64,000 nucleotides of DNA, from positions 40,045,572 through 40,109,571 of the forward strand of contig CP154954.1 in NCBI GenBank assembly GCA_039621445.1, read 5' to 3'. Made by a program: the position numbers and the translations under genes. The notes beneath the pieces were generated by a model. That model was not told where the DNA came from and ran no database searches. It saw only the letters and a program-made list of their open reading frames with translations. Shown one piece after another: positions 1 through 64,000 of this stretch (the stretch's first letter is position 1; every line of letters starts with the position of its first letter). The stretch is from Euglena gracilis. Taxonomy: Eukaryota.

Positions 1-813
1 ACCAGGGGGGGGGGTTGAGCTCTTGTATTTTTTCATATTTTTATATTTTATTCTTTGGCAACTTTGGCAATAACTTGGACATTTTTGTTCGCCAAAAAAA
101 ATGTTCCTACTTGAAATTTTATTGAAAAGCGGTGGGACTTGAAAAAATGACTTGAAAATGCATTGGAAACATGAAAGAAATTGGCCCCAGGCACACTTGG
201 GGAGGGGGCTTCATATTGGGGGAGTGGGAAAATAAAAAAAATTGTTCCCTCGACGTTACTTGTAAAAAATCTCAGACACAGTCGCATTAAACTCAGATTG
301 AATGCTGCCAAAATGAAAGCAGGCCAACCCTGACACCCAGGGTTGTATGAGAAAGCCTGGGGGGGGGGTTCGGACAACCCCAACCAGAGAGTTTTTTAAC
401 CCCGGGGGGGAGGGGTCCAGCTCAGAGGCTGGAAAATTTGGGCTGGCTGGAAAAAGGTTGTTGGCTCCGACCTGGGGTCCAACATCTCAAAAATGCCCCA
501 AAAATGCCAATCATGCAAAAATCGATTTTTGACCCCAAATTTGTCCTGGCCAGCCCTTTTCCGACCTTTTCTTCCTCTGCTACGCCCTGGCCCCAACCCC
601 ATCCTGGTGGGTTGGGGCCAGGGCGTAGCTAGCTTAGGAAGATTTGACCCCCCCCAGGGGGTCCAGCCAGCCAGCAGCCTTTTCCATCCCGGGACCCCCC
701 TCCCCCCCTCAACGAAGTGTATTTAATTCCAACCGCCCGAACAATAACGGATTTTTCGCCTTAAGGGTGCAAAACCGGCCAAAAATATAGGGTTTTCAGG
801 CTTCCCGTACAGT

Positions 814-3443
814 CTTAGGCGGCGCGAATTGCCCAACCGATTTTTGCGTTTTTTGGCGTTTTTTGGCTGTTTTGAAAACACCTAAAAGGGCCAAAGATTT
901 GAGCTGAGAGGGGTGTGTGGCGGCTTTGGGCCAAAATTTAACAGAAGTGGTTTTGCGCGGTATTCCGCTTAGTCGATTTCCGATTGCGTGTGAGTTGTGT
1001 GATTTGGGAGTGTACTAGAACTGTTTGAAATGGCTCGAAAAACACCGACTTTGAACAGGTGTGACATGGGGCTGTGTGTCCATGGTTTATGTTAATAACA
1101 GTATTTGAGAGACGAGTGAACAATACAAGTGTGTGCGGATAACCGCGTAAAACGAAACAAGAGGTGACAAACAGCGGAGTTAAACGGTTGGGCGGTAATC
1201 CGCGCACAATGCACTTGTACGCGGATTACCACGTACAAGTGCAAACAAAGCATGGTGCGCGGATTACCGCGTACCATAACACAACCAGTTGATGACTGGT
1301 GGGAGGGAATCCGCCTGGTATGTGTGCATAGGTGTTGAGTGTAAGGCGACTGGGTGTAAGCGGGAATCCGTGTGGCCGGGTTAAGGGTGAGCAGAAAAAG
1401 CACAGCATTTGTGGACGATGGGATGGGGGGGGGAGATGGAAACCACCCTAGAAATGAAGTCTGCTGGTTTGTTGGCAAAGTTTTGCAACCCTACTTGTGA
1501 CACCAGTCACAGGCGTGAATCTTTGCAAAGGACACGGACGACAGACTTTGTTGCCAGGTCGCCAGGCAGTTTGCAACTGAATGGCGTCTGGCGTGTTGTG
1601 GTGAGTTTGAGGGGTGAAGGTTTATGGAAACCAGGGAGAGGAGATTGAATCAGCAGGGGTTGACCAACCGAGGAGAGACGGCCAGCCCTTAAACTTGGGC
1701 ACTCAGAGCAGGGGTGGTTTCCAAAAGGACCGGACACGCCTGTGCTGAGGGTGGTTACATGGATGGAAGCCAGATGTACCGGGCCAAACATCGACCCGGC
1801 GTTGGTTGAGAACGACCGCCTTCTCGTTTACCCCCCCTCCCACACGGCTTCTGACGGTGGAGACCACCGTTGCCTCCTCCGGAGGCATGTTGCCGACCCC
1901 AAAGGAAGAAGAGCCAGAAAAAAAGAGGTGGTTTGGGCATTTTGCCTGAAATTCAGCAAAAACTGCAGCTTTTCAAAGGAAAAATGCTGTAACACTGTTT
2001 CAAAAAACAATTGAAAAGGCCTTGATTTTCTCAGAACCTGGAGGACTCCTTCCGAAAACCCCCGAAATTGTTCGACTGCTGCCACCAACTGCTGAAACAG
2101 GAGTTTCTCCGTCCATATCTTGAATCACTTCTTTGTCAGCCTTCCCCAAACCCTGATTTTGGGAAACCAAGACCGTTGGGTTCCAGGAGGAGGGCTCTGG
2201 GAGGTGCTTTTGTTCCTCCTGAGAAATCAACCTCAGTTTTTTGGCCGTTTTTCGGGACAGTAACAAAACACCTTCTCTACCGTAGCTCACCGGCCTGGCA
2301 ACTGACACATGCGTTCCACTGCTCTCCCTGCAGCCACCCCTTCAGCACTAGCCAGGGGGAACATTACCGCCTCCTCATTGGAGAGGAGGGTGTACACCTC
2401 CTGCTCAAATGCCAGGCGGGTTTCCGCCTGCTCGGTTGCTTGCTGTCACGGTGCAGCAGCCACAGCTCCCTTTCAACCTGTCCCGACCAACTGTCAAAAA
2501 CGATGTCGCCACACGTCACCACTGACACCGACACTTTGGGACACCAAAACATCACAAACACAACGCATCAGGACAGCAACAAGCTCCACGCGGGTTGCCA
2601 CCCAAACCTCATCTGTGCGGAAACCCGCGCAAACTAAAAACAAAGTAGGCGGATAACCGCGCACTGCCATCATTCAATAACGACCCAAAGTCCCCTCCCT
2701 CTCCCCCAAACTTGTTCATTAACAACTTCACGTGATGACCCAGTTCTGGAGGTTTCAGCACGTTCCCACTTCCCGCTCCCACATGTCATCCACAAACACG
2801 AACTGTTCTCATTCTGAAACCCTTCTGCGCGGGTTTCCGCCTGAGGAATCATCACTTCTGTACGCGGTAAACCGTGTAACCTCGTTTTTAACGTTCATTC
2901 CCAGTCCAGTCCCCTCCGTTAGGCCAGCATCTCTTCATCACAAAAACTCATTTTGCGCGGTTTACCGCTTAAAACATCTCTTCCAAGAAATCGTAGCATC
3001 TGTTGGGCAGTGCTGTGTGTTCACCTCCCCCGTCACTGGACATCGGGACTCATGAGATGTTCAAAAATGCGCGGGTTGCTTAAGCGGTTGCCTTCTCTTC
3101 ACCTGCCACACCGTGTCACCCCCCCTCCAGAGGGGGGGTCCGACAGCAACGCCAAACAACCCGGGCTCCGGTGGCCAGGTGTTCTCTGGCTGTTTTCTGT
3201 TTTTCAAAATTTCAGGGCGTTCCAGGGGGGTGTTTTCCAAACCCCCCCCTAAAACGACCATAAATTCTCAATATCGCCACTTTGTCAAAATGCTTAAAAT
3301 GGACCCTTAACGACCCAAATTTTTGTGCTGGGGTCATCCTCTCAAAATTTCGAGCACATAACAGTGAATTTCGTAAACGGAAACCTGCGCACCCCAAGCG
3401 TGCAAAAAATCGCAAAAAATTTGGGCAATTCGCGCCGCCTAAG
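814..3443. mobile_element. Non-autonomous TIR DNA transposon, CTTAGG-terminal family, 5-bp TSD
   Basis: Perfect 23-bp TIR CTTAGGCGGCGCGAATTGCCCAA (814-836) / TTGGGCAATTCGCGCCGCCTAAG (3421-3443), flanked by direct repeat ACAGT (809-813, 3444-3448). No recognisable intact ORF inside. Confidence 0.92.
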
Positions 3444-4164
3444 ACAGTCCTGCTGACACCTCATTCTGACTCGGGTTCAACATAAATCTTCAAAAACTAG
3501 GAAGACATTGCTAAACCATGGCTCCTCACTTCTTCAAGTTACTGCTCTGCAGACATGGAGTTAGTGCAAAACTGTTCGTTTTTAAAAATGGAACAACAGA
3601 TTTTCTGCAGGGAATTGCATTGAGGTTATTTGGCCAGCCAGCAATCAGGAATTTCGTCAAAATGTTGGCTGCGCTGTCGTTTCCCCCATACCCCCCCCCC
3701 CCTGGGAAATTGTCTCCAGATAAGTCAGCGGGAACAGAGGTAGGAGACAGGTCCCTCCCTATAAAGACAGATCAGCGGGTACAGAGGGCAGAGGACAGTT
3801 TCCCTGGCAGATCCGGGTCAGAGGAAAAATGGTTGACATTTTCGACCCCCGGTGCAAAAAAGGTCAGAAAAGCATTTTTTTCACGAAATTTGTAACGAGA
3901 AGCCTGAAGGGAATGGTGGGATTTATTTTTTTTACCGTGGGAATCGCCTCTTTTTTAAAAACAGAAAATCGGAAAATTTTCAAAAATTCCTCAAGAGGCA
4001 GGTCAGCGCAGCGGGTGCAAGGGTGGGAGACAGCTCTCTATGAGGACAGGCCAGTGGGTGTGGGGGGGGGTAGAGGACAGTTTCCGGGGGGGGGGGGTAC
4101 GATGGGCCAGCAACAAGGTATCCCCCAACAGTTGCAAGCATTGCTTATGAGTCCGTCTGTTAGC

Positions 4165-7100
4165 CCAACCGGCCCCTCTTCGGTGCCGGCGGTGGCGGCG
4201 GTGGGGTCGGACGGCGGGGCCGCGACCTCCAGGGGAGGGGAAGGGGCGCTCCCTGCGGGGGCATCCCCGCTGTAGGCCAGCGCTGGCAGGCGGGCCGATG
4301 CAGAGGTGGGGCCGGGGGGCCCCTGCGCGGTGGCGGGCCTGGCGGCGGGGGTTGGGGAGCCTGCACGATGCTGGGCGGCTGGAACGCTTCTCAGCTGGCG
4401 GCTTCAAAGACCTCCGGGGGGGGGGGGGGGGGTGGGATGTGCTCTGGGGGGCACACACTGTGGGGACGCACACTAGGTTGAGGAATTCCGGTGGGAAATG
4501 CTGGGAATTGGTCGATGGGTTTGCCTCCCCGACTCGCCCCCCAAAACAAGCGCCTTTTGGATGGGCCAACCCCAACCCATCCCGAGGCCCCCCAACGCCC
4601 GGGCAGGCAGCCACGGGTTGCCCACTGCCGCCGCCGCCGCCGCCGCCAGCAATGCCCGCCGCCGCCCTCGTGGGCCCTTCAGGGGCGACGACGGGCAAAC
4701 AGCCACCGGCCGCCGTTGGGGCGAAGGCTGTTTGTTGAAAGAGGGGTTTCCCCGTAACTGAGCCGACCAACTGCCCCGACCACTTCCTCAATCCTTCAGA
4801 GTTGACCGAACGAGGGTCTGAGAAATGGGCATGGGTTCATGGGTCATGAGTGGGTTCCACGGTTGGCGGCGTTCTGCCTCATTTGCTCACGCATGGGCAG
4901 GGGGGGGGGGAATGCGCTGGACGGCCCTCGGAAAAAAATGCGCAAAAATGCGCAAAAAATGCGCTGAGTTTGTGTGTGACATTCCTAAGGGAAAAAGGAC
5001 TTAGAAAAATTTCCGACAGTAAACCCAAAAAATGCGCATTCTTTGAAAAATTGACAAAAATGTGCAAAAAATGCGCAAAAATGCGGAAAAATGCGCAACG
5101 CATCCCCCCCTGCCTCATCGTCATTGGATGAGTACCCACAGCACATCATCCAAGGGTTTTCTCTTGAGGCGGGTCCCTTCGGTGAAAAAAAAAGTGCGAA
5201 AATGGGTTCGTTGGTTACAGAAATGGGTCAGTTGAACATGGACAAAATTCGGTGAGCATGTGATTTGGGTGGAAAATGTGCAAAAATGGCAAAATGTGCA
5301 AAATTGGGTAAAAAATGCGCAAAAAATGTGCAAAAATGGAAAATGTGCAAAATTGGGCAAAAATGCGCAAAAAAACGCGGAAAAAAATGGAAAATGTGCA
5401 AAAATGGGGGAAATGTGCAAAAAATGCGCAAAAAAATGCGCAAAAATGCGCATTTTTGAAAAATTGACAAAAATGCGCAAACAAATGCGCAAAAATGCGG
5501 AAAAATGCGCAGCGCATTCCCCCCCCCCCCCCCGCATGGGTCTGCTGCTGGGGGTGGGTTCAACGTTTTTGGTCCTGGGATAATCCGCCTCTCACAGAGG
5601 AAGCCACGGTCCCTGCCGCGGTGCGTCGGCGTACCCGTCCCCGTCGTGGAGGGGAACGGCACACAGCGCGGTTAGCTGCCGTGACTGCCGGGGCAGGCGG
5701 GCCAGCAGCGCCAGCAGCGCCGGTAGCGCAGCCAGCCCCAGCGCCAGGGACACATGGGAGCCCCGGGGGGGGGGGTCCGGACCCACCCATCTCGAAACCC
5801 CAATTTGCAACTTAAATAAATAAACCCCCCTCCACCTATAACCCCGGGGGTTATAGGATTCGATGGTCGGCCCCGGGAGGGGGGTTATAGGTGGGGGGTG
5901 GGTTTGGTGGGGTGGGTGGTTTTGCCTTTGTTTGCCCTACATTGAAGGGGGGGGGGTTATAGGTCCTGGTTTGGTGGTTGGTCCCCAGAGGGGGCTATAA
6001 GATGGGGGGGTTATAGGTGGGAGTGGGTGTTTAAACTGTAAACTTTTCGGTTCCTTGATCAAAAGGCTGGACACCAGCCCAAAACCGTTGGAAAACCCCT
6101 CATTTAAAAAAAACAAATGAAAAAAGGGGCTCATTTTAAACTTAAGATTCTCTTGACTTCTTCCCCCTCTCCCCCAGGGGGAAGGGCTTCCCATGGATCA
6201 GAGGATTTCTTAAGGACCCTGGGGGGTCCAGCCTCCGGCGGGAAAAAAGGATGCTGGCTGGAAACGAGCTGCTGGCTGTACCCCCCCCCCGGGGGGGCTA
6301 GGGGGGGTCCGGGGCTGGAGGGGGCTGTGCTGGTCTAAAACAATTTTGCCTTCTCGACATTTTGATTTTGATGGATGGAGGTAGTGTATGTGCCAGACAT
6401 TGAGGGCGATGAGAAAAAAAATGCAGGGATAGGTGAGCTGGGCAGCCCAGTTGGCTGGCCAGCCTGCGGCCAGCTGGCCCGGCCTCTGGCCGGGCTGGAC
6501 CCAACTTATTTCTCTCGACTCCCTGGGGGGGGCTCCCAGCCCCGATTTAGGCTGCTGGCTGGATTTGAGCTGCTGGCTGGGAGGGGACCCCCCCCCAGGG
6601 GATGGGGTCCCCTCCGGCTTAAGCAATCCCCTGCCATGGATCCCTGCCCAGCACGCCCACTGCCGCGTAGCCGGTGGCAGGGGCGGGGCCGCCGCTCTGC
6701 CACAAATGGCGAAGCAAGCCCTCCGCTGCCAACAGCGAGATCAGGTGGTTCCCTGGTGCAGTGGCTCGGACCACACCGGACCCAACCGCCCGGGGGGGGG
6801 GGGGGCTTCATTGGGACAATGTTGCCCCAGCGAATGGCCAAAAGCCTCGAAAAATGGGTTGCAGGTTCTCCCGGCAGTGTGGGGGTGCGAATTTGGAGGG
6901 GCCAAATTGACCCTAAAAAGCCCGGGGTCAACAAGCTGAGGGGTGGGGGAGGTAGGTGTGGTCCAACGGATGGCTGACAAAGGACCTGTTGTGGAAGTTC
7001 GTCCGAGAACGTTGGGGTTATACGAAGGAGGGTAAAACTGGTGTAACTCGGGCCAGGTGTAAAATCAAAATTGATACAAACAGATGCATAGGACCACGGG

Positions 7101-8612
7101 GGATAGTTTTCTCCAGCACAACTTCCTTCGGAAATACTGGAAACTTTGTTGCTCCCGAGGAGGTCCCGAGGAGGAGGACTCTGTCAAGAGGCCTCGTGTG
7201 GAACCGAAATTCCCATTTTTTTAATTGGGGAACGTCAGTGGGACATGGTTCACTTTGATTGTTGTTCAAGCGCTGTTGGAACGAAGACAAGATACATTGT
7301 TTGGGCCGTTTTGCAGCTGACGTGTGAGTGCCAAATGCGGTTCAAAACAAAAAATCAATTCGCGCCACGGTGAAAGCAATTGTCTGTTGTTCCTCATTTT
7401 TGGTCCCCGAGCTGAGCAGAGCGGCGGAGCAATGCTGGGCGGGACGGTCCCCGGCGGCCGGCGGGGGAGAGCTATCCCGATCGCCGGGGACCGCGAGGGC
7501 GGCCGGTGGGGGCCCCGGCCCCCCAGCGGCGCCCCAGTGCCCCCGGCGGCGGTGGCGGCGGCCACAGCCCGGGCGTGGAGGAGGGTGGTGGGCTGGGGGA
7601 GGGCGGCGGAGGCGGCGACGGCAGGGGGGGGGATGGCGGAAGGAGAGATTTCCGCCGGGGGAAATGCAAAAGAGCAGATCACGGGAGGGTGTCACTGAGC
7701 AACCCTCTGGGTGAGAGTTAGGCTGGCGGGAAAAAGGTTGCTGCCTGACCCCCCTCCCCACTCAGCGGTCTTCTGGCTGGAACTGGGCCTGAGGGGTGGA
7801 ACCGGGCGCCAAAAAAATCGAAACTGCAAAAATGCCCCAAAAACTGCACAAAATCCCAATTCTGCCCAATAATGCGAAAAAAAATCCGGAGTTTTCGGCC
7901 CAAAATTTCAGCTTGCCGGCACTTTTCCGACCGAGTTTGCCCATTTTTTCCGCCCATTTTTTGCGCCCTCGAGCGCCAAAATTTGGTAAAAGTCGAGCCG
8001 TTCTTTGGGTGGCTGCAAAACAAATAAAACTCGTTGATGGGAGGGGAGGGAGGGTCCGAGGCTGGGAAAAGGCTGCCCGCTGGCTGGACCCCCCGGTGAG
8101 GATGGGGTGCCCTTCGGCTTAAGCGACGACCTGATGGTCAAGCATCAACCACGGCGACAAGACGAGTGGTATGGCATTGGCGGTAAATCGACACGAGTAC
8201 CCCAGATGTCCGTTGGAGGATGGTGTAGGCTTTGAAGTCCCCGGGGGACGGTCACCCACCCAGCCCTGTGTGGGACTTGCAGAGGTGAACGGAGAGGAGG
8301 GGAGGGAGGGGAGTGCAAGGAGAAGGGGCACTGCGTTCATCGGCACCCCCCCCCCTGGCCGTGCAGGGCGACCAGGCACAGGAGGGCGGCCCACAGGGCC
8401 CCCAGCACCGCCGCGGCCAGCTGTGCACAGCAGCGGCCTGCGGCGGTCACATGACGAACAAAAACAGGGGTGTTGGTGCTGTTGGGGGGGGGTGCTCATC
8501 ATTCAGTGACTCACAGAGCACCGGGTTGCCGTTCTACGCCGCGCCGTCTGGCTGCACGGCTGGGCGAGTGCGCCGGGCGGGGCAGGGGCGGGGCTGGCGG
8601 CCAGGCGGCCAT
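4165..8612 (-). CDS. Multi-exon host gene with euglenid class I plastid-targeting presequence and probable Tat lumen signal; 3' end unresolved
   Basis: Exons 8612-8522, 8437-8361, 7616-~7420, ~6780-6650, 5739-~5600, 4727-~4596 and possibly ~4400-4165. Spliced N-terminus gives TM1 (QLAAAVLGALWAALLCLVALH), a P/A/T-rich spacer, TM2 (YAAVGVLGLAALPALLALLA) followed by basic RLPRQSR, and later GRRRALLAAAAAAAVGNPWLPARA. Junction 8521-8438 is GT-AG; 8360-7617 and 6649-5740 are non-conventional; all three keep frame. Other junctions not resolved. Confidence 0.65.
4898..5535. repeat. Two copies/fragments of an AAAATGCGC-rich MITE-like family
   Basis: CAG(G)nAATGCG...GCAT(C)nTG ends at 4898-5112 and a 3' fragment at ~5262-5535; same family as 25768-26214. 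Confidence 0.7.
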
Positions 8613-10351
8613 CCGCTGGCTGCGGCGGAGAGAAAAAAATTCCTTTTTGTTGGCCGGAAGTCTCAGTTGAAGTACAGAAATTCTCGGGAAAATTAATATA
8701 CATGAACCAGCGTAAAATCTGACCTGTCGATCTTGAGCCAACCGCTGCCAAACAGGTGTGGGGAGGGGGGGCACAACTCCTTGAGGGCTTTGGCTAAACC
8801 AAATGCCAGGGGGTTCCGTTCGAAGGGGTTCTGCGGTTTAATTCCAGTTGGTGGGCCCAGGGACCTTTCCAGAAACGCAGCTTTTGGTCGCTCCAGCTGG
8901 ACCCAAGGATGGTGCAAAAAAAAACCTGTCGAGTGTCTGCAGAGACTCCGGTCGGCCAAAAATTTATTCCGGGGTTTTATTCTGGTTTATTCTGGGGTTT
9001 TCCGGTTTATTCCGGTTTATTCCGGTGAATTTCTGCCTGAATGGACTTTGGATTTTTTGAAGTACAATTGGGCCGAGGCGCTCACCTGGGCTGCAGGAAT
9101 AAGGAAGCATTCCTTGGTTGCCCAGCCCCACAAAGTGGTCACTTTCTTAGGCGGCCGAATTCGCACTTAAGCTTTTTTCCGTTGGATTTGCGCAATTGCG
9201 CAAATGTACCACTTTTTTTGTAACCCCTGGGACCCTGTACCCTGACCGCCGAAAAAAAATTTTGTGATCGCGAACGGAACTCGTTAGGGTTGGGCAATTC
9301 GAACCCCTTCGAATACAAAGTCCTAACTGGACTTCGCGAACGAACGTACGTGTTAAATTTTGTACCTGTCCCTCTCCGCAGCTGCTTTCTTTCCCGCTGC
9401 CTGCGGGGCACCTATCTACACCCACTCTTACCCCACAGCTGCCCGCGGCAAGCACCTGGCCAGATCTGGCGGCGTACGGTTTTGGACTTTTGGGTCACGA
9501 AATGTGACCTGTGGATTCCAATTGTTTGACGGACGATGCATTGAGACAACCCTGGTGGATTTGAGAATTATTGCGAGGGTGTGTTGGGTGCCAGGACTTG
9601 CGAATTACGAAGCAATTGATTATGTTCGAAGAGGGGTATGACACCCCCTGTCTTGAAGGAGTGCGAGGAAACACCCATCGAATTAGAACCTTCCAGTTGG
9701 TGTACAACAAAAATTTACTTGTGGCAAATTGCACACTTGCGCAATTGCGCGCATCAAACGATTGTGTGTACTTTAATCTTTTGGGGTGCTAAGAGGGTGG
9801 GTGAGATGTCCCAAATTGTGTCATACATGAAGAGTGTTCTAGTTTTACTTGCGCAATTGCGCGCACAATTTGTTACTTTTTGTTGTGCGGTTACCCAGTG
9901 GGTGTTGTGTGACCAATGAAACACTTTGGACGTTATCGGTCACTTAGTGGAGCGAAGGGGGGCTTGATTTGAATGACTGCTGGAGATGTTGTGACTCTGT
10001 AGATGCTATGCTGACAACCAATTTGCGAGTGTGTGCGTGATGTGCGGGGTGGTTATGGCCATATGCTGATGTTTAATTGCTGTTCCCTTGTCTGGAGCTA
10101 ACCTACATGGCGGATGACCAGGCGGGGTACAGCTGTGGATTGTTGTGATCGTGTTTTCTTGTTGACTTGCGCAATTGCGCGCACAAAACGTTTCTGAAGA
10201 AAATAAAATGACTCAGAAGGATGTGTAGTTGCGTAGTGTGTGAATGTTGTGTGCGTGCGATGCATTCTGAGTGGTGGGAGTGGCCGGTGTTATGTTGACG
10301 GAATAGTGGGTTGGTGAAAGGTGGTGGGCCGCCGGACCTGGGGTGGACTGA

Positions 10352-13300
10352 ATGGAGTCCTCCCAGGCCAGCAGCACCCACTCCCGCCGCCGTGGCTACG
10401 AGGGCTACAGCGAGGAGGCCGCCCTGGCCGCGGAGTCCGGGAAGCTGCTGGGCCAGCTGGTGAAGGCCCATTTCGCCGCCAGCTACGACGAGTTCGTGGC
10501 GGCGGTGGTTCAGCGCGGCCACCCGCTGCAGACCCTGGTGGTGCAGGTGGCCCACACCCGGGTGCCGCTGCGGACGGAGGGCGGTGCGGCGCTGCTGGAG
10601 GAGCTGGCCCGGGAGCCCCGGCGGCCGCGGATCGAGCTGCTGCTCAAGGACGCCTGGGCGGTGTACCGGGCGCTCCGACAGCACGCCTGCCCGCGCGCGG
10701 CGCAGCGGGTGGTGGCGGAGGAGCACGAGGCGCCGCTGGCGAGGCACCGGGCGGCCAGCCGACTGCTGCGGCCCAGCGGGATCCTGCCGGAGGAGCCGAT
10801 GTGGAACCGGCAGTGGCGGCGGCAGCGGGCCTGCGAGCGCCTGGAGGACCTGTGGCAGCAGTCGGAGGGGCGAAGCTGCGTCCTGTGGTTCGACAACTTC
10901 TGGAAGCGGGCCATGACGTCGAACCCGAGGATGGTGATCCGCACCCACGACTGCTGCGTCATGGCGATGATGCGGACGGCGGTGGGCGCCATCCCGGAGT
11001 ACCCGGGGTACCCGTCGCTGGAGCAGCTGCTGGGCCGCGTCCACCGGGTGTCCGCGCGGCTGGTGCGCAGCGACCTGCCGGCGTTCCTGGAGCTGGTCGC
11101 CGAGATCGGCGCACGCCCGCTGGAGGCGCAGGAGCTGCGCGTACCGCTGGACGTGCCCCGAACATCAGAGGGACTGAATGGTTTTTTGTTTTCTTCGAAT
11201 AGCCTGTGTAGGTTGATGGGACGATGCTGGTGTGAATAACCTGTGTATGTTGATGCCGATGCCTGGGGGTTAGGGTTGTGTCCGGGTCCCAGCTGAAGGG
11301 AATTGAATTACACTGTGATGTGCGCGCAATTGCGCAAATGTTAACAATGAAGTATTTGAATTTCAGTGTGGTACGCAATTGGCAGGCGGTACTATACGCG
11401 GATTTCTGTTTTGTGGTGTCAGTCGCATTTGATTTGCGCATTTGCGCACACATGTGAATTTGGATGATTTTCAGTCCTGGGCCACTGTCTGCGTCCGTCG
11501 AATGTTTCTGAAGTAACTTTTGATGCGCGCATTTGCGCAAATGCGCGCATCAAAACATTTCAGGGTCCGTTTTGAATCAGAGGTGTGACTGTGCAGTTGG
11601 TGTCACGCAAAAGGCGGTGACTCTGATGCGGCTGAGAGAACGCCCGCGTCCCGGTGTGGCGCCCCTTCATGCTGACGGACGACCGGATCTCCTCGCAGGT
11701 GGGGATGCTGAAGGTCCTCCGGTTCCTGAAGGGCGACGTGCTGGGCCGCGTGAAGGCGCCGCTGCCCCTGCTGGTGGACATCAACCTCTGGTACCGCCAG
11801 CTGAAGGTGGTGTACGGCCGGGAGTGCCAGCGGTGGGACGCGGGCGAGGCGCTGCGGCAGCTGCCCCCGCTGTACGGCGTGTGGCACGCGTACAAGCAGG
11901 TGCTGTACGTGCTGTACCGCCGCCTGCTGCCGCTGTTCCTCTTCTTGCAGCGGGGCACCATGGCGCCAGGCGAGCAGTGGTCGACCAAGCCGAAGGTGCG
12001 GGCGCTGGAGATGTGGGTCGGCGCCATGCTGCTGGTGCCGGCGGACCGCCGCGCCCGCCTGCGACGGCTGATCCGGACCCTGCGGCGGCGGCGGGACACC
12101 GTGGCGCCGGAGGTGGAGCGACGACGGCAGCAGACGCAGCAGGCCCGGCGCAGGCAGGAGGAGGCGGAGCGGCAGACCGCCCGACAGGTGCGGCACGCGA
12201 CGGCCAGCGCCAAGATGGAGCGGGCGTGGCAGTCGGGGAGCCGGGAGATGGAGTGCATCCGGGCGCTGGAGCACTGCCGCCGGAAGGAGGCTCAGGCGGT
12301 GGAGGCACTGGAGCATCTGGAGCGGGACCTGGCGGTGGCACAGGCGTTGGAGGACCTGCTGGTGGTGTGGGCGCCGGCCTGCTTCGCGCTGGGGTGGCAG
12401 GTGCGGGAGTGCCACTGGGAGGAGCGGCGGCCGCAGACCGGCGGGCAGGCGCGGAAGGTGCTGTGCAACGCCCTGACGATGCTGCTGCACCTGGAGGCGC
12501 CGACACCCGGACACCGGCCGCGCGGCCACTCCGACTACGTGCGGACGCTGGCGTGCGCGCTGCTGATGTGGGACGGGTGGCACGAGCAGCTGCCCGCCTG
12601 CTGCTTCTCGGAGGAGGTGAACGAGGCCACCCTCAGCAGGCTGGGCGGGTCCATGCAGCAGCACCCGGAGGCGGTGGAGGTGGAGGACGTGATGGACCTG
12701 TACCTCCTGGTGAGGCAGGGGCACCACGGCGCCCGGGAGCTGCGAGCGGGCGGGGTGGACCGGCGGTGGCTGGCGGACTGCCTGCGCAACCTGGACCACC
12801 TGCTGGACGGCAGTGAGCTGCGGCCGCCGGTGGACGCCCCCGACCGGCTGGTCCACCAGATGGTGACGTACGCCTCGGTGAGGGGGCTGCGCCCGGAGCG
12901 ACGGCGACAGCCGGAGGAGCTGGACGCGGACGAGGGGGAGGAGTCCGAGGACCAGTCCGTGGTCCCGCGGTGGCCGGACGGCTGGGAGGGTCCGCCGTCC
13001 ATGCTGGCGCCCGACGCGGGGCTGAAGGGCGAGACGGTCCTGAAGGACGTGCTGCAGTACGCGCTGCGGACGCTCCTGAAGGACCAGGTGCCCTCCGCCG
13101 ACGCGGCGGCGGAGCTGGACCAGCTGTGCTACGACGCGCAGGCTGGCAGCAGCCGGCGGTCGCAGGCGGAGGTGGACCTGTGCCAGGTCCACTGGGACAG
13201 CGTGCTGGGTCGCCGCCGTCCACGTCAGCAGAGGGCTGCTGGGGAGGCAGCAGCCAGACTCGCGGTTGGTCATTTACTTTCTGGGGGGAGGGCTGTAATT

Positions 13301-14047
13301 ACTGCCACCGTTGTTCTGCTGACATGATTCACGGAGGAATACCAAAGTGTATTGTAGCATTTGCGCATTTGCGCGCATCAAACGTTAAGAAAAAATATGC
13401 AAGTGGGTGGTGATGCTGTCAGTAGTGACGTACCTTGTAATGATGATTACACTTTTTTATTTGCGCAATTGCGCGCATCAAAAACGTGAACTGTTTCACA
13501 TTGATCCCAATAGACAAGTGTGGTAGGCCCCTTCTGTGTATTGTGTCTGGCACAGAGTTCCTTCACACCCCCTTGAAAGTAATGACCCATCAGTCACAGC
13601 GTTTGCATACCTGTTACGTGCTCCGTGTTTGTTTGGGTAATTCTCTGTGTTCTGAAAGCCGGGGGAAAGGTACTGAACGTTTGTAGCTGTGTAGTTTTCA
13701 GAGTGTGACCGTTTTTGAGAATAGGCTGTCAAACCCCCCTCCCAGAAGCCATACATTGTGTTACATTTGCGCAATTGCGCGCATCAAAAGTGTACTTTAA
13801 AATTTCACTGCAGTGGGGCACTGCGAGTCTGCCGTTGCCCGTGGCTGCTGACTCGTCGTCGGAGGGGTCCCTGCGTGAGCGACCGACTCGACGGTCGCGA
13901 TTCGAATCACCAGGCCCTGACACGTCACCTCAGCGGCCGGGCGGGCGAGTGCAAGGCGGAGCGCGGGGCGGCCACCAGCAGTCGGGACACTGTGGAGCCG
14001 AGGGCGTCCCACGCGTACGTCCCGGCGGACCCCTTCCAGGGGTCTGA
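10352..14047 (+). CDS. Putative DDE transposase, 878 aa, 3 exons
   Basis: Exons 10352-11159, 11634-13251 and 13837-14047 join in frame through two non-conventional introns (2637 nt). Motifs in expected order: VLWFDNF (D1), PLLVDINL (D2), PLYGVWH (GxxH), SDYVR, FSEEVNE (E). The N-terminus could extend upstream. Confidence 0.75.
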
Positions 14048-14559
14048 CTGAGCGGATTTTCTGATGAGGCGAGGATTCAGTAACTTTTGATACAAGTGAC
14101 GCCACGCTTTATTTCACGGATCAATCGGTGCGCCGTTACGAGGTGCATGTGCGCCAAAAGAAAAAAATTGAAAACTCCCCTCCGTACGCCTTCTACATTT
14201 CCAAAAAAGCAGGCCTACGGACGTCCAACGGCAAACCGCCCGTGCGTTAGCAGTTACGCGACCTGAATGCGTGACGTGTCACCCCCGGTTTGTGTTGGGC
14301 ATTTTGTGACACAGACAGGCCGTGAAAGATTACAAAAACGTAGCATATCCATACCCCCCCTTGCTACGGACCAGAATAATGCATGTTGTGCGCTCCGTTG
14401 TACTGTTTCACAGTTTTTCTATTTTTTGCCTGAAAATGCCTAAGTCGGATGAATTTTTGCCACATTTGGGGCGGGTTGCCTCCCGTGGGGTGGAAGGCGT
14501 TTAAAATGCGCTTCATTCAGCTGTTGAATGTGTAGTTCAGTCACTGGTTAGAAACCCCC

Positions 14560-14590
14560 CCTTTTTGAAAATTGCCTCAGGTCGCACACC
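14560..14590 (+). promoter_or_regulatory. Putative spliced-leader trans-splice acceptor of transposon gene B
   Basis: Partly pyrimidine-rich stretch ending CCTCAG (14580), 10 nt before ATG 14591. Confidence 0.4.
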
Positions 14591-17500
14591 ATGGCCGACC
14601 CTGTGGCTGTCCCCCCGGAGGGGGAGCCCGCCGTCCCCGGACAGGCGGAGCCCGGGACCGAGGTGGCGGCGTCCGGAGCGGAGCTCGCCCCGGCCGAGCC
14701 CGCGGCAGCCCAGGAGCCCAAGCCCGCCGCCAAGCCGGGGCGGGTACGCCCCCGCAACACCGCCCGGAAGCTCCCCATCGCGGAGGTGTACAAAGAAAAG
14801 GTGGAGCAGTGGGTGCTGGCGACCAGCACCAAACTCCCCCTCGACACCCTCCACGTCGACTACGGGATGACGGAGGGCCAGACCCGCCCCCTCGACAACA
14901 ACGAAGTGGAGCGCAAGCTCCGGCAGCTGCAGCTCAACCCCCCGCTGGAGCCGGTGAGGGTGACGGTCTGGAAGAAGGCCGGTGTGTCTCTCAGTGTGAT
15001 TGTGTGTTATATGACTGTGTGAGGTGTGACGGTCTCTCTGACATCAGTTAGCCTGTGGAGTCTCTGTTGGTATGTGGGGCTCTGCTTTGGCCACTGTGCT
15101 TTGCATGGTTGGTACTATTTGATTTGCGCAATTGCGCGCACAAGCACACAATGCATTTTATTTGCGCAATTGCGCGCACAAGCACACAATGTCATTTGAT
15201 TTGCGCAATCGCGCGCACAAGCACACAATGTCATTTGATTTGCGCAATTGCGCGCACATCCTGCCACTGTTTTCACAGAGAACCACTACGTGCTGATGTC
15301 GGGGCAGCACATCACCTCGGCGCTGAAGCGCTGGGCGGAGGGCTTCAGGTCCCAGAAGTTGAACCCCCCGAAGGATTCAGCTCTGTATTTCTTTGTGTGT
15401 TTTTTGTTTTGCCCCTCCCATGTCACCCCTCTCGTGCAGCCCCTCTCGTGCAGCCCCTCTCGTGACGCCCCTCTCATGCCACCCCTCTCGTGTCGCCCCT
15501 CCTGTGCAGCCCCTCCCAGGTCTCGCAGACAATGGTGCAAATACAGGGCTGTGGCCAGGCGAAGTACGTCCTCGCCACCATCCTCCACCCCTTGACCCCG
15601 GTGCACCTGCGGCGGGCGGCCGGCGGGGATGCGCAGGCCATCCAGTTGTCGGTGAAGGAGCTGTCCATCCCCCAGTTCGCCAACCTCCTGGTGAAGGGGA
15701 AGGACATCAGCACAGTGCCGGCGGTGCGGCTGGCGGCGGCCTACCGGCAGGCCGGCTGGGACCGGTCGGTCCCCCAGGTGTGAGCCCAGTCCAGTACTTC
15801 TGCCACAGCTCCCATGCATTTAGTTAGATGACGTTGTTCCCATTTTATTTGCGCAACTGCGCGCATAAAAATGTTTCACAAAGACGTAGTGCATTGTCAT
15901 GATGTACTGGCGTAGGGTTCCAGTCTCTGTGTCATTGCCTCAGGGGCAGGTCATCCAGATGTGGGGGCCGCTGCAGCGGCTGGTGGAGGAGAACCCGGAG
16001 GCGGTGGCGGGGCTGCTGAGCGTCGAGTCGGCGCTGGCGGCGAGGGGCCGCACGCTGCTGTCCTCCCACGTGCGGTCCCTCCGGCGGCTGCTGACCCCCG
16101 AGGCGCGGGCGCAGGTGGCGGCGGCGCTGCGGAGCCCGGGGATCGGCCTGGCCCAGCTGGAGCAGGCGGTGACCGAGGCCACCCACGAGATGTGGTGGCC
16201 TTCGCGTGGCGGGGCGACAACCCCAACATCCACGCGCGGATGGGTGTGCCACTGGGGTCTGCGTGGGTCGGGGTTGCATATGAAGGGTGCCCATAGCATT
16301 GGACGGCGGTTGGTGGTGATGGTCACTGGGTGCATTGCAAGTGTGGTCACGTGCTTCTCCCCCCCCCCTTCACTGTTGTCTCGCAGTGCACAACGGGGCG
16401 GAGCGCAGCCGCTTCAAGCGGACCGTCCCGGTGGCGGCGCTGCAGGTGGCGAGGCTCGGGTCGTGGACCTGGAGCCCGGCGGAGCCGAAGCCCCCGCTGG
16501 CGGCGGTGCTGACGGCCCCCTTCTGGGTGGAGGCGCAGTACAAGGAGCTGCGGGCCACCTTCGCCTTCCCGACGGTGGAGACCGAGGTGGTGGCCAAGGA
16601 GGGCGGGGCCCTCCAGGAGGTGGGGGTGGCCCGGCCGGCCGGGGAGGAGAAGGGGGTGCGCTGCCTGGTGTACCAGGCCAGCGGCGGAGCGGTCCCGGCG
16701 GAGGCGCTGGGGGCCGCAGTGGCCTCGTCGCCATCGAGGTCACCCACAACACGGGCTCAGGGTTCTGTTTAAACGTGAGTCTTTTCAATTTTAGTAGTTT
16801 CTGTTTCACTTGCGCAATTGCGCGCACAAAAAAAAGAAATTCATACTCCCACTCTCAACAGAAACAGCTCCCCAGTTGTGTATGCAATTTTTTTTTAAAT
16901 TTGATGCGCGCACTTGCGCAAATGTTTTGTTGCACGCACTTGCGCAAATCCAATGACTCAAGGTGTCTGTCAATGCTCCAACACACTCTCAAACAGAATC
17001 CTGCCCCCTCCTGTCCGAGCAGGTCAAGCGCCTGGCCGGCGTCGTGCCGGTCGCCATCTACGGCGGTGCCGGGGCGGTGGCTGCGGTGGAGGCGGCGGTG
17101 CGGCGGCTGGCGCCGGGGCGGGAGTCGGTGACGGTGGACGTCTGGCTGCGGCAGGGGGGCCAGGGGGTGGCCCGCAAGTTCGAGAAGCGGGCCCTGGTGG
17201 TCGTGTACGGCCCGGGTGACGTGGAGCGAAGCAAGGTACCCACCCCACCTCACGCATTCTGCAGATTGTCATTCCGCATTTCAGACAGTGGATACTGGAG
17301 GGTCACCCATCCAGTGCATCTTTTTTAAAATGTGATCGTTTGATGCGCGCAATTGCGCGCACCTTATACAAGAAAACTCTTTCAGCCTTCCATGCCTGTC
17401 TGGTCCCATCGTGCCCTCGCAGGTGCTGCCCAAGGTGGAGTGGGACGTGGAGTCCAGCTGCGGGCAGGGGCTGCACTGGCTGTGCGTGGAGTGGCTGTGG

Positions 17501-18773
17501 CGGAGGGTGGCGCGGCGGATGGAGGCCGCCAACGCCATGGTGATCCAGACCACCGACGCCGCGGTGGCCGGCCGGGTGGCGGCCTGGGCAGCCAAGCCCC
17601 CGGAGGTGCTGGTGGTGGTGGAGGACTCGGCCAGCAGCCTGGAGGACGTCACCCAGACCGTGGCCAACACGGTGACCCTGCCCCGGCCCGTCGCCTCCGC
17701 CATGCTGCCCCTCCTGCTGGCCGCCCTGGAAGGGGGGGACGCCCTCTGGGCCCCCCTGGAGAACGCCGCCCTGCAGGACAAGCTCCGCCTGGCCGCTGAG
17801 GAGGCGGGACGAAGGGCCAAGGAGGCCGAGGAGCGGCGCCGCCAGACCAAGATCCGGCAGGAGCAGCGCCGCCTGCAGAAGCTGGAGGAGCGCCAGAAGG
17901 GTGGGGCTGACCGGAAGAAGAAGCGCCGGAAGAAGGAGCCGGAGAAGAGGCCCAGCAGGCCCCCAGTCCCCAAGCCCCGACGGGAGGAGACCGAGGCGGT
18001 GGACAGCCCGGAGGAGGGCGACGTGGAGATGACCGCGCCCGGCCGGGAGACCCCGGAGCTGACCCCGCCCGAACCCGGAGCCAGCCCCATCATCGTGCCG
18101 CCGCCGGTGGCCCAGCCCAGCCGCCACCCGGAGGAGGAGGAGGTGGAGGAGGACAGTAGCAGCAGCAGCAGCAGCAGCAGTGACAGCTCGGACACCTCCT
18201 CCGCAGTCGCCAGCGAAGCTCCCGCGGTCCCACCAGTGCAGCAGGGAGAAGAGGAAGAGGAGGAGGACACCATCGAGGAGATCACCCCCGGGTACCGGAA
18301 GCCGGAGCCGCAGAAGGGGAAGGAGCGACAGGGGGAGGAGAAGAAGGGGGAGGGCAAGGGCAAGGGCAAGGGCAAGGGAGCCAAGGAGGACACCCGGTGG
18401 AAGGCGGCGGGACTGATCCGTCCCCCGGGCCCGGGGGAGGCCCTGAAGCCTGAAGGGCCCCAAGTCGTACCACCTCCTCGACCCCAAGAAGTACCCGGCG
18501 ATGAAGCACATCGTCGAGGCATCCAAGGCCAAGGTGGCCGCGGAGGCAGCGTCGTCGCAGGCAGCGGCGGCCTCGGCACCGGCGGCGACGCAGGAGGCGG
18601 AGTCCGAGGAGGAGGAGTCCGAGGAGGAGGAGGCCCCGGCACCGCCACCGCCTCGTACCGCCCCGCCTGCGGCGCCCCGGAGCACCGTCCGCCGCGGGCT
18701 GCCCAAGCCCGGCGCCAAGCCGGCGGCCGCCTCGGAGAGCCTGGCCAAGCGGCTCACCAAGCACAAGAAGTGA
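14591..18773 (+). pseudogene. Transposon accessory gene: ParB/Srx-like N-terminus, possible degenerate methyltransferase fold, coiled-coil and acidic tail; two frameshifts in this copy (~965 aa if repaired)
   Basis: Exons 14591-14981, 15279-15374, 15557-15777, 15944-16243, 16387-16718, 17023-17235, 17423-18773. Spliced sequence GQTRPLDNNEVERKLRQLQLNPPLEPVRVTVWKKAENHYVLMSGQHITSAL. Frame is restored by adding one G near 16193 and removing the CCTGAAG duplication at 18442-18455. Confidence 0.7.
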
Positions 18774-20972
18774 GACTGGCTGTGGGCCTGTCTCAGCACC
18801 TTCTTCTTTTTTTTTCTTCAGTTCTACTCCCCACTCCATTCTCTGCTTCTCATGTTTTTTTTTTAACAAAACACATTTGATGCGCGCATTTGCGCAAATG
18901 TTACAGTTACAAGTTTGTTTCCCCCTCTCAGTCCCCTCTCGGCTATGGTCTGTCCCCTCTCAGAATTCTTGGTTCAAATAAAAAAGTTCATCGTTTGTGT
19001 TGATGCGCGCAATTGCGCAAATCAAATGCACACTTTGTTTTTTTGTTATTTGCCTGCCAGTTGGGAGACAGTGCCCCACCGCCATGGGTGTCCGTGTACA
19101 CCGCCCCCCTGCTGACCGTCATCCCCACGCCCTCTACCCTGCAGGGAGGTGGACTTCTGTTTTTTTTTTTTGTGGGTTGGTGTGACACACCCCCTCTCGT
19201 GACCCTGCAGCCCCCCTCTCGTGTCGTGCTGCCCCTCTCGCCCGTGTTCAAAAAAAAATAATTACCCCTCCCCTCAAGCACCGCCCCCCACTGACAACCA
19301 GCGCGCGGCGGAGTGCGGGGCGGCCCCCCTCCTCCTGTTCAGCCCCGGGCGGCCAGCGTGTACCCCCGCCCGCCGGGGGTCTGTTTGCCAGTCGGCCTTT
19401 TTTCTTTCCCCTCCTGTCTTTTCATCCCCATCTCTTTCAATCATGTGGTTCTTCCATTGGCACCCCTCTCATCCCATGGCACGCACACCGTCGTACGTTT
19501 TATTTGCGCAATTGCGCGCATCAACATCAATTATCTGTTTTGTGACTCAAAAAAAACAGCAAGGGCAAAGTAATGCGTGGCACGCACGCAAGCCTCCACA
19601 CACAGGCAACCAGGCCACCACTGACAACCCCTGCGGGCGCCTGACCCCCACCGCCCTGCCCGCCGCACACCACCCCTGCACACCCCCTGCACCGTCACCC
19701 CTGCACCCCTGGACCCCTCCTCCCCCTATCCCCTGCACACCGGACCCCCCAACCCGCACCCCTCCCAGAGCCCTGCCACCCTGTCCCCTGCTTTCTTCAC
19801 CAATCAAAAATTCCCAAGTCTCCAAGGTAAAAGTACACACACACACACTCCGAGGCACCGGGAGGGAACACACTGCCGGCGAGTTTGCTTTCCCAAAAAA
19901 GGCTCCGCGTCACCACAGGGGCGGGCAGGGTCCCGGTCCCCAGGTGCTTTTTTCACTTTTTTTCCGTTTGGGCGGGCAGGGTCCCGGGGGTTTGGCCCAA
20001 AATAAAATTTCTGGACACCCAAAAAAAGCCAGTTTTTTGTCAAAGTCCCAGGGGTCTCTCCGCCAAAACCAAAAAATCGCTTCGTTTTTGCCCCTGCTGG
20101 CCGGCATGTCTCTTGAACCCCCGGACCTTCACTGCCGGAATCAAAAAACCGGGGGATTTGCGCATATGCGCAAATAAAAAGTTAAATCCTTAAGTGCGAA
20201 TTAGGCCGCCTAAGACTTTGCACTTGGTGGTGCTGGTCTGCACACCACAGCAAATGCCTGCCTTTTCGGGAGAAATAAGCTGATAAACATTGGCGCGCCC
20301 AGGGTTTTCTCTTGAGGCAAGTCCCTGGCACCGCTTTCTTTCTTTCTTCCCAAAAATTGTCCCGCCGAGTGATAATTGCTTGTTCCAAGGTGCGGGACTA
20401 AAAAAAAACCTCATAAATGCCGCACTCATTGCGCAATGTCCCAGCGCAATCATGGGGTCGCTCAGCAGCAAAGCGAAAATCAACTTCCCTATTCCAATAA
20501 AACCCCCCTCCCCTAGAAAGTGCACGGGTGCGCACATTTTAAGGACGGTTTGGGCCCCAAGGGGTGCGCAATTATCAGGGCACTGCACACTTATCACGAC
20601 AAAGCACAAAAATGCTTAATTTTCCACCACTCTTTTTCAATTTTCTCCCTCCTTGCAATGTCAAGCAATGCGTCAAGTGATTATGTGTTGTATTTGGGCT
20701 TGGACAATAGAAATTTTGGTCTGAGAAGGACAATTCTGATAATGTTGTGTCCTTTTCGACCTGAGATGACAGTGATTTCTCCTTTGGGGGGGGTGCCGAC
20801 TTTTTAGGGAGGTAAATTCGGATCCTTTGGGGGGGGGTGGCCTAAATTGAATAAAGTGTCATTAACCACTTCACCAGTAGCTTGTGCTCGATCTCACGGC
20901 TGGCCCATTTGCACTCCATGAAAACACACCCACCACGTACCGTTTTTCTCCTCGCGCAACTGTTTGAGCACA

Positions 20973-21035
20973 CCTCGTTGCCAATGGAGTCCAGCCACCC
21001 ATCAAACATCACGTACAACAAACAACCGTTTTCTG
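20973..21035 (-). pseudogene. hAT-like transposase remnant
   Basis: Translates ENGCLLYVMFDGWLDSIGNE, resembling the DGW first catalytic Asp motif of hAT (DUF659-type) transposases. Confidence 0.5.
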
Positions 21036-22453
21036 TTTTTCTGCTGTCTTACAAGCTTGCTTGATGGCCTGGACATGCTTGCTCAACAATTTTGTCAACG
21101 TTGGGTCTTTTCGCAAATCAGACGCAGACCTGGAAAAAATCCAAACTAAAATTGAACAAAAACCTGAACGTGCCGTGCACATCAGTGCATTTGCGAAGGC
21201 ACCCCCTTTCACGCCTTTATGTTTGGCAGAAGCCACGTGTTTTGTGCCAAAGTTGATTTTTTTCACCTGCACTTCCACCCTGCAAAAAAATACATCACAT
21301 ATTGTCTGATCCTTCACAAATGCAAAACACTCCCTTGGGGAAATCCTGAAATTGCCTGGAAGCTGTCATTGCTTTTGTACATTTCGCCCCACTCACCTAT
21401 CCTTTGGAAGACCTTGATTTCTTCATTGGTGGTCCACGGTCCACCCTCTTCATCCAATCCATCTGACATGAGGTTGACTGAGGAAAATCATGAAAATGCA
21501 TTAAACTCCACCTTCATTGCCTTTGTGTCTTGCAGAATTTTCAAGCCGTTGGCTGGCACTTTTATTCCGGTAATTCCGGTTTAGACCGGAATATCTCCCT
21601 GCCCCTGGTGTCTGCTTTGATGTCGTTGGGCCATTTCACACCATCTTGGTGCGCGGGGGGGGGGGGGGGGCAGCAAGGAAATCTACACCACGATCCACAG
21701 AAATCTGAGTTGGAAGTTGTTCCAAGCCATATGGCATGCGGTGGTGGGTGCTGTCTCTCCAATGACATGCCAACCCATCTTGTAGACCCCCCAACATCGA
21801 TGCACTGCGGTGCCCATGGGGAGGGTAAAGCGCAGACATTTGGGCAGCGGCCAACCACCACGAAACGGCCACATACTAAGACGAAATGCGGGTAATGATT
21901 CCACTGCTGGGCGGTGAAAGGGTCAGACACAGGCACAGGTTGGGCGTGGTGAAGGGCGAACCACGAGACTGGCATTCCGACTTCGTTTGTGCCACGTGGC
22001 AAGGGAGGAGAGAGTGTACAGGCGGCCGACCTGGTGGGCAGTCAGACAACCAGACCGGGGAAAAGGAATCTGTTGTCACATTGGCTCAGAACTGCACAAC
22101 ACAGACACAAAGTCACGTTGTCTTGTCTTCCCGCATCGGGCTGGCCACGCTCGAAACCCTCCCCACCACCGGAAGGTCGCCTGCAAGCGGCTGGGATGGC
22201 CAAACAACGTGACAAACAGCCAGAGCAGAGGTCAGGGGCACAAGGAGGGCAGGGCCAGGGGCCAAAGGGGCCGGGGGGTCGATGCACCGAGGCTGCCCAG
22301 CGGCGAACAGCGGAGCTTCCGCACATGAGGGGCAACCCGCCTGCCTAATCCGCAGGAAAAACGCAGACAGACACCCGCCGCCGCGCGGCACAGACAATCA
22401 TTTGAAGTAAGTGTGCCACGGCAGTTGCGTCGCGGCGGAGTATATAACGCTTT

Positions 22454-23130
22454 GGCAGCTCCCAACTATACGGCCCACGGGTCAGATACTTGGGAGTGGG
22501 GGGGGTCGTATGGTGGGACCCAGGTCCGACCTTTCGAAGAAAGTCAGGGTTTTGATTGGAATAGGGTTAGGGTTCCGGCCGGCGGGCCGTAGGGCACCCA
22601 TTTTTGGTCAGGGAGAAGTTAGGTCGCATTCTGGACGAATTTGGGCCGAATTTAGGCCAAATTCAGGCAAATTTCGGGCGAAATGTGTTTTCAAAAATCT
22701 TCCGAAATAGAGACCTAACCTCTGGCCTAACTTACTCCCTAAATTTGGCTGATTCTTGGCACGCCAATCCTAACCGGCAGCTCCCCACTATAGGGCCCCC
22801 CCAGGGGGGGGCATATAGTGGGGAGGGGGGGGGGTCAGAATAGCTTTTTTTGCATTAATGATGGAGTAGAGTTAGGTGCGCGACTTAGGGTTAGGGTTAG
22901 ACCTAACTTATAGACGGGTGTTCGGTGTACAAGTTAGGCCTAACCCTAAGCCTAAGTCGCGCACCTAACCCTACTCCATCATTAATGCAACAAACACCCC
23001 CCCCCCTACTCCCAACTATATGGCCCCCCCTGGGGGGCATAGAGTTGGGAGCTGCCTCCTAACCCTAACCCTATTCCTAAAATTCAGCAGGAACCCTCCC
23101 CGAATCTGCCACCGGTTGCCGGAAAACCGG
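22454..23130. mobile_element. GGCAGC-terminal non-autonomous element, interrupted and truncated
   Basis: Starts GGCAGCTCCCAACTA; body is the reverse complement of much of 23754-24263; interrupted by the MITE at 22776-23056. Confidence 0.7.
22776..23056. mobile_element. MITE, GGCAGC termini, 8-bp TSD, internal TTAGGG/CCCTAA arms
   Basis: GGCAGCTCCC...GGGAGCTGCC, TSD TCCTAACC (22768-22775, 23057-23064). Confidence 0.88.
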
Positions 23131-23277
23131 TCATGTGCAAAGAAATGTCATTGTCAAATGTCATGTGCAAAGAAAACGGCATTTTGGGTGCGGGAAAATG
23201 CGGTTGATCTGGGCGGTGTGTCATAGACCAGCCGTGTCGGGGACAAAGGGGGTGGGAAGGTATGTGTAAATTTTTAC

Positions 23278-23552
23278 GGCAGCCCGAAACTACTGGCCCC
23301 TCCCGGGGGGCCCAGTAGTTAATCCGGGGGTCAAATAGTTTTTTTGCGTTAATGATGGAATAGGGTTATGTGCGCGATTTAGGGTTAGGGTTAGGCCTAA
23401 CTGGTACACCGAACACCCGTCTATAAGTTAGGCCTAACCCTAACCCTAAGTCGCGCACCTAACCCTATTCCATCATTAACGCAAAAAAACTATTTTGACC
23501 CCCCCGGATTAACTACTGGCCCCCCGGGGGGGCCCAGTAGTTTCGGGCTGCC
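23278..23552. mobile_element. MITE, GGCAGC termini, 8-bp TSD, near-fully palindromic with telomeric-type repeats
   Basis: GGCAGCCCGAAACTACTGG...CCAGTAGTTTCGGGCTGCC, TSD ATTTTTAC (23270-23277, 23553-23560). Confidence 0.9.
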
Positions 23553-23753
23553 ATTTTTACTTATTTTTGCCATCGTGGAGGAGGCACAAAAAAGTTTGTG
23601 GCCACACTGCAGTGTGGAAAAAACAACAGGTTTTCTCTTTGGTGCCGCAGTACTTGTGGCACTTGCAATAAACATCACCAGTCAGTAACAAAAAAAGTAC
23701 GCAGTGGCGGCACAAAAAACGTCATTCTTCTGGTTCTTCCACCAGCTCCAAAT

Positions 23754-24263
23754 GGCAGCTCCCAACTGTACGACCCGCGGGTCGGATAGTTGGGAGCGGG
23801 GGGGGGGGCATGGTGGGACCCAAATCCCACTTTTTGACTTTTCGGTCCCACGACGCCAGGAAAACGCGCGGTTTCCCGGCAACCGGTGGCGGATTCAGGG
23901 AGGGTTCCTGCTGAATTTTAGGAATAGGGTTAGGGTTAGGATTGGCGTGCCAAGAATCAGCCAAATTTAGGGAGTAAGTTAGGCCAGAGGTTAGGTCCTC
24001 ATTTCGGAAGATTTTTGAAAACGCATTTTCGTCCAAAATTTCGCCGAAAATTTGCCTAAATTTGGCCTAAATTCGGCCCAAATTCGTCCAGAATGCGGCC
24101 TAACTTCTCCCTAACTTCCCAAAAATGGGTGCCCTACGGCCCGCCGGCTGGATCCCTGACCCTATTCCAATCAAAACCCCGACTTCTTCCGAAAGGTCGG
24201 ACCTGGGTCCCACCATACGCCCCCCCCCCCCCCGCTCCCAACTATCTGACCGGCGGTCGTATA
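23754..24263. mobile_element. GGCAGC-terminal non-autonomous element, inverted relative to the 22454 copy
   Basis: Starts GGCAGCTCCCAACTG; the distal end matches the start of the 22454 copy in reverse but lacks the final bases. Confidence 0.7.
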
Positions 24264-24464
24264 ATGTACTTGTAAACAAGAACGTTGCCCCCCACGACGC
24301 CACTCCTCAGAGAACCCACATGGCTCGCTCAGTTGGGCAAGGAGGCCATCGGCCTAGCCAGGGGGTCCCACAGGGCGCCAAGGGCTTCCTGACCCCGGCA
24401 GGGTGTCCCCCGGCTGCGGGAGGGCCAGTCCTGGGCAAACACCGGTGGCCTCCAGGAGCTCAGA

Positions 24465-24680
24465 CCCAATCACGTCTGGTCACGTGCAGTCACACACAAT
24501 CACGCGCAGTCACGTCCGGTCACATGCAGTGACACACAATCACGCGCAGTCATGTCTGGTCACATGCATTCACACACAATCACTTGCAGTCACGCTGGTC
24601 ACGTGCAGTCACACACAATCGCGTGCAGTCACGTCCGATCACACACAGTCACACACAATCACGCGCAGTTGCGCCCGGTC
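24465..24680. repeat. Minisatellite built on CAGTCACACACAATCACGCG units
   Basis: Degenerate tandem GTCAC-based units visible directly. Confidence 0.8.
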
Positions 24681-25767
24681 AAGTTCCACACCCATTCAGT
24701 GTCACAGGTGCTTGGTCCCGGGGGCTGGGCAGAGGCTGGCAAGCATACAGCCCACTCCACAGCAACAATGCAGGCGCGCAGAGGAGGTGGGTATGCTCTC
24801 CCACCCCACACATCGCTCAAGAGGGCCATAAACAAACCAAGCTTACTCTGTTGATTGTTTTGTTCCCATCAGGGGATGCTCGAAAAACGTGCCACAAAAA
24901 ACACCAATAAATGCAAAAACAACTCAAAAAAAGTTGCACACATGAAATCCTTCAGGAGCTCCCAGCTCACCTCCTTCAGGGAAGATTTTCCACTGAGGGA
25001 AATATTCCCCTCAAACATTCAAAGCAAAATTTTTTGAAATAAAATGCAAAAAAATGCCAACAAAAAAGCAAAAAAAAAACGAAAAATGTAAATTGAATTG
25101 ATTTCCTTTCAGGAGCTCTCGGGGGCTGTACAATTTCCCGATCCTGAAGGGGTGCACACTTATGAGGGCACTGCGCAATTGTTAGGGTAAAGCACAAAAT
25201 ATATAATTTTCCCAGCTCTTTTTCAGGCTTTTCCCCTTCTTGTGATGTTAAGCAATGAGCCAAGTGATTATGTGTCAAATTTGGGCTCGGACGATGGAAG
25301 CATTTGGTCTGGGGAGGACAGTTAGTGGGCCTTCAGCATAATTGTGTGTGTTTTCCGACCGGGATATGATGGCGGTTTCTCTTTTTTGAGGGGGAGCACT
25401 TTTGGGGGGTTTTGGGGCACTTTTTAGGGAGGCAGTTTCGCACCCTTCGGGGGTGCGCACTGATCAGGGCACTGCGCATCTTTAGGGCACTGCGCACTTA
25501 TCAGGGGGCTCTACCACCCTTGAGCACTCCCCCCGGTCCTTGCCCATGTTTTTAGAAGGTCATCCTCTGGGGTGCCTCATTTTGCATGTGTTTTTAAAAG
25601 AGTTTTTAAGAGACATAAAAATTCGACAGTTCCGCAACTTCCGAAGATATCGGCGATCTTTTTCATACAAATTCCTGTAATTTCAACAGTGGACCCCTTT
25701 TCGGCACGAAGGACTGGATTTTTTTTAACATTCAGTTTCCCAGTTCCCCAGTTGTCAAAACACCCTC

Positions 25768-26214
25768 CAGGGGGGGGGGGATGCGCTCGCCCGGCCTCGG
25801 AAAAAAATGCGCAAAAATGCGCAAAAATGCGCAAAAAATGCGCAAAAAATGTGCAAAATCCGAGAAAAAATGCGCAAAAATCACGAAAATGCAAAAATTA
25901 CCCAAAAACATGCAAAAATAGCACCAAATTTGAAGAAATTATGTAGAATAATGAGGAAAATGTACGTTTCAAAAAAAGTCAAAAATTTCAAATTTTTGCA
26001 AAAAATTGCAAAAATGGTCAAAAAAATGCGAAAATTTTGGAAAATCACGAAAAAATGTGCCAAAAAACAAAAAAATGTGCTGAAAAAAACGAAAAAAATG
26101 CGCAAAAAATGCGAAAAAATGCGCAAAAAATGCGCACTTTTGGAAAATTTGAAAAAATGCGCAAAAAATGCGCAAAAATGCGAAAAAATGCGAAACGCAT
26201 TTCCCCCCCCCCTG
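25768..26214. mobile_element. MITE with CAGGGG termini, 7-bp TSD, AAAATGCGC-rich body
   Basis: CAG(G)nATGCG...CGCATTT(C)nTG flanked by CACCCTC (25761-25767, 26215-26221). Confidence 0.82.
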
Positions 26215-26927
26215 CACCCTCACCCCCCTGGTCCTCACCCATCCTTTCCGGTGCTGAGACATGGGAAGGAGAAGGTATATTTCATTTTGTAACTGTTGTT
26301 AATGTGAAATTGGTCCAAAAATGTGAAATATGCAACCTCCAGTTGTCTGGTTGAAGAGCAGTTTGCCTGTGCAAGTGTCCCCCCAGAAGACGGAAAAGCA
26401 AAATATGAATATGCAAAATAATGCAGAAAATGCGATTGTTTGCAATTTTTTTCGTAGTACGATTGCTTGTGAACTACGCCGGACGGCGGAGGTTGTTCCT
26501 TAGTGACGGCTCAAATGTTGACTACTGCCATATAAATCACAGGGTGTTTTACCCAAAGTGCGTTGCCTGTCCATGTGTTGGCACTACCCATTCCCCCTTT
26601 TATGAAACTGGAAAGGAATTGCTGGGGTGGAGGAACGGGGCTGGGAAGTGCTGCCACCATCCCATCCCTCCAAAAACTCCCCTTTGGCATCGACATGCCA
26701 TGGGTTTTGTGCAACAGGGCCTTGGAAAAAAAGCACCCGTCGCACCGACATTTTCAGGGAAGCGGAGCACTGGGTCAGGGGGGAGGGGTTCGAAGGGACA
26801 CAAAAACAGAGAAGTGGGCAAAAAAGCAGGAGAACCTGAGTGTCAAGGCCAGGATGGCTCTGCGTATGTGTGGGGGGGGGGGTGCAAGTGGGTGTGCCTG
26901 CAGCAAATGCACAGACACGCGCGACAA

Positions 26928-26930
<3 letters not shown>

Positions 26931-26961
<31 letters not shown>

Positions 26962-27020
26962 CATAACACATACACAGCACACGCACACACACACACACAC
27001 GCTCGCACGTGCACACATGC
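26931..27020. repeat. (CA)n microsatellite
   Basis: Direct inspection. Confidence 0.9.
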
Positions 27021-28180
27021 ATACACTTGCGCACACGGACTCATGCACACACAACACTTGCTGGCGTCTGAATGGGTGGGCGCACCAAGAAAAAATTCTG
27101 CCTCCAATAAAAGCCAGCCCCCCAGGAAAAAAACAAGTCAATTACCGAACCATTCTGGAAGCAAATGGGAAAAGAGAGAGACTGAAATTAACTTTGAGTG
27201 TGTTCTATGGTTTTGGAGTCACTTTGGAGGTCTGAGCAGCCGGCCGGCCTGTCTCTATGGGCTTGCCAGAACCTTCTTCCCAGCCAACGCGTTTTCCAAG
27301 CTGCAAGTCTTTAATGACTCTGTGGCAAAATGGGTTTTCTGATGGAAAAGCCTCCAAACCGCTTCATTTTCCAGCACCCTTTTTTCATCGGTTCCAACCT
27401 CTGTTTTCAAAAACATTGTGCACTTCGTGGCCAAAAAAATTTCAGCCAACCTGGTTGGGCTGAGTTTCACTCAATTTCAACTGACCCCCCAAATGGAGGA
27501 GGTCTGGCCGCTGAAAGCTTCTGGGACAATGAGAGCTCCCGCATCCGAAACCACCGCGGCACAGCGACTGAACACGGAACCGGGCCCCCGGCCAGCCGGT
27601 CCGCCGGCTTACCCGCGCAGCCGGAACCGGGCGCCGAGGCTCTGCAGGACCGCAGCCCGGCGCGTGGGCAGCGGCTCCGGGCTAGAGGCGGGCGGGGCGA
27701 CGATGCCCCCGTCAGGCTTCTTTTGAGGCCCCCCTCCTCCGAGGGGGTAAGGCCCAGATGCCCCTGGATGCTGACAGGCTGCGTTGGGACCCTCCCCCCG
27801 TCCCTTCCTTGGCAGGTTTCAAAAATAGTGAAAAATTTCTCCCCGTTGCACACCGGGAAATCAAAAAAGATGCCTTTCCCCCTCAGTTTTAAGCCTTATG
27901 AGGGATGAACCCCCTCTGTGTTGGGGGGGGGTCCAGGCCCACCACCCCCCTCCAGGGTTCCCTTACATCCCTCCTTCCCCAGCAGGAGGCCTGAGTGTGG
28001 GTTTCCGAGCAAAAGCCGAAACCCATGGAAATTTTCGGCTCAAAGCGACAAAAATTCTTTGGGAAATGCCTTTCAGACGGCCTGATTTGGGGGTCAGGAC
28101 CCATCCCCCACCACGTACCTCGAAACCGGAGGGCTTCCCTGAGGGGTCCAGGCCCGACGCCCCCCCGGGGGTCTTCCGCA

Positions 28181-30513
28181 TCAAGAAGACGCCTGGCCAC
28201 CGTCCGCCACGGAAGGGGAGGGCGACGGCGTCGGCGGGGTGGTAGGAGGCGGCGTGACGGTGTTGTTGAAGAGGGGGGCGATCCACTTGGCCCCGGGCCG
28301 GCCAAACGGGCGGAGCAACGGAGAGAGCCGGGGCTGCTCCCCCGCCCCCCCCCCCCCCGCCACTGCGCCGGGCAAGGGCCCCACCGTCAACCCCTGTACC
28401 TGCAGCGCTGGGAATTGAGGCTCGTCCGATGGGCAGCCCCGAACCCAAACACTGGTCAATGGGGTGTGAAGACCATTAGGGAGGGTATGGGATGGCAACT
28501 GCTGCGAGAGGAGAGCAGCGAAGGCTGGTGCCATCACGGCGGCAGTGCTCTCCAAGTATCAAAAAATATGGGCCTTGCAAGGGCTTGACTCGGACCCAAC
28601 CCACTACCCTTGGGTCCCCTCTGGGTGGGGGGGGGGTCAGTTAATTTCTTCAAAAACTGCGGCAGTTTTGCACTGAAAATCGGAGGACGCACAGGGTTGC
28701 ACAGAAAGGAGGTGTTGATGGAAAAAAATTCGGTGGAGGCGTTGATTGAAACCCTCCACCCGAGGAAGGAAGCCAAAAAAATTTCCTTCGGTGGAGAAGG
28801 CACCGAGGGGACGTAAAAAACCAGTGCCCCTGTAGAAGGAAAGAGTGGTGGTGATGAGTGTCGTCCCAGCAAGCCCGACTTCTCTTGTTGGGTGACAGGA
28901 TACCGCTCGACCAACATATCATTGCCACCGGAGCACAGGTTCGACCTGCAGCCGAAACGTTTTGAGGGCCGGCCCGCCCGAAATAGACGATGAGGAAGAC
29001 GGTCAGCGTGAGGACCAGGATGACGGCGATGATGATCAGCTTGTTCATGAGCGACCGCCGCTGGATCATGGACAGGATCTTGCGCGTCCGCGTCATCTGC
29101 AGCGGCGCATGGGGGGGGTCAGTCATACGCCGCCGGGCAGCGGACGACGGGGTCTGCGAGGCTGCCCGGGGACGCCGGTTCCTGAGGCCTGGCAAAAGGG
29201 CCCCAATCCACCGGCGGTGCAATCCTGCAGCCCGAAACTTTGAGGTACGCCTGGAAGAGAGCCAAACCCGGGAGGAAGGGGGGGTAGTCGGACCCCCTCC
29301 AAGCCCACCGCAACATCGCAAAGGTAAAGTCCTTTGGCTCCAAAAACACCCGGGGAAGGTCATGGCCTCAAAAACCGACGCCCCTGAATAAAGGGCCCCG
29401 AACCCCTCCCACCAAGGAGATGGGGGGGGGTCGGCGCGCCACCCATGGGATTCCTGTCAAGGGCAGCCAGGGTTTTTTAAGGCTGGGGAGAGAGGGGGGA
29501 CCTCCTCCCACCCACCCACCCCCTGGGGGGGGGGCAGGGGGGGTCCTGGGGGACCTTTCCCCGAAAAAGCCAAAAAAATCGCAAAAAATGCTAAGAATAA
29601 AAATTTCGAAAAATTTCGGTGCACTCGGGAGCCAAAAAGTATATCCCACCCCCCTCAGGGGGGACCCCCCCGTGGGGGGGGGGGTGGGGGGCTCGGCTGG
29701 ACCCACCCACCCTACCCCCCTGGGGTCCAAGGCTAAAAAAAAAAAAACCCTGAGCCCAGCCTCCCTCCTCCACGCGTACCCCTCCCACCAGGAGAGTTTC
29801 GAATCAACAAGCTTACAATGAAGGGATTGCAAAAAACATTCAAGCAAGGGGGGGTTTCGAGGGGGCGAATTGAACTGAACTCAGGGCACATACCGTGCTA
29901 CCATTTCTGTTGAAGAATTTCGCCACATTTCGATAGAATTTTGGTAGTTGTTCAGCTTTTCATTTCCAGGAAGCTCATGGGCACGGGTCTGTGTGATTTG
30001 TGCGGGTGGTTTGTGATTGCAGTCAGGGTCGCTACTGATAATTCTGGAAAAGACAGAACACCTCATCGAGGGAAACCCAACCCAACCCAACCCAACCCAC
30101 CCGCAAGCAGCCCCCCCCCCCCACACCTCCTGGTTGGTCTCCCGCACGGTGCCCAGCGTCCGCTCCATCCCCTCCCGCTGCTGCCGCAGGCGGCTGGACG
30201 TGTCCTCCCTGGCGGCCGGGGGGGGGGGGGTAGGTAGGGGCCGCCCGCGGCGGGGGACGGGCACGGCAGGGCGGGAAGGCCTGGTCCCCCCCCCCCGTGT
30301 GCATTGCGGCTGCCGTTAATCCCCTCTTTTGGCCTGTTGATGCTTTTCCGGTCAGACGCCTCCTCCCCCGGGAGGAGGCAGAGGGGGTGGGTCGACCCAC
30401 CACGCCACCACGCAAAGTGGGGCGGACCACCTCTCAACCCATAGGGGTTCGCATTCCCCATCAGGATGGAGGATGCCGCTGGTTTTGAGCTCTCCGACGT
30501 ACTTACACAAACA

Positions 30514-30554
<41 letters not shown>

Positions 30555-33225
30555 ACACCCACACACACCCACCCACACACCCACACCCACACCCACACCC
30601 ACACCCATGCACCCATGCATGCGTGTGCACGCGCACAAATTCACACACCCGAGGTCCTCCATCTCCGCCACTAGGCGGCGGGCGTTCTTCAGTGTCTCGT
30701 TCTGCTTGGACAAGCGGTCCGTGTTGGCCTGCAGCCGCTCCCTGCAACCATGGGGAACGGATGCCCAGGCCGCCACGAGGTTTCCAATGTTCTGTAGAGG
30801 GGGGAGGGGGAGGATGAACACACAACATCGACCTCAATAAATGCAGCCCTAAAAAGACAAATTGACGAAACAAACTCAAACTCACAAAGGCAGATTCCAT
30901 TTTTAGAACGACGCGGAAGGTCCATAGTGCAACAAAAAGTCGTCTTTTTTAAATTTTCGGAAATATGCACCTTCCATGGGTAAGCGGGCAAGCCCACAGC
31001 CCAGCCGGTCCCACAATCTGCAACGTCCCAATCACATGCGACGGGGCAATGGGGGGGGCAGAGACTGCCACCTGTGGTCCTCGTCCTGGGGCGAAATGTA
31101 GCGGTTTGCAGAGCCACCGACGAGCTCCTTCCGCCCTGCAGCAACACCAGCATCGAGAAGGGGTGGGTGGCTGGTGGGGGGGGGAGGGGGGAGGCTGCGA
31201 ATGGTGTGACCATCAGGCATAAGCCACGATCCCTGACTGGGAAGATCACTTCCGCTGACTGCTCGTCCAGGAGGGCCCAGCCCAGGGTTTGATATAAGGG
31301 CAGGTTGGGGGAGGTTGGGGGGGGGGCTCGGACCCCTCCTCCGGTCCAGCAGCAAGGGGGGGGGGGGACCCTCCTGCACAGTGGAACGGTCTGGATAGGT
31401 GGCCGACATTCGGCCGGGCAAAGCACCAGGCCGAATTTTTTTGCCCCTCAAAGTCGGCCAAAAGAACCATTTTGGGCACTTTGGGGGAAAATCTGCCAAA
31501 AATCCCCAAAATATTCCGCCCGAGCGCCAGAAGGGAAATTTGACCTTTGGGGGGGGGTCCCAGATACCCCTGGGTTAGTGGCAGGTGGGGGGTGCAAACC
31601 CAGTGACGACACATCGGGGGTTTTTTTCTTGGAAGCTTTCTTCTGTGAGCTGATTAAAAAAGAAATCAAATATTGATAAATTTTTAATTCTTTATTCTGA
31701 CTTTTGATATCAGAACGGAAATTTCTTTGAACGGAAATCTTTTCTGAAACGGTTTCTTTCAGAACAGAAATCTGTTAGGAACCTCAAGGAGAAGCAAAAA
31801 GAGCACAGAGTGACAAAGCTGTGAGGGAGAAACTCCCCCCTGGGAAGGTTCCGAACCTTGCTCGCTAATGAGCACTGCTCAGGCCCTCTATGTTTCCGCA
31901 ATTTCCGCAATTTTTGTTCAATTTTTTTTCTGGACTTGAACACTGAAGGTGCAATGAATTCCGGCCATTCCACAGATTGCTCAGAAGATGAGGTGGGAAA
32001 TTCAAACGTTTTTTTTTTTTGCACCTGTTTGCAATTTCTCCCAAATATGGCCCCTACACTACTGCATGCCTGTGGACACCACTGAACTCTGCTGAAAAAA
32101 AACAAGTAAAGTGAGCAACAACCTTAAAACCAATACCAACAAAACCTAATGCCAGTGTCTAAATGGAACCTTAATACCCCCACAGAATAATATCCTGGGT
32201 CTCCCTTTTGGGTCTGTTGCTGATAATCCCAAGGGGGATCTTATTTTGGAGGTCCACTTTTGATTTTGATGAAGAATTCGGCCGAAATAAAACTTTCCCG
32301 CAGGAGTGTCCGAAATAAGTCCAAAAAGAAGGATTTTGAGCAATGAGCAAAAATTGTCTCCAAAATGCCAATTTAAGCAAACTAAGGATGGGTAAAATTA
32401 AAACAAACTCAGATAAACACAGAAATCAACCAATTTTGGGGAGCATCTTCACAGTTTCATGGGGGTTTGGATTTTGGTTGAATTTTGGATTTGCTGTTGT
32501 ATTTTTGGGTCTGATATGCAGTTCCAATGAATTGTGCATTTCTTCGGCATCTGGGGTTGCCGGGCCGCCCCCCCCCCCCCCACGACCAGGACAGGGTTCG
32601 ACACAATGGACACACCTGCAGCTGTTTTTGCCTTTTCAAATTCCTTCTTCAGGTTGTTGGCATTGGCCTGGAAATTGCGGAGACGTACACTGAGCTGCTT
32701 GCAGGGCGTCGGGCAGAACTGTTCACCAGGGGAAACCAATGACAGACATCGTCCCCAGACATACGCACACTGAAATTACTGTTGGTGGGATCAACTTCTT
32801 TCACTGGCAGCCACTGCAAACCGACAACTGGACTTCTGAACGACTCCCCAAAACCCGCAGTCACGTCCACCCCCTCCACAACAGTAGCACACCCTGCAGC
32901 TGGGGTGTGTTCACTTTGTGCCATATGAGACCTCATCGGCAATGCGGCCTACCCAAGGGATGCTGCTGGTGAAAGAAAAAAAAAGCACCGCGCAACCCAG
33001 CGACCAGGGAAGAGCCCGGCGGCCTGCCCGGGCCTTCTTCGCGGCGGGCAGGCTGGCCAGCTCCACCTCCATGTTGCGCAGCGACTCCTGCAGCGTGGCG
33101 AACTTCGCCTCCAGTGCCCCGGCCTTGCTGCGGGCCGCGCCGGTCTGCAGGTCATTCAGGTCGCATGTGATCGCCCCGGAGAGGTCGCAGAACTCCCGCT
33201 CGTACGTCTCGAACAGCTCCGACAT
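28181..33225 (-). CDS. VTI1: VTI1-type Qb-SNARE, 7 exons
   Basis: Exons 33225-33030, 32696-32616, 31135-31072, 30741-30649, 30208-30127, 29096-28980 and 28288-28181 (last end uncertain) splice in frame. Protein: MSELFETYEREF (Habc), then RERLQANTDRL...LGEDTSSRLRQQREGM...KILSMIQRRSLMNKL (SNARE motif), then TM IIIAVILVLTLTVFLIVYFKW. Confidence 0.9.
30515..30607. repeat. (CA)n/(CACACC)n microsatellite in a VTI1 intron
   Basis: Direct inspection. Confidence 0.9.
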
Positions 33226-33232
33226 GGCGGGG

Positions 33233-33262
33233 GCTGCGGGGGGAGGGCGGCAAAAAACCAGC
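33233..33262 (-). promoter_or_regulatory. Putative trans-splice acceptor of VTI1
   Basis: Minus strand reads TTTTTTGCCGCCCTCCCCCCGCAG, then CCCCGCCATG. Confidence 0.5.
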
Positions 33263-34819
33263 ATGCCCCGCGGAATGTGCTCAAGCGCATCCGTCAGTCT
33301 CACAATGGGGCTGTCACAGGCACGGTTCGGACCAGCTCCGCAGCACCGTTCGAAAGGGTATACTCACTCCTGTCAGGAGCGGGCCATAGAACCCTCAAAC
33401 CCCAGAGCAGGCACAGACACTACTCCTTGACTGTCTCTTTTCGGTCCCCCTGTGGCCAGGCAGTGATATTGTATCCCGGCAGCAACGGATTTGGTAACAC
33501 AGTGGCATTCGAAACGAGGAGAGGAACGTCTCAAAGTTCCTCTTTGGATGGAAAGTGGTGTAGTGGTGTTGGCGTTGGCGTTCCAAGGGCTTTGCCTCGG
33601 GTCGCTGGGTGCTTCCTTAGATTATCCCATCATCTTCGAGATGCTTTGAAAAAAAATTGGTCGAACAAAACAGATGGTCGAAAATGCCCACAACATGGGG
33701 ATAGGCGTGCAGGCAGCCAAAAAATGACTACGGGGGGCAGATGGGGATGGCCATGCTTTTCTGCTGTCAGAACTCTGAGAGAAACAGCAGGTGGACTGCC
33801 CTTCTCCTGCAATGCAGAGAGAGGGGGAAATTGAAATTGCGGCCAGTGACAAAAAAAAGTGACACAGGAACAGTGGGCAGGCAGGCAGAACGGGAGACAC
33901 TTTTGCGGTAGGGTTTAGCTGGTCAATATCCGGCCACACTGTCAACTGACCATCCCGGGTGCCCAACTTGGACATGCACGGGAGTGGGGGAAAGTGCGAC
34001 ACCGGGCGACACAGTCCGCAGCCTGGCTGGGAGCTGCTGCCTGGCTGGACCCGCCCCCTGGGATTGGGTCCCTCCGGCTTAAGACAACCCTGACCCAGGG
34101 GAGGGGGGGGCTTTGGCTGCAGACCCATCAAACCAACCCAGGGCTGTACGGGAAGGCCTACTGAGGGGAGGTGGTTGGCCCGACCCCACCGCACCAAGGA
34201 AAATTTTTTCTTTGGCGTTGCAAGAAAAAATCAACCAGAAAATTGCCGCCCCTGGAAACACGGGAATGCCGCCGGATGTCCGGGGGGGGGGGGGTCAACC
34301 CCCCCAATAATGCAACGGGGTCCGCCAAATTTAAAAAGAAGCAGCCTGGCTTCAAAAACCCACACCTTTTTATTTGTCGACAAGCAAAAGATCCTTCGTC
34401 CGCTGTTTTGGACATTTCAGCAATTCTGAACCCCCCCACTTACAACCCCCCCCCAGGAAATAGGATCCTGTTTGGTGGTCGGCCCAAAGGGGGGCCACCA
34501 AATCATCATCAGCAAAAACATCAGCGAAATACATCACCCGTGCAACTTGCAAACACGGGTTCTGTACAAACATGGAGCCGAAAAATATTACGGGTCAAGG
34601 GCAGCACAATGAAGAGGGGGAAGTGAGACACTTGGCTGGATATCCCTCCCAAAGGCATCGACCCCTTAAAAAATAGAGCCTGGCAACAAAGAGGAAAAAC
34701 CCTCCCCGAATTTACGACCCCTGATGTCGCCAAGGAAAGAAGGCCCAGGTTTGATTTGGGGGTTAAGGTCAAAGGAGTCTCCCATCAAGCAAAGAAGGGA
34801 TGTGGGCGGCACAAGTGTC

Positions 34820-37363
34820 AAAACGGCCATCGCCGCAACGCTCCGAGGATCTTCTGCGCTCTGGTCATCTGCGATGACACGAGATGGAAGCCCCTGGGGG
34901 GCACTGTCCATTTCATCTCGCAAATGTAGCATTTTTTAGTGTTTTTTTTAATATTTTCCATTCACAAGTTTGCAAGAAGGCGAAATGTGTCAAATTCTCG
35001 CATATCATGGCGCTATTACCTAGACAGGTGGTGGCTTCCATATGACCGGGCAGAGGACGTCAAAACTATTCCGGGAGTGTTTCTGAGGTTGTTTGATCTT
35101 TTGAAGCATTGTTGCAGTCCACGCTTGGGGGGCCTTCGTTCCACTCGAAACAAATGACCACCAAATGAATGCATAATGGTTTGCGCACACCTCCTGGTCC
35201 GTCTCCCGCAGGGTGCCCAGCGTCTTCTCCATGCCCTCGCGTTGTGTGCGCAATCGCTGGGAGGTGTCTTCCCTGTGGAAAGTGGAGATGGTGGGGGATT
35301 TGAAGACGGAGAACAGGAGCTGCAAGGATGAATAGGACACTTAGTATAACGGGGAGGGGCTCCAAAGAACAGACCCTCGAAAAACATGCCAAAAAAACCA
35401 CAAAAATAAACGCAAATAAACACAAAAAACGTAAATTCAATCTAGAGCTTCCCCAGGATGTTCTGCTGGAGAGGACAGAAATTTTTTCATCTCCTCCAGG
35501 GAAATTTTTTATTTTGTTAAGAGACTTTGGGAACATGCTGGTCCTAAAAATAGGCAACTTTAGGGCAAAAGATCCAAAAATGACAAAAAAAAGGGGCCAA
35601 ATTGTGAAAATTTTCTGGGTCAAAAAATTTCCGAGCAAAAATTGCAAAATTGCTATTTGGAGGCACAACTTGAACTAAAGGATTTTTCCTTTGCCTGTGT
35701 TTGAAAATGCGCACACCGACATTTTTAGTGAAAATGACAACACCCTGGCTCCCGAAACCAATCAATGTAATCAGAATATGGTTTGGTGCCCCAGGACGCG
35801 GAGATGGAAACAAAGACTTTTCATGGTGCATGACACCCTGCATGTTTGTTTGGAACCTTTCAACGGCTGCATGGGATGTTGCTGGGTGCATGAGATGTTG
35901 CTGGCTGCATGGGATTTGGGGAGGTGAGACAAAGCTCAACGCAATGCCCCAAATTTTGACTTTATGAGAATTTAATATTTGGTGTGCGTTTGCACAAGTA
36001 TGTAAACGGGCAAACGAGCCAAACTCCACATACGCGAGCTAAAATTGGTGTGTTTGTGAAATTGTGGTTGGTTTGCTAAATTGGCGCACACCTGTGTGCG
36101 TCTGCACGAACCAACCACTTGCGTCGCTTCGCAAACGTGCCATTTGAAGTTGCGGCATTAATGCAGTTTGAAGATCCTTAAATATATTTTGATATGATCC
36201 TGAAATATATTCGAGATACCTTGTAGCACAACAACTAAAGCTCCAGCCTCCTGGGCCCGAATTTGACAGTTGAGTCAACGAAAACCCATTTCTTGGCACC
36301 TCAACCATTAAAATAAACGGCACTTTTAAATGTTATCCTGAAAGATTGAGTCAACAGGTCACTGGTAACAATCCTCCTGTGCTCTGTATCCCCCTCATCA
36401 ACCACCAGTGGAGTTCTCTAACAGCCCGTTACTACCGACTTTATTCGTGACGTGTGAATTTCCACTCCTTTTGTAACAACTTCAAAAACCTCCACAACGT
36501 GCGCCAGGGCTTCAGAAAGCAGGCAAAGGGGTGGACCTGTCGCCCCACCTCCCACCACCCGGCACTGGCAGTTGTCACACAGGAAAGGGGGGAGGTGATG
36601 ACCGGGGTTTCAGTGTGGTATGGCGAATGTATCAGTTTGCGGGGTCAATCGGGTTTCACAACTCGGCGACGTGTTATATATATACATATATATGTATATA
36701 TGTATATATATATATATATGGCAAGACTAACTCACTGGGCCCCCCCGGGAGGGGTCCCAGTAGTTGTTCCTACCGGGGACTTCGGCTGCCCAGGTGAAAC
36801 TACTGGGCCCCCTCCATATTTTCCCAGGGAAATCCGGGCCCCGGCGAAAATTTTTATTGAAGACTGAGTATGGTTGGGGTTCATTTCAGGAGTAGGGTTA
36901 GGGTTAATGTTAGGGTTAGGGTCAGGGTTCGGGTTAGGGTTAAGATTTGGGTGAGGGTTAGGGGAAATCAGGCAGTTGGGCCAGATTGCGGCCGAATTTC
37001 GGCCAAATTTCCAAGACACTTTTAATAATGAATTTCGACCCAATTTCGCGCTAACTTTTTTCCTAAATCGTAACCCTAACCCTAATCCAAACCTTAACCC
37101 CAACCCTACCCTACCCCCTAAAATAACGGAAATACGGAAAATCGGGGTGCGAAATCCAAAACTTTGAGTTGGTGAAAGAAGTGGGACCCCCGCCCCCAGA
37201 TTAAACTACTGGGACCCCCCTGGGGGGGGGCAGTAAATTAGCCTTGCCATATATATACACACACATATATATACATATATATATAACGAAGGTTATATAT
37301 ATATATATATATATTTATATAAACATATATATACATATATACATATGTATGTGTGAAATGTGT

Positions 37364-37398
<35 letters not shown>

Positions 37399-39200
37399 CA
37401 TATACATATATATATATATATGTATGTATGCGAAGGTTTGCCAGTGGCTTTTTTGACAAGGCCTTCATTTCATCCCCCCCAAAAAACGTCCCGTGGGCAA
37501 GCAATTGGAGCAGCTTGCCGGGGTCCTTGGAAGGCAACGGGGGAAGGCGTGATGGGGGTGGGGGGTTCACTCCCCCCCAAAGGCGAGCGAAAGGGATGGG
37601 TGCACCAATGGCCGACCACACCCGAGGCTCTCCATCTCCGCCACCAGCCGATGGGCATCCCTGTGGGCAGCGGCTTACGGGTGAACTGCCCGACGGGGTT
37701 GGCCTGGCTATCATGCGACCCCCCCATCCCCCCAAAAATGCAGCTGGCCTTGACGGTGGTCTGGATGAGGCCACTTGTTTGCCGGAACCCAGGGTTGGCC
37801 ACTTTGAGTCGGAGGATCCACAACCCACCAAAGCCACTGGTGGTCACCCGGTGGGTCGGACCCATGCTTGTGCTTACCGACCGGGGGGGGAGGGGGAGGG
37901 GGGGTGCTATAGAGTGCCTGCCCCAGCAGGCACCCCCGCCCGGGGGGGGGTAGGGGTCCGGGTGGGGACCCAGAAATTTTTCATTGAATTTTCCGGGCCC
38001 CCGGCGCCTTTGGCGCCGGGGTCGGAGGGGAGTGCCTGCTAGGGGCAGGCACCCCCCAAAACCCTACCCCCCCCCCGGGGGGGGGTCGGATCGGGTGCTA
38101 TGGGGTGCCTGTCCCTAGCACCTCCCCCCCCCCCGTGGGGTAGGCACCCAACTAAGCACAAGCCTGGTCGGACCATCATTCAACGGTGACATGGTCTGGA
38201 CCTCAAGGGGGAGCAACAAACCCCAAAATGGCTTATGTCTGCAGCGAAAACTGCAGAGATACCCAATATATTTGACAACGTGGGTTGAATATTGTTCAGA
38301 TGGACCGAGTTTGGCTCTGCCTGAGAGTCACCCAACTGGATTTTACTCGACAACCTGGGTGAACTATTTTGAGGCCAATGGCTTTCTCAGCACCATGAGG
38401 TGGAGACACACATGATTGCAATGGTTTTTTCAGCATGTTTCCTCCTTAAATGATCCCGTTGGCTGTATACCTCCCAAAGACTCAGGAGCAGACTCTGGAT
38501 CTCTTGCGGCGACTGGAAATTTCCCCCGTCACCAAGTTATCCTGCATATTTCCCGTTTGGGTTGGTGGTGTGCTCCATGGAGGTCATGCCAGCAGTCTGC
38601 AGTTTCAAAAAGTTCATCGCGTAGTGGCAGAGTGTTTCCGGCGGGAACCCTAACCTGCATGCCCACCCCAGGGACAGATCAGACCAAGGTCTCTTAATTC
38701 CCGCCAATCAACCTTCTTTTTCCCTTGCCAGCACCGCAGCTGCTCAGGCACTGGCTTGTCCTGTTGATGCAGTGTTGAGCGGAGTCACGGACCCCTGCGC
38801 ATCCGACCAACCCGGGCAGCCCACCCATGGGCGCCACTGGTCAAGGGTCGCAGCCTGGCGCTCCAGCCGGTCGGTGCTCGCCTGCAGTCGTTCCCTGCGG
38901 GGGAAACGGCAGGTCCCCCACACCGCCCAGAAGGCAACCGGACAGTGGCAGTGACAGTGGCAGCGAACTTCAACAATGTCTGAGGCAACTACGTGTGACA
39001 CCACCCGGGATAATTCCTCCAGGGGGTGGATCGCATCCAGTAACCAGTCCCAACGACGTCGGCACCCAGAAAGGCCATCTCCAGCTGCGAAAATTCCATT
39101 CCGGGTTCTTTCAACGTTAGAGATCGCCTGGGATGGATTTGAGTTGGATGACTTTGATCACCTGGGGGGAGGGGTCTCCGAGTCGGCGCCAGAGAGCCAT
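34820..39200 (-). CDS. Second VTI1-like paralogue (partial model)
   Basis: Exons at 38894-~38835 ([19 protein letters not shown]), 35272-35191 ([27 protein letters not shown], 82 nt like the first copy) and 34868-~34830 ([13 protein letters not shown]). Possible linker exon ending ~39162. 5' and TM exons not identified. Confidence 0.75.
36720..37248. mobile_element. GGCAAG-terminal MITE with TTAGGG/CCCTAA tracts, inserted in (TA)n
   Basis: GGCAAGACTAA...TTAGCCTTGCC, with ATATATAT on both flanks. Confidence 0.8.
37863..38166. mobile_element. hAT-like MITE, 8-bp TSD
   Basis: TIR CATGCTTGTGCTTA / TAAGCACAAGCCTG; TSD GTCGGACC (37855-37862, 38167-38174). Confidence 0.85.
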
Positions 39201-42200
39201 GGCAGAGTGTCCACTGCCCCCCCCCAAGGGTATTAAGTGAGTGGGCAGGGGGGGTCTGGATCCCCCGGGGGGGGGGGGTCGGACCACCCCCCCGTGCAAA
39301 AAAAAATTCTGGCGCTTTGCGCGGAAAATTACTTTGGGCCTTGAAAAAGGCCCAAAAATTGCGTTTTCACGCGGTTTTCTTTTTTTTAAAAAATAACATA
39401 CATACAAAACAATATAACCCCCCCCCCAAATAATAACCCCCCAAATAATAAACTCCCCCTTGAGGACCGACTGCGGCCGCCCAAATAATAAACCCCCCTC
39501 CGGCAGGTGTGAAGGCAAAGGAAAAAAAGAGCCAAAAATCAGCAGAAATGTTGCAAAAAAAATCACAAAAATAGATTAGATTGGTGCAGAAAATATGTCA
39601 AAAAAGCACCCATTTTTTAAAAAAAAAATCCAAAAATGCCCAAAAAAAAGCGACTATTGGGGCCTGTGGAGGGGTTTTTGGATCGATTTTCGACTTCAGC
39701 AATTTTGCCCAAATAATAACCCCCCCAAATAATAACCCCCCCCCTTGGACCCCGACTTCGAATGTCCAAATAATAAACTGGGGACGTTTATTATTTGGGG
39801 GTTACACCATATTTCATCTAATCCGGCGCTTTGCGCTTGAAGAATTTTTGGGGGGTTCCCGGGGGCGTTTTGAACTGCCAAATTTTCGACCTAAAGCAAA
39901 CCACATATTACAACCCCACATGTAAAATTCAACCCAAACCCAAATATGTGCAATTTTCGACATAAAGCAAACCACATATTACAACCCCACATATAAAATT
40001 CAACCCAAACCCAAATATGTGCAGCAAATGAACGCTGTTATTCGGGATGGGTAGAGGAAAAAATAATGTTTTGATGGTTTGACAATGTGTGTCTGTGTTG
40101 TGCTGGTGCTGTGGTACCCCCCAAATATAAAGCCAAATATAATAATAAAGGGGTGGTCCCGGACCCCCCCCCCGTCCAAGGAGGGAGGGGGAGGTGGTCT
40201 GGACCCCCCCTCCCCCCCTTAATTGCGCTAAGGCTTCTTGTCTGTTTATGGCTGGCGCTGATTCGCTTCTGGCCCAATTTGTGTGGTGAGTGGCCAGGGA
40301 CCCCTGACCCCCCCCCCTGCAAAACCACCGCTCACTTAATACCCTGCCCCACAGGGGCAAATCAGGGGGTTTGCCTTCCGAGGCATGCGCCGAGGATGGG
40401 GTCGGCCACGCCTTGAAATTCAACCTGCTAGTCACCACATGTTGGGGAGGGAGTCACCGGTGGCCTTCGGCGGGTAAAGAACTCTGGCCACTGGGGGAGG
40501 CGTCCATCTAAAATCGCTTTCCCCGGCTGAGAAGAGACGGGTGGGGGGCGATGAAATATACACATACCACCGGACCCCACCTTTTGGGGCAGACTTTGTG
40601 TAAAATCCTACTGATGGTCCTTGGAAATTTTTGGGGGTGGGGGTTTGGTGGTGACATAGAATCGTGATAGACATACAATGGCGACGTAGAATACTGTGCT
40701 CAGGGCACTTTTTCCTGGGTCCAAACCACCCGCCCATTTTTTCGAAAAAACAACCACCCATGCACGACCCCCCCCCCCGGGAATCAACCCTCCCACCCAC
40801 CCAAAACCAAGCCAGAATCGGCTGAAAACCCTGGAATTTTTTTGCAGCCCGGAGGTTGGGCAGGCCTTGACTGACCTACGACGTACCGACCCCCGGGGGA
40901 GGGGTCCAAAAGCCCGCAATTCCAATGATTTCTTTTGGATTACATTTTTGTTGTCTTGAAATTCACCCAATATTACCCCGCATTATCTCCAAATCAATTT
41001 CCAAAGATGAATTCATTTAACACGGTTGTGCTCAGGTTATACCTGGGGTTTTCACTCCACTCCATTAAAAGTTTTCAACCAAGTAATTTATTACAATGAC
41101 CAACAACCACAAATTCTTGATTTGGATTCTGTTTTCATATTTAATAATCAAGAAATTAATCAATCAGCAGTGAATGCTAAACCACCCTCATCAGCGCCGC
41201 ACCCAACACCCATTGCCCCACCCAACACAAACGTGTCGGGAGGTGGCCTCTCCGTGATGCACGGTCCGCCCTTCAATTCCGAGGTGATTGGTGAGATGTT
41301 GGGTCCACCCCCTCTCCAAGTGGGAGGAGTACACCCAAATCCGGTGAATATGGCCACCCGGCGTTACGCCACCACATTTTGCTCATTTCTCACTTTTCTG
41401 CGCAGTTTCCTGCACCTTCAAAGTTTTCATTCAACATTCTTTCATTGCACAAATTTTGGATAATAGCGAGGATTGCTCGTTTTTTGTTTCTCCCTCAAAT
41501 TTTACTTTTTTGAAGCTTTTATGTCATTCATTCCCCTTCAAAAACCAACACATTGCGAAACAGCAGTGAGAGGACACAGGTGGATCCCCCTCCCGACCCA
41601 GGGCCATTGGGCAGGCTTTTGGCTGGTTCCTGAATGATCTGCCTGTTCTGGAGAATGCCAATGATTGATCGACCTTTAGGACCTGCATTACTCCCACCCA
41701 ATCCCAGTGAAACCCACCCATTACCTTGCGCTGGGGGGTTTTGATTTTCAGCATCACAAACAGAGAAGAAAACATTTTGGCTCCAGGGGGATCCCAGGGT
41801 GGTCGGACCCCCCCCCCCCTTTATCCCATGAACTGCCCGGGGGGATTCGGGGCAACCCCTGTTTGAGACGGCTGGCGATTTGCATATATTTGTATATATT
41901 GAGTATTTGCACGTGCCTGGCAGGCAGTGTGAGAAAAGAAGGGACAATAACGTCGTCATTTTGTTTGGTCCGATGCCAAAAGTTCAAACGGCTGAGGCTG
42001 CGAGCAGCAGGGGAACACTGCAGTGTGGGGAAGGAGGTCAGGGGTTGGGGCCAGTCAACAGGCGGGAGTTAGTTGTCATTGTCAGGGTCGGCTTCTGTCA
42101 ACCGGCTACCCTGAGGAACACAAAAGACCTCTCGACCCTTGCTGGACCTCAACAGCACCTCATGAGCGTCCAACAGAGAACAATGACACAAGCAGAAGCT

Positions 42201-44377
42201 CTCCCATGAAAAGCCCAATCACTTCCGAAATAAGCAGACATTTTTTTCTCGGTGAAAAATGGGGTGGTTAGCTTGATTAGCCGCACCACCGGGCCAATGC
42301 CGCCGTGCAAGCTGGGTCAAACCACTGCACAATGCATTGCATTGTCAGGGCTGCATCACAGCCGTATAGCCTCTGGTTGGGAACGAACGTTTTGACTGTT
42401 GTCGACGTGAAGCAAAAATGACCTTTAACGCCAGCATTAGATTTGGGGAAACGTCGCTGACACACCTCTGCTGTTGCGCTTTCAACCGCTCCTGTTTTGC
42501 CTCTGTGACAAAGACAAAAATTCTGATGCAAATTCTTGCCCTTCTTGTTGTGAACAAGGGGCGGACCGCTGCCCAGGGACGATCAGGGCTCAGTTGTCCA
42601 TTTTTTGTGGTTCACATAAAGTTGGGAGTCGCAAAATTCTTGTTGTGGTCTTGTTGGTGTCCACAAAACCACAAAAAAAAACTTTGGTGTTCATAAATGA
42701 AGCGCAATTTTTTTGTGTAACACATAAAAAATTCTTCCGGTGTCCCCTCACAAAAAATATTCTTTCTCTCTCTTTTTTCGGTGTCTACACATGGATATCA
42801 AAGCGTCACCTTGATGTCCACTGGAAAGAGCCTTCAATGTGTCCATTGGGGGGGGGGGGTGGAATGCAAATGGTTGCCAAGGACATCCACGTGCAAGCTG
42901 CCGATAAAGCCTCGGCGACGGCCAAAATCACTCAGGGCAGGGGAAACACACGTCGGAGTCCTGGGTTGCGATTCATCCGAACTTGTTCCTTGATCAAATC
43001 CAACAGTTGCCGGTTGATCCCGTTGTCTGGGGAAAGGGTAGGAAGTGCCCAAAACTCCTTTCACCGACAGGGTGGTCGCTCGGACATCGGGTGGTCGAAC
43101 ATATATCGATGGGGTTGGTTGCAAATGAGCCAATTCCCACCGCTTTTTAAAAATTTGCGCATTGTTCTCGGGAAATATCTTGAACGTTTTTAAAAAAACA
43201 AACGCTTTTCCAATGATGTCTTTCAAATAATATGGTTTTCAACAGCAAGAACACTTTCCTGCTTGCTCAGTAATTTTTTGATGCCTTGATGCCTTGATGC
43301 CTCTGCTATGAGGGTGGCTGTGACCAATTTATTTAACAAATCTCTGGATTTATTAAAGAAATTCTGGAGTTCTGGTTAAAGAAATTGGATTTGTCTCTGG
43401 ATCTGAATTTAACAAATCCCCCAAATATGAAGCCCCCCCCCCAGAAAACAAAACCCCTTCAAGGGGTTTGATTTTGACACCCATACAAAAAACCCCACCC
43501 AAATATGAAGCCCCTAGAAAATACCATACACATTCACGCATCAAGGAATTCGAGGGAATGCACAAAAGAATACTGGTGTGGTAAAGGCTGTGGTAATGGA
43601 TGAATGGTACTTTGACTGAATTGGTGGCAATGAAACTCGGAGACACTAAAAAAAAGGTAATTGTCTCTACCCAAGGGCCTTGAAATGAAGCCTTAACATT
43701 GGTTTGAGGGACAAATAAAATTCTAATAGCCTTTGAAAACTTGGGCTGCTTTTGTTTAGACACCTCCAGCCGCAAAAAAAGGCAGAAAAGACAAGCCTTT
43801 GAGGGTGTACTGCACTGCTTGCTAAAACGTCAAAATTTCATTCTTCGGGGGTCAAATTCATTTTAGCAACCCCCCAAATACGGAAAAAAAGCAAGGTTGG
43901 GGGTTGATTTGAGTCCCAGCTGCTCTGACCCAGTCGAAATTCTCCTTGAAAATGGCCATTTTGAGGACCCCAGCCAGGCTTTTGCTTACAAGTCCTCGGG
44001 GCCCGCAAACTCGTCATTTTGCTGGCAAATAGAAAAAAAGCCAGTAGCTGCCGCCCCCTACCCCAGGAAGGAAAATATTCTGCGTGCCACGTTGCAAAAA
44101 GTTTTTGACTTGTTTTTGTTTGAGTTGCTCAAAAAATCCCAAAAATCCCAAAAAAGCGTCATTTTTGGCAGGTTTTGGGTCAAAACAATTACGGCACTTC
44201 GCGCTTTGCGCCAGTCACTGGGGGGATTTTCCCACAAGCTAGCCTTGCTAGCAGACCCCTCCCCCGGAGGAGAAGCGGAGGAGAAAGTCAACAAGGATTT
44301 CCACTGGCTGGACCAGCTGCAGTCCAGCCCCCTACGGGGGCTGCAGTCCAGCCCCCTACGGGGGGGGGGGGGGTGTA

Positions 44378-45987
44378 CAGTAGGGGTCAAAACTACTCGT
44401 ACAGCAAAGGGGTCATAACTACTCGTACACCCCCCAAGGAAAAATGTGAAGGATCCACCGGAGGTCCGTACGACGTGCGTGTTGCCATGTTGCCTGTCCC
44501 ATTTGGTGGCATGGTAACAAAAAAAGTGCTCCTGCGTGTCCGCAGAGCATTTCTGCACAATGCCACCCAAGCGAACCGGCCCTGAGCGTGATGCTCAGCG
44601 GGCCTGGATTTGGGCTTCCTTTTGTGGTGGCTCCAGCTATGGGGCCATCGCCACTGCCGAACGTCTCGGCCGCAGCACCGTGCAGCCCATTGTCAAGCAG
44701 ATTCGGGATTCGGGGCAAATCGCCGCATGGACTGGTGGTGGGCGTCTCCCTGTGGCATCACAGAGGTGCGATTTCCCACCTTTTTGACGGGTGAGTCAAC
44801 GTGTTTACGCCTGCTCAGGTACAAAAACGCGCTGTTCCGCCGCACCAACAAACATCCTTTCTGGGGGGGCGACCCGGCTGGCCGAGCAGTTGCACACCGA
44901 CATGCAGCATTGACCACCCGACCCCCTGGAGCTGTGGTACAGGTGCACGAATCCTTCCAGGGCTTGTCTGTGTTGCTGTATGCATTTGCAGATACCAGGG
45001 CGCCCTTCAAAGTCACCCGTGCAGCGGATGTTGCGTCGGCTGGGGTTCCGCAGTGTTCCGGCCATGCGCAAGCCACTGCTGTCCCAGACGAGCAAGCGCC
45101 AGAGGCTGGAGTACGCCAGGAAGCATCGGGTGTCCGACTGGTCGAAATCGGACCAAAAGATCTTCTGGGTGAGGCCTGGGGGGCAAGTGAGGTATGTTTC
45201 TTGAGCCTTGCTCGTCTAGATCGCTCTTTCACCATGGTTTGGACGGTAACTGTGTCTGGCATTGGTTCTTTTCTGTTTTCAGGTGCTGGAAACTCGTTCG
45301 GGAGTCGAGGTACACCGCAAAGTACACCGTCCCGACTGTCCAGAAGCCGGAATCCCTGATGATCTGGGCCAACATGAAGTCCAACGGCGCAATCTGTCTT
45401 CGATGGTATCAACACAGTTGAGTACAGAACCATCCTTCATGGCGCCAAGACCTTCATCAAGCCAGGGTGTGCAGCCCCATGGACACCTGAGTACCTGCTG
45501 CCACTCCGCCCTATTGTGCAGGGGTCGTGGCTGGACATTTTAGCAAGAAAGAGCGCCGGCGCATCGGGCAACCAGCACATCTTGGTGGTTGCATCGCCAG
45601 CGGGTGGCGCGTCACAACGCTGGAGTCTGGCCGCCGATGCCTCCAGACATGAACCCGATCGAACATCTGTGGACTTGGGTTCTGAGGCATCTTGATGGAG
45701 CCGTGTTCACTGGACGTGAACAATTGTGGAGCACTCTACAAGAGGCCTTTGCAGCTGTGCCTGCAAGCTATGTGCACAGTTTGTATGCCTCGCTGCCAAG
45801 CTGCATGCAGGCGCTTATCGCAGCCCGTGGAGGCCCCACCAGCTACTGAACGCTCAGTGGCCCATAATGCCTGCACACTGTGGCAATAGTGCGACGTGGA
45901 TGCTTGCTACGTCGTGCTTCACATTTTTCCTTGGGGGGTGTACAAGTAGTTATGACCCCTTTGCTGTACGAGTAGTTTCCCCTACTG
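44378..45987 (+). mobile_element. Tc1/mariner DNA transposon
   Basis: ~72-bp TIRs (44378-44451, 45917-45987) beginning CAGTAGGGG, with TA on both flanks. Confidence 0.93.
44560..45849 (+). pseudogene. Decayed Tc1 transposase
   Basis: HTH-like AIATAERLGRSTVQPIVK; RKPLLSQTSKRQRLEYAR; LMIWA; WPPMPPDMNPIEHLW; ends GGPTSY*. GT-AG intron at 45192-45282. Regions around the first two catalytic Asp residues are degraded. Confidence 0.88.
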
Positions 45988-46442
45988 TACGAACCCTTAG
46001 GCAGAAGCCTGACCCCAACACTTTTTTGGCCGGGTGTGCTTGCAACCAGAAAACCTGACCTCCCCCCCCCTCCCCACCGCCCCACCGGTTACCAACAGCA
46101 CGCCCCCAAACTTCTTCCCCCCCCCCCGCCCATTGGGAGGGGGTTCTCCACCAACAGACCCAAGTCGGTGTGGGACCCCCCGGGGGGCCAGCTATTTCGG
46201 ACGAAAAAATTTGTGCTGGAGAAAAATTTCGTCAGCACAAAAACTTTCGGCTGGTCCAACTTCCAGGCCCGCTGTGCAGGACCCCAGGGGGGGGGGGGTT
46301 GGCCCATCCCAACCTCACGAGAAGCCTGGTTTCAACACCCGAATGCCTGGAGAGCGACGCCCACCCAGGTGCCAGGTCATGGAGGCTGCGGTGAGCCAGC
46401 CGCACCCTGCAGCCAACCCCCAACCCGTTGGCCGGGGCACAC

Positions 46443-49400
46443 CGCCCAGGTAGACCTCCTGCAGCGCGGTGTTCACATCCAGGGCCGCCGCCAGGTGCCG
46501 GGCCCCTTGGGTCCCGATGGCGTTGACTGCAGCGGCAGGCAGAGGGCAGGGCAGGGACCCCCCCCCCCGCTGGGCTGGGCCGTGCAACGGCAGCGCTCGG
46601 GCACGGAATTGAACCACAGTTGTCACCAATGACGCAACTCTTGGGGGACGCCCCCCCCCCCCGAACCGAAGGCATGTGTGTCCCTCCGCCCACCACACTC
46701 GCCCCGGGGCTGCTCGGGATGCTCACGGCCCCCCCCCCACCCAGCAAGGCAGGGCACACACAGGCCAACCAGATGCCCTGCAGCGTGGCGTTCTCCCGCA
46801 GGGCCCCCGCCAGGTGGTGGGCCCCCTCGGGGCCGAAGTTGTTGGCTGCGGCCGGGCACGGGGCAGTGGGAGGCGAGGCGGGGAAAGGCGGCGGCACCAA
46901 ATGCAACCCGGTGGCGGAGACGCCCCTCCCTTCCCTCAACACAATTGGGCCCCTGCTCAAGTGGGGGACCCACTTGTATGGTGAGGCCGGGGCACGTCGG
47001 CAAGCACCGGTGGCCACCCAGGGTCCCAGACACAGTCAGACCCAATCACGCCAAAAGAAATCCTGTCACCCCAACTTTAAAAGATTTTTTTTGGCACATT
47101 TGCCCACTTCTGGCAGCTACAAGTGGCCTTTGGCGACTTTTGGTTGCTTTTAGTTGCTTTTTTGTATCTCTTGGTTGCTTTTAGGCCACTTTTGGCCAAA
47201 TTTGGCCTTCTTTACCCACTTTTGCCGCCTTTGGCCACTTTTGCCCACTGTAGGCTGCTTCTGCTGCTTTTGGCCACTTTGAGGCCGCTTTTGGCCATCT
47301 TGGCCGCCTTGGCTGTTTTTTTATGTCCACATTTGCCCAATGCTTTTTGGCCACTTTTGCCCACTTTTTTGCTGATTTCAACTGCTGTTGGCTACGCTTT
47401 TGGCCACTTGTTGCCACCTTTGATGGCTTTTGGCCACTTTTTGCTGCTTTCAATTCCTTTTGGCCACAACTGGGGGGCCCTTTGGCCGGCCGCTGTTTTT
47501 TGGTCTCCCCCACAACTCCCCTTTGGCCCCAACCACCCTCTACCCCCCCCCACCAAGAATCATTCTCACCTAAACAGCCACGCCTGAAGAAAACTGAATT
47601 GATGGTTTGGCATTCAGCCTTTTCGGTTCATCCTTTTGGGGCCTCCACCAGGATCCACTCCCCCCCCCCCCCCCCGGGGCGTCTCTTCACACCTCAATTT
47701 GTCCACCTCCCCAATTCTGGGGGGAGGGGCACAAAAAAGGCCAAATGTTTCCTGACTCTCCCAGTCGGCCTTCCGAGGTGGGCTCAAAAACCTGACCATT
47801 CCCCCCCCCCCCGGGTCCTGGGGCCCCAACCCACCACCCGTCATCCCCCCCCCAGATGAAACCCCACTCCCCACCCAAAAATCGAAATGTGAACTTTCTC
47901 TGAGTTGATGGGGCGGAATGGCCTGGAAAACCGAGGGTGCGCATATATGTGTGTGTGTGGAATTTCAACAACTAAGCTATCTCAATGGTATCTCTTCACA
48001 ACTCCTCCACCAAGGCCTTCTGCACCCAAAACAATCTTTCCAGGGGGCACAAAACGGCAAATGTCTCTGGGTCCACTTGGCCGCCTTCCGATGGGGAGCA
48101 AGGGGGGGCCCCTTCCCCAAAATCCCCCCCTCCCCCCCCCCCCCCCCAACCCCCCCTGCCTCACCCCCCCACCCCCAAATCACCCCTGCCCCCCCCATAC
48201 CCCATAGACCCAGATATGAAACTTTCTCTGAGTTCCGGCCAAAATGGCCTCGAGGAAAACCGAGGGTGCATATATGTGTGTGTGTATGTCTATTTTTCTC
48301 CAGCCGTGGTATTCTCCGCAGCGCCTCCAGGTGTTGGGCTCCGTCAACACCAAGGCCGTTGTCTGACACGCGCCACCGAAAGGCGAAAGAGTGTGTTGGG
48401 CGGGGGAGGAGAGGCGAACAAAAGCAGGCAATTGTGACCACGAGAAATGCACCGTGAATTGTGGAGTCACAGGAGACCTTCCCGCAATGTGGCCATGTGG
48501 CAGAAAACTTTTTGGGAAAACAACCACAGACCAGATATGAGAAAAGGCAACACCCAGTCCCATGTATAGCATACCATGGAAATAAACCCTGGGGTATGGG
48601 GGGAGGGGCATTTTGTACACACGCTTTTGGGGCTCCCAAATCCAGCGACCTTTTCTTAATCCATTTGAGACAATGTCACCAAGAAATGCTTTACAAAAGA
48701 AAATTTCACAAAAAAAGTGTGCCGAACTTAAAATATGATTGGCCTCTGCAAGCAATGTGCTTGGAATATGCGCTAAAAGGCCCCCTAAATATGCACTAAA
48801 ATATGCCGGAATATGCACTTAATATGCGGAAGAATATGTGGATAATATATGATTTTCCCAAAACCGGGACATGTTTGGCCACCCACCCTTTAATTCATTT
48901 CATGCCATTTTGCACCAACTTGGTTCCATTTAGGGCTGTCGTCAACCATTTTTGGCCAACTTTGACAATGTTGACTGTTTTGAGTCATTTTTGGGGCCAT
49001 TTCAAGCCAGTTTGGGCCATTTTTCGACCGTTTCAGTAATTATTTACCATTATTGACCATGCAGAGTCATTTTACAGAGAAAAAAAATTGCCATAAAAAG
49101 CCAAAAAGTGGTCTACTGTTCCCAAAATGGCCAAATTTACCGAAATCGGACCGTGGCCAAAAACTGTACAAAATGGGGCCCAAAGATGCGCGGAAGGGCC
49201 GAAAATGACTAAAAATATGCGGAAATGGTCAAATGGGAAAAAATGTTTGGTTGGAAACCAATTTTGTTTTGGGCTAGTTAAAACCCGTGTGACGGAGAAT
49301 GCAGAAAATGAACCCAAATATGGCGTAGAGCGGCCCAAAGTTGCCCAAAAAATGGCCCATTAGACCACTCCTTGCTTGCTGCAAATCAAAGAACGCATTA

Positions 49401-51259
49401 ATTCACAAAATTTTTGCCGGCACAGATCAAATCCAGGCTTCTTTTTAAGACCCCCGGGGGGGGGGGTCCCCCCACCCACCCAGGGTGGCGCGGGACCCCC
49501 CCGGGGGGGGGGGGGGGGGCCGGGGACCCCCCCCCCAAAATCGGGCCCGTTAAAGGCAATTTCCAAAAAAATTCGGCGCTTCGCGCCGAAAAGGTGTACC
49601 CAGCGCCTCCGGCGCGGGACCCCCCCCCCGGGGGGGGGGGGTCCGGCCCGGACCCACCCACCCACCCCCCCTCCCCCCGGGAGGGGGGGGGGTCTGCTGA
49701 CTTAAAAAGAAGCCTGATTCAAATCACAAAAATGCAGATTTGTAAAAAAAAATTTGTCCGCACAAAAAAACAGAACACAGAAAATTAAAGACAGCTGATA
49801 AAGCAGGTGTCCACCAGGTGTCTACCACAATCTTTCCAAACTATTTTTTTTGCAAATTTTAAAATAAATTTCACTTTTTTGACCAAAAGCACATATTTTG
49901 CATATATTGTGCAGATTTAGGCACATTCCGGGGTTTTGCAGGAGTTTTTTTGGCAGCATAGTTGCTCATTCCCGCATAATTTGACCGCACACTTTTGGGC
50001 TCGATTTGGGCATTTCATACTACTTGGGCGCCTTTCCTTCCTTTTAGACCATTTTTCGCCATTTTTGGGTCATTTTGGGCATTTTTTATGTGGCACAGAC
50101 CTCGCTCTAGTACACGTTGGTAGAAAAACTTACTGCATCGCATTTTGAAAAAAAAATATGTTTTCATCAACAATTTTTCCCGTCATTCAGTGCCCTCCCT
50201 GGAGGAGCCATGCAAGTTTTCAAGTTTTCAAGGTTTCAGAAACTGACCTACAAAAAAATACTTTTGCCTTTCGGTGGAGGTGGGAGAGACGACAAAAAGA
50301 GGCAGAATGGATGGCATAAAGATACAACGCAAATCAAAATGTGCCTTTCTTAGAGGTTTGAGAGGGAATTCTGGTCGCCAAAAATTCCCAAGAAAGGGGT
50401 CAGATTTTGAGGGAGGCATCAACTTCTTTTTCATAGGCAGCCTAGGTTTCCTTCGTGTGATTGTGCAAAAATACCATCTTTTGAAATTCCCAATTAACCC
50501 CCCCAGTTTAAAATTTCTGTCTTTATGTTGGGCGAAAATTCAAACCCCTGTAGGGGTTTGTTTATAAACTTGGGGAGGTTGTATTTGGAGGGTTTACATT
50601 GTATTTGGGGGGGGGGGGTAAATGGCACCCAGACCCGTAAAATATATGCAGAGCAGATGTCCCCGCAGCTGACCGGACATGTACGCCTAAGATGTGTCTT
50701 GGAACCCACCGACGACTGCCTCATCAATTTGGGATGGTGCTGGAACAATTTGGGGCAGGCGAGCCCTTCATGATTCCATGCACGTAGACCTTTGAAAAAA
50801 AAATTGCCGCCCGGCAACTGCTCAAACAGAAGGTTCCTGCAATTGCCCAAAGGGTCCTCCCTGGGCACTCGAATCACAAAAAACGTTAAATATGACAAAA
50901 GACTCACCTATTGGGCGCAAAATTTGGGCTTCGGCAGTTGAGTCTGTGAAAAACCATTTTGCCACTTGTAAATTGTGAGCCACTTGTACAATTGTGCAAA
51001 GAACCATGTTCCTTTGCCAAATTGGGCAGGGGGAACTTACTCAAAAAACCACGCAATGTCCATGGGGAGGGATCCAGCACCACAGGAATTCAGGTAATGC
51101 CACACTTTAAGGCATTAACTTCCCCTCCAAACAGACTGGCATCGGAGGACGTTGGTTGGTTTAAAATGGTTCCTTTGCACAAAATGGACAAAGGAACTCA
51201 GATTCTTGTTGACGTGTGGGTGTCCCAAAATCAATGGAGAAATTTGCGTGCGTGCGTGC

Positions 51260-51310
<51 letters not shown>

Positions 51311-54300
51311 CCTTTTGGTGTTGTTCAGCCGGAGTATATTAGGTCATTCATTCCCCCCATCCCAATAAATATTCAGCGCATACCTTCCAAGGAGATCTCC
51401 TGCACGGTTGCATTCTGCCGCAGGGCTGCCGCCAGGTCCTCTATTCCACCAGGCCCGATGTTGTTGCCTGGGGGAGGTGAGTGGAAGCCTCTCAATCCGC
51501 TTCTGGAAGTCACCCACCCAGAGCCTGGGGGGGGGGGGGCGGTCATTTTGGGTTTCAAAATGCATCCGGCACCCAACAGGTATTGGTCATTTTCGGGGAG
51601 GGCGAAAACACAGGAAAACAAATTTGAAAGATCCGAAAACCATGAAAATTTGGAAACTCTAAAAAATCTTTTCACCTCAAGGTAAATCACACAATAAATT
51701 TAGCAGATTTCAGCAGGTGTGAACCAGTGCCAACCAGTGCGTCACTCAACGGAAAAAATGCCAAGCCCTAAACAGGATATCAGCCCAGCGATTATGAGCA
51801 CCACTGTTTCAAGACAGTAGCATGTTACAAAGAAAAATGCCCCACCGAGACAAGACTCTATTTGTGGTACTGTTATTATTGACAACATGAACAGAATGAA
51901 AACTGTTTTTTAAAAGCGAAGAAAATAATTTCACAGATTTACCCCCATTCCGCAGGGGGGGGATTTACAAAAAAAACACCTCAAAGTATGGAACACAAAA
52001 CAAAGTGCAAAGAATGCAAAAAATGCAAGATGCACGTAAACTACTTTAGGAGCTCCCCAGGGCTGTGCACTTTTCCACCGGAGAGGGCTTGTAAAATTTT
52101 GACCTGCTCCAAATATGCAACACCAAAGGTAAATGTGGGTGCAAACTGCAACATCACATGGTGGTTCACCTAGTTGCCTTCACTTAAACCCCCCTCCCCA
52201 TATACAAATCCCCCCAAATACAACCCCCCCAAATATAAAAAACCCCCCGAGGACCTTGAAATCCTGCCCGAATATAACCCCCCCCAGCGCGAAGCGCCGG
52301 AAGGAAAATTTTTCGACAAAATCTCTCCCGAAATTGTGATTTTTGGCAGATTTGGGAGCACTTTTTTTTATACCAAAAATATGTGAAAATTGCTCCTTTA
52401 CCCGAAAACTGAAATCTTTGGACCCCAAAGGTGGGTGTATTTGTGATTTTGGACCGAAAAAGAGATTACTGGATCCCGCCAGGATGTCGATTTTTCCGAC
52501 CGAATGTAACCCCCCCCCCCAAATATAAAACCCCCTCGGGGTCTTGAAATTTCCGCCCAAATATAAAACCGGGGGTTTTTATATTTGGGGGGTTATATTT
52601 CATTTTGCAACTGCTGAATGTAGATTAGATCCAAGACGTGTAGTGTGCAACTTCCAGTAGTCTGGGAGTGGAGCAATCTTGCCTGTTTTGCCTGTTTGTG
52701 CAAATGCCTGGAAAAAAATCAGAAAGACAAAATGTGCAAAAAAAAGCAAAAAAAAGCAAAAAAGCGACTTTTCAAAAATTTTCATAGTGCAAAAAAAAAT
52801 GCAATTATGCAACTTGCATATCCCCCCCCCCTGCATCCTACCCGGGCGGCATACACCCCAGGTAGATCTCCTGTAGCGTGGTGGTGACCTTCAGGAGGGC
52901 CGCCAGGTGCTGGGCGCCTTCGGGGCCGATGCCATTGCCTGCGGGCGGCAGCAACACAGGGAGGGAAAGGGAAGGGGTCTTCCCACCCGCCTCTCGGCTC
53001 CTGAATCAATGGTGCAGTGCAAAGAGGAGCGATTAGGCACCAATTTTTTTTACATATATGGTCAGGGGAAGGACGCCCACCACTCGATGATAATGGCCTG
53101 AGATGGCCAAAATATGAAAACAAATTTCATATTTTGACCATGGCTGACCGTGGCCTAAAGAATGTGCAAAATGGGGGCCAGAAAAAAACACTTGGCTAAA
53201 ATATGCAGGAATATGAAATAAATGAGTGGGCGGGAATGGTGGATGTGTGGCTGGAAACCAGTTTTGCTATTTAGGATTTATGTCAGACAATTGTGGAAAA
53301 TGCTCCCAAGTGGTGGATAATGGCCCAAATGCCCCAAAACAGCTCATTGAACCACTGGTGCCAACGATACACACTAATACACAGGACAAAAGGCGTCCCA
53401 GGGAAAAATCTGCGCCAGGAGGAGAACCTTTTTTAAGCAGGAATCAAAATAATAAAAAAATAAGGAAGCCAAAACACCTGCAAATTCGCCCAAATTGGAA
53501 AATTTGCTAGAAAATTAGCGAAAAGAATACTTGCGTTCACTTGTGAACGATTTGGGGAATGTCCGAGACTCACCTTCCATTTCAGATTCATGCGGACAAA
53601 TTACGGAAAGGGGGAAAATGTGGAAAAATTGTAGAAAACTCCAGAAAACTGCAGAAAACTGCGGAAAATTGCAGACATCAATCTCCCGACCCAAATTAAC
53701 CCCAAACACATGTGGTCAAAATATGCGGAAATCAGGGCGTGTTTAAACGACCCCCGGGGTCCGCCCAGGGGGGGGGGGGGCGAAGAGCGGCCCAGGGAGC
53801 CGCCCAAAGCCCCGGGGGGGGGGGGGGGGGCTGGAAAATCTGGGCTGGCTGGAAAACGGCTGCTGGCTGACCGGTCCTGGGCTGGAACTGGGCCTGACCC
53901 GTCACACCAGGTACCAAAAAAAGTCGAATTTTAAAAAAAACTCCCAATAACTGCCAAGTCTGCAAAAATACCATTTTCAATTTGACCCCGAAATTGCCCT
54001 AAACAGCCCTTTTCCGACCCATTTCCACCCATTTTTGACCAGTTTTTGGGCCGTTTTTGCAGCCGCAGAGCCAAAAATCTGTTACCGTCCAGCCACCCAA
54101 AGGGCGGCTGGCTGGACCTGGGAAGGTGGGTTTCCACGGTTTGGGAGAGTGCCATAAACTCCCAGCCAAAGCCCCACCCACCAAAAAATGAGAACCCCCC
54201 CCCCGGAAATAAGACCCCCCAGCCAGATTTCCAGCAAAATACCAAAGCCCCCCCCCCCGCCACCACCCTCTCACATCTCACACTAACCCCAATTCTATGC

Positions 54301-57300
54301 CGCCCGCATCCACTACCCTCTGCCTCTCATTGTGTCCTGAACTGACGGATCAAGCACTCAGAACCCACAAATGTTGCTTCTTACCAACATGTTGACCCTT
54401 GAAACAACAAAAGACCTTACAACCAGAAATTGCGATTTGGACAATTGAATCACCACACCAAGGTTGGGTTTTGGGTCTTGGGAACATATAGGATAAAGTG
54501 GAGCCCCCACACTACCCCTACTACCCCATACCTGTACTCTTTGTTTTTTGGTGTGTGGTTTTTTGTTCTGTTGGTGCCAAATCTGAGGTTTGCGAGTTTG
54601 TCGGATGTGCGCAGTATGCGGATGCCCTTGCAGAAAATGATGTCTGATTTGGAATTTTATTTCGGCTACATCATGCAAAATTATCAGAATTTGCCCCTTT
54701 TTGGAATCCATCCTGAACAAGCCTTGTTTTTTCAAGCCGACATTGACCATGGTACAGTGCTGTAAACCAACAAAGTGGATTTTTTCCATTGTTGCACCGG
54801 GGATGATGGTATTTGGTTCTGGGGGGTCCAAAAAAAAGGCGAAAAAGTAAAAAAAAAAAATGACAAAAACAGTTGCGAAAAAAAAATATCTTTTTTGTAT
54901 GTTTTTTTTTTTGTGTTGTTTGTTATCCTGTTTTTATTGTATGTGTTTTTTGTGTGTGGGGTGTGTGTGTGTGTGGGGTACTGTGGGGGCTCCACTTTAC
55001 GCCATCACTCGTCTTGAGTTTTGGGTCCCCCCAAATTTTTTTGGGTACCCCCCCAAAAAACCAAAAATTTTGTATTTTTAGAACCCCCTGTTTGAAAATT
55101 TTTCTCATTTTTTCTCATCAACACAGCCCTTTCTTTATGGCTTCTTTCAACAAATTTTACAAAGCTGTGGACAGGAGTTCAATACCAGATTTGCCCTCCT
55201 CATGGAAAGGGCAAATATACAAATGTTTGTTGTCCCACAAAGCCATTGTTGAGGGGGTTGTCAACCGTGTCCCTTGTGACCACATTGTCAAGGCCACGAA
55301 TTTCGCAACCACCACTCCATAAGTTTGGGCCAAAAACGGGCGGGGCGCTGGCGGGTCGAAAAACGCTCATTTTCGGCTCAAAAACAGGTTTTCCGGGTCC
55401 GGGAGGCCAAAAACGTCGAAAGAACAAATAAAATTTTTCGTTTTTTTTCGCCTTTTTTTTGACCGTTTTTGGCCCAAACTCCATGGGTTTCGGGCCAAAA
55501 AAAAAAACGGGGTGCCCAGGGGCTGGAAAAACACTCATTTTCGGCTCAAAAACAGATTTTCCGGGTCCGGGAGGACAAAAACATCGTTTCGGGCAAAAAA
55601 AAATCCGATTTTTTTCCCGGCTTTGACCTTGACCCGAAACTGGCCGAAACGGCTAAGTCAAAACAAACCAAAACTGTACAAAATGGCCAAAACTGGCCGA
55701 AAAATGGCAACAACTCGGGTCAGTCTCTGGACGTTTCCTTTGATTCCCCACCATTTTTGAGAAATCTCAGAAAAATGTGAGAAGCGTCGCCCAGCAAGCT
55801 TTGATTGACGAGCTGCTTTCGAAGCACCGTAAATGATGACCTTCGGAGCAACTCATGGCAAGGGCCCGTGTTCTTCATGTGGTCGACCATTGTTTCCCGT
55901 GGGTTTCTCTCATCGTCAATGGAGACCCAAAATTTTGATTTTTGGGTACCCCCCCAAAGTTTTGGCCGATTCTGGGGCTCCCCCAAAAAATACAGAAACA
56001 AAACCCAACGTTGACCACACAATGGCATTAGCACTCGATGGATAATGGCAAAAAATTTCAGGCCGCAAATTTTCCCATTTAAGGCCGTTTTAGCCAATGG
56101 GTGCTGGGCTGGGACACCCCCGCCAAAGTCGATGTGCGCCCTCGTGACGGTGTGTCTTTAATGCCTTCAAAAAAAGGCATGAACGACTCGCATTGATTTT
56201 CTGTTAGTTTCGGCCTCGGCTCTTTCCCCCAACAAACAATACTGGGGAAACAGCCATTGTCTCATCGCACACACTGCATCATGTCGTATGTGACTGGGGA
56301 ATCACTGTCCCCAACCACACCTCAGCGTCGTCATCCAGACCAAACGAGCAACTTTAAATGAATGATGCCTAAAAAGCAACGTTTTTTAAAAAAGTGCCCG
56401 CATCTGCCTGAACGGCAACCCTGGCGGCCCCACCCAGAAACAGAGAGCGTTGGCGGGCGGCGCACCATACAGGTGGATCTCCCGCAGTGTGACGTTCCGC
56501 TCCAGGGCGGCCGCCAGGCGCCGGGCCCCCTCGGGGCCAATGTCGTTGCCTGAAGGAGGGGGGGGCGGAGGACAGAGGGAAGGGAGGGGCGGGATTCCTG
56601 GCCGGGTCTGGACCCCCGGGGCAGACCCTGAGGTGAGGCCCCCGGGGGTGGGTTTGCTTTGTGTGCACCGACTGGATAACTTCTCTGCCAAAACTGTACT
56701 TTAAATGCCTCAATGCAGTCTCAAGCACTGGAGAACAGCACATTTCTTGGGGTGGAGAGAGAAATGACCGCAACCTGGAGCTTCTGGCGTGCCAAATTGG
56801 TGATCTTTGGCGATGTGGAATAGGGGAAAGTGGGTGAAATGAGACAGATTTGGCAGACAAAAATTGCATGAAAAATTCATCAGTGTGGAGTTTGCTGATG
56901 CGGTCAGATACAAAGAAAAGGTTTTTTGTAAGCGGTGAGCTTCGTGATACACCTAGATGAGCCGTTTGGTTGAGGGAGGTTGGATGAAAAATGGAATTTC
57001 AAGAAATTGACAGCATTTGCCTCGACTGGGTCACTGAGGAAATGCAGTATTTTTTTTAAAGAAAAAGCTCAAAGCGAGGAACAGAAAGGGGAAGAACAGC
57101 AAAAGTCGGGGAGGGCACACGGTCTAGATAGATCTCCTGCAGGGTGTCATTCACCTTCAGCACCTCTGCCAGGTGCCAGGCCCCCTCAGAGCCGATGCCG
57201 TTATCTGAAACGAGCAGAGGGGTACGGGGTTTGACACAAATGCCAGGTGGGTTGGGGTGGTCTGCCCCCTTCCAGTCAAGGGGGGGGGGGGAGGATACCC

Positions 57301-57788
57301 CCAATGCAGTGGCATAGCAAGTTGGACCGCGCGAAGCGCTGGACCGAAAAAAAAATGCCCTCATGCTGGCCAAAAATGCCGAGTTTAGAAAGCATGCGAA
57401 AGATCCGGTAAAAAAAAACGGTGCAAAGTGCCGGAGGGAGAAAAAAACTGACCCTTGGAAGCTGCCCCTTTTCTCAATTGCACCTGCACGGAAAAATGCA
57501 TAGGTTCATCAGCGCATCACTGAAACTGCAGATGATGGTGGTGTGGGGTGGCCATTATGTGACCAATTTCAAACTCCCGAGACTTGTTGTTGGTATTTTC
57601 GGGTTGCTTTCGCTCAAAAGGATCAGATTTGTGACCTTAAGTGGCCCAAAGAAAATATGGCCCAGGATGCGAATCAGAGCACGCGTGTTGTTTCACTGGC
57701 ACACTCCAGATGCGGAGCTTCTGCACGGTGCTGTTCCCCCTCAGCACCTCGCCCAGGTGTGCTGCTCCATTCACGCCAAAGCCCAGGT
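46443..57788 (-). CDS. RI/NLRC3-type leucine-rich repeat protein (partial), one 28-aa repeat per exon
   Basis: AG/GT-bounded 84-nt phase-1 exons at 57788-57705, 57204-57121, 56549-56466, 52938-52855, 51467-51384, 46845-46762 and 46526-46443, consensus NxIGxEGAxHLAxALxxNxTLQEIxL. An aberrant exon starts at 48362. Confidence 0.9.
51247..51304. repeat. (CGTG)n(TG)n microsatellite
   Basis: Direct inspection. Confidence 0.9.
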
Positions 57789-59147
57789 CTGCAGGTACAT
57801 AATGTGTGGCAGGTAAACCTTCGGACCGCAGGGGGTGGTCTTGCACCCCCGGCAAGGAGAAGGCACCCCCCCCCCCGAAAGCGTAGACCAGGCTGCTCCT
57901 TTTTGCCAACCCCAGGGAGGGGGGTGCTTCTGCAATGGGGTGCTGGGCCATGGGTGTCTGCTGACCAAGCGATCAAATCTGCATCGCAACTGGAATTAAA
58001 ATTCCTTTTTGGGTTGGGAGTCGGCCAAGAATTCCAGTTGCCGTGACCAGACGGTGGACTCCCGTGCCGCTGACGGAGGAGGAAGCCAAGTCAGCCGTGA
58101 CCTTCTTTCCGGAGATAAAACCAACTCTCTTTAGGGGAAAACCACACTGCAAAACGCTGCTAGGAGGATGCCCTTTTTGGTGGAGGGCCTCCTGGCTGCC
58201 TAAAGAATGACCACCCTGGTTCAAGGACAAAGGTAGATGGCAGGAGGTCAATGGGCTGAATTTGGTCGAGCCCAATCTCCCCCTCCTGGATATGGTTCAA
58301 TGTGGTGCAGGACCTCCATACTCTCTCCCCGCACAGTGGTGGAGGCGCACACCGTTCAAATCAATGATCCAGTTTGAATATTCTGTGCACAGCAGGCTTT
58401 CAACCGCCGACAGCATGCATTCCATTGCTGAAGGAACAAGTGAGTGTGGCAAACAAGATGTTCGGAAGACGCATATGAACTCCCCCCCTGAACTGCTTCA
58501 CAACAAGGCATTTGTGCTCAAATGCAAGCCCACAAGAAACGTTGCCACAAACGAAGAAGAACGTTGCTGTTCCCTGCAAATCGTTCGGCACTACCATGTG
58601 TCTCATTCGCCCCCCCTCCAATTTACCGCTTAAGAGATGCACTGTGAGAAATGCACCAATTCTCTGAATACAGGAGTGGGGCCAAAGGCTGAAATGGAGG
58701 TGCTCCGTTGGGGGTGCGGGGAGGACCCATGGCACTGAAGAAGAGCAGGGGGGGGAACTTCGGATATTTCTCCATCTTCATCATGAAAAACGCCATCAAT
58801 GACTTCAAACCCTTTGTGTTGTCTTTCAATGTGCAGAAACAGTTTGTTTGTTTGTTTGGATGCACGACAGGCATAATTGTTCACAATCTGCACAGTGCCG
58901 CGTGAACAAAACAATAAAACGCACAACACAAAGCAAACTTTTCCTTCAAGCCATTAAAAAAATTCACCTCAGAAAAAATCCATTGTGCATCTTTGTAAGG
59001 TATGTTGCGCTTTTTCAAGGCATTTTAGGAAATAAGTTAGGGCACTTTTTGGGGGTTCTTTTGGGGGGTTACGTCGTGTATTCCTTTTCATTTCCAAATA
59101 ATATGATTTTGTGCACTCCTCCCACCCAAATAACACTGTCAGGGTAG

Positions 59148-59189
59148 CATCACCATCATCATCATCATCATCATCATCGTCACCACCAC

Positions 59190-59233
<44 letters not shown>

Positions 59234-59253
59234 CCACCACCACCACCACCACC

Positions 59254-59287
<34 letters not shown>

Positions 59288-59294
59288 TCACCAG

Positions 59295-59353
<59 letters not shown>

Positions 59354-59373
59354 CCACCACCACCACCACCACC

Positions 59374-59405
<32 letters not shown>

Positions 59406-59414
59406 CATCATCAC
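59148..59414. repeat. Compound (CAT)n/(CAC)n microsatellite
   Basis: Direct inspection. Confidence 0.95.
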
Positions 59415-62367
59415 TATTTTCCCAAAGTTCCCACCCAAGGGGTATTATTTGGGGGGGGGGGAAGTGCTATCCTTTAATTATTTTAGACTTTTCGAAAATC
59501 CATGAGACCAAAAATAACACCCCAAAAAACCCTTTCTGGTCATTTTTCTTTTTGCAGTTTCTTGCAAAATTTGGCATTTTTTGTGAGGCCAGCTGGTCCA
59601 CAAAATCCAATTTTTCGGTCATTTATTGCCGTGAATTCTGATTTTCAACCAAATTTTTTGTCGGACAGAAATCGACATCGGTGGCCTGAAATTGGGGGCG
59701 GGTATTATTTTTTTCGGCTGAAGTCCGACCCCAAGGCAGGGTATTATTTGGGGGACGGTTAAACCGCCTGCCCCAGTTTTTTTCGACCCCCTGCCCATGG
59801 GGTGGGGGGGGGTGAAAAATAGGTTTTTCGCTCTGGATCCCCAGGATGACTTGGCCGGGCCACTTTGATGAAGACGAAGGTGCTTTGTGCTGTCCCTTTA
59901 TGCCTCGCATACTCCCTTTTGGCAAGACTGTGGAAAATGGTTCCCTTTTGGGTGAACAGCTTTGGGGGAAGTGAGGGCAATGCCCGGCAGGAAAAGGTGC
60001 TGGGAACCCGGCACAGGGGCGGGCAGCCGAGGGCACGGCACTGGGGCAAGCAGCAAGGGGCGAAGCGCTGGGGCGGGCGGGCCGGGGGCTCATATGGCCG
60101 AATACCAAATGGGGTGTCACTCTCCTATGGTTAAGACCGGGGGGGGAGGGGGGAGGGGGTCGGCACCCACCCACCGGGTCCAAGGGACCCACCCACCCCC
60201 CCTCCCCCCCGGGGGAGGGGGTCCAAGACTAAAAAAAACCACTGGTGCAAATGGATTTCTTTGGACCAGTTCCGGTGCCACAAGCCCCAGAGGTGTTGGT
60301 GTTGTCCGAAACCAGGAGGAGCCAGTCACTCCGCAATACCAGTTGCACCCCTCAGGGTTGGGGTTGGACAGAAATTGAACAATGGCGCAAGGCTGCTTGA
60401 AGACCCAGGGGGTCCTCCCACCCCACCCACCCATTTTTCGGTCAATCTTATTGCCGTGAATTCTGATTTTTCAAGATCCCCCCCGGAAACCACCCAGAAA
60501 TGGGGTTGTCTCAGGGCATTTTCAAAAAATTCTCCGGTCGAAACCCATACCCAGGCTGCTGGTCCAGGACCCCCCCAGAGGTTGTTTGGCGCCGCACCCA
60601 AGAGCCTGTGATCAAGCCTAAAATTTGCCCACTTTAGGTTGGCCATTTTTAAACTGTAGGTGGGGGTTCAAAATATCACAATTTTGGGTTGTATTCGGTG
60701 CCAACAGGGGGTAAGCACAATGGACCCTCAAAAAATGCGACACAAAAAAAGCCGCAAACAAAAACGCAAACAAAAAGCAAACAAACAAACACAAAAAGAG
60801 CGGCAGTTGCATAAATTCCTTCAGGAACTCCCAGGATATACGCTATTCAGGAGTGGACTTGAAAAATTTCACCTGTTAATATCTTTTATTGTGCAACTAT
60901 ATTCTGATGTATTTCGCTTAGATTTCGGGAATGTGCAATTTTTGGCCAAAAATAGTCCAAAGATGACAAAAATTGGCAAAAAGTTTGGTCACAGGGAAAA
61001 ATCGGGCCAAAATGTTGAATTTTTTTCGAAGTCGAAAAATTTCTAAAAAAATGGGAAAGAGAAATCGCCGGAGGAAAACAAAAACACAAAAAAAAACAAG
61101 AAAAAAAAGCAAAAAAACCCACAAATTTTGCCAATTCAAACACCACAAAAACACACAAAAAAAGTGTCTGTGTCCCTCCCCCATGGTGCCAACTGCGTCA
61201 CATGGCGCAAAGGCCTTCGATAATTAAATAATAAGAAATGGAGAACTTTGTTGGACACTTGCTCCGAATGTGAAAATGCCAAAATGAGGGGAGAATGCAA
61301 TTCAACTGCAATAACCCAGAAAAAGTAAGTTTGGGTTTCTTGCCAGAGAGGTTGAAACCAAGTTCCTAGAATCCCAGAATCGCAGAATCATGACCAGAAA
61401 ACCCCATCATATGTCTCCCTCTCAATGGCCTGGATTGAGAAAGCAGTCACTTGGAACCCAAGATTGTTGGTCCTGACCACAAAGTCAAAATTTTCGTCCC
61501 TTGAAAAACAATTTCAAAGGAGGATGGCCAAATTTTTCTCGGTTTAGGTGATCTGGGCCACTTTGGGCCATTTAGGAAATTCTCGGGAATTTTAGGGACC
61601 CCAACCCAAAAAAAAGGTCAAAATCATTTGGGCTTTCCAGGCCAATTAAGCAATAGGTCCTTCCTGCACCCCCTCGAGGGGGTGTTCTGAGTTGAAACAG
61701 AAGCCTGAATGGGACGGTCCAAGCCAAAGCGCAGCAAAAGCCTTGAATCAACAAGTTTGCCTAAAGACCCTCCCTCAAATAAAACCCCTGCCAATTTTGG
61801 CAAAAATCTAAAAAGAAGACCCTTCTAAAACTAACATGTGCAAAACGATTGTGCAAAATAATCGAAAATGGATGAGTTTTTGAAATGGTGATTTTTGGCT
61901 TATATTTTTTCTCGTTTGTTGAAACTTGGCATCTTTGGAGGCAACATTTGTTTGTTGCAAAAATCCTGCCCTTTGATTTTGGAACCTCATGGACGAAGAC
62001 CTCTTCCAGCCAATCCTTTCAGCAAAGATCCAAATGTGGACCCGTCCCAAGAATAAGATCCCCTTAATGTCCATTGGAATTTTCAAATCAAAATAAAATG
62101 TGGGATACGGTACTGCTCTGATGGTATGTGCACTCCATTTGTGTGCGTGTGGCAAAGGTTCTTTGGATCAACACCAACTGATTACAAAGCTGTAGCTTAA
62201 GTTTTCACTGTATCCTGCTGCTTTAACTTTTGGGAACCTGTCTGTCCCCACCAATTGTTTTGGCCAAGTTTTTGGAAAGAGCAGGATGAAACGTCCATGA
62301 CAGATTTACGATTGGCCCCCAAACTTGGCCCACACACAGGGAATGGGAAAGAAGGGAAAAAGAAAAG

Positions 62368-62806
62368 CATACCCGCCCCCCCCCCCGGGCAATTGTCGCG
62401 CAACAAATCGGACAGCACGGAGGGGGGTGACAATTTCCCAGGGTGACAATTTGGCCAGCACAGAGGGGGGTGACAATTGCCCGGGGGCGTCAATTGCCCG
62501 GGGACGTCAATTGCCCACCCATGTAGGCCACATTAAATCCAAATGACCAAGAACACCATCTGAAACACCAGTGAACCCGCAAAAATGCAGCTATGGTTGT
62601 GATATTGTGCAGAGCATTTGGTGAGGATCAATCGAGCCGTGCCGGCGAAAAGAAAGTTCACAAACATCTTCTGTGGGGGGGGGGGTGACAAATTGGGCAG
62701 CACAGAGGGGGGTGACAATTTCCTGGGGTGACAAATTGGCCGGCACAGCCAGGGGTGACAATTGCCCGGGGGCGTCAATTGCCCGGGGGGGGGGAGGGCG
62801 GGTATG
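62368..62806. mobile_element. MITE-like element with GGGTGACAATT internal repeats
   Basis: TIR CATACCCGCCC / GGGCGGGTATG; two internal blocks of GGGTGACAAWT units; no clear TSD. Confidence 0.55.
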
Positions 62807-64000
62807 GTGTTGATCCTGCTGATCGTCTCCCCTCCAAATGAGCACGGTGCACAGCACTACAGGGGAAAAAAATGACGTTGGGCCGTGGAGGTGCACTCAA
62901 AAGGCATCTCCTTTTTCTAAAAAAAAAATGTCATGAACGTTGCCTTTTGGCGGTCGTCCATGCATGAAAGGCATACTTAGACTACCCGCCAGCTTGGGCG
63001 GGACACAATCGCTGATGCAATATTTCAGAGTGACCACTCAACAAATCACCAAATATTAAACTCCCACCACACAATAAAAATGATCCCCCCCACCTGGAAA
63101 CCTCCATTTGAACTCAAAACAATTGAAAACCTCACAATGATTCAATCAAAAAGAGAAGCTCATTTGCAGAAGAACTGCCAGCACAAGATGTGACCAAAAA
63201 CCTTACGAAAAACTGGCTTTTTTGAAAAAATTCTGAGGCACCAAAAAAAAAAACCTGCGCAACAAATAGACCAGGGGTGAAATTGCAGCAAAAAATTGCA
63301 GTGGAGGGGGGGTTGTAAAAAGTTGCAAACGGGCCATGCCGGGGTTGCCAGGGGGTGAACACCTCTGCAGGGGGGAACGGTGAAAGAACGACAGGGGATT
63401 GTTTTAAAAACGTGAGGTCAAGTGGAGGTGACTCAGGCCAGGTCCTTAGTAAAAAAAAAAATGGATGAACGTGGGGTGTCGCCATGCCGGATTACTTAGA
63501 CTCACCCCGAGGGAATTCCCCTACTTTGCGTTGTTCGCTGATTTCGAATGCTTTTGGAGTTGCAGATTCTTCTGCTATTCATTCTTTGCAATATTCATTG
63601 TGAAGTGACCATAACTCACCACAATCAACACCCTCACCGAAACCCATAAAACTCCAAATTAAAAAATGCACAAAAGCATTCATATTCAAAAAATGACGAA
63701 TTTCCTTCCCATCAATTTTTGCCCGGGTGAGGAACCTTGGGTTTAAAATGGGAGGAATCCAATCCATTTGAAAGACCTTCTGTGAATCACTCACATTTGA
63801 AGAAAAAAAAACCTCCGCATAGCTTCTATCATCATTAGCCCAAGAATTTGAGAGCAGCCCAGCAGCCGGTGATTAATGCAGTCAAAAGGGTTCAGAGTGG
63901 TCTAATGCGCCATTGCCAGAGTTGCGGGAACCAAAATGCCAAAATGCGGGAACCAAAAATGGTTGGTGGTGGCCGGGTGCACCCACCACCAACCATAGCA

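Follow-up and report, generated by a model that had tools for sequence, protein, structure and literature searches.

A repeated cut-and-paste DNA transposon with palindromic sites beside its terminal inverted repeats and in its introns, and a second gene with a predicted ParB-fold domain

The stretch of DNA analyzed here (the window, 64,000 nt) contains, at positions 9146-20214, a eukaryotic cut-and-paste DNA transposon of 11069 bp; the family is highly repeated, and this copy of it is slightly damaged. The copy has the features of a Class II transposon: terminal inverted repeats (TIRs), a flanking target-site duplication (TSD), and many further copies whose common sequence reaches as far as the TIR and no further. 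Its termini read CTTAGG... and its TSD is 5 bp long, a length read from this one copy only. The contigs of other copies part from the window just before 9146 (58 loose ends, agreement 0.37). In run X1, 21092 contigs were placed on the element, with 6204 at an identity of at least 99%, 7980 at 95-99%, and 6908 at 90-95%. The share of a leaf-litter metatranscriptome is small (0.08) and says nothing on habitat. The element carries two genes, A and B, and the features described below are collected in Table 1.

Both ends of the element are bipartite, each TIR being followed by a perfect 20-bp palindrome of the T/T type, and the initial annotation was right in placing these palindromes 14 and 13 bp inside the TIRs (spacers 9172-9185 on the left and 20176-20188 on the right). 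The two palindromes differ solely at their centers, AATT on the left versus ATAT on the right, a symmetric difference that keeps the perfect symmetry, and the spacers adjoining them differ from each other. Coverage of the terminal bin, with the TIR and the left palindrome in it, is about six times deeper than that of the neighboring bin, and one set of contigs is common over 9146-9246 and then diverges. Both observations fit an end module that is required in cis and is common to derivative elements.

The palindromes belong to a motif with the center GCGCA-NN-TGCGC, which forms 24 sites in the element and none in the remaining 53 kb of the window. A search with TTGCGCANNTGCGCAA at up to two mismatches gave 22 matches, all at 9188-20173, compared with 0.35 expected and a largest count of 3 in 100 shuffles. 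All 14 exact copies of GCGCAATTGCGC in the window lie inside the element, and the 12-mer core at up to one mismatch has 27 matches in the window, comprising 25 in motif sites, one unflanked at 14143, and one outside at 24663. Three classes of site can be told apart: T/T (two sites, confined to the ends), heterotypic T/GC (21 sites, all interior), and GC/GC (seen once). A heterotypic site is composed of one ATTTGCGCA half and one TGCGCGCAYCAA half, and this asymmetric form occurs in both orientations (15 in one and 6 in the other). The sorting of the T/GC types by place was counted over sites with possible common descent, which the statistic ignores. In 18 of the 24 sites the core is exact and the dinucleotides that border it on the two sides are both of the canonical form, TT or GC. 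The likeness between sites ends at about 27 bp, beyond which the flanks are unrelated, and the four units of intron B1 are the only segmental duplication among them. Because alike 27-bp units stand in unrelated flanks, the motif appears to be maintained rather than copied along with its surroundings. The presence of both orientations, together with the dyad symmetry, fits the recognition of double-stranded DNA by a dimer and not an RNA signal.

The placement of the sites is organized and restricted to non-coding DNA. The exon model comprises 5713 of the 11069 bp, and wholly exonic matches number 0 of 25 at up to two mismatches and 2 of 33 at up to three, an absence that coding constraint predicts for any motif of 20-27 bp. 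Sites are found in six of the eight modeled introns, namely A1 (4), A2 (3), B1 (4), B3 (1), B5 (3), and B6 (1). The motif scan detected none in introns B2 and B4 and none in the 540-bp spacer ahead of gene B. The initial annotation had described the interior copies as mostly an asymmetric variant in both orientations that is present in six of eight introns and missing from exons, and our counts agree with it on each of these points. Its description of perfect palindromes placed symmetrically at both ends holds for the T/T type; as a property of the ends only it does not, since the GC/GC site of intron B6 and a 38-bp composite palindrome in intron A1 are also perfect.

Among the 40 of 658 inter-copy differences listed, 32 are non-coding and none falls in a 12-bp core, which is not significant against an expectation of about 1.8. 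For 14 of the joints listed (15 of 164), a side lies no more than 20 nt from a motif core; these sides are 20-27 letters long and flagged as unreliable, and the joints were not counted as deletion derivatives. A scan of metagenome contigs with TTGCGCAATTGCGCGCA returned at least 120 loci with one match each, and among the loci listed none had more than three core-like matches and none had a gene A relative (tblastn with P0002). These loci are read as chance matches. The terminal palindrome pattern had no match in viral contigs.

Table 1. Features of the transposon copy (window coordinates; cores are given by position)
Feature	Position	Strand	Basis or remark
Left TSD, ACTTT	9141..9145	.	Identical 5 bases at 20215-20219
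Left TIR, 26 bp	9146..9171	+	25 of 26 bases complementary to 20189-20214
Left subterminal palindrome, perfect, 20 bp, T/T type, ATTTGCGCAATTGCGCAAAT	9186..9205	.	Sequence and palindrome scan
Three heterotypic sites upstream of gene A (cores 9739, 9851, 10169) and a degenerate third half-site at 9731	9727..10188	.	
Gene A exon 1, conserved WFDNFWKR	10352..11180	+	ORF; aligns with residues 5-255 of P0002 (tblastn E 2e-72)
Intron A1, GT..AG, cores 11324, 11436, 11527, 11535	11181..11636	+	Splice model
38-bp perfect composite palindrome in intron A1, GC-T-T-GC halves, two overlapping sites	11518..11555	.	
Gene A exon 2, conserved LLVDxNLWYRQ, GVWHxYKQ, CCFSEExNEA; stop at 13327	11637..13327	+	tblastn E 6e-136 to P0002
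Three heterotypic sites in "intron A2" (cores 13363, 13463, 13769)	13355..13790	.	Splice model
Gene B exon 1, acidic/proline-rich lead, then first part of the predicted ParB-fold domain (GQTR, NPP, VTVW)	14591..14981	+	P0028 matches 14834-14971, E 9e-11
Intron B1, four tandem 39-bp units, one heterotypic site each (cores 15126, 15164, 15203, 15242)	14982..15278	+	
Gene B exon 2, YVLMSGQHITSALK, second conserved block of the predicted ParB fold	15279..15384	+	
Intron B2, boundaries uncertain, motif-free; 14-bp CCCCTCTCGTGCAG array instead	15385..15509	+	
Intron B3, one site (core 15851)	15778..15943	+	
One-base deletion, G missing after 16193	16193..16194	+	Comparison with other copies
Intron B4, motif-free	16244..16386	+	
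Intron B5, three sites (cores 16812, 16908, 16934)	16775..17022	+	
Intron B6, GC/GC symmetric site, 18-bp perfect palindrome 17344-17361	17236..17422	+	
Gene B last exon(s), charged low-complexity tail, frame change near 18440	17423..18775	+	ORF
Three heterotypic sites downstream of gene B (cores 18884, 19007, 19506)	18876..19526	.	
Right subterminal palindrome, perfect, 20 bp, T/T type, ATTTGCGCATATGCGCAAAT	20156..20175	.	Sequence and palindrome scan
Right TIR, 26 bp	20189..20214	-	1 mismatch versus left TIR
Right TSD, ACTTT	20215..20219	.	Pairs with 9141-9145

Gene A is the gene that we infer to encode the transposase. A profile search with it found 13 close relatives, none of them annotated, and an alignment-based search of metagenome and viral contigs found no relative. 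The full-length relatives P0001, P0002, P0004, P0005, P0006, and P0052 have uninterrupted ORFs through the point of intron A1, so this intron is not common to the whole family. What is modeled as "intron A2" may instead belong to the 3′ UTR, because the gene A relatives end near the equivalent of 13270. Pfam returned nothing meaningful for the gene A exons and the six relatives, and in particular no transposase or DNA-binding family. The family has conserved positions that resemble a D...D...E pattern by eye and a long helical insert. The AF2 model is below a pLDDT of 50 in its core, and Foldseek returned long-helix matches only, all with E values above 0.06. For DUF6589 (PF20231), Atlas gave a feature match of 0.91 (176 features in common), which we treat as a lead only; its Pfam model gave no match at E values up to 10 in the six relatives, and the literature that we found on it makes passing mention only. 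Judged by its sequence, gene A would be a DDE-like orphan without family assignment, and it might represent an undescribed transposase lineage.

The window copy of gene B is damaged. The G that is missing from it occurs in the majority of other copies (48407 of 75890 depth units of run X1, and all of the depth in runs X15, X16, and X20), and with this base restored exon 4 extends to the GT at 16244. The donor of intron B5 requires a second frame change in the window copy, or an alternative donor at 16719. The introns are defined solely by GT..AG models and homology, and no spliced joint is present among the 15 of 164 joints listed. All four runs consist of contigs, and those putatively labeled "RNA?" cover introns too (record 13 spans 16181-16717); these labels are guesses, and X20 bins without cover carry no weight.

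The N-terminus of gene B is predicted to be a ParB/sulfiredoxin-fold domain, on the basis of a structural model of the homologue P0028, to which the window gene is linked by sequence. The model has a pLDDT above 90 over residues 55-180. Among the Foldseek matches shown at E values up to 0.001, all are ParB, KorB, or Noc. In a VIA search, ParB from M. xanthus (7bnr) ranked top, with a Z score of 10.5 and an rmsd of 2.2 Å over 92 residues; ParB/Srx-type entries fill the first 32 rows, and the Z scores to the ParB family are 8-10.5. The family-invariant G-Q-x-R, P, and W are present in the window gene. Pfam models of the ParB type matched neither the window exons (E up to 1) nor 13 homologues (E up to 0.1), a profile search of PDB sequences with gene B gave low-complexity matches only, and a search for gene B relatives of greater length found none. 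The region after the domain, the putative counterpart of the helix-turn-helix DNA-binding domain of ParB, KorB, and Noc, is modeled as helical with a pLDDT of 50-60, and one VIA row covers 143 residues over both domains with an rmsd of 7.5 Å. Neither Pfam (on single exons) nor Atlas detected a second domain, and neither had a match in the last exon(s). The CTPase boxes of ParB are a box I of the Q-x-R type and an arginine-rich box II. In the gene B family, mapped onto these boxes by eye, G-Q-x-R is invariant and the second block reads G-Q-H-x-x-K-A. The putative position of box II is thus G-Q-H and not arginine-rich, which makes a CTP switch doubtful.

ParB, KorB, Noc, and VirB bind palindromic sites as dimers, and several of them act over kilobases as CTP-switched clamps. 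Since dimers of ParB, KorB, and Noc bind palindromes, the gene B protein is the best candidate for a binder of the motif. We therefore tentatively propose, with a confidence that stays somewhat short of even, that the palindromes are cis-acting protein-binding sites of the element and that a dimer of the gene B protein is their likeliest binder. The binding-site role suggested by the initial annotation is plausible, and it now has a named candidate in the modeled ParB-fold N-terminus of gene B. At each end, the 26-bp TIR would be the presumed transposase site, and the T/T palindrome would lie 13-14 bp further in. The 22 interior sites, nearly all with one T half and one GC half, would recruit or load the gene B protein along the element. 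The downstream effect would presumably be the control of the element's own chromatin or transcription, by anti-silencing or autoregulation as with VirB, KorB, and VANC, or the pairing of its ends. A motif of 20-27 bp cannot be accommodated in coding sequence, which would be the reason why the sites are found in introns and untranslated DNA. A fuller version of this proposal is a complete ParB/parS-like module, in which a nucleotide-switched clamp would load at about two dozen parS-like palindromes, spread over the 11 kb, and shield the element from silencing or pair its ends; the high-symmetry sites would mark the ends and the asymmetric ones the interior, and the introns would be kept partly as the sole home for sites within the genes. 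We regard this complete module as doubtful. The retention of introns as carriers of binding sites was suggested by the initial annotation and is a tentative idea here, given that coding constraint would by itself keep such sites out of exons and that the gene A relatives lack intron A1.

Other explanations of the motif were also considered. The sites could be bound by the gene A protein as a presumed DDE transposase, with gene B doing something else. Ac/Ds, En/Spm, hAT, and P elements carry subterminal and internal repeats, and transposases commonly bind subterminal repeats. The perfect palindromes mirrored just inside the TIRs are in the classic place of a transposase site, no other part of the family is as abundant as the end module, and the conserved pattern and helical insert of gene A are in agreement with this role. 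However, gene A matches no recognizable DNA-binding or transposase family and its modeled core is unreliable, a spread of 22 sites over the whole body would be unusual for a transposase, whose sites cluster in the outermost few hundred bp, and it is the neighboring gene B that encodes a predicted palindrome-binding fold. Binding by the gene A protein is in our opinion unlikely, while still deserving real weight. Recognition by a host transcription factor, with the sites as dispersed enhancers or promoter elements for both genes, would account for the three sites that precede the start codon of gene A by at most 615 bp. Intronic enhancers are common, and the T/T core includes TTGCGCAA, a half-site that presumably resembles the bZIP C/EBP-type palindrome. 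Nevertheless, gene B has no sites ahead of it, the remaining 53 kb of the window contain other genes but not the motif, the conserved unit of 27 bp with its distinct GC half exceeds a bZIP site, and the mirrored placement beside both TIRs would be unexplained, so that we consider a host factor quite improbable.

It is also conceivable that the motif copies have no function, either as relics from the seeding of the introns by a small palindromic insertion (MITE- or introner-like), or as products of slippage or gap repair at microhomology. The 39-bp tandem array in intron B1, the lack of intron A1 in the gene A relatives, which might reflect a later insertion, and the joints near motif cores, as if copies recombine there, would be consistent with such an origin. 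However, the introns have only the 27-bp unit in common, and not the likeness along their length that is expected of introner-like elements. In addition, the cores are nearly invariant, whereas neutral relics should decay with their flanks, the joint sides are too short to be reliable, and mirrored terminal copies are again unexplained. We judge this origin to be improbable. A role in the pre-mRNA, with hairpins that aid splicing or give rise to small RNAs, fits the fact that the majority of sites are intronic and that palindromes can fold. Nevertheless, both orientations occur, sites are also present outside the genes beside the TIRs, a hairpin would have a stem of only 8-9 bp and a loop of 2-4 nt, and no Rfam family was matched anywhere in the 64-kb window. 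This role is very improbable.

On bacterial chromosomes and plasmids, proteins of the ParB family are the textbook case of CTP-switched DNA clamps that bind palindromes, and ParB-like accessory genes in eukaryotic transposons were described only in 2025. To our knowledge, no target sites of such eukaryotic transposon proteins have been defined so far. The element offers a clean, testable pair, consisting of a predicted ParB-fold protein without a detected fused enzyme domain and 24 sites of three types. If the gene B protein binds these sites, a bacterial partition or silencing module would have been re-used by a eukaryotic mobile element, the reason for keeping motif-bearing introns would be explained, and the pair might serve in eukaryotic cells as an orthogonal system for DNA binding and spreading.

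We compared the element with known systems. In En/Spm (CACTA), TnpA is associated with subterminal 12-bp repeats, and P elements and Ac/Ds have subterminal sites as well; the repeats are bound either by a second protein that is not catalytic or by the transposase. Like these, the present element is a two-protein cut-and-paste element with many short repeats inside its TIRs in both orientations. Unlike En/Spm, in which the repeats are found in the subterminal few hundred bp, its sites run through the whole element. It is not a CACTA element, since it has the termini CTTAGG, a TSD of 5 bp instead of 3 bp, and no homology to tnp2 or TnpA. In VANDAL21 of Arabidopsis, the transposon-encoded protein VANC21 binds short motifs that accumulate, often in tandem, in the non-coding regions of its own element (PMC5735166). 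The gathering of short motifs in non-coding DNA of the own element is common to both cases, although VANC is unrelated to ParB and is carried by a Mutator-like element, and its motifs, as described there, are apparently non-palindromic.

With the bacterial ParB-parS, KorB-OB (RK2), Noc-NBS, VirB-virS, and BisD systems, the element shares the predicted ParB N-domain fold and short palindromes, the proteins being dimeric in those systems. KorB is reported to act from OB sites on a mobile element and to regulate distant promoters by sliding (PMC11790492), and VirB to counteract silencing (PMC10770331). Unlike in the bacterial systems, gene B is eukaryotic and intron-bearing, its putative box II is not arginine-rich, and no ParA partner was seen in our analysis. 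In transposons of red and brown algae, ParB-like accessory proteins have been reported in connection with tandem inverted-repeat arrays beside the gene, and self-binding has been proposed (10.1101/2025.02.11.637652; PMC12477816). As described there, the accessory genes PAG3 of red-algal Plavaka elements and that of Sola1-1_Ec32 from Ectocarpus resemble gene B in being transposon-borne, in having an N-terminal ParB-like domain missed by Pfam/InterPro, and in the inverted-repeat arrays on the element that carries the gene. The ParB domain of PAG3, which we compared by its description only, was detected with HHpred, and its reported best match, 7BNR, is the top entry of our fold search with the gene B homologue. 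Gene B has no detected second domain, whereas PAG3 is described as having a putative 2OG-oxygenase domain and the Ectocarpus protein as having a DNA methyltransferase domain. The algal carriers are given as Plavaka/EnSpm, Zisupton, and Sola1 elements, compared with the unclassified gene A here. In contrast to the algal tandem arrays beside the gene, as these are reported there, the present element has 24 sites distributed over 11 kb, in introns and beside the TIRs, with distinct terminal and interior forms.

The palindromic motif is strongly enriched in the transposon and confined to it. With up to two mismatches allowed, the 16-mer TTGCGCANNTGCGCAA matched the window 22 times, always within 9188-20173, against an expectation of 0.35 and a maximum of 3 in the shuffle control, and all 14 exact copies of the 12-mer GCGCAATTGCGC in the window lie inside the element. 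The core GCGCA-NN-TGCGC, with one mismatch allowed, was found 27 times in the window; 25 of these matches fall within motif sites, and the remaining two are an unflanked, chance-like match at 14143 and one outside the element at 24663. Alignment of all sites in register showed that each is composed of two half-sites flanking a central A(A/T)(T/C)T, the "T" half-site being ATTTGCGCA and the "GC" half-site (TTGA/TTGT)TGCGCGCA. The 24 sites comprise 2 of the T/T type, 21 of the T/GC type (15 and 6 in the two orientations), and a single GC/GC site, which forms a perfect 18-bp palindrome (17344-17361). In intron A1 of gene A, two T/GC sites overlap to give a 38-bp perfect palindrome at 11518-11555. 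The information content of the sites spans only about 27 bp (consensus Ttt.ATTTGCGCAAtTGCGCGCAtcAaaa), and the sequences on either side are not related to one another; intron B1 of gene B is the exception, with four sites lying within a 39-bp tandem array. Six neighbouring pairs of sites over 9739-19506 are 112, 112, 91, 100, 96, and 123 bp apart, and this spacing of 91-123 bp may be a preferred pairing distance.

At the ends of the element, a palindrome scan located the perfect 20-bp palindromes at 9186-9205 and 20156-20175, exactly where the initial annotation had put them, and they lie 14 bp (left) and 13 bp (right) inside the TIRs, as it had claimed. The central dinucleotide pair (AATT vs ATAT) is the only difference between the two and leaves the symmetry intact, and the 13- to 14-bp spacers that separate them from the TIRs are mutually unrelated. 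Perfect copies had been described as a feature of the ends. This is true of both termini, but the GC/GC site and the 38-bp palindrome are perfect and internal, and only the T/T type, which consists of just the two terminal palindromes, is confined to the ends.

Coordinates of the element ends and of the two genes in the window
Feature	Position	Strand	Remark
Left TIR, 26 bp, CTTAGGCGGCCGAATTCGCACTTAAG	9146-9171		window sequence read
Right TIR, 26 bp	20189-20214		complement of the left TIR with one mismatch
Target-site flanks, ACTTT on both sides of the element	9141-9145 and 20215-20219		
Gene A	10352-13327	+	
Gene B	14591-18775	+	six GT..AG introns in the model

In the gene model, exons account for 5713 of the 11069 bp of the element. 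The reported absence of sites from exons was borne out, as none of the 25 matches with up to two mismatches is exonic (2 of 33 with up to three). This absence needs no special explanation, because a sequence of 20-27 bp persists only where it is free of coding constraint. Sites occur in six of the eight introns, the number originally counted, namely A1 (4), A2 (3), B1 (4), B3 (1), B5 (3), and B6 (1), and none was found in B2 or B4. Outside the introns, three more sites precede gene A and another three follow gene B; none lies in the 540-bp intergenic spacer. If the introns are kept as carriers of sites, those with motifs should persist in other copies and in related families, and the motifs in them should be conserved there as well. 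Among the 40 listed of the 658 differences between copies, 32 are non-coding and none falls in the 12-bp cores, where only about 1.8 would be expected, so that this comparison is uninformative. No spliced joint was seen among the 15 listed of 164 joints in the contigs of four public runs; because all the runs are contigs and mostly DNA-like, the introns are deduced from splice-site models and homology. A short repeat, CCCCTCTCGTG(CAG), is present in seven tandem copies in intron B2 (15411-15515), an intron without the palindrome, and recurs in non-coding DNA toward the 3' end of the element at 18925-18965 and 19190-19240.

Gene A, the presumed transposase gene, has 13 relatives in a collection of 5.8 billion proteins, with identities of 40-54% to exon 2 of the window copy. 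Six of them (P0001, P0002, P0004, P0005, P0006, and P0052) each have a continuous ORF of about 800-890 residues. The stretch PLDVPRxxARxPVW is unbroken in five aligned relatives and is interrupted in the window by 456 bp (11181-11636) with GT..AG ends. The relatives terminate near the equivalent of 13270, which suggests that the second gene A intron of the initial annotation (13265-13813) may be 3' UTR. Neither exon by exon nor via relatives did gene A give a Pfam match. Its conserved stretches are WxDNFxKR, LLVDxNLWYRQ, GVWHxYKQ, and CCxSEExNEA, with a long helical insert separating the second from the last, a spacing commonly seen in DDE transposases. The core was not confidently modelled, and a fold search with the model found nothing. 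Only a language-model comparison pointed to a family, by matching DUF6589 clusters (0.91, with 176 shared features), and Pfam did not confirm it. The gene A family is a small orphan group with a DDE-like pattern, possibly an undescribed transposase lineage.

Gene B likewise gave no Pfam match, either exon by exon or via relatives. By eye, its first two exons are patterned like the N-terminal domain of ParB, and the fold was tested on P0028, a relative of 322 residues that lacks the first introns and matches window exon 1 with a tblastn E of 9e-11. The AlphaFold2 model of P0028, built from a 22-sequence alignment, has a pLDDT of >90 over residues 55-180. The top matches of this model in a Foldseek search against the PDB were ParB (M. 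xanthus, Caulobacter, and B. subtilis), KorB of RK2, Noc, PadC, and sulfiredoxins, with 15 matches at E ≤0.001. The VIA comparison with ParB 7bnr gave a Z of 10.5 and an rmsd of 2.2 Å over 92 residues, and VIA rows 1-32 are all of the ParB/Srx type, after which Z falls to 4.3. The residues that are invariant in the family, G-Q-x-R, P, and W, are all found in the window copy, as GQTR, NPP, and VTVW, and SGQH follows in exon 2. The region after the ParB-fold domain, where a helix-turn-helix would sit, has low pLDDT in the model, and searches with the remainder of gene B gave no assignment.

The window copy of gene B lacks a G after 16193 that is present in most other copies; with this G restored, exon 4 extends to a GT at 16244. 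A second frame problem lies near 16720-16775 and a further frame change near 18440. With one or more frameshifts compared with the majority of copies, and with these further frame changes, the window copy is probably non-autonomous. In the alignment of 22 exon-1 relatives, 16 ORF fragments lose similarity a few residues past the conserved tryptophan, at the start of intron B1, and the other 6 continue into the next conserved block, a pattern consistent with an intron at this position that is old and absent from some lineages.

The sites are dyad-symmetric, occur in both orientations, have a protein-sized conserved footprint, and are sorted by type between the ends and the interior. Such properties are those of sites that a dimeric protein recognises in double-stranded DNA, and the best-known ParB-fold proteins, among them ParB, Noc, and KorB, bind short palindromes. 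Since the sites are of the dimer type and the element encodes a ParB-fold protein, we tentatively propose that the gene B protein binds the motif, which we regard as quite possible. Binding by the gene A protein is rather unlikely, and the readings in which the motif serves a host factor, has no function, or acts at the RNA level are less probable again. If the gene B protein is the binder, the T/T palindromes and the TIRs would form bipartite ends, and the internal T/GC sites would bring the protein to the body of the element, where it would serve in anti-silencing, autoregulation, or the pairing of the ends. KorB slides from its plasmid sites and regulates distant promoters (PMC11790492), and VirB, which has the same fold, counteracts silencing (PMC10770331). 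What the initial annotation observed is confirmed, and its interpretation, sharpened by the ParB-fold finding, is partly supported.

The element belongs to a mobile family that is repeated many times. When contigs from the four public runs were compared with window positions 9000-20400, 21092 contigs of the best DNA run matched, 6204 at ≥99%, 7980 at 95-99%, and 6908 at 90-95%. A total of 58 loose ends start just before 9146, with low mutual agreement (0.37), which places the left boundary of the element at the TIR start. The depth in the left-end bin is about six times that of the next bin, and one contig set is common over 9146-9246 and diverges beyond; such a pattern would be expected of a family in which numerous derivatives retain the end module (TIR and palindrome). 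Three gene A relatives are on contigs of 10.0-11.0 kb, near the element's own length.

Other repeats were observed elsewhere in the window. Two arrays of about 10- to 11-bp units (AAAAATGCGC and variants) lie in the same orientation 20 kb apart, at 4939-5490 and 25808-26178, and an 18-bp perfect palindrome, CAAAAATGCGCATTTTTG, is found within them at 5441-5458. This repeat is distinct from the element motif but contains the same TGCGCA core, and the arrays may be subterminal in a second element. At 22450-24240, long inverted repeats are nested (arms of 70-150 nt, 90-96% complementary), which suggests a further element of foldback or MITE-like type. On the minus strand at 46430-57210, a 95-nt unit occurs six times, with 63-78% identity to the reference copy and a spacing of 0.3-4.6 kb; these copies resemble repeated exons of a gene, or gene cluster, of the leucine-rich-repeat type.

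A functional parallel to the element is provided by TnpA of En/Spm and its subterminal repeats. Our search of the literature on the element family found no description of the motif or of the gene A/gene B pair. VANC21 of VANDAL21 (PMC5735166) is also functionally reminiscent of it. ParB-like accessory proteins encoded by transposable elements were reported in 2025, including PAG3, the Plavaka accessory gene of red algae, whose best HHpred match is 7BNR (10.1101/2025.02.11.637652), and a ParB-like/DNA-methyltransferase protein is present in Sola1-1_Ec32 of Ectocarpus (PMC12477816). Compared by published description, the gene B protein resembles both in its ParB fold and its association with inverted repeats. 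Unlike them, it has no detectable fused enzyme domain, and the presumed transposase of the element, unlike those of their carriers, is unclassified. The sites in the element are scattered through introns, whereas those of the systems so described form one array, and they differ further in having distinct terminal and internal types.

What the first reader, a model, noticed from the sequence alone, without database searches (positions are those of the whole stretch)
9146..20214. Candidate new system: eukaryotic transposon coupling a DDE transposase, a ParB/Srx-like protein and an element-wide array of parS-like palindromes
Seen: TIRs, 5-bp TSD, two co-oriented spliced genes and ~23 copies of one palindrome confined to the element's non-coding DNA. 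Known: bacterial ParB proteins load at palindromic parS sites and spread along DNA. Inference: the accessory protein binds these sites to coat, synapse or protect (anti-silence) the element. I know of no described eukaryotic superfamily with CTTAGG termini, a 5-bp TSD and this gene pair.
Basis: partly seen in the sequence, partly recalled or inferred. Interest (0 to 1): 0.92.

Follow-up and report, generated by a model that had tools for sequence, protein, structure and literature searches.

The report
Transposon with ParB-like gene and palindromes
An 11-kb mobile DNA element in a probable euglenid genome carries a likely transposase, a protein with the fold of bacterial ParB, and about two dozen copies of one palindromic motif; similar ParB-carrying elements were recently described in algae.

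Summary
Window 9146-20214 is an 11,069-bp element with 26-nt terminal inverted repeats (1 mismatch) and a 5-bp target duplication (ACTTT). Contigs that join the two flanks across one ACTTT occur in 2 of 4 sequencing runs laid. Two co-oriented genes have exons of 73% GC. There are 23-24 copies of a motif with core GCGCAATTGCGC, all in the element's non-coding DNA; no comparable match lies in the other 52.9 kb.

Gene A is conserved (about 800-890-aa relatives, no known domain) and has invariant D, D and E residues. It could not be folded, so "DDE transposase" is untested.

Binding of the palindromes by gene B's product is inferred only.

The concept is not new. ParB-like accessory genes next to inverted-repeat arrays are described in red-algal Plavaka and brown-algal Sola1 transposons. 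This element differs in host lineage, in an unclassified gene A family, and in motif copies dispersed through all non-coding DNA including introns and both subterminal regions. Verdict: new variant of a known kind.

The parts
9141..9145 (.). left copy of the 5-bp target-site duplication (ACTTT)
   Evidence: read directly; empty-site joint with 5 shared letters (table 5)
9146..9171 (+). left terminal inverted repeat, starts CTTAGG
   Evidence: 2 matches in the window, 0.00 expected, I7
9186..9205 (.). left subterminal perfect 20-bp dyad, beginning 40 nt inside the terminus
   Evidence: (8-bp stem, z -3.5)
10352..11162 (+). gene A exon 1; starts at ATG and holds invariant D at 10892
   Evidence: colinear with the N-terminal parts of 11 relatives; tblastn 34-54% identity; invariant residues
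11163..11639 (+). gene A intron 1. Probably a euglenid-type nonconventional intron (N3-CAG...CTG-N5, then a purine). Holds 4 motif cores. Absent from 12 of 12 relatives that cover the site.
   Evidence: 1 nonconventional and 0 GT-AG pairs in the stretch allowed by the relatives; 94 of 5000 random placements; signature from PMC12501133 (abstract passage); alternative GT11181..AG11636 not excluded
11640..13270 (+). gene A exon 2; invariant D 11777, E 12008, E 12611/12614, D 12695. The 3' end is uncertain: the frame stays open to 13327, and a further exon near 13813-14050 is possible.
14591..14981 (+). gene B exon 1: low-complexity N-terminus, then the first half of the ParB/Srx-like domain (invariant GQxR, PP, W)
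   Evidence: 38 relatives; GT14982..AG15278
15279..15374 (+). gene B exon 2, with the GQH motif at the position of ParB box II; 3' end uncertain
   Evidence: colinear with 6 uninterrupted relatives; splice options
15557..15777 (+). gene B exon 3; 5' end uncertain
15944..16243 (+). gene B exon 4. This copy lacks a G after 16193 that all contigs covering the site in X15, X16 and X20, and most of the depth in X1, carry, so the frame is shifted.
   Evidence: table 4; frames
16387..16774 (+). gene B exon 5. This copy lacks a G after 16720 that the one contig each in X15 and X16 and 4 contigs (a minority of the depth) in X1 carry. Donor GTGAGT at 16775.
   Evidence: table 4
17023..17235 (+). gene B exon 6
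17423..18773 (+). gene B exon 7: a conserved-looking start, then a long acidic/basic low-complexity tail. The frame changes near 18447 in this copy.
9177..20184 (.). Array of 24 motif sites; oriented consensus ATTTGCGCAATTGCGCGCA(T/C)CAAA. Cores start at 9190, 9739, 9851, 10169, 11324, 11436, 11527, 11535, 13363, 13463, 13769, 15126, 15164, 15203, 15242, 15851, 16812, 16908, 17347, 18884, 19007, 19506 and 20160, plus a weak site at 16925-16956.
15117..15258 (+). tandem array of 3.7 x 39 bp inside gene B intron 1, one motif per unit
   Evidence: 95% matches
20156..20175 (.). right subterminal perfect 20-bp dyad, ending 39 nt inside the terminus
20189..20214 (-). right terminal inverted repeat (1 mismatch to the left one)
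20215..20219 (.). right copy of the target-site duplication (ACTTT)

Best explanation
This is a cut-and-paste DNA transposon of a large, diverged family in a probable euglenid.

Shown:
- It has TIRs and a 5-bp TSD, and uninterrupted versions of the insertion site exist.
- Its genes have GC-rich exons.
- The ~24-28-bp motif is specific to the element within this window.
- The N-terminal domain of the gene B family has a ParB/Srx fold.

Inferred:
- Gene A (about 820 aa after splicing) is the transposase, probably with an acidic catalytic triad.
- Gene B (about 990 aa) is a sequence-specific accessory DNA-binding protein. As a dimer it recognises the GCGC-N4-GCGC core, both at the two perfect subterminal dyads (40 and 39 nt inside the termini) and at about 22 internal sites.
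- Occupying sites in every larger non-coding stretch would let the protein mark or coat the whole element. That could bring the ends together or recruit the transposase there, and/or shield the element from host silencing. This is the role proposed for ParB-like PAG3 in red-algal Plavaka elements.

This particular copy has an intact gene A. Gene B carries at least two 1-bp deletions, so this copy would depend on protein B made by other copies.
For: Mobility and family:
- TIR and TSD.
- Empty-site joint in 2 of 4 runs (table 5).
- In X1, 20,514 contigs were laid: 6312 at 99% or more, 7662 at 95-99%, 6540 at 90-95% (table 1).
- A loose end shows the same TIR start inserted at another place in a related flank (table 7, at 20365).

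Gene A:
- 14 relatives at E<=1e-3, six of them full-length (799-892 aa) and colinear with exon 1 plus exon 2.
- Only six acidic residues are invariant over the 10-14 sequences covering each column, in the order D, D, E, EE, D.
- Of the 40 best-supported differences from the family majority, 10 lie in exons (49% of the element's length). In gene A, 6 of 8 are synonymous.
- In the ESM Atlas, 25 of 30 nearest clusters carry DUF6589; score 0.91, 176 of 256 shared features. This is a lead only.

Gene B:
- Model of relative P0031 with 38 aligned sequences: pLDDT above 90 over about residues 60-170.
- Foldseek against PDB: 14 of 14 listed rows with E<=5e-4 are ParB, Noc or KorB.
- BFVD top hits are phage and giant-virus ParB.
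- ESM Atlas by structure: 8 of 9 rows are ParB_N clusters.
- PHROG 1033 'ParB-like partition protein' matches 2 of 6 members, best E 0.009.

Motif:
- TTGCGCAA occurs 20 times in element non-coding DNA, 0 times in exons and once outside. TGCGCGCA occurs 20, 0 and 0 times.
- The GCGC arms are invariant in 22 of 22 aligned copies, and the asymmetric extension is kept in 19 of 22.
- Two diverged relatives carry, in read-through non-coding tails, peptides that this palindrome would encode. These are P0010 (A-like) and P0047 (B-like), out of 67 proteins and 18,012 residues scanned.

Precedent: PAG3 with adjacent inverted-repeat arrays, whose best HHpred hit is the same PDB entry, 7BNR (10.1101/2025.02.11.637652).
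Against: - At the place of ParB's arginine-rich box II, the family has GQH..KA without the arginines (the ParB motif is recalled). A CTP-driven clamp is therefore doubtful.
- No sequence profile finds ParB. Pfam gave 0 ParB hits for 27 relatives at E<=0.1. PDB profiles and NCBIfam gave none.
- The fold was modelled on a relative, not on this copy's own spliced protein. By tblastn the relative is 52% identical over only 46 residues.
- Gene A has no detectable transposase signature and was never folded.
- Linkage of A and B outside this species is not shown. 30 B-like proteins were looked up and none shares a contig length with an A-like protein's contig.
- Gene B is frameshifted in this copy (table 4).
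Confidence: 0.55

Rival explanations
1. The palindromes are binding sites of the gene A product (subterminal and internal transposase sites). Gene B does something else, such as chromatin or DNA modification or a nuclease role.
For: The two best dyads sit at mirror-image distances from the termini, 40 and 39 nt, where transposase or cofactor sites usually lie (recalled). Gene B is broken in this copy while gene A is intact. ParB/Srx domains also occur in enzymes that do not bind specific DNA, such as sulfiredoxin and serine kinase, which are among the hits.
Against: About 22 sites lie far from the ends, spread over all larger non-coding stretches. That is not needed for end recognition. The algal precedents pair repeat arrays with the ParB-like gene.
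Confidence: 0.2
2. The motif copies have no function for the element. They are a self-propagating or recombination-prone short repeat (slippage, gap-repair template switching) that is tolerated only in non-coding DNA. Gene B is a captured, decaying passenger.
For: Of the 14 internal joints listed (139 more not shown), 8 have both ends within 15 nt of a motif core and 2 have one end (table 5; counted by hand). About 9% of the element lies that close to a core, so the motifs are break or recombination points. One 39-bp tandem array exists. Gene B is frameshifted here.
Against: The GCGC arms are invariant in 22 of 22 copies, and the asymmetric flank is conserved, while surrounding intron sequence is not alignable. 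The perfect dyads are placed symmetrically at both ends. The likely presence of the same palindrome in relatives with roughly 33-48% protein identity argues for constraint. B-like N-domains form a conserved family of 38 clusters.
Confidence: 0.12
3. The motifs recruit a host factor (the core contains TTGCGCAA, the palindromic site type of C/EBP-like bZIP proteins, recalled) to drive or insulate transcription of the element.
For: 20 exact TTGCGCAA in the element's non-coding DNA. Sites lie upstream of both genes (9190-10169 and 13363-13769).
Against: Sites are just as frequent inside introns and downstream of gene B. The conserved unit is longer (24-28 bp) and asymmetric. No host protein was examined.
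Confidence: 0.08
4. The motifs act at the RNA level, as hairpins that help fold or splice the element's introns.
For: 11 of 23 cores lie in introns of my model. Euglenid nonconventional introns depend on base pairing (PMC12501133 passages).
Against: 12 of 23 lie outside introns: 4 upstream of gene A, 3 downstream of exon A2 and 5 downstream of gene B or at the end. Both orientations occur, 14 and 5. There is no fixed distance to exon edges. Pairing beyond the invariant GCGC arms is broken in 19 of 22 copies, with no covariation above shuffles. Two introns lack the motif.
Confidence: 0.05

Closest known systems
Plavaka (EnSpm/CACTA-like) giant transposons of red algae with accessory gene PAG3 (Petroll et al., bioRxiv 10.1101/2025.02.11.637652; section 8 and methods passages read)
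   Same: A eukaryotic TIR transposon carries, beside its transposase, an accessory protein whose N-terminal domain is ParB-like only by remote methods (their best HHpred hit is 7BNR; my best structural hit is 7bnr_A). Arrays of inverted repeats lie inside the element. The same hypothesis applies: the protein binds its own transposon.
   Different: PAG3 is fused to a putative 2OG oxygenase and travels with PAG1 and PAG2; no enzymatic domain was found here. Their repeats are tandem arrays beside PAG3; here the copies are dispersed over all larger non-coding stretches, including introns and both subterminal regions. Their elements are 17-19 kb; this one is 11 kb. Gene A lacks the C(2)C and H(3-4)H motifs and the CA..TG termini that PMC12730594 gives for the clade containing Plavaka. 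The host is a probable euglenid, not an alga of that group. I could not compare the sequences: the preprint's supplements are closed.
Sola1-1_Ec32 of Ectocarpus, with a ParB-like/DNA methyltransferase gene (PMC12477816; passages read)
   Same: [quoted passage not shown] The authors propose a class of accessory proteins that bind and modify their own element.
   Different: That gene is fused to a methyltransferase, transcribed opposite to the transposase, in a 21.5-kb Sola1 element. No repeat array is mentioned in the passages I read.
Bacterial ParB-parS, Noc-NBS and KorB-OB systems (PDB 7BNR, 7BM8, 6SDK, 7NFU, 8QA8)
   Different: No sequence-level match. The box II arginines are replaced (GQH). 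No confident helix-turn-helix. No ParA partner. About 24 sites spread over 11 kb of a eukaryotic transposon. CTP binding and sliding are untested.
Accessory DNA-binding proteins of other transposons: En/Spm TnpA with subterminal repeats, PIF/Harbinger Myb-like protein (both recalled), and the VANDAL anti-silencing protein (cited in the Bostrychia preprint)
   Same: A two-gene design: a catalytic protein plus a sequence-specific factor that recognises short repeats in the element.
   Different: The protein fold is different, and the sites are not confined to the subterminal regions.

Membership tests
ParB/sulfiredoxin superfamily (gene B N-terminal domain) | ParB/Srx alpha-beta fold | tested here: met
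ParB/sulfiredoxin superfamily (gene B N-terminal domain) | match to the Pfam ParB_N profile (PF02195) or another sequence profile | tested here: not met
   0 of 27 relatives and 0 of the window's exons match at the thresholds used. PDB profiles give none. Only PHROG 1033 matches, in 2 of 6 members at E 0.009.
CTP-dependent ParB clamps (ParB, Noc, KorB) | box II G-E-R-R arginine motif and box III for CTP binding (motifs recalled) | tested here: not met
   The aligned position reads GQH..KA in the 6 relatives that cover it and in exon B2. Residue-level structural equivalence could not be printed.
CTP-dependent ParB clamps (ParB, Noc, KorB) | helix-turn-helix that reads the palindromic site | tested here: inconclusive
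CTP-dependent ParB clamps (ParB, Noc, KorB) | specific binding to the palindromes and spreading | not testable with these tools
   Needs EMSA, ChIP or DAP-seq and nucleotide-binding assays.
DDE/RNase H-like transposases (gene A) | three invariant acidic residues in the order D, D, E/D | tested here: inconclusive
   Candidates exist: D165, D303, E380, E583/E584 and D611 in P0002 numbering. Which ones, if any, are catalytic is unknown.
DDE/RNase H-like transposases (gene A) | RNase H-like catalytic fold | not tested
The single job accepted was the gene B alignment; five of the six refusals were gene A requests.
DDE/RNase H-like transposases (gene A) | match to any transposase profile | tested here: not met
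   Pfam, NCBIfam and a PDB sequence profile (coiled-coil matches only).
CMCT clade (EnSpm/CACTA, Mirage, Chapaev, Transib, Plavaka), as defined in PMC12730594 | [quoted passage not shown] | tested here: not met
   The invariant residues there are C515, H516, W517 and (in 6 full-length members) H519, i.e. C-H-x-x-H. There is no invariant C(2)C.
CMCT clade (EnSpm/CACTA, Mirage, Chapaev, Transib, Plavaka), as defined in PMC12730594 | termini 5'-CA..TG-3' and TSD of 2-5 bp | tested here: inconclusive
   The TSD of 5 bp fits. The termini are CTTAGG..CCTAAG, not CA..TG, a feature the paper says holds 'in most cases'.
hAT5 (hAT elements with 5-bp TSD, mentioned in PMC12730594) | hAT transposase and dimerisation-domain profiles | tested here: not met
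   No Pfam family in gene A, in 7 relatives, or in 59 other ORFs of the element. The 5-bp TSD alone fits.
Eukaryotic transposons with ParB-like accessory genes (PAG3 type) | ParB-like accessory gene inside a TIR/TSD-bounded element, together with inverted-repeat arrays | tested here: met
Eukaryotic transposons with ParB-like accessory genes (PAG3 type) | fused DNA/chromatin-modifying domain (2OG oxygenase or methyltransferase) | tested here: inconclusive
   No Pfam family in exons B4-B7 and no PDB sequence match. That part was not folded.
Euglenid nonconventional introns (signature 5'-N3-CDG ... CH'G-N5-6 | R, PMC12501133) | signature at both ends, in frame | tested here: met
   Gene A intron 11163-11639. 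It is the only in-frame pair in the stretch allowed by the relatives; chance is 94 of 5000. No RNA evidence.

The most novel reading that the evidence does not exclude
Gene A founds an undescribed superfamily of eukaryotic cut-and-paste transposases (CTTAGG termini, 5-bp TSD, no known signature). The element also runs a true ParB-parS-like system in a eukaryotic nucleus. In this reading a nucleotide-gated ParB-fold protein loads at about 24 sites placed in every larger non-coding stretch. One of these stretches is an intron that 12 of 12 relatives lack in the transposase gene. The protein would coat the whole 11-kb element for self-recognition, end pairing or anti-silencing.
Probability: 0.2. 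Interest if true: 0.85.

Novelty: new variant of a known kind. Interest (0 to 1): 0.55.

Why it matters
ParB-like accessory genes in eukaryotic transposons were noticed only recently, in algae, and nobody has tested what they do.

This element is a compact and unusually legible case:
- it is 11 kb with two genes;
- the binding-site candidate is sharply defined and absent from the surrounding 53 kb;
- perfect dyads sit at mirror positions near both ends;
- the family is large and diverged, with signs of recent insertion.

It would extend the phenomenon to a probable euglenid and to a gene A family that fits no superfamily I could test. That supports the view that ParB-type modules move between unrelated transposon lineages.

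It makes one question directly testable with oligonucleotides and one recombinant domain: does a eukaryotic transposon use a ParB-like protein to recognise its own DNA?

The intron in gene A is absent from all relatives and carries four motif cores. It also bears on how euglenid nonconventional introns arise.

Tried and rejected
Tools not available:
- No whole genome is held, so the inside-versus-outside count is limited to this 64-kb window.
Only the gene B alignment was folded, so gene A was never folded.

Searches for related DNA that found nothing useful:
- Gene A patterns in metagenome contigs: 126 pattern matches, 0 confirmed.
- Gene A patterns in viral contigs: 62 pattern matches, 0 confirmed.
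- The gene B alignment was too variable to scan with.
- The 17-mer motif in metagenome contigs: 120 loci, each with one exact match (the regex core occurs at most 3 times per locus), and no A or B relatives by tblastn.
- Two 18-mers in viral contigs: 3 and 19 loci, single sites, no relatives.

Protein searches that added nothing:
- A search with the start of exon B7 for longer proteins found nothing.
- A profile search with the gene A family added only fragments.
- PADLOC gave nothing meaningful.

RNA:
- Rfam gave 0 matches and there are no tRNA genes.
- Runs X15 and X16, guessed to be RNA, cover introns and spacers and show no splice joints, so they behave like DNA.
- X20 (leaf-litter RNA library, share 0.09) gave 52 contigs, mostly 90-99% alike. 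They also cover spacer and intron, so it shows neither transcription nor splicing.

Linkage: contig-length matching of 30 B-like proteins found nothing.

Host identity: Pfam on 16 long ORFs elsewhere in the window gave nothing usable.

MITE/introner idea: I considered that each motif marks an inserted MITE or introner. I rejected it as the general explanation because similarity between copies ends after about 30-44 nt and no flanking duplications were seen.
Full report
**Anatomy**

The element spans window 9146-20214 (11,069 bp). Its 26-nt ends are inverted copies with one mismatch, and this sequence occurs nowhere else in the 64 kb. Ungapped extension gives 32 nt at 91% (I7). ACTTT flanks both ends, at 9141-9145 and 20215-20219.

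Four public runs were laid on the region, all as contigs. Two of them hold contigs that join 9140 directly to 20215, with five letters fitting either side: 2 contigs in X1 and 1 in X15. That is the uninterrupted site with a single ACTTT (table 5). The flanks are themselves repeated, so this site may be a paralogue and not an allele. Either way it confirms the insertion and the 5-bp duplication.

In X1, 20,514 contigs lie on the stretch, spread over the 99+, 95-99 and 90-95% identity classes (table 1). The family is therefore large and diverged. A loose end shows the same TIR start inserted elsewhere in a related flank (table 7, at 20365).

**The motif**

GCGCAATTGCGC with up to one mismatch occurs 23 times in the window, 22 of them inside the element; 0.18 are expected. 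With the right subterminal GCGCATATGCGC there are 23 cores.

A sequence-only covariance model of the 40-nt unit finds 24 distinct sites, all between 9177 and 20184. The best match in the other 52.9 kb has E=0.4. The model was built from 22 of these sites, so only the absence outside counts as evidence.

- TTGCGCAA occurs 20 times in the element's non-coding DNA, 0 times in exons and once outside. TGCGCGCA occurs 20, 0 and 0 times.
- None of the 23 cores lies in an exon of my model, although exons make up 49% of the element.
- Oriented, the unit reads ATTTGCGCAATTGCGCGCA(T/C)CAAA: 14 copies point one way and 5 the other.
- The two terminal copies are perfect 20-bp dyads placed 40 and 39 nt inside the termini.
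- The GCGC arms are invariant in 22 of 22 aligned copies. The outer dyad is broken in the same way in 19 of 22, and there is no covariation above shuffles.

This pattern points to recognition of a sequence. It does not point to selection for a hairpin. There is no fixed distance to exon edges.

**Gene A**

Exon 1 (10352-11162) and exon 2 (11640-13270) are colinear with six full-length proteins of 799-892 aa and with eight fragments from metagenome collections, at 33-69% identity. All 12 relatives that cover the junction are uninterrupted there.

In the narrow stretch that this alignment allows, there is no in-frame GT-AG pair. There is exactly one pair that fits the published Euglena nonconventional-intron signature, 11163-11639 (signature from the PMC12501133 abstract passage). 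Such a pair arises in 94 of 5000 random placements. A GT11181..AG11636 intron that adds six residues is not excluded.

Exon GC is 73%, against 51% for the element's non-coding DNA and for the rest of the window. Together with the intron signature, this makes a euglenid host plausible but not proven.

No known family matches gene A. I tried Pfam on the exons, on 7 relatives and on 59 further ORFs of both strands. I also tried NCBIfam and a profile against PDB sequences, which gave coiled-coil matches only.

Only six acidic residues are invariant across the 10-14 sequences that cover each column: D165, D303, E380, E583, E584 and D611 in P0002 numbering. A W-H pair 35 residues after D303 and a C-H-W-x-H motif are also conserved.

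The C(2)C and H(3-4)H motifs that PMC12730594 gives for the EnSpm/Transib/Plavaka clade are absent, and the termini are not CA..TG (passages read). According to that paper, 5-bp duplications are known for Transib-type and hAT5 elements (passages read).

The ESM Atlas places 25 of its 30 nearest clusters in DUF6589, an uncharacterised eukaryotic domain, with score 0.91 and 176 shared features. This is a lead that I could not test.

Among the 40 best-supported differences between this copy and the family majority (630 more not shown), 10 fall in exons. In gene A, 6 of 8 are synonymous, which suggests purifying selection.

'Transposase' therefore rests on context and conservation, and 'DDE' is a guess.

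**Gene B**

My model has seven exons, about 990 codons in total. All contigs covering the site in X15, X16 and X20, and most of the depth in X1, carry an extra G after 16193. The one contig each in X15 and X16, and 4 contigs making a minority of the depth in X1, carry one after 16720 (table 4). The frame also changes near 18447. In this copy gene B is therefore a pseudogene.

Exon 1 finds 38 relatives among 1.84 billion representatives. In the alignment, 29 of 35 stop or diverge exactly where exon 1 ends. The other 6 run on and are colinear with exons 2 and 3. Invariant positions are G-Q-x-R, a P and a W, and in the six long relatives Q-H and A.

A model of the relative P0031, built with this alignment, is confident (pLDDT above 90) over residues about 60-170.

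- Foldseek against PDB: 14 of the 14 listed rows with E<=5e-4 are ParB, Noc or KorB.
- BFVD and the ESM Atlas agree.

At the sequence level only PHROG 1033 matches, weakly, in 2 of 6 members at E 0.009. Pfam, NCBIfam and PDB profiles find nothing.

The part after the domain is modelled poorly. Where ParB has its arginine-rich box II (recalled), this family has GQH..KA. So the fold is well supported, but CTP-clamp behaviour is not. No enzymatic domain was detected in exons 4-7.

**Do protein and motif belong together?**

There is no direct evidence. The indirect evidence is as follows.

- The motif is confined to the element.
- Dyads sit symmetrically near both ends.
- Two diverged relatives carry peptides that this very palindrome would encode, in tails that read through into non-coding DNA. 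One is an A-like protein. The other is a B-like protein, about 15 residues past the end of exon 1. These were the only such cases in 67 proteins and 18,012 residues, besides one match inside a real domain.

Codon degeneracy makes the last point suggestive only.

The motifs are also break points. Of the 14 internal joints listed (139 more not shown), 8 have both ends within 15 nt of a core and 2 have one end (table 5; counted by hand). Deletion derivatives therefore seem to form between motif copies.

**What is known**

- The Bostrychia genome preprint (section 8 and methods passages read) describes giant Plavaka transposons. [quoted passage not shown] The authors propose that PAG3 binds its own element. 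They also report that these accessory genes move between Plavaka, Mutator, Zisupton and Fanzor-bearing elements.
- The Ectocarpus study (passages) describes a ParB-like/methyltransferase gene in a Sola1 element, and cites earlier reports from green and red algae.
- A 2015 review (PMC4738411, passages) notes ParB-HTH fusions to adenine methylases in chlorophytes and chytrids.

For euglenids, my searches listed no such report in titles or abstract starts. The one DNA-transposon paper I opened reports Merlin elements with 8-bp duplications in Euglena gracilis (PMC8101967, passages).

**Verdict**

This is a real and well-delimited transposon. The ParB/Srx fold of its accessory protein is supported. 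The motif array is striking and element-specific within this window. The binding hypothesis is reasonable but untested. The 'DDE' label is unverified.

It is a new variant of a kind that has just entered the literature, and not a new system. What is new is the probable host lineage, an unclassified gene A family with CTTAGG termini, the absence of a recognisable fused enzyme, and the dispersal of the sites through all larger non-coding stretches. One of those stretches is an intron of gene A that relatives lack.

Noticed in passing
window 4900-5529 and 25770-26215: Two copies of a short MITE-like element. The first has perfect 20-nt inverted ends (a G run followed by AATGCGCTG). The interior is filled with AAAAATGCGC units spaced about 10-11 bp apart. 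It shares the TGCGCAAA half-site with the transposon's palindrome but is a different family.
   Followed up: partly
window 11163-11639: The intron in gene A carries 4 motif cores, fits the Euglena nonconventional-intron signature, and is absent from all 12 relatives that cover the site. It looks like a lineage-specific intron gain inside a transposase gene.
   Followed up: partly
window 14981/14982 (end of gene B exon 1): 29 of 35 diverged relatives of gene B's first exon stop or diverge at exactly this point. This suggests an old, conserved intron position in this protein family; 6 relatives lack it.
   Followed up: partly
window 22453-24233: A nest of long inverted repeats (arms of 73-150 nt, 91-96% complementary), probably a foldback-type repeat (I1-I6).
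   Followed up: no
window 46453-57207, minus strand: Six related ~77-nt segments, each apparently one short exon. One translation reads like a single RNI-type leucine-rich repeat unit (recalled pattern). Pfam found nothing on the long ORFs there (D6, 54, 124).
   Followed up: partly
window 8963-9026: A TTTATTCCGG 10-mer array (5 copies) just left of the insertion. The bin that contains it has the highest summed contig depth in run X1. The element therefore sits in or beside another repeat.
   Followed up: no
window 20365 (right flank): A contig of run X1 follows the flank to 20365 and then continues into the start of the same TIR. This is an independent insertion of the family in a related copy of the flank (table 7).
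   Followed up: no
window 15411-15515 and 19100-19800: C-rich 14-nt repeats (CCCCTCTCGTGCAG, 6-7 copies) in gene B intron 2, and similar C-rich tracts downstream of gene B. Their function is unknown.
   Followed up: no

What the first reader, a model, noticed from the sequence alone, without database searches (positions are those of the whole stretch)
10352..14047. Intact transposase with mixed Academ-like and Transib/RAG1-like motifs
WFDNF, LVDINLW, YGVWH and DYVR recall the Academ/DUF6589-type DN, D, GxxH and NYaR motifs. SEEVNE recalls Transib SEEAQE and RAG1 SEGNE, and the 5-bp TSD is the Transib/RAG length. However, the termini are not CAC and there is no CxxC after the second Asp. A long R/E/Q-rich coiled-coil lies within the insertion domain. 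It may represent a new lineage, and the open frame plus near-perfect TIRs suggest recent activity.
Basis: partly seen in the sequence, partly recalled or inferred. Interest (0 to 1): 0.8.

Follow-up and report, generated by a model that had tools for sequence, protein, structure and literature searches.

The report
Unclassified DDE transposon with intact transposase
An 11-kb mobile DNA element with matching inverted ends carries an unbroken gene for a cut-and-paste enzyme from a large, so far unnamed protein family, so it is a real transposon of a little-known kind rather than a host gene.

Summary
Window 10352-13327 (+) encodes, in two exons, an uninterrupted protein of about 835 aa. It sits inside an 11,069-bp element (9146-20214) with 26-bp terminal inverted repeats (25 of 26 identical) and a perfect 5-bp duplication, ACTTT.

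The protein belongs to a large family: 589 representative clusters, with no Pfam match. AlphaFold models of two full-length relatives (pLDDT 89 and 86) are RNase H-like DDE transposases with an all-helical insertion domain. A search over 48,161 PDB chains returned only DDE transposases or integrases in its first 35 rows. The best were P element (Z 10.2-10.3), Hermes (up to 9.2), Transib (up to 8.0) and RAG1 (up to 6.2).

The DUF6589 lead is supported only by language-model similarity. The PF20231 HMM finds nothing. A special Transib/RAG1 affinity is not supported.

The family is very high-copy in its host. Nineteen copies of a palindromic box occur only inside the element. A second short element has the same termini and a 5-bp duplication.

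Verdict: a real transposon, probably an unclassified lineage. Expression, splicing and activity are not shown.

The parts
9141..9145 (.). left target site duplication ACTTT
   Evidence: Identical to 20215-20219.
9146..9171 (+). left terminal inverted repeat, starting CTTAGGCGGCC
   Evidence: 25 of 26 identical to the reverse complement of 20189-20214. In run X1, 58 contigs have unlike sequence before 9146, agreement 0.37, meaning many different flanks.
9189..9202 (.). left subterminal perfect palindrome TGCGCAATTGCGCA, 43 nt from the end
10352..11161 (+). transposase exon 1 (N-terminal helical region, strands 1-2, first Asp). The exon may run on to 11162 or 11180 depending on the splice model.
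   Evidence: ORF. tblastn to P0002 residues 5-255 ends at 11161. GC 0.74, GC3 0.96.
10892..10894 (+). codon of the first catalytic Asp candidate (WFDNF)
   Evidence: Aligns with P0002 D165 and P0040 D88, in the middle of strand 1 of the models. D in 74 of 80 family proteins covering the column.
11162..11635 (+). intron 1, exact borders unresolved (GT-AG 11181-11636, or non-canonical 11163-11639)
   Evidence: GC 0.48 against 0.73-0.74 in the exons. Both models keep the frame. It holds 4 palindromic boxes. No spliced contig was seen.
11636..13327 (+). transposase exon 2 (strands 3-5, second Asp, W-H, insertion domain, Glu helix, C-terminal domain), stop at 13325-13327
   Evidence: ORF. 54% identity over 96% of the query to P0001. 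tblastn to P0002 residues 258-776.
11777..11779 (+). codon of the second catalytic Asp candidate (LVDINLW)
   Evidence: Aligns with P0002 D303 and P0040 D221, the residue right after strand 4. Invariant in the 50-sequence alignments. D in 112 of 124.
11882..11887 (+). W-H pair (YGVWH) at the start of the helix after strand 5
   Evidence: Invariant W338 H339 in A1. W in 124 of 133 and H in 123 of 134.
12040..12420 (+). R/E/Q-rich coiled-coil hairpin inside the insertion domain (approximate limits)
   Evidence: Corresponds to helices 391-446 and 450-517 of the P0002 model. Matches AcrA/HlyD-type hairpins at Z 11-12. Short or absent in P0040 and P0101.
12611..12625 (+). E-E-x-x-E (SEEVNE), third catalytic residue candidates
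   Evidence: Aligns with P0002 E583/E584/E587, at the start of the helix that follows the insertion domain. E in 107 of 130, 114 of 129 and 113 of 129.
14591..18800 (+). second, multi-exon gene of unknown function inside the element (limits approximate). This copy has one base fewer at 16193 than most copies.
   Evidence: GC-rich ORF blocks with GT-AG borders. No Pfam hit on 7 exon-sized pieces of gene 2, among the 9 pieces scanned. No homologue found. An extra G behind 16193 appears in most depth of X1 and all of X15, X17 and X20.
9189..20172 (.). 19 sites of the palindromic box TGCGCAWWTGCGCR, all in non-coding parts of the element
   Evidence: 22 strand-matches, expected 0.00, none outside the element in 64 kb.
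20159..20172 (.). right subterminal perfect palindrome TGCGCATATGCGCA, 42 nt from the end
20189..20214 (-). right terminal inverted repeat
20215..20219 (.). right target site duplication ACTTT
814..3443 (.). second, short (2,630 bp) non-coding element. Its first 10 terminal bases (CTTAGGCGGC) are the same; it has 23-bp perfect TIRs and a 5-bp TSD ACAGT (809-813 and 3444-3448).
   Evidence: No other similarity to the 11-kb element. No long ORF.

Best explanation
The gene at 10352-13327 encodes the DDE transposase of an 11,069-bp cut-and-paste DNA transposon (9146-20214).

The enzyme has an RNase H-like catalytic core interrupted, between strand 5 and the Glu-bearing helix, by an all-helical insertion domain. 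That domain includes a long coiled-coil hairpin. This is the architecture of the P element, hAT (Hermes) and Transib/RAG1 enzymes.

The likely active site is the Asp of WFDNF (strand 1), the Asp of LVDINLW (just after strand 4) and a Glu of SEEVNE. The invariant W-H lies close by.

Most likely mechanism: a multimer binds the 26-bp inverted ends, possibly also the palindromic boxes 42-43 bp inside each end. It cuts the element out and joins it to a target with a 5-bp stagger, which leaves the 5-bp duplication.

The protein family is large, is not in Pfam, and is most likely a separate lineage distantly related to DUF6589 proteins. It is probably not a member of the Transib, hAT, P or classical Academ superfamilies.

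Shown: ORF integrity, family, fold class, conserved residues, TIRs, TSDs, high copy number.
Inferred: catalysis, which Glu is used, what the palindromes bind, whether this copy still moves.
For: Gene and family:
- Exons 1 and 2 align colinearly with full-length relatives of 800-890 aa.
- An exhaustive HMMER search found 589 representative clusters at E<=1e-3 and 305 at E<=1e-10.

Fold:
- AF2 models are P0002 (52% identical to exon 2; pLDDT 89.3, pTM 0.85) and P0040 (pLDDT 85.6, pTM 0.83).
- VIA-align of P0040 against 48,161 chains gave DDE transposases or integrases in all of the first 35 rows. Top rows were P element 6p5a_A (Z 10.2, rmsd 6.8, 332 aligned), Hermes (Z 8.2, 272 aligned), Tn5 (Z 8.1), HzTransib (Z 6.6) and RAG1 (Z 5.7).
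- The second look gave P element 10.3, Hermes 9.2, HzTransib 8.0 (318 aligned) and RAG1 6.2. The first unrelated chain scored 3.6.
- The P0002 model matched Hermes at Z 9.2 with 269 aligned, model 136..622 against chain 147..609.

Triad:
- Integrase cores align over model 81..464 against chain 57..193.
- By offset, this puts the integrase strand-1 Asp on D88 and its Glu on E423/424 of P0040. This is an inference that uses recalled HIV integrase numbering.
- The residues sit on strand 1, right after strand 4, and at the start of the post-insertion helix.
- They are conserved.

Element:
- TIRs are 25 of 26 identical with a perfect 5-bp TSD.
- A second element has the same 10 terminal bases and its own perfect 5-bp TSD.
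- In run X1, 58 contigs diverge exactly before 9146.

Copy number: 22,006 contig pieces of run X1 lie on the 11.8-kb stretch at >=90% identity, 6,325 of them at >=99%.

Not a known Pfam family. The profile search of PDB sequences found nothing relevant.
Against: - Foldseek never reached E<=0.001. Its best was Hermes at E 0.05 and P element at E 0.07.
- Z values near 10 are moderate for models of 680-800 residues.
- I had no model coordinates, so the clustering of the three acidic residues is inferred from topology and alignment ranges, not measured.
- The models are of relatives (52% and about 30% identical), not of the window's own spliced protein.
- Other conserved acidic residues exist: D252 and E380 in P0002 numbering.
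- The intron borders are unresolved, and no spliced contig was seen among the 15 joints shown; 154 were not shown.
- Expression is not shown. The 'RNA?' runs are guesses. The one true RNA library (X20) also covers non-coding parts.
- No empty site was found.
- This copy differs from the family majority at many positions and has a 1-base loss in gene 2, so it may be immobile.
- Repbase and Dfam could not be searched, so the family may already have a name there.
Confidence: 0.8

Rival explanations
1. It is simply a divergent member of the Academ superfamily, with the DUF6589-type core that the first reader recalled.
For: Two ESM Atlas feature searches put DUF6589 (PF20231) clusters first. P0002 scored 0.91 with 176 of 256 features shared and 25 of 30 hits. 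The distant L005 ORF, residues 100-640, scored 0.94 with 199 of 256 and 28 of 30 hits. Academ is abundant in the same fungal groups (PMC5751038, passages).
Against: - PF20231 is not hit by the 2 window pieces (E<=1), 33 members (E<=0.1), 50 members (E<=10) or 5 distant loci (E<=10).
- Atlas recognition for P0002 was 1593, below the 2300 mark.
- Academ makes 3-4 bp (AcademX) or 9-10 bp (AcademH) TSDs and encodes a nuclease or a helicase (PMC10045372, passage). Here the TSD is 5 bp, and no such domain was found in gene 2.
- I could not confirm from any source I read that DUF6589 is the Academ core.
Confidence: 0.25
2. It is a divergent hAT (for example hAT5-like) or P-superfamily transposase.
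For: The best structural matches are P element (Z 10.2-10.3) and Hermes (Z up to 9.2), covering the whole core with its insertion domain. hAT5 makes 5-bp TSDs (PMC12730594, passage).
Against: - No hAT, BED, THAP or P-element Pfam family appears among 50 members even at E<=10.
- There is no sequence-level hit to Hermes or P element chains in the PDB.
- Sequence identity in the structural alignments is 7-10%.
- The P element TSD is 8 bp (recalled).
Confidence: 0.1
3. It is a Transib/RAG1-like recombinase lineage.
For: The TSD is 5 bp. HzTransib matches at Z 8.0 with 318 aligned, and RAG1 at Z 6.2 with 313 aligned.
Against: - P element and Hermes score as high or higher.
- Termini are CTTAGG, not CAC (the CAC rule is recalled).
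- No conserved C(2)C or H(3-4)H lies between the second Asp and the Glu (motif definition from PMC12730594, passage).
- No RAG1 Pfam hit.
Confidence: 0.05
4. The gene is a domesticated or host gene, or this copy is a dead relic that only looks intact.
For: Gene 2 of this copy has a 1-base loss relative to most copies. One TIR position differs. Many substitutions separate this copy from the majority. Transcription is not shown.
Against: - For the host-gene reading: the gene lies between TIRs with a TSD, and the whole 11 kb is present in very many diverged copies.
- For the relic reading: the transposase ORF has no stop or frameshift over about 2.5 kb, GC3 is 0.95-0.96, and all conserved residues are kept.
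Confidence: 0.05

Closest known systems
Drosophila P element transposase (PDB 6p5a, 6pe2)
   Same: Best structural match: Z 10.2-10.3, with 283-332 residues aligned across the N-terminal helices, the RNase H core and the helical insertion domain. The window element also has internal boxes about 40 bp from each end. That the P element has internal transposase-binding sites at a similar distance is recalled, not tested.
   Different: There is no THAP or P-element Pfam domain. Identity is 9-10%. The TSD is 5 bp, not 8 bp (recalled). A GTP-binding insertion domain is not shown here; instead there is a variable coiled-coil hairpin.
Hermes / hAT transposases (PDB 4d1q, 6dww, 8edg)
   Same: The RNase H core is split by an all-helical insertion domain. 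Z is 8.2-9.2 with 269-280 aligned, spanning Hermes residues 147-609. A conserved aromatic-His pair follows the second Asp; the hAT CxxH motif is recalled. hAT5 also makes 5-bp TSDs (PMC12730594, passage).
   Different: There are no BED or hAT dimerisation Pfam domains and no sequence-level similarity. Here the motif is G-x-W-H, not C-x-x-H.
Transib transposase and RAG1 (PDB 6pqx, 6pqn, 6oes, 6cij)
   Same: The TSD is 5 bp and the fold class is the same. HzTransib matches at Z 6.3-8.0 and RAG1 at Z 4.6-6.2, with 252-320 aligned.
   Different: There are no CAC termini. There are no conserved C(2)C/H(3-4)H zinc motifs. Structural scores are lower than for P element and Hermes.
DUF6589 (Pfam PF20231) proteins of fungi and molluscs, possibly the Academ core
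   Same: These are the nearest clusters by protein-language-model features in two searches with family members about 27% identical to each other.
   Different: No HMM-level match was found. Academ TSD lengths and accessory enzymes differ (PMC10045372, passage). No sequence of a DUF6589 protein was available to me for a direct comparison.

Membership tests
DDE (RNase H-like) transposases/integrases | RNase H-like catalytic fold | tested here: met
   35 of the first 35 rows of an all-against-48,161-chain search are DDE transposases or integrases. The 16 top rows of the second look are P element, Hermes, Transib, ISCth4 and RAG1, followed by a drop to Z 3.6.
DDE (RNase H-like) transposases/integrases | Conserved acidic triad on strand 1, after strand 4, and on the following helix | tested here: met
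   Positions in the models. Conservation is 74 of 80, 112 of 124 and 114 of 129.
DDE (RNase H-like) transposases/integrases | The three residues form one site in space | not testable with these tools
   No model coordinates or residue-level superpositions are returned. The only support is offsets of the alignment ranges.
TIR cut-and-paste transposons | Terminal inverted repeats flanked by a target site duplication, in multiple copies | tested here: met
   TIRs 25 of 26 identical, TSD ACTTT. A second element has TSD ACAGT. 22,006 contig pieces of one run lie on the stretch, and flanks diverge before 9146.
Transib / RAG1 | 5-bp TSD | tested here: met
Transib / RAG1 | CAC termini (recalled definition) | tested here: not met
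   Termini are CTTAGG.
Transib / RAG1 (CMCT clade) | [quoted passage not shown] | tested here: not met
   No invariant or near-invariant Cys, and no His pair, lies in that interval in two 50-sequence alignments.
hAT | BED finger and hAT dimerisation domain (Pfam) | tested here: not met
   No such hit in 50 members at E<=10.
hAT | 8-bp TSD (5 bp in hAT5) | tested here: inconclusive
   The 5-bp TSD fits only the hAT5 group (PMC12730594, passage).
P superfamily | THAP domain and P-element transposase Pfam domains; 8-bp TSD (recalled) | tested here: not met
   No hit. TSD is 5 bp.
DUF6589 (PF20231) / Academ | Match to the PF20231 model | tested here: not met
   No hit for 2 window pieces, 33 members, 50 members or 5 distant loci. 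Language-model similarity only.
DUF6589 (PF20231) / Academ | TSD of 3-4 bp (AcademX) or 9-10 bp (AcademH) (PMC10045372, passage) | tested here: not met
   TSD is 5 bp in two elements.
DUF6589 (PF20231) / Academ | Accessory XPG-type nuclease or helicase | tested here: inconclusive
   No Pfam hit on exon-sized pieces of gene 2. Split exons weaken the test.

The most novel reading that the evidence does not exclude
The element represents a superfamily-level lineage of eukaryotic cut-and-paste transposons that has not been classified. Its enzyme has a P/hAT/Transib-type fold and is only remotely related to DUF6589. It makes 5-bp duplications. Its ends are bipartite: a 26-bp TIR plus a palindromic box about 42 bp inside. 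Further copies of a lineage-specific palindrome lie throughout its non-coding DNA, probably as protein-binding sites. It has amplified to a very high copy number in a protist with a large genome, possibly a euglenid.
Probability: 0.4. Interest if true: 0.7.

Novelty: new variant of a known kind. Interest (0 to 1): 0.6.

Why it matters
- It assigns a function to a family of at least 589 clusters of hypothetical proteins from genomes and metagenomes. It also gives a testable hint about what DUF6589 proteins are.
- It adds an enzyme of the P/hAT/Transib/RAG1 structural class with a 5-bp stagger but without the Transib zinc motifs. This bears on how target spacing and the insertion domain evolved in the lineage that gave rise to V(D)J recombination.
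- The family makes up a large part of its host's repeats and should be masked in gene annotation.
- An intact transposase with defined ends is a candidate genetic tool for a protist group that has few.

Tried and rejected
- **Pfam on the window pieces:** only sub-threshold chance hits (Frey E 0.0046, 17.9 bits against a cut-off of 28.3; MAS20).
- **Family profile against PDB sequences:** one coiled-coil hit at E 0.44.
- **Word-index search with alignment A1:** returned only the 10 close relatives.
- **Foldseek:** no E<=0.001. The first VIA look at the 799-aa model was swamped by coiled-coil matches, so I folded a relative with a short hairpin.
- **Whole genome:** none held.
- **Earlier findings:** closed.
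- **PF20231 search in the records of L001-L005:** records not held.
- **Metagenome scan:** 5 distant loci on 2-4 kb contigs, too short to show element ends.
- **Gene 2:** no Pfam hit on the exon pieces scanned and no homologue for residues 20-180 of its largest exon among proteins of 282-900 aa. My by-eye impression of a ParB-like N-terminus is unsupported and dropped.
- **blastn of the element against the rest of the window:** nothing.
- **tblastn of 5 family members:** no second copy in the window.
- **Reads:** all four runs are contigs. No intron joint of gene 1 was among the 15 joints shown (154 not shown). No contig bridging an empty site was seen. The joints listed mostly have 20-27-letter sides at the palindromic boxes, and I do not count them as deletion derivatives. 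The run labelled leaf litter held a small share and is not used for habitat.
- **Papers not held:** Yuan and Wessler 2011 and Kojima 2020 AcademH.
- **Literature searches for DUF6589 and PF20231:** one unrelated mention each.
- **Literature search for a described superfamily with these features:** none found. Repbase and Dfam cannot be searched here.
Full report
**The sequence.** The window looks eukaryotic. GC-rich blocks (0.72-0.74) alternate with blocks near 0.45-0.58. On the + strand, 10352..11239 and 11636..13327 are open in the same frame.
- WFDNF at 10886-10900
- LVDINLW, with its Asp at 11777-11779
- YGVWH at 11873-11887
- DYVR at 12533-12544
- SEEVNE at 12608-12625

**One gene in two exons.**
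- A word-index search with the second piece found 10 proteins. The best was P0001 (E 3.9e-162, 54% identity over 96% of the query). Several of them have 800-890 residues.
- These proteins also align with the first piece.
- tblastn of P0002 covers its residues 5-255 on 10409-11161 and residues 258-776 on 11642-13210. About two residues therefore span an intron of roughly 470 nt.
- A GT-AG model (11181-11636) gives 839 aa and six extra residues in a loop. A non-canonical model (11163-11639) gives 832 aa.
- Both models leave a single stop at 13325-13327. GC3 of the exons is 0.95-0.96.
- I could not show which border is used. I could not show that 13328-14047 is coding; close relatives end about where the window's ORF stops.

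**The family.**
- An exhaustive HMMER search of 1.84 billion representatives found 589 proteins at E<=1e-3, 305 at E<=1e-10 and 49 at E<=1e-30. None of the 150 listed is longer than 892 residues.
- No Pfam family matched above chance. I tested the two window pieces, 33 full-length members at E<=0.1, 50 members at E<=10 (where no family was hit by more than 2 members) and ORFs of 5 distant metagenome loci at E<=10.
- A profile of 50 members found nothing relevant among PDB sequences.
- Invariant or near-invariant positions, in P0002 numbering: W163, D165, N166, R248, P250, D252, R255, D303, W338, H339, Y341, K342, E380, G509, R513, W517, Y557, W568, E583, E584, E587.
- Among all 156 stored family proteins, counting only those that cover the column: D165 is D in 74 of 80, D303 in 112 of 124, H339 in 123 of 134, E583 in 107 of 130 and E584 in 114 of 129.
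- The window keeps all of these residues.

**Fold.** I could not submit the spliced window protein, so I folded relatives with 50-sequence alignments.
- P0002 (799 aa) gave pLDDT 89.3 and pTM 0.85.
- P0040 (680 aa, short hairpin) gave pLDDT 85.6 and pTM 0.83.
- The order of elements in P0002 is:
  - strand 1 (159-172, holding D165) and strand 2;
  - an inserted helix and a strand hairpin;
  - a helix, then strand 4 (300-302) followed at once by D303;
  - a helix, then strand 5 (333-335);
  - a helix starting with W338-H339;
  - a helical insertion, including two antiparallel helices of 56 and 68 residues (391-446 and 450-517);
  - a helix starting at E584.
- Foldseek gave only weak rows. Hermes was at E 0.05-0.1, P element at 0.07-0.3 and HzTransib at 0.08.
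- VIA-align of P0040 against 48,161 chains, independent of Foldseek, gave P element (Z 10.2, rmsd 6.8, 332 aligned), Hermes (8.2, 272 aligned), Tn5 (8.1), an SIV integrase (6.6, rmsd 3.3, 126 aligned, model 81..464 against chain 57..193), ISCth4 (6.6), HzTransib (6.6), RAG1 (5.7) and BbRAGL (5.5). All of the first 35 rows are DDE transposases or integrases.
- The second look over Foldseek's 997 aligned chains gave P element 10.3 and 10.2, Hermes 9.2-7.0, HzTransib 8.0 (318 aligned), ISCth4 7.2 and RAG1 6.2-4.6. The next row dropped to 3.6.
- For the P0002 model, coiled-coil proteins filled the list (Z about 12 for residues 391-499). Hermes still scored Z 9.2 with 269 aligned over 136..622.

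**The triad.**
- From the integrase ranges, and with recalled HIV integrase numbering (D64, E152), the strand-1 Asp falls on D88 of P0040 and the Glu on E423/424.
- These correspond to D165 and E583/584 of P0002, and to the window's WFDNF Asp and SEEVNE Glu pair.
- This mapping is an inference from offsets. No coordinates were available to measure distances.

**The element.**
- Inverted repeats at 9146-9171 and 20189-20214 are identical at 25 of 26 positions. They are flanked by ACTTT on both sides. The element is 11,069 bp.
- A second element, 814-3443, begins and ends with the same ten bases (CTTAGGCGGC). It has 23-bp perfect TIRs and is flanked by ACAGT on both sides.
- The four exact occurrences of that decamer in the window are exactly these four termini.
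- The two elements share nothing else. The short one has no long ORF.
- The 11-kb element also holds a second multi-exon gene (about 14591-18800). No Pfam or homologue match was found for it.

**Palindromic boxes.**
- The pattern TGCGCAWWTGCGCR occurs at 19 sites (22 strand-matches, expected 0.00). All lie between 9189 and 20172, inside the element, and none lies in the transposase exons.
- The outermost two are perfect palindromes, 43 and 42 nt from the left and right ends.
- Distant relatives carry palindromes of their own. GTCCCGTMKACGGGAC occurs 5 times in each of L004 and L005, expected 0.01. L001 and L002 show other GC-rich palindromes.
- I read these as probable protein-binding sites, by analogy with subterminal repeats of other transposons. 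That is a conjecture.

**Copy number and expression.**
- Twenty of 24 listed public runs hold part of the gene. Four runs, all kept as contigs, were laid on 8800-20600.
- Run X1 gave 22,006 pieces at >=90% identity: 6,325 at >=99%, 8,253 at 95-99% and 7,428 at 90-95%.
- In X1, 58 contigs carry unlike sequence just before 9146, with agreement 0.37. This fits many insertion sites sharing the left end.
- Most copies have one more G behind 16193 than this copy. Gene 2 is therefore probably frameshifted here.
- No indel inside the transposase exons was among the rows shown (62 rows were not shown).
- The only certain RNA library (X20) gave 52 pieces covering 26 of 30 bins, non-coding parts included. 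This does not show transcription.
- No spliced joint and no empty site were seen.

**Comparison with known families.**
- **P element and hAT.** These are the nearest folds. Their Pfam domains are absent and identity is 7-10%.
- **Transib/RAG1.** These share the 5-bp TSD and the fold class. However:
  - the termini are not CAC;
  - the C(2)C and H(3-4)H motifs that mark CMC, Transib and RAG1 (PMC12730594, passage read) have no counterpart among the conserved columns;
  - the same paper notes that hAT5 also makes 5-bp TSDs, so the length alone does not point to Transib.
- **DUF6589.**
  - Two ESM Atlas searches put PF20231 clusters first. P0002 scored 0.91 with 25 of 30 hits. The L005 ORF scored 0.94 with 28 of 30 hits.
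  - The HMM finds none of the sequences tested.
- **Academ.**
  - Academ makes 3-4 or 9-10 bp TSDs and encodes a nuclease or a helicase (PMC10045372, passage read).
  - In 2017 the Academ core had no Pfam counterpart (PMC5751038, passages read).
  - I found no text that equates DUF6589 with Academ.
  - The two papers that define the Academ motifs are not held.

**Verdict.** This is a real TIR transposon with an intact DDE transposase gene of the P/hAT/Transib structural class. It belongs to a large unannotated family, probably distantly related to DUF6589. It is best treated as an unclassified lineage until profile-profile and Repbase comparisons are done.

**A side observation on the host.**
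- Intron 1 read as 11163-11639 fits the Euglena non-conventional intron code, 5'-N3-CAG...CTG-N5|purine (PMC12501133, passages read).
- An 8-bp pairing between its ends appears in the minimum-energy fold but not in the centroid.
- Other introns in the element are GT-AG.
- This hints at a euglenid host but is weak evidence.

Noticed in passing
window 814-3443: A 2,630-bp non-coding element with 23-bp perfect TIRs and a 5-bp TSD ACAGT. It shares only the 10 terminal bases with the 11-kb element. It is probably a non-autonomous relative from another family of the same kind.
   Followed up: partly
window 9189-20172; L004, L005, L001, L002: Each lineage of the family carries its own short GC-rich palindrome repeated through its DNA. 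The window has 19 sites; L004 and L005 have 5 each. In the window the outermost two sit 42-43 nt from the ends. In L005 two copies lie inside the long ORF. Function unknown.
   Followed up: partly
window 14591-18800: A second multi-exon gene inside the element with no recognisable domain. It has a long acidic/lysine-rich low-complexity exon (about 17440-18800). At 16193 it has one base fewer than most other copies.
   Followed up: partly
window 11162-11639: Intron 1 of the transposase fits the published Euglena non-conventional intron pattern and has 8 complementary bases near its two ends. Neighbouring introns are GT-AG. This may hint at a euglenid host.
   Followed up: partly
window 8800-9145 and 20220-20600: The DNA flanking the element is itself covered at very high summed depth in run X1. 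The element therefore probably sits inside other repeats.
   Followed up: no
window 22458-24256: A dense nest of long inverted repeats (arms up to 150 nt, 91-96% complementary) rich in C and G runs. It may be a foldback-type or nested TIR element.
   Followed up: no
window 4933-5511 and 25802-25892: Tandem arrays of a 10-11 nt unit, AAAAATGCGC(A).
   Followed up: no
window 4000-8600, 28000-32000, 44000-48000: Further GC-rich exon-like blocks. Fourteen long ORFs scattered across the window, including these blocks and other regions, gave no Pfam hit.
   Followed up: partly
protein P0011: A 264-aa database protein is 94% identical to residues 205-435 of the exon 2 translation. It is probably another copy from the same or a close species.
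   Followed up: no
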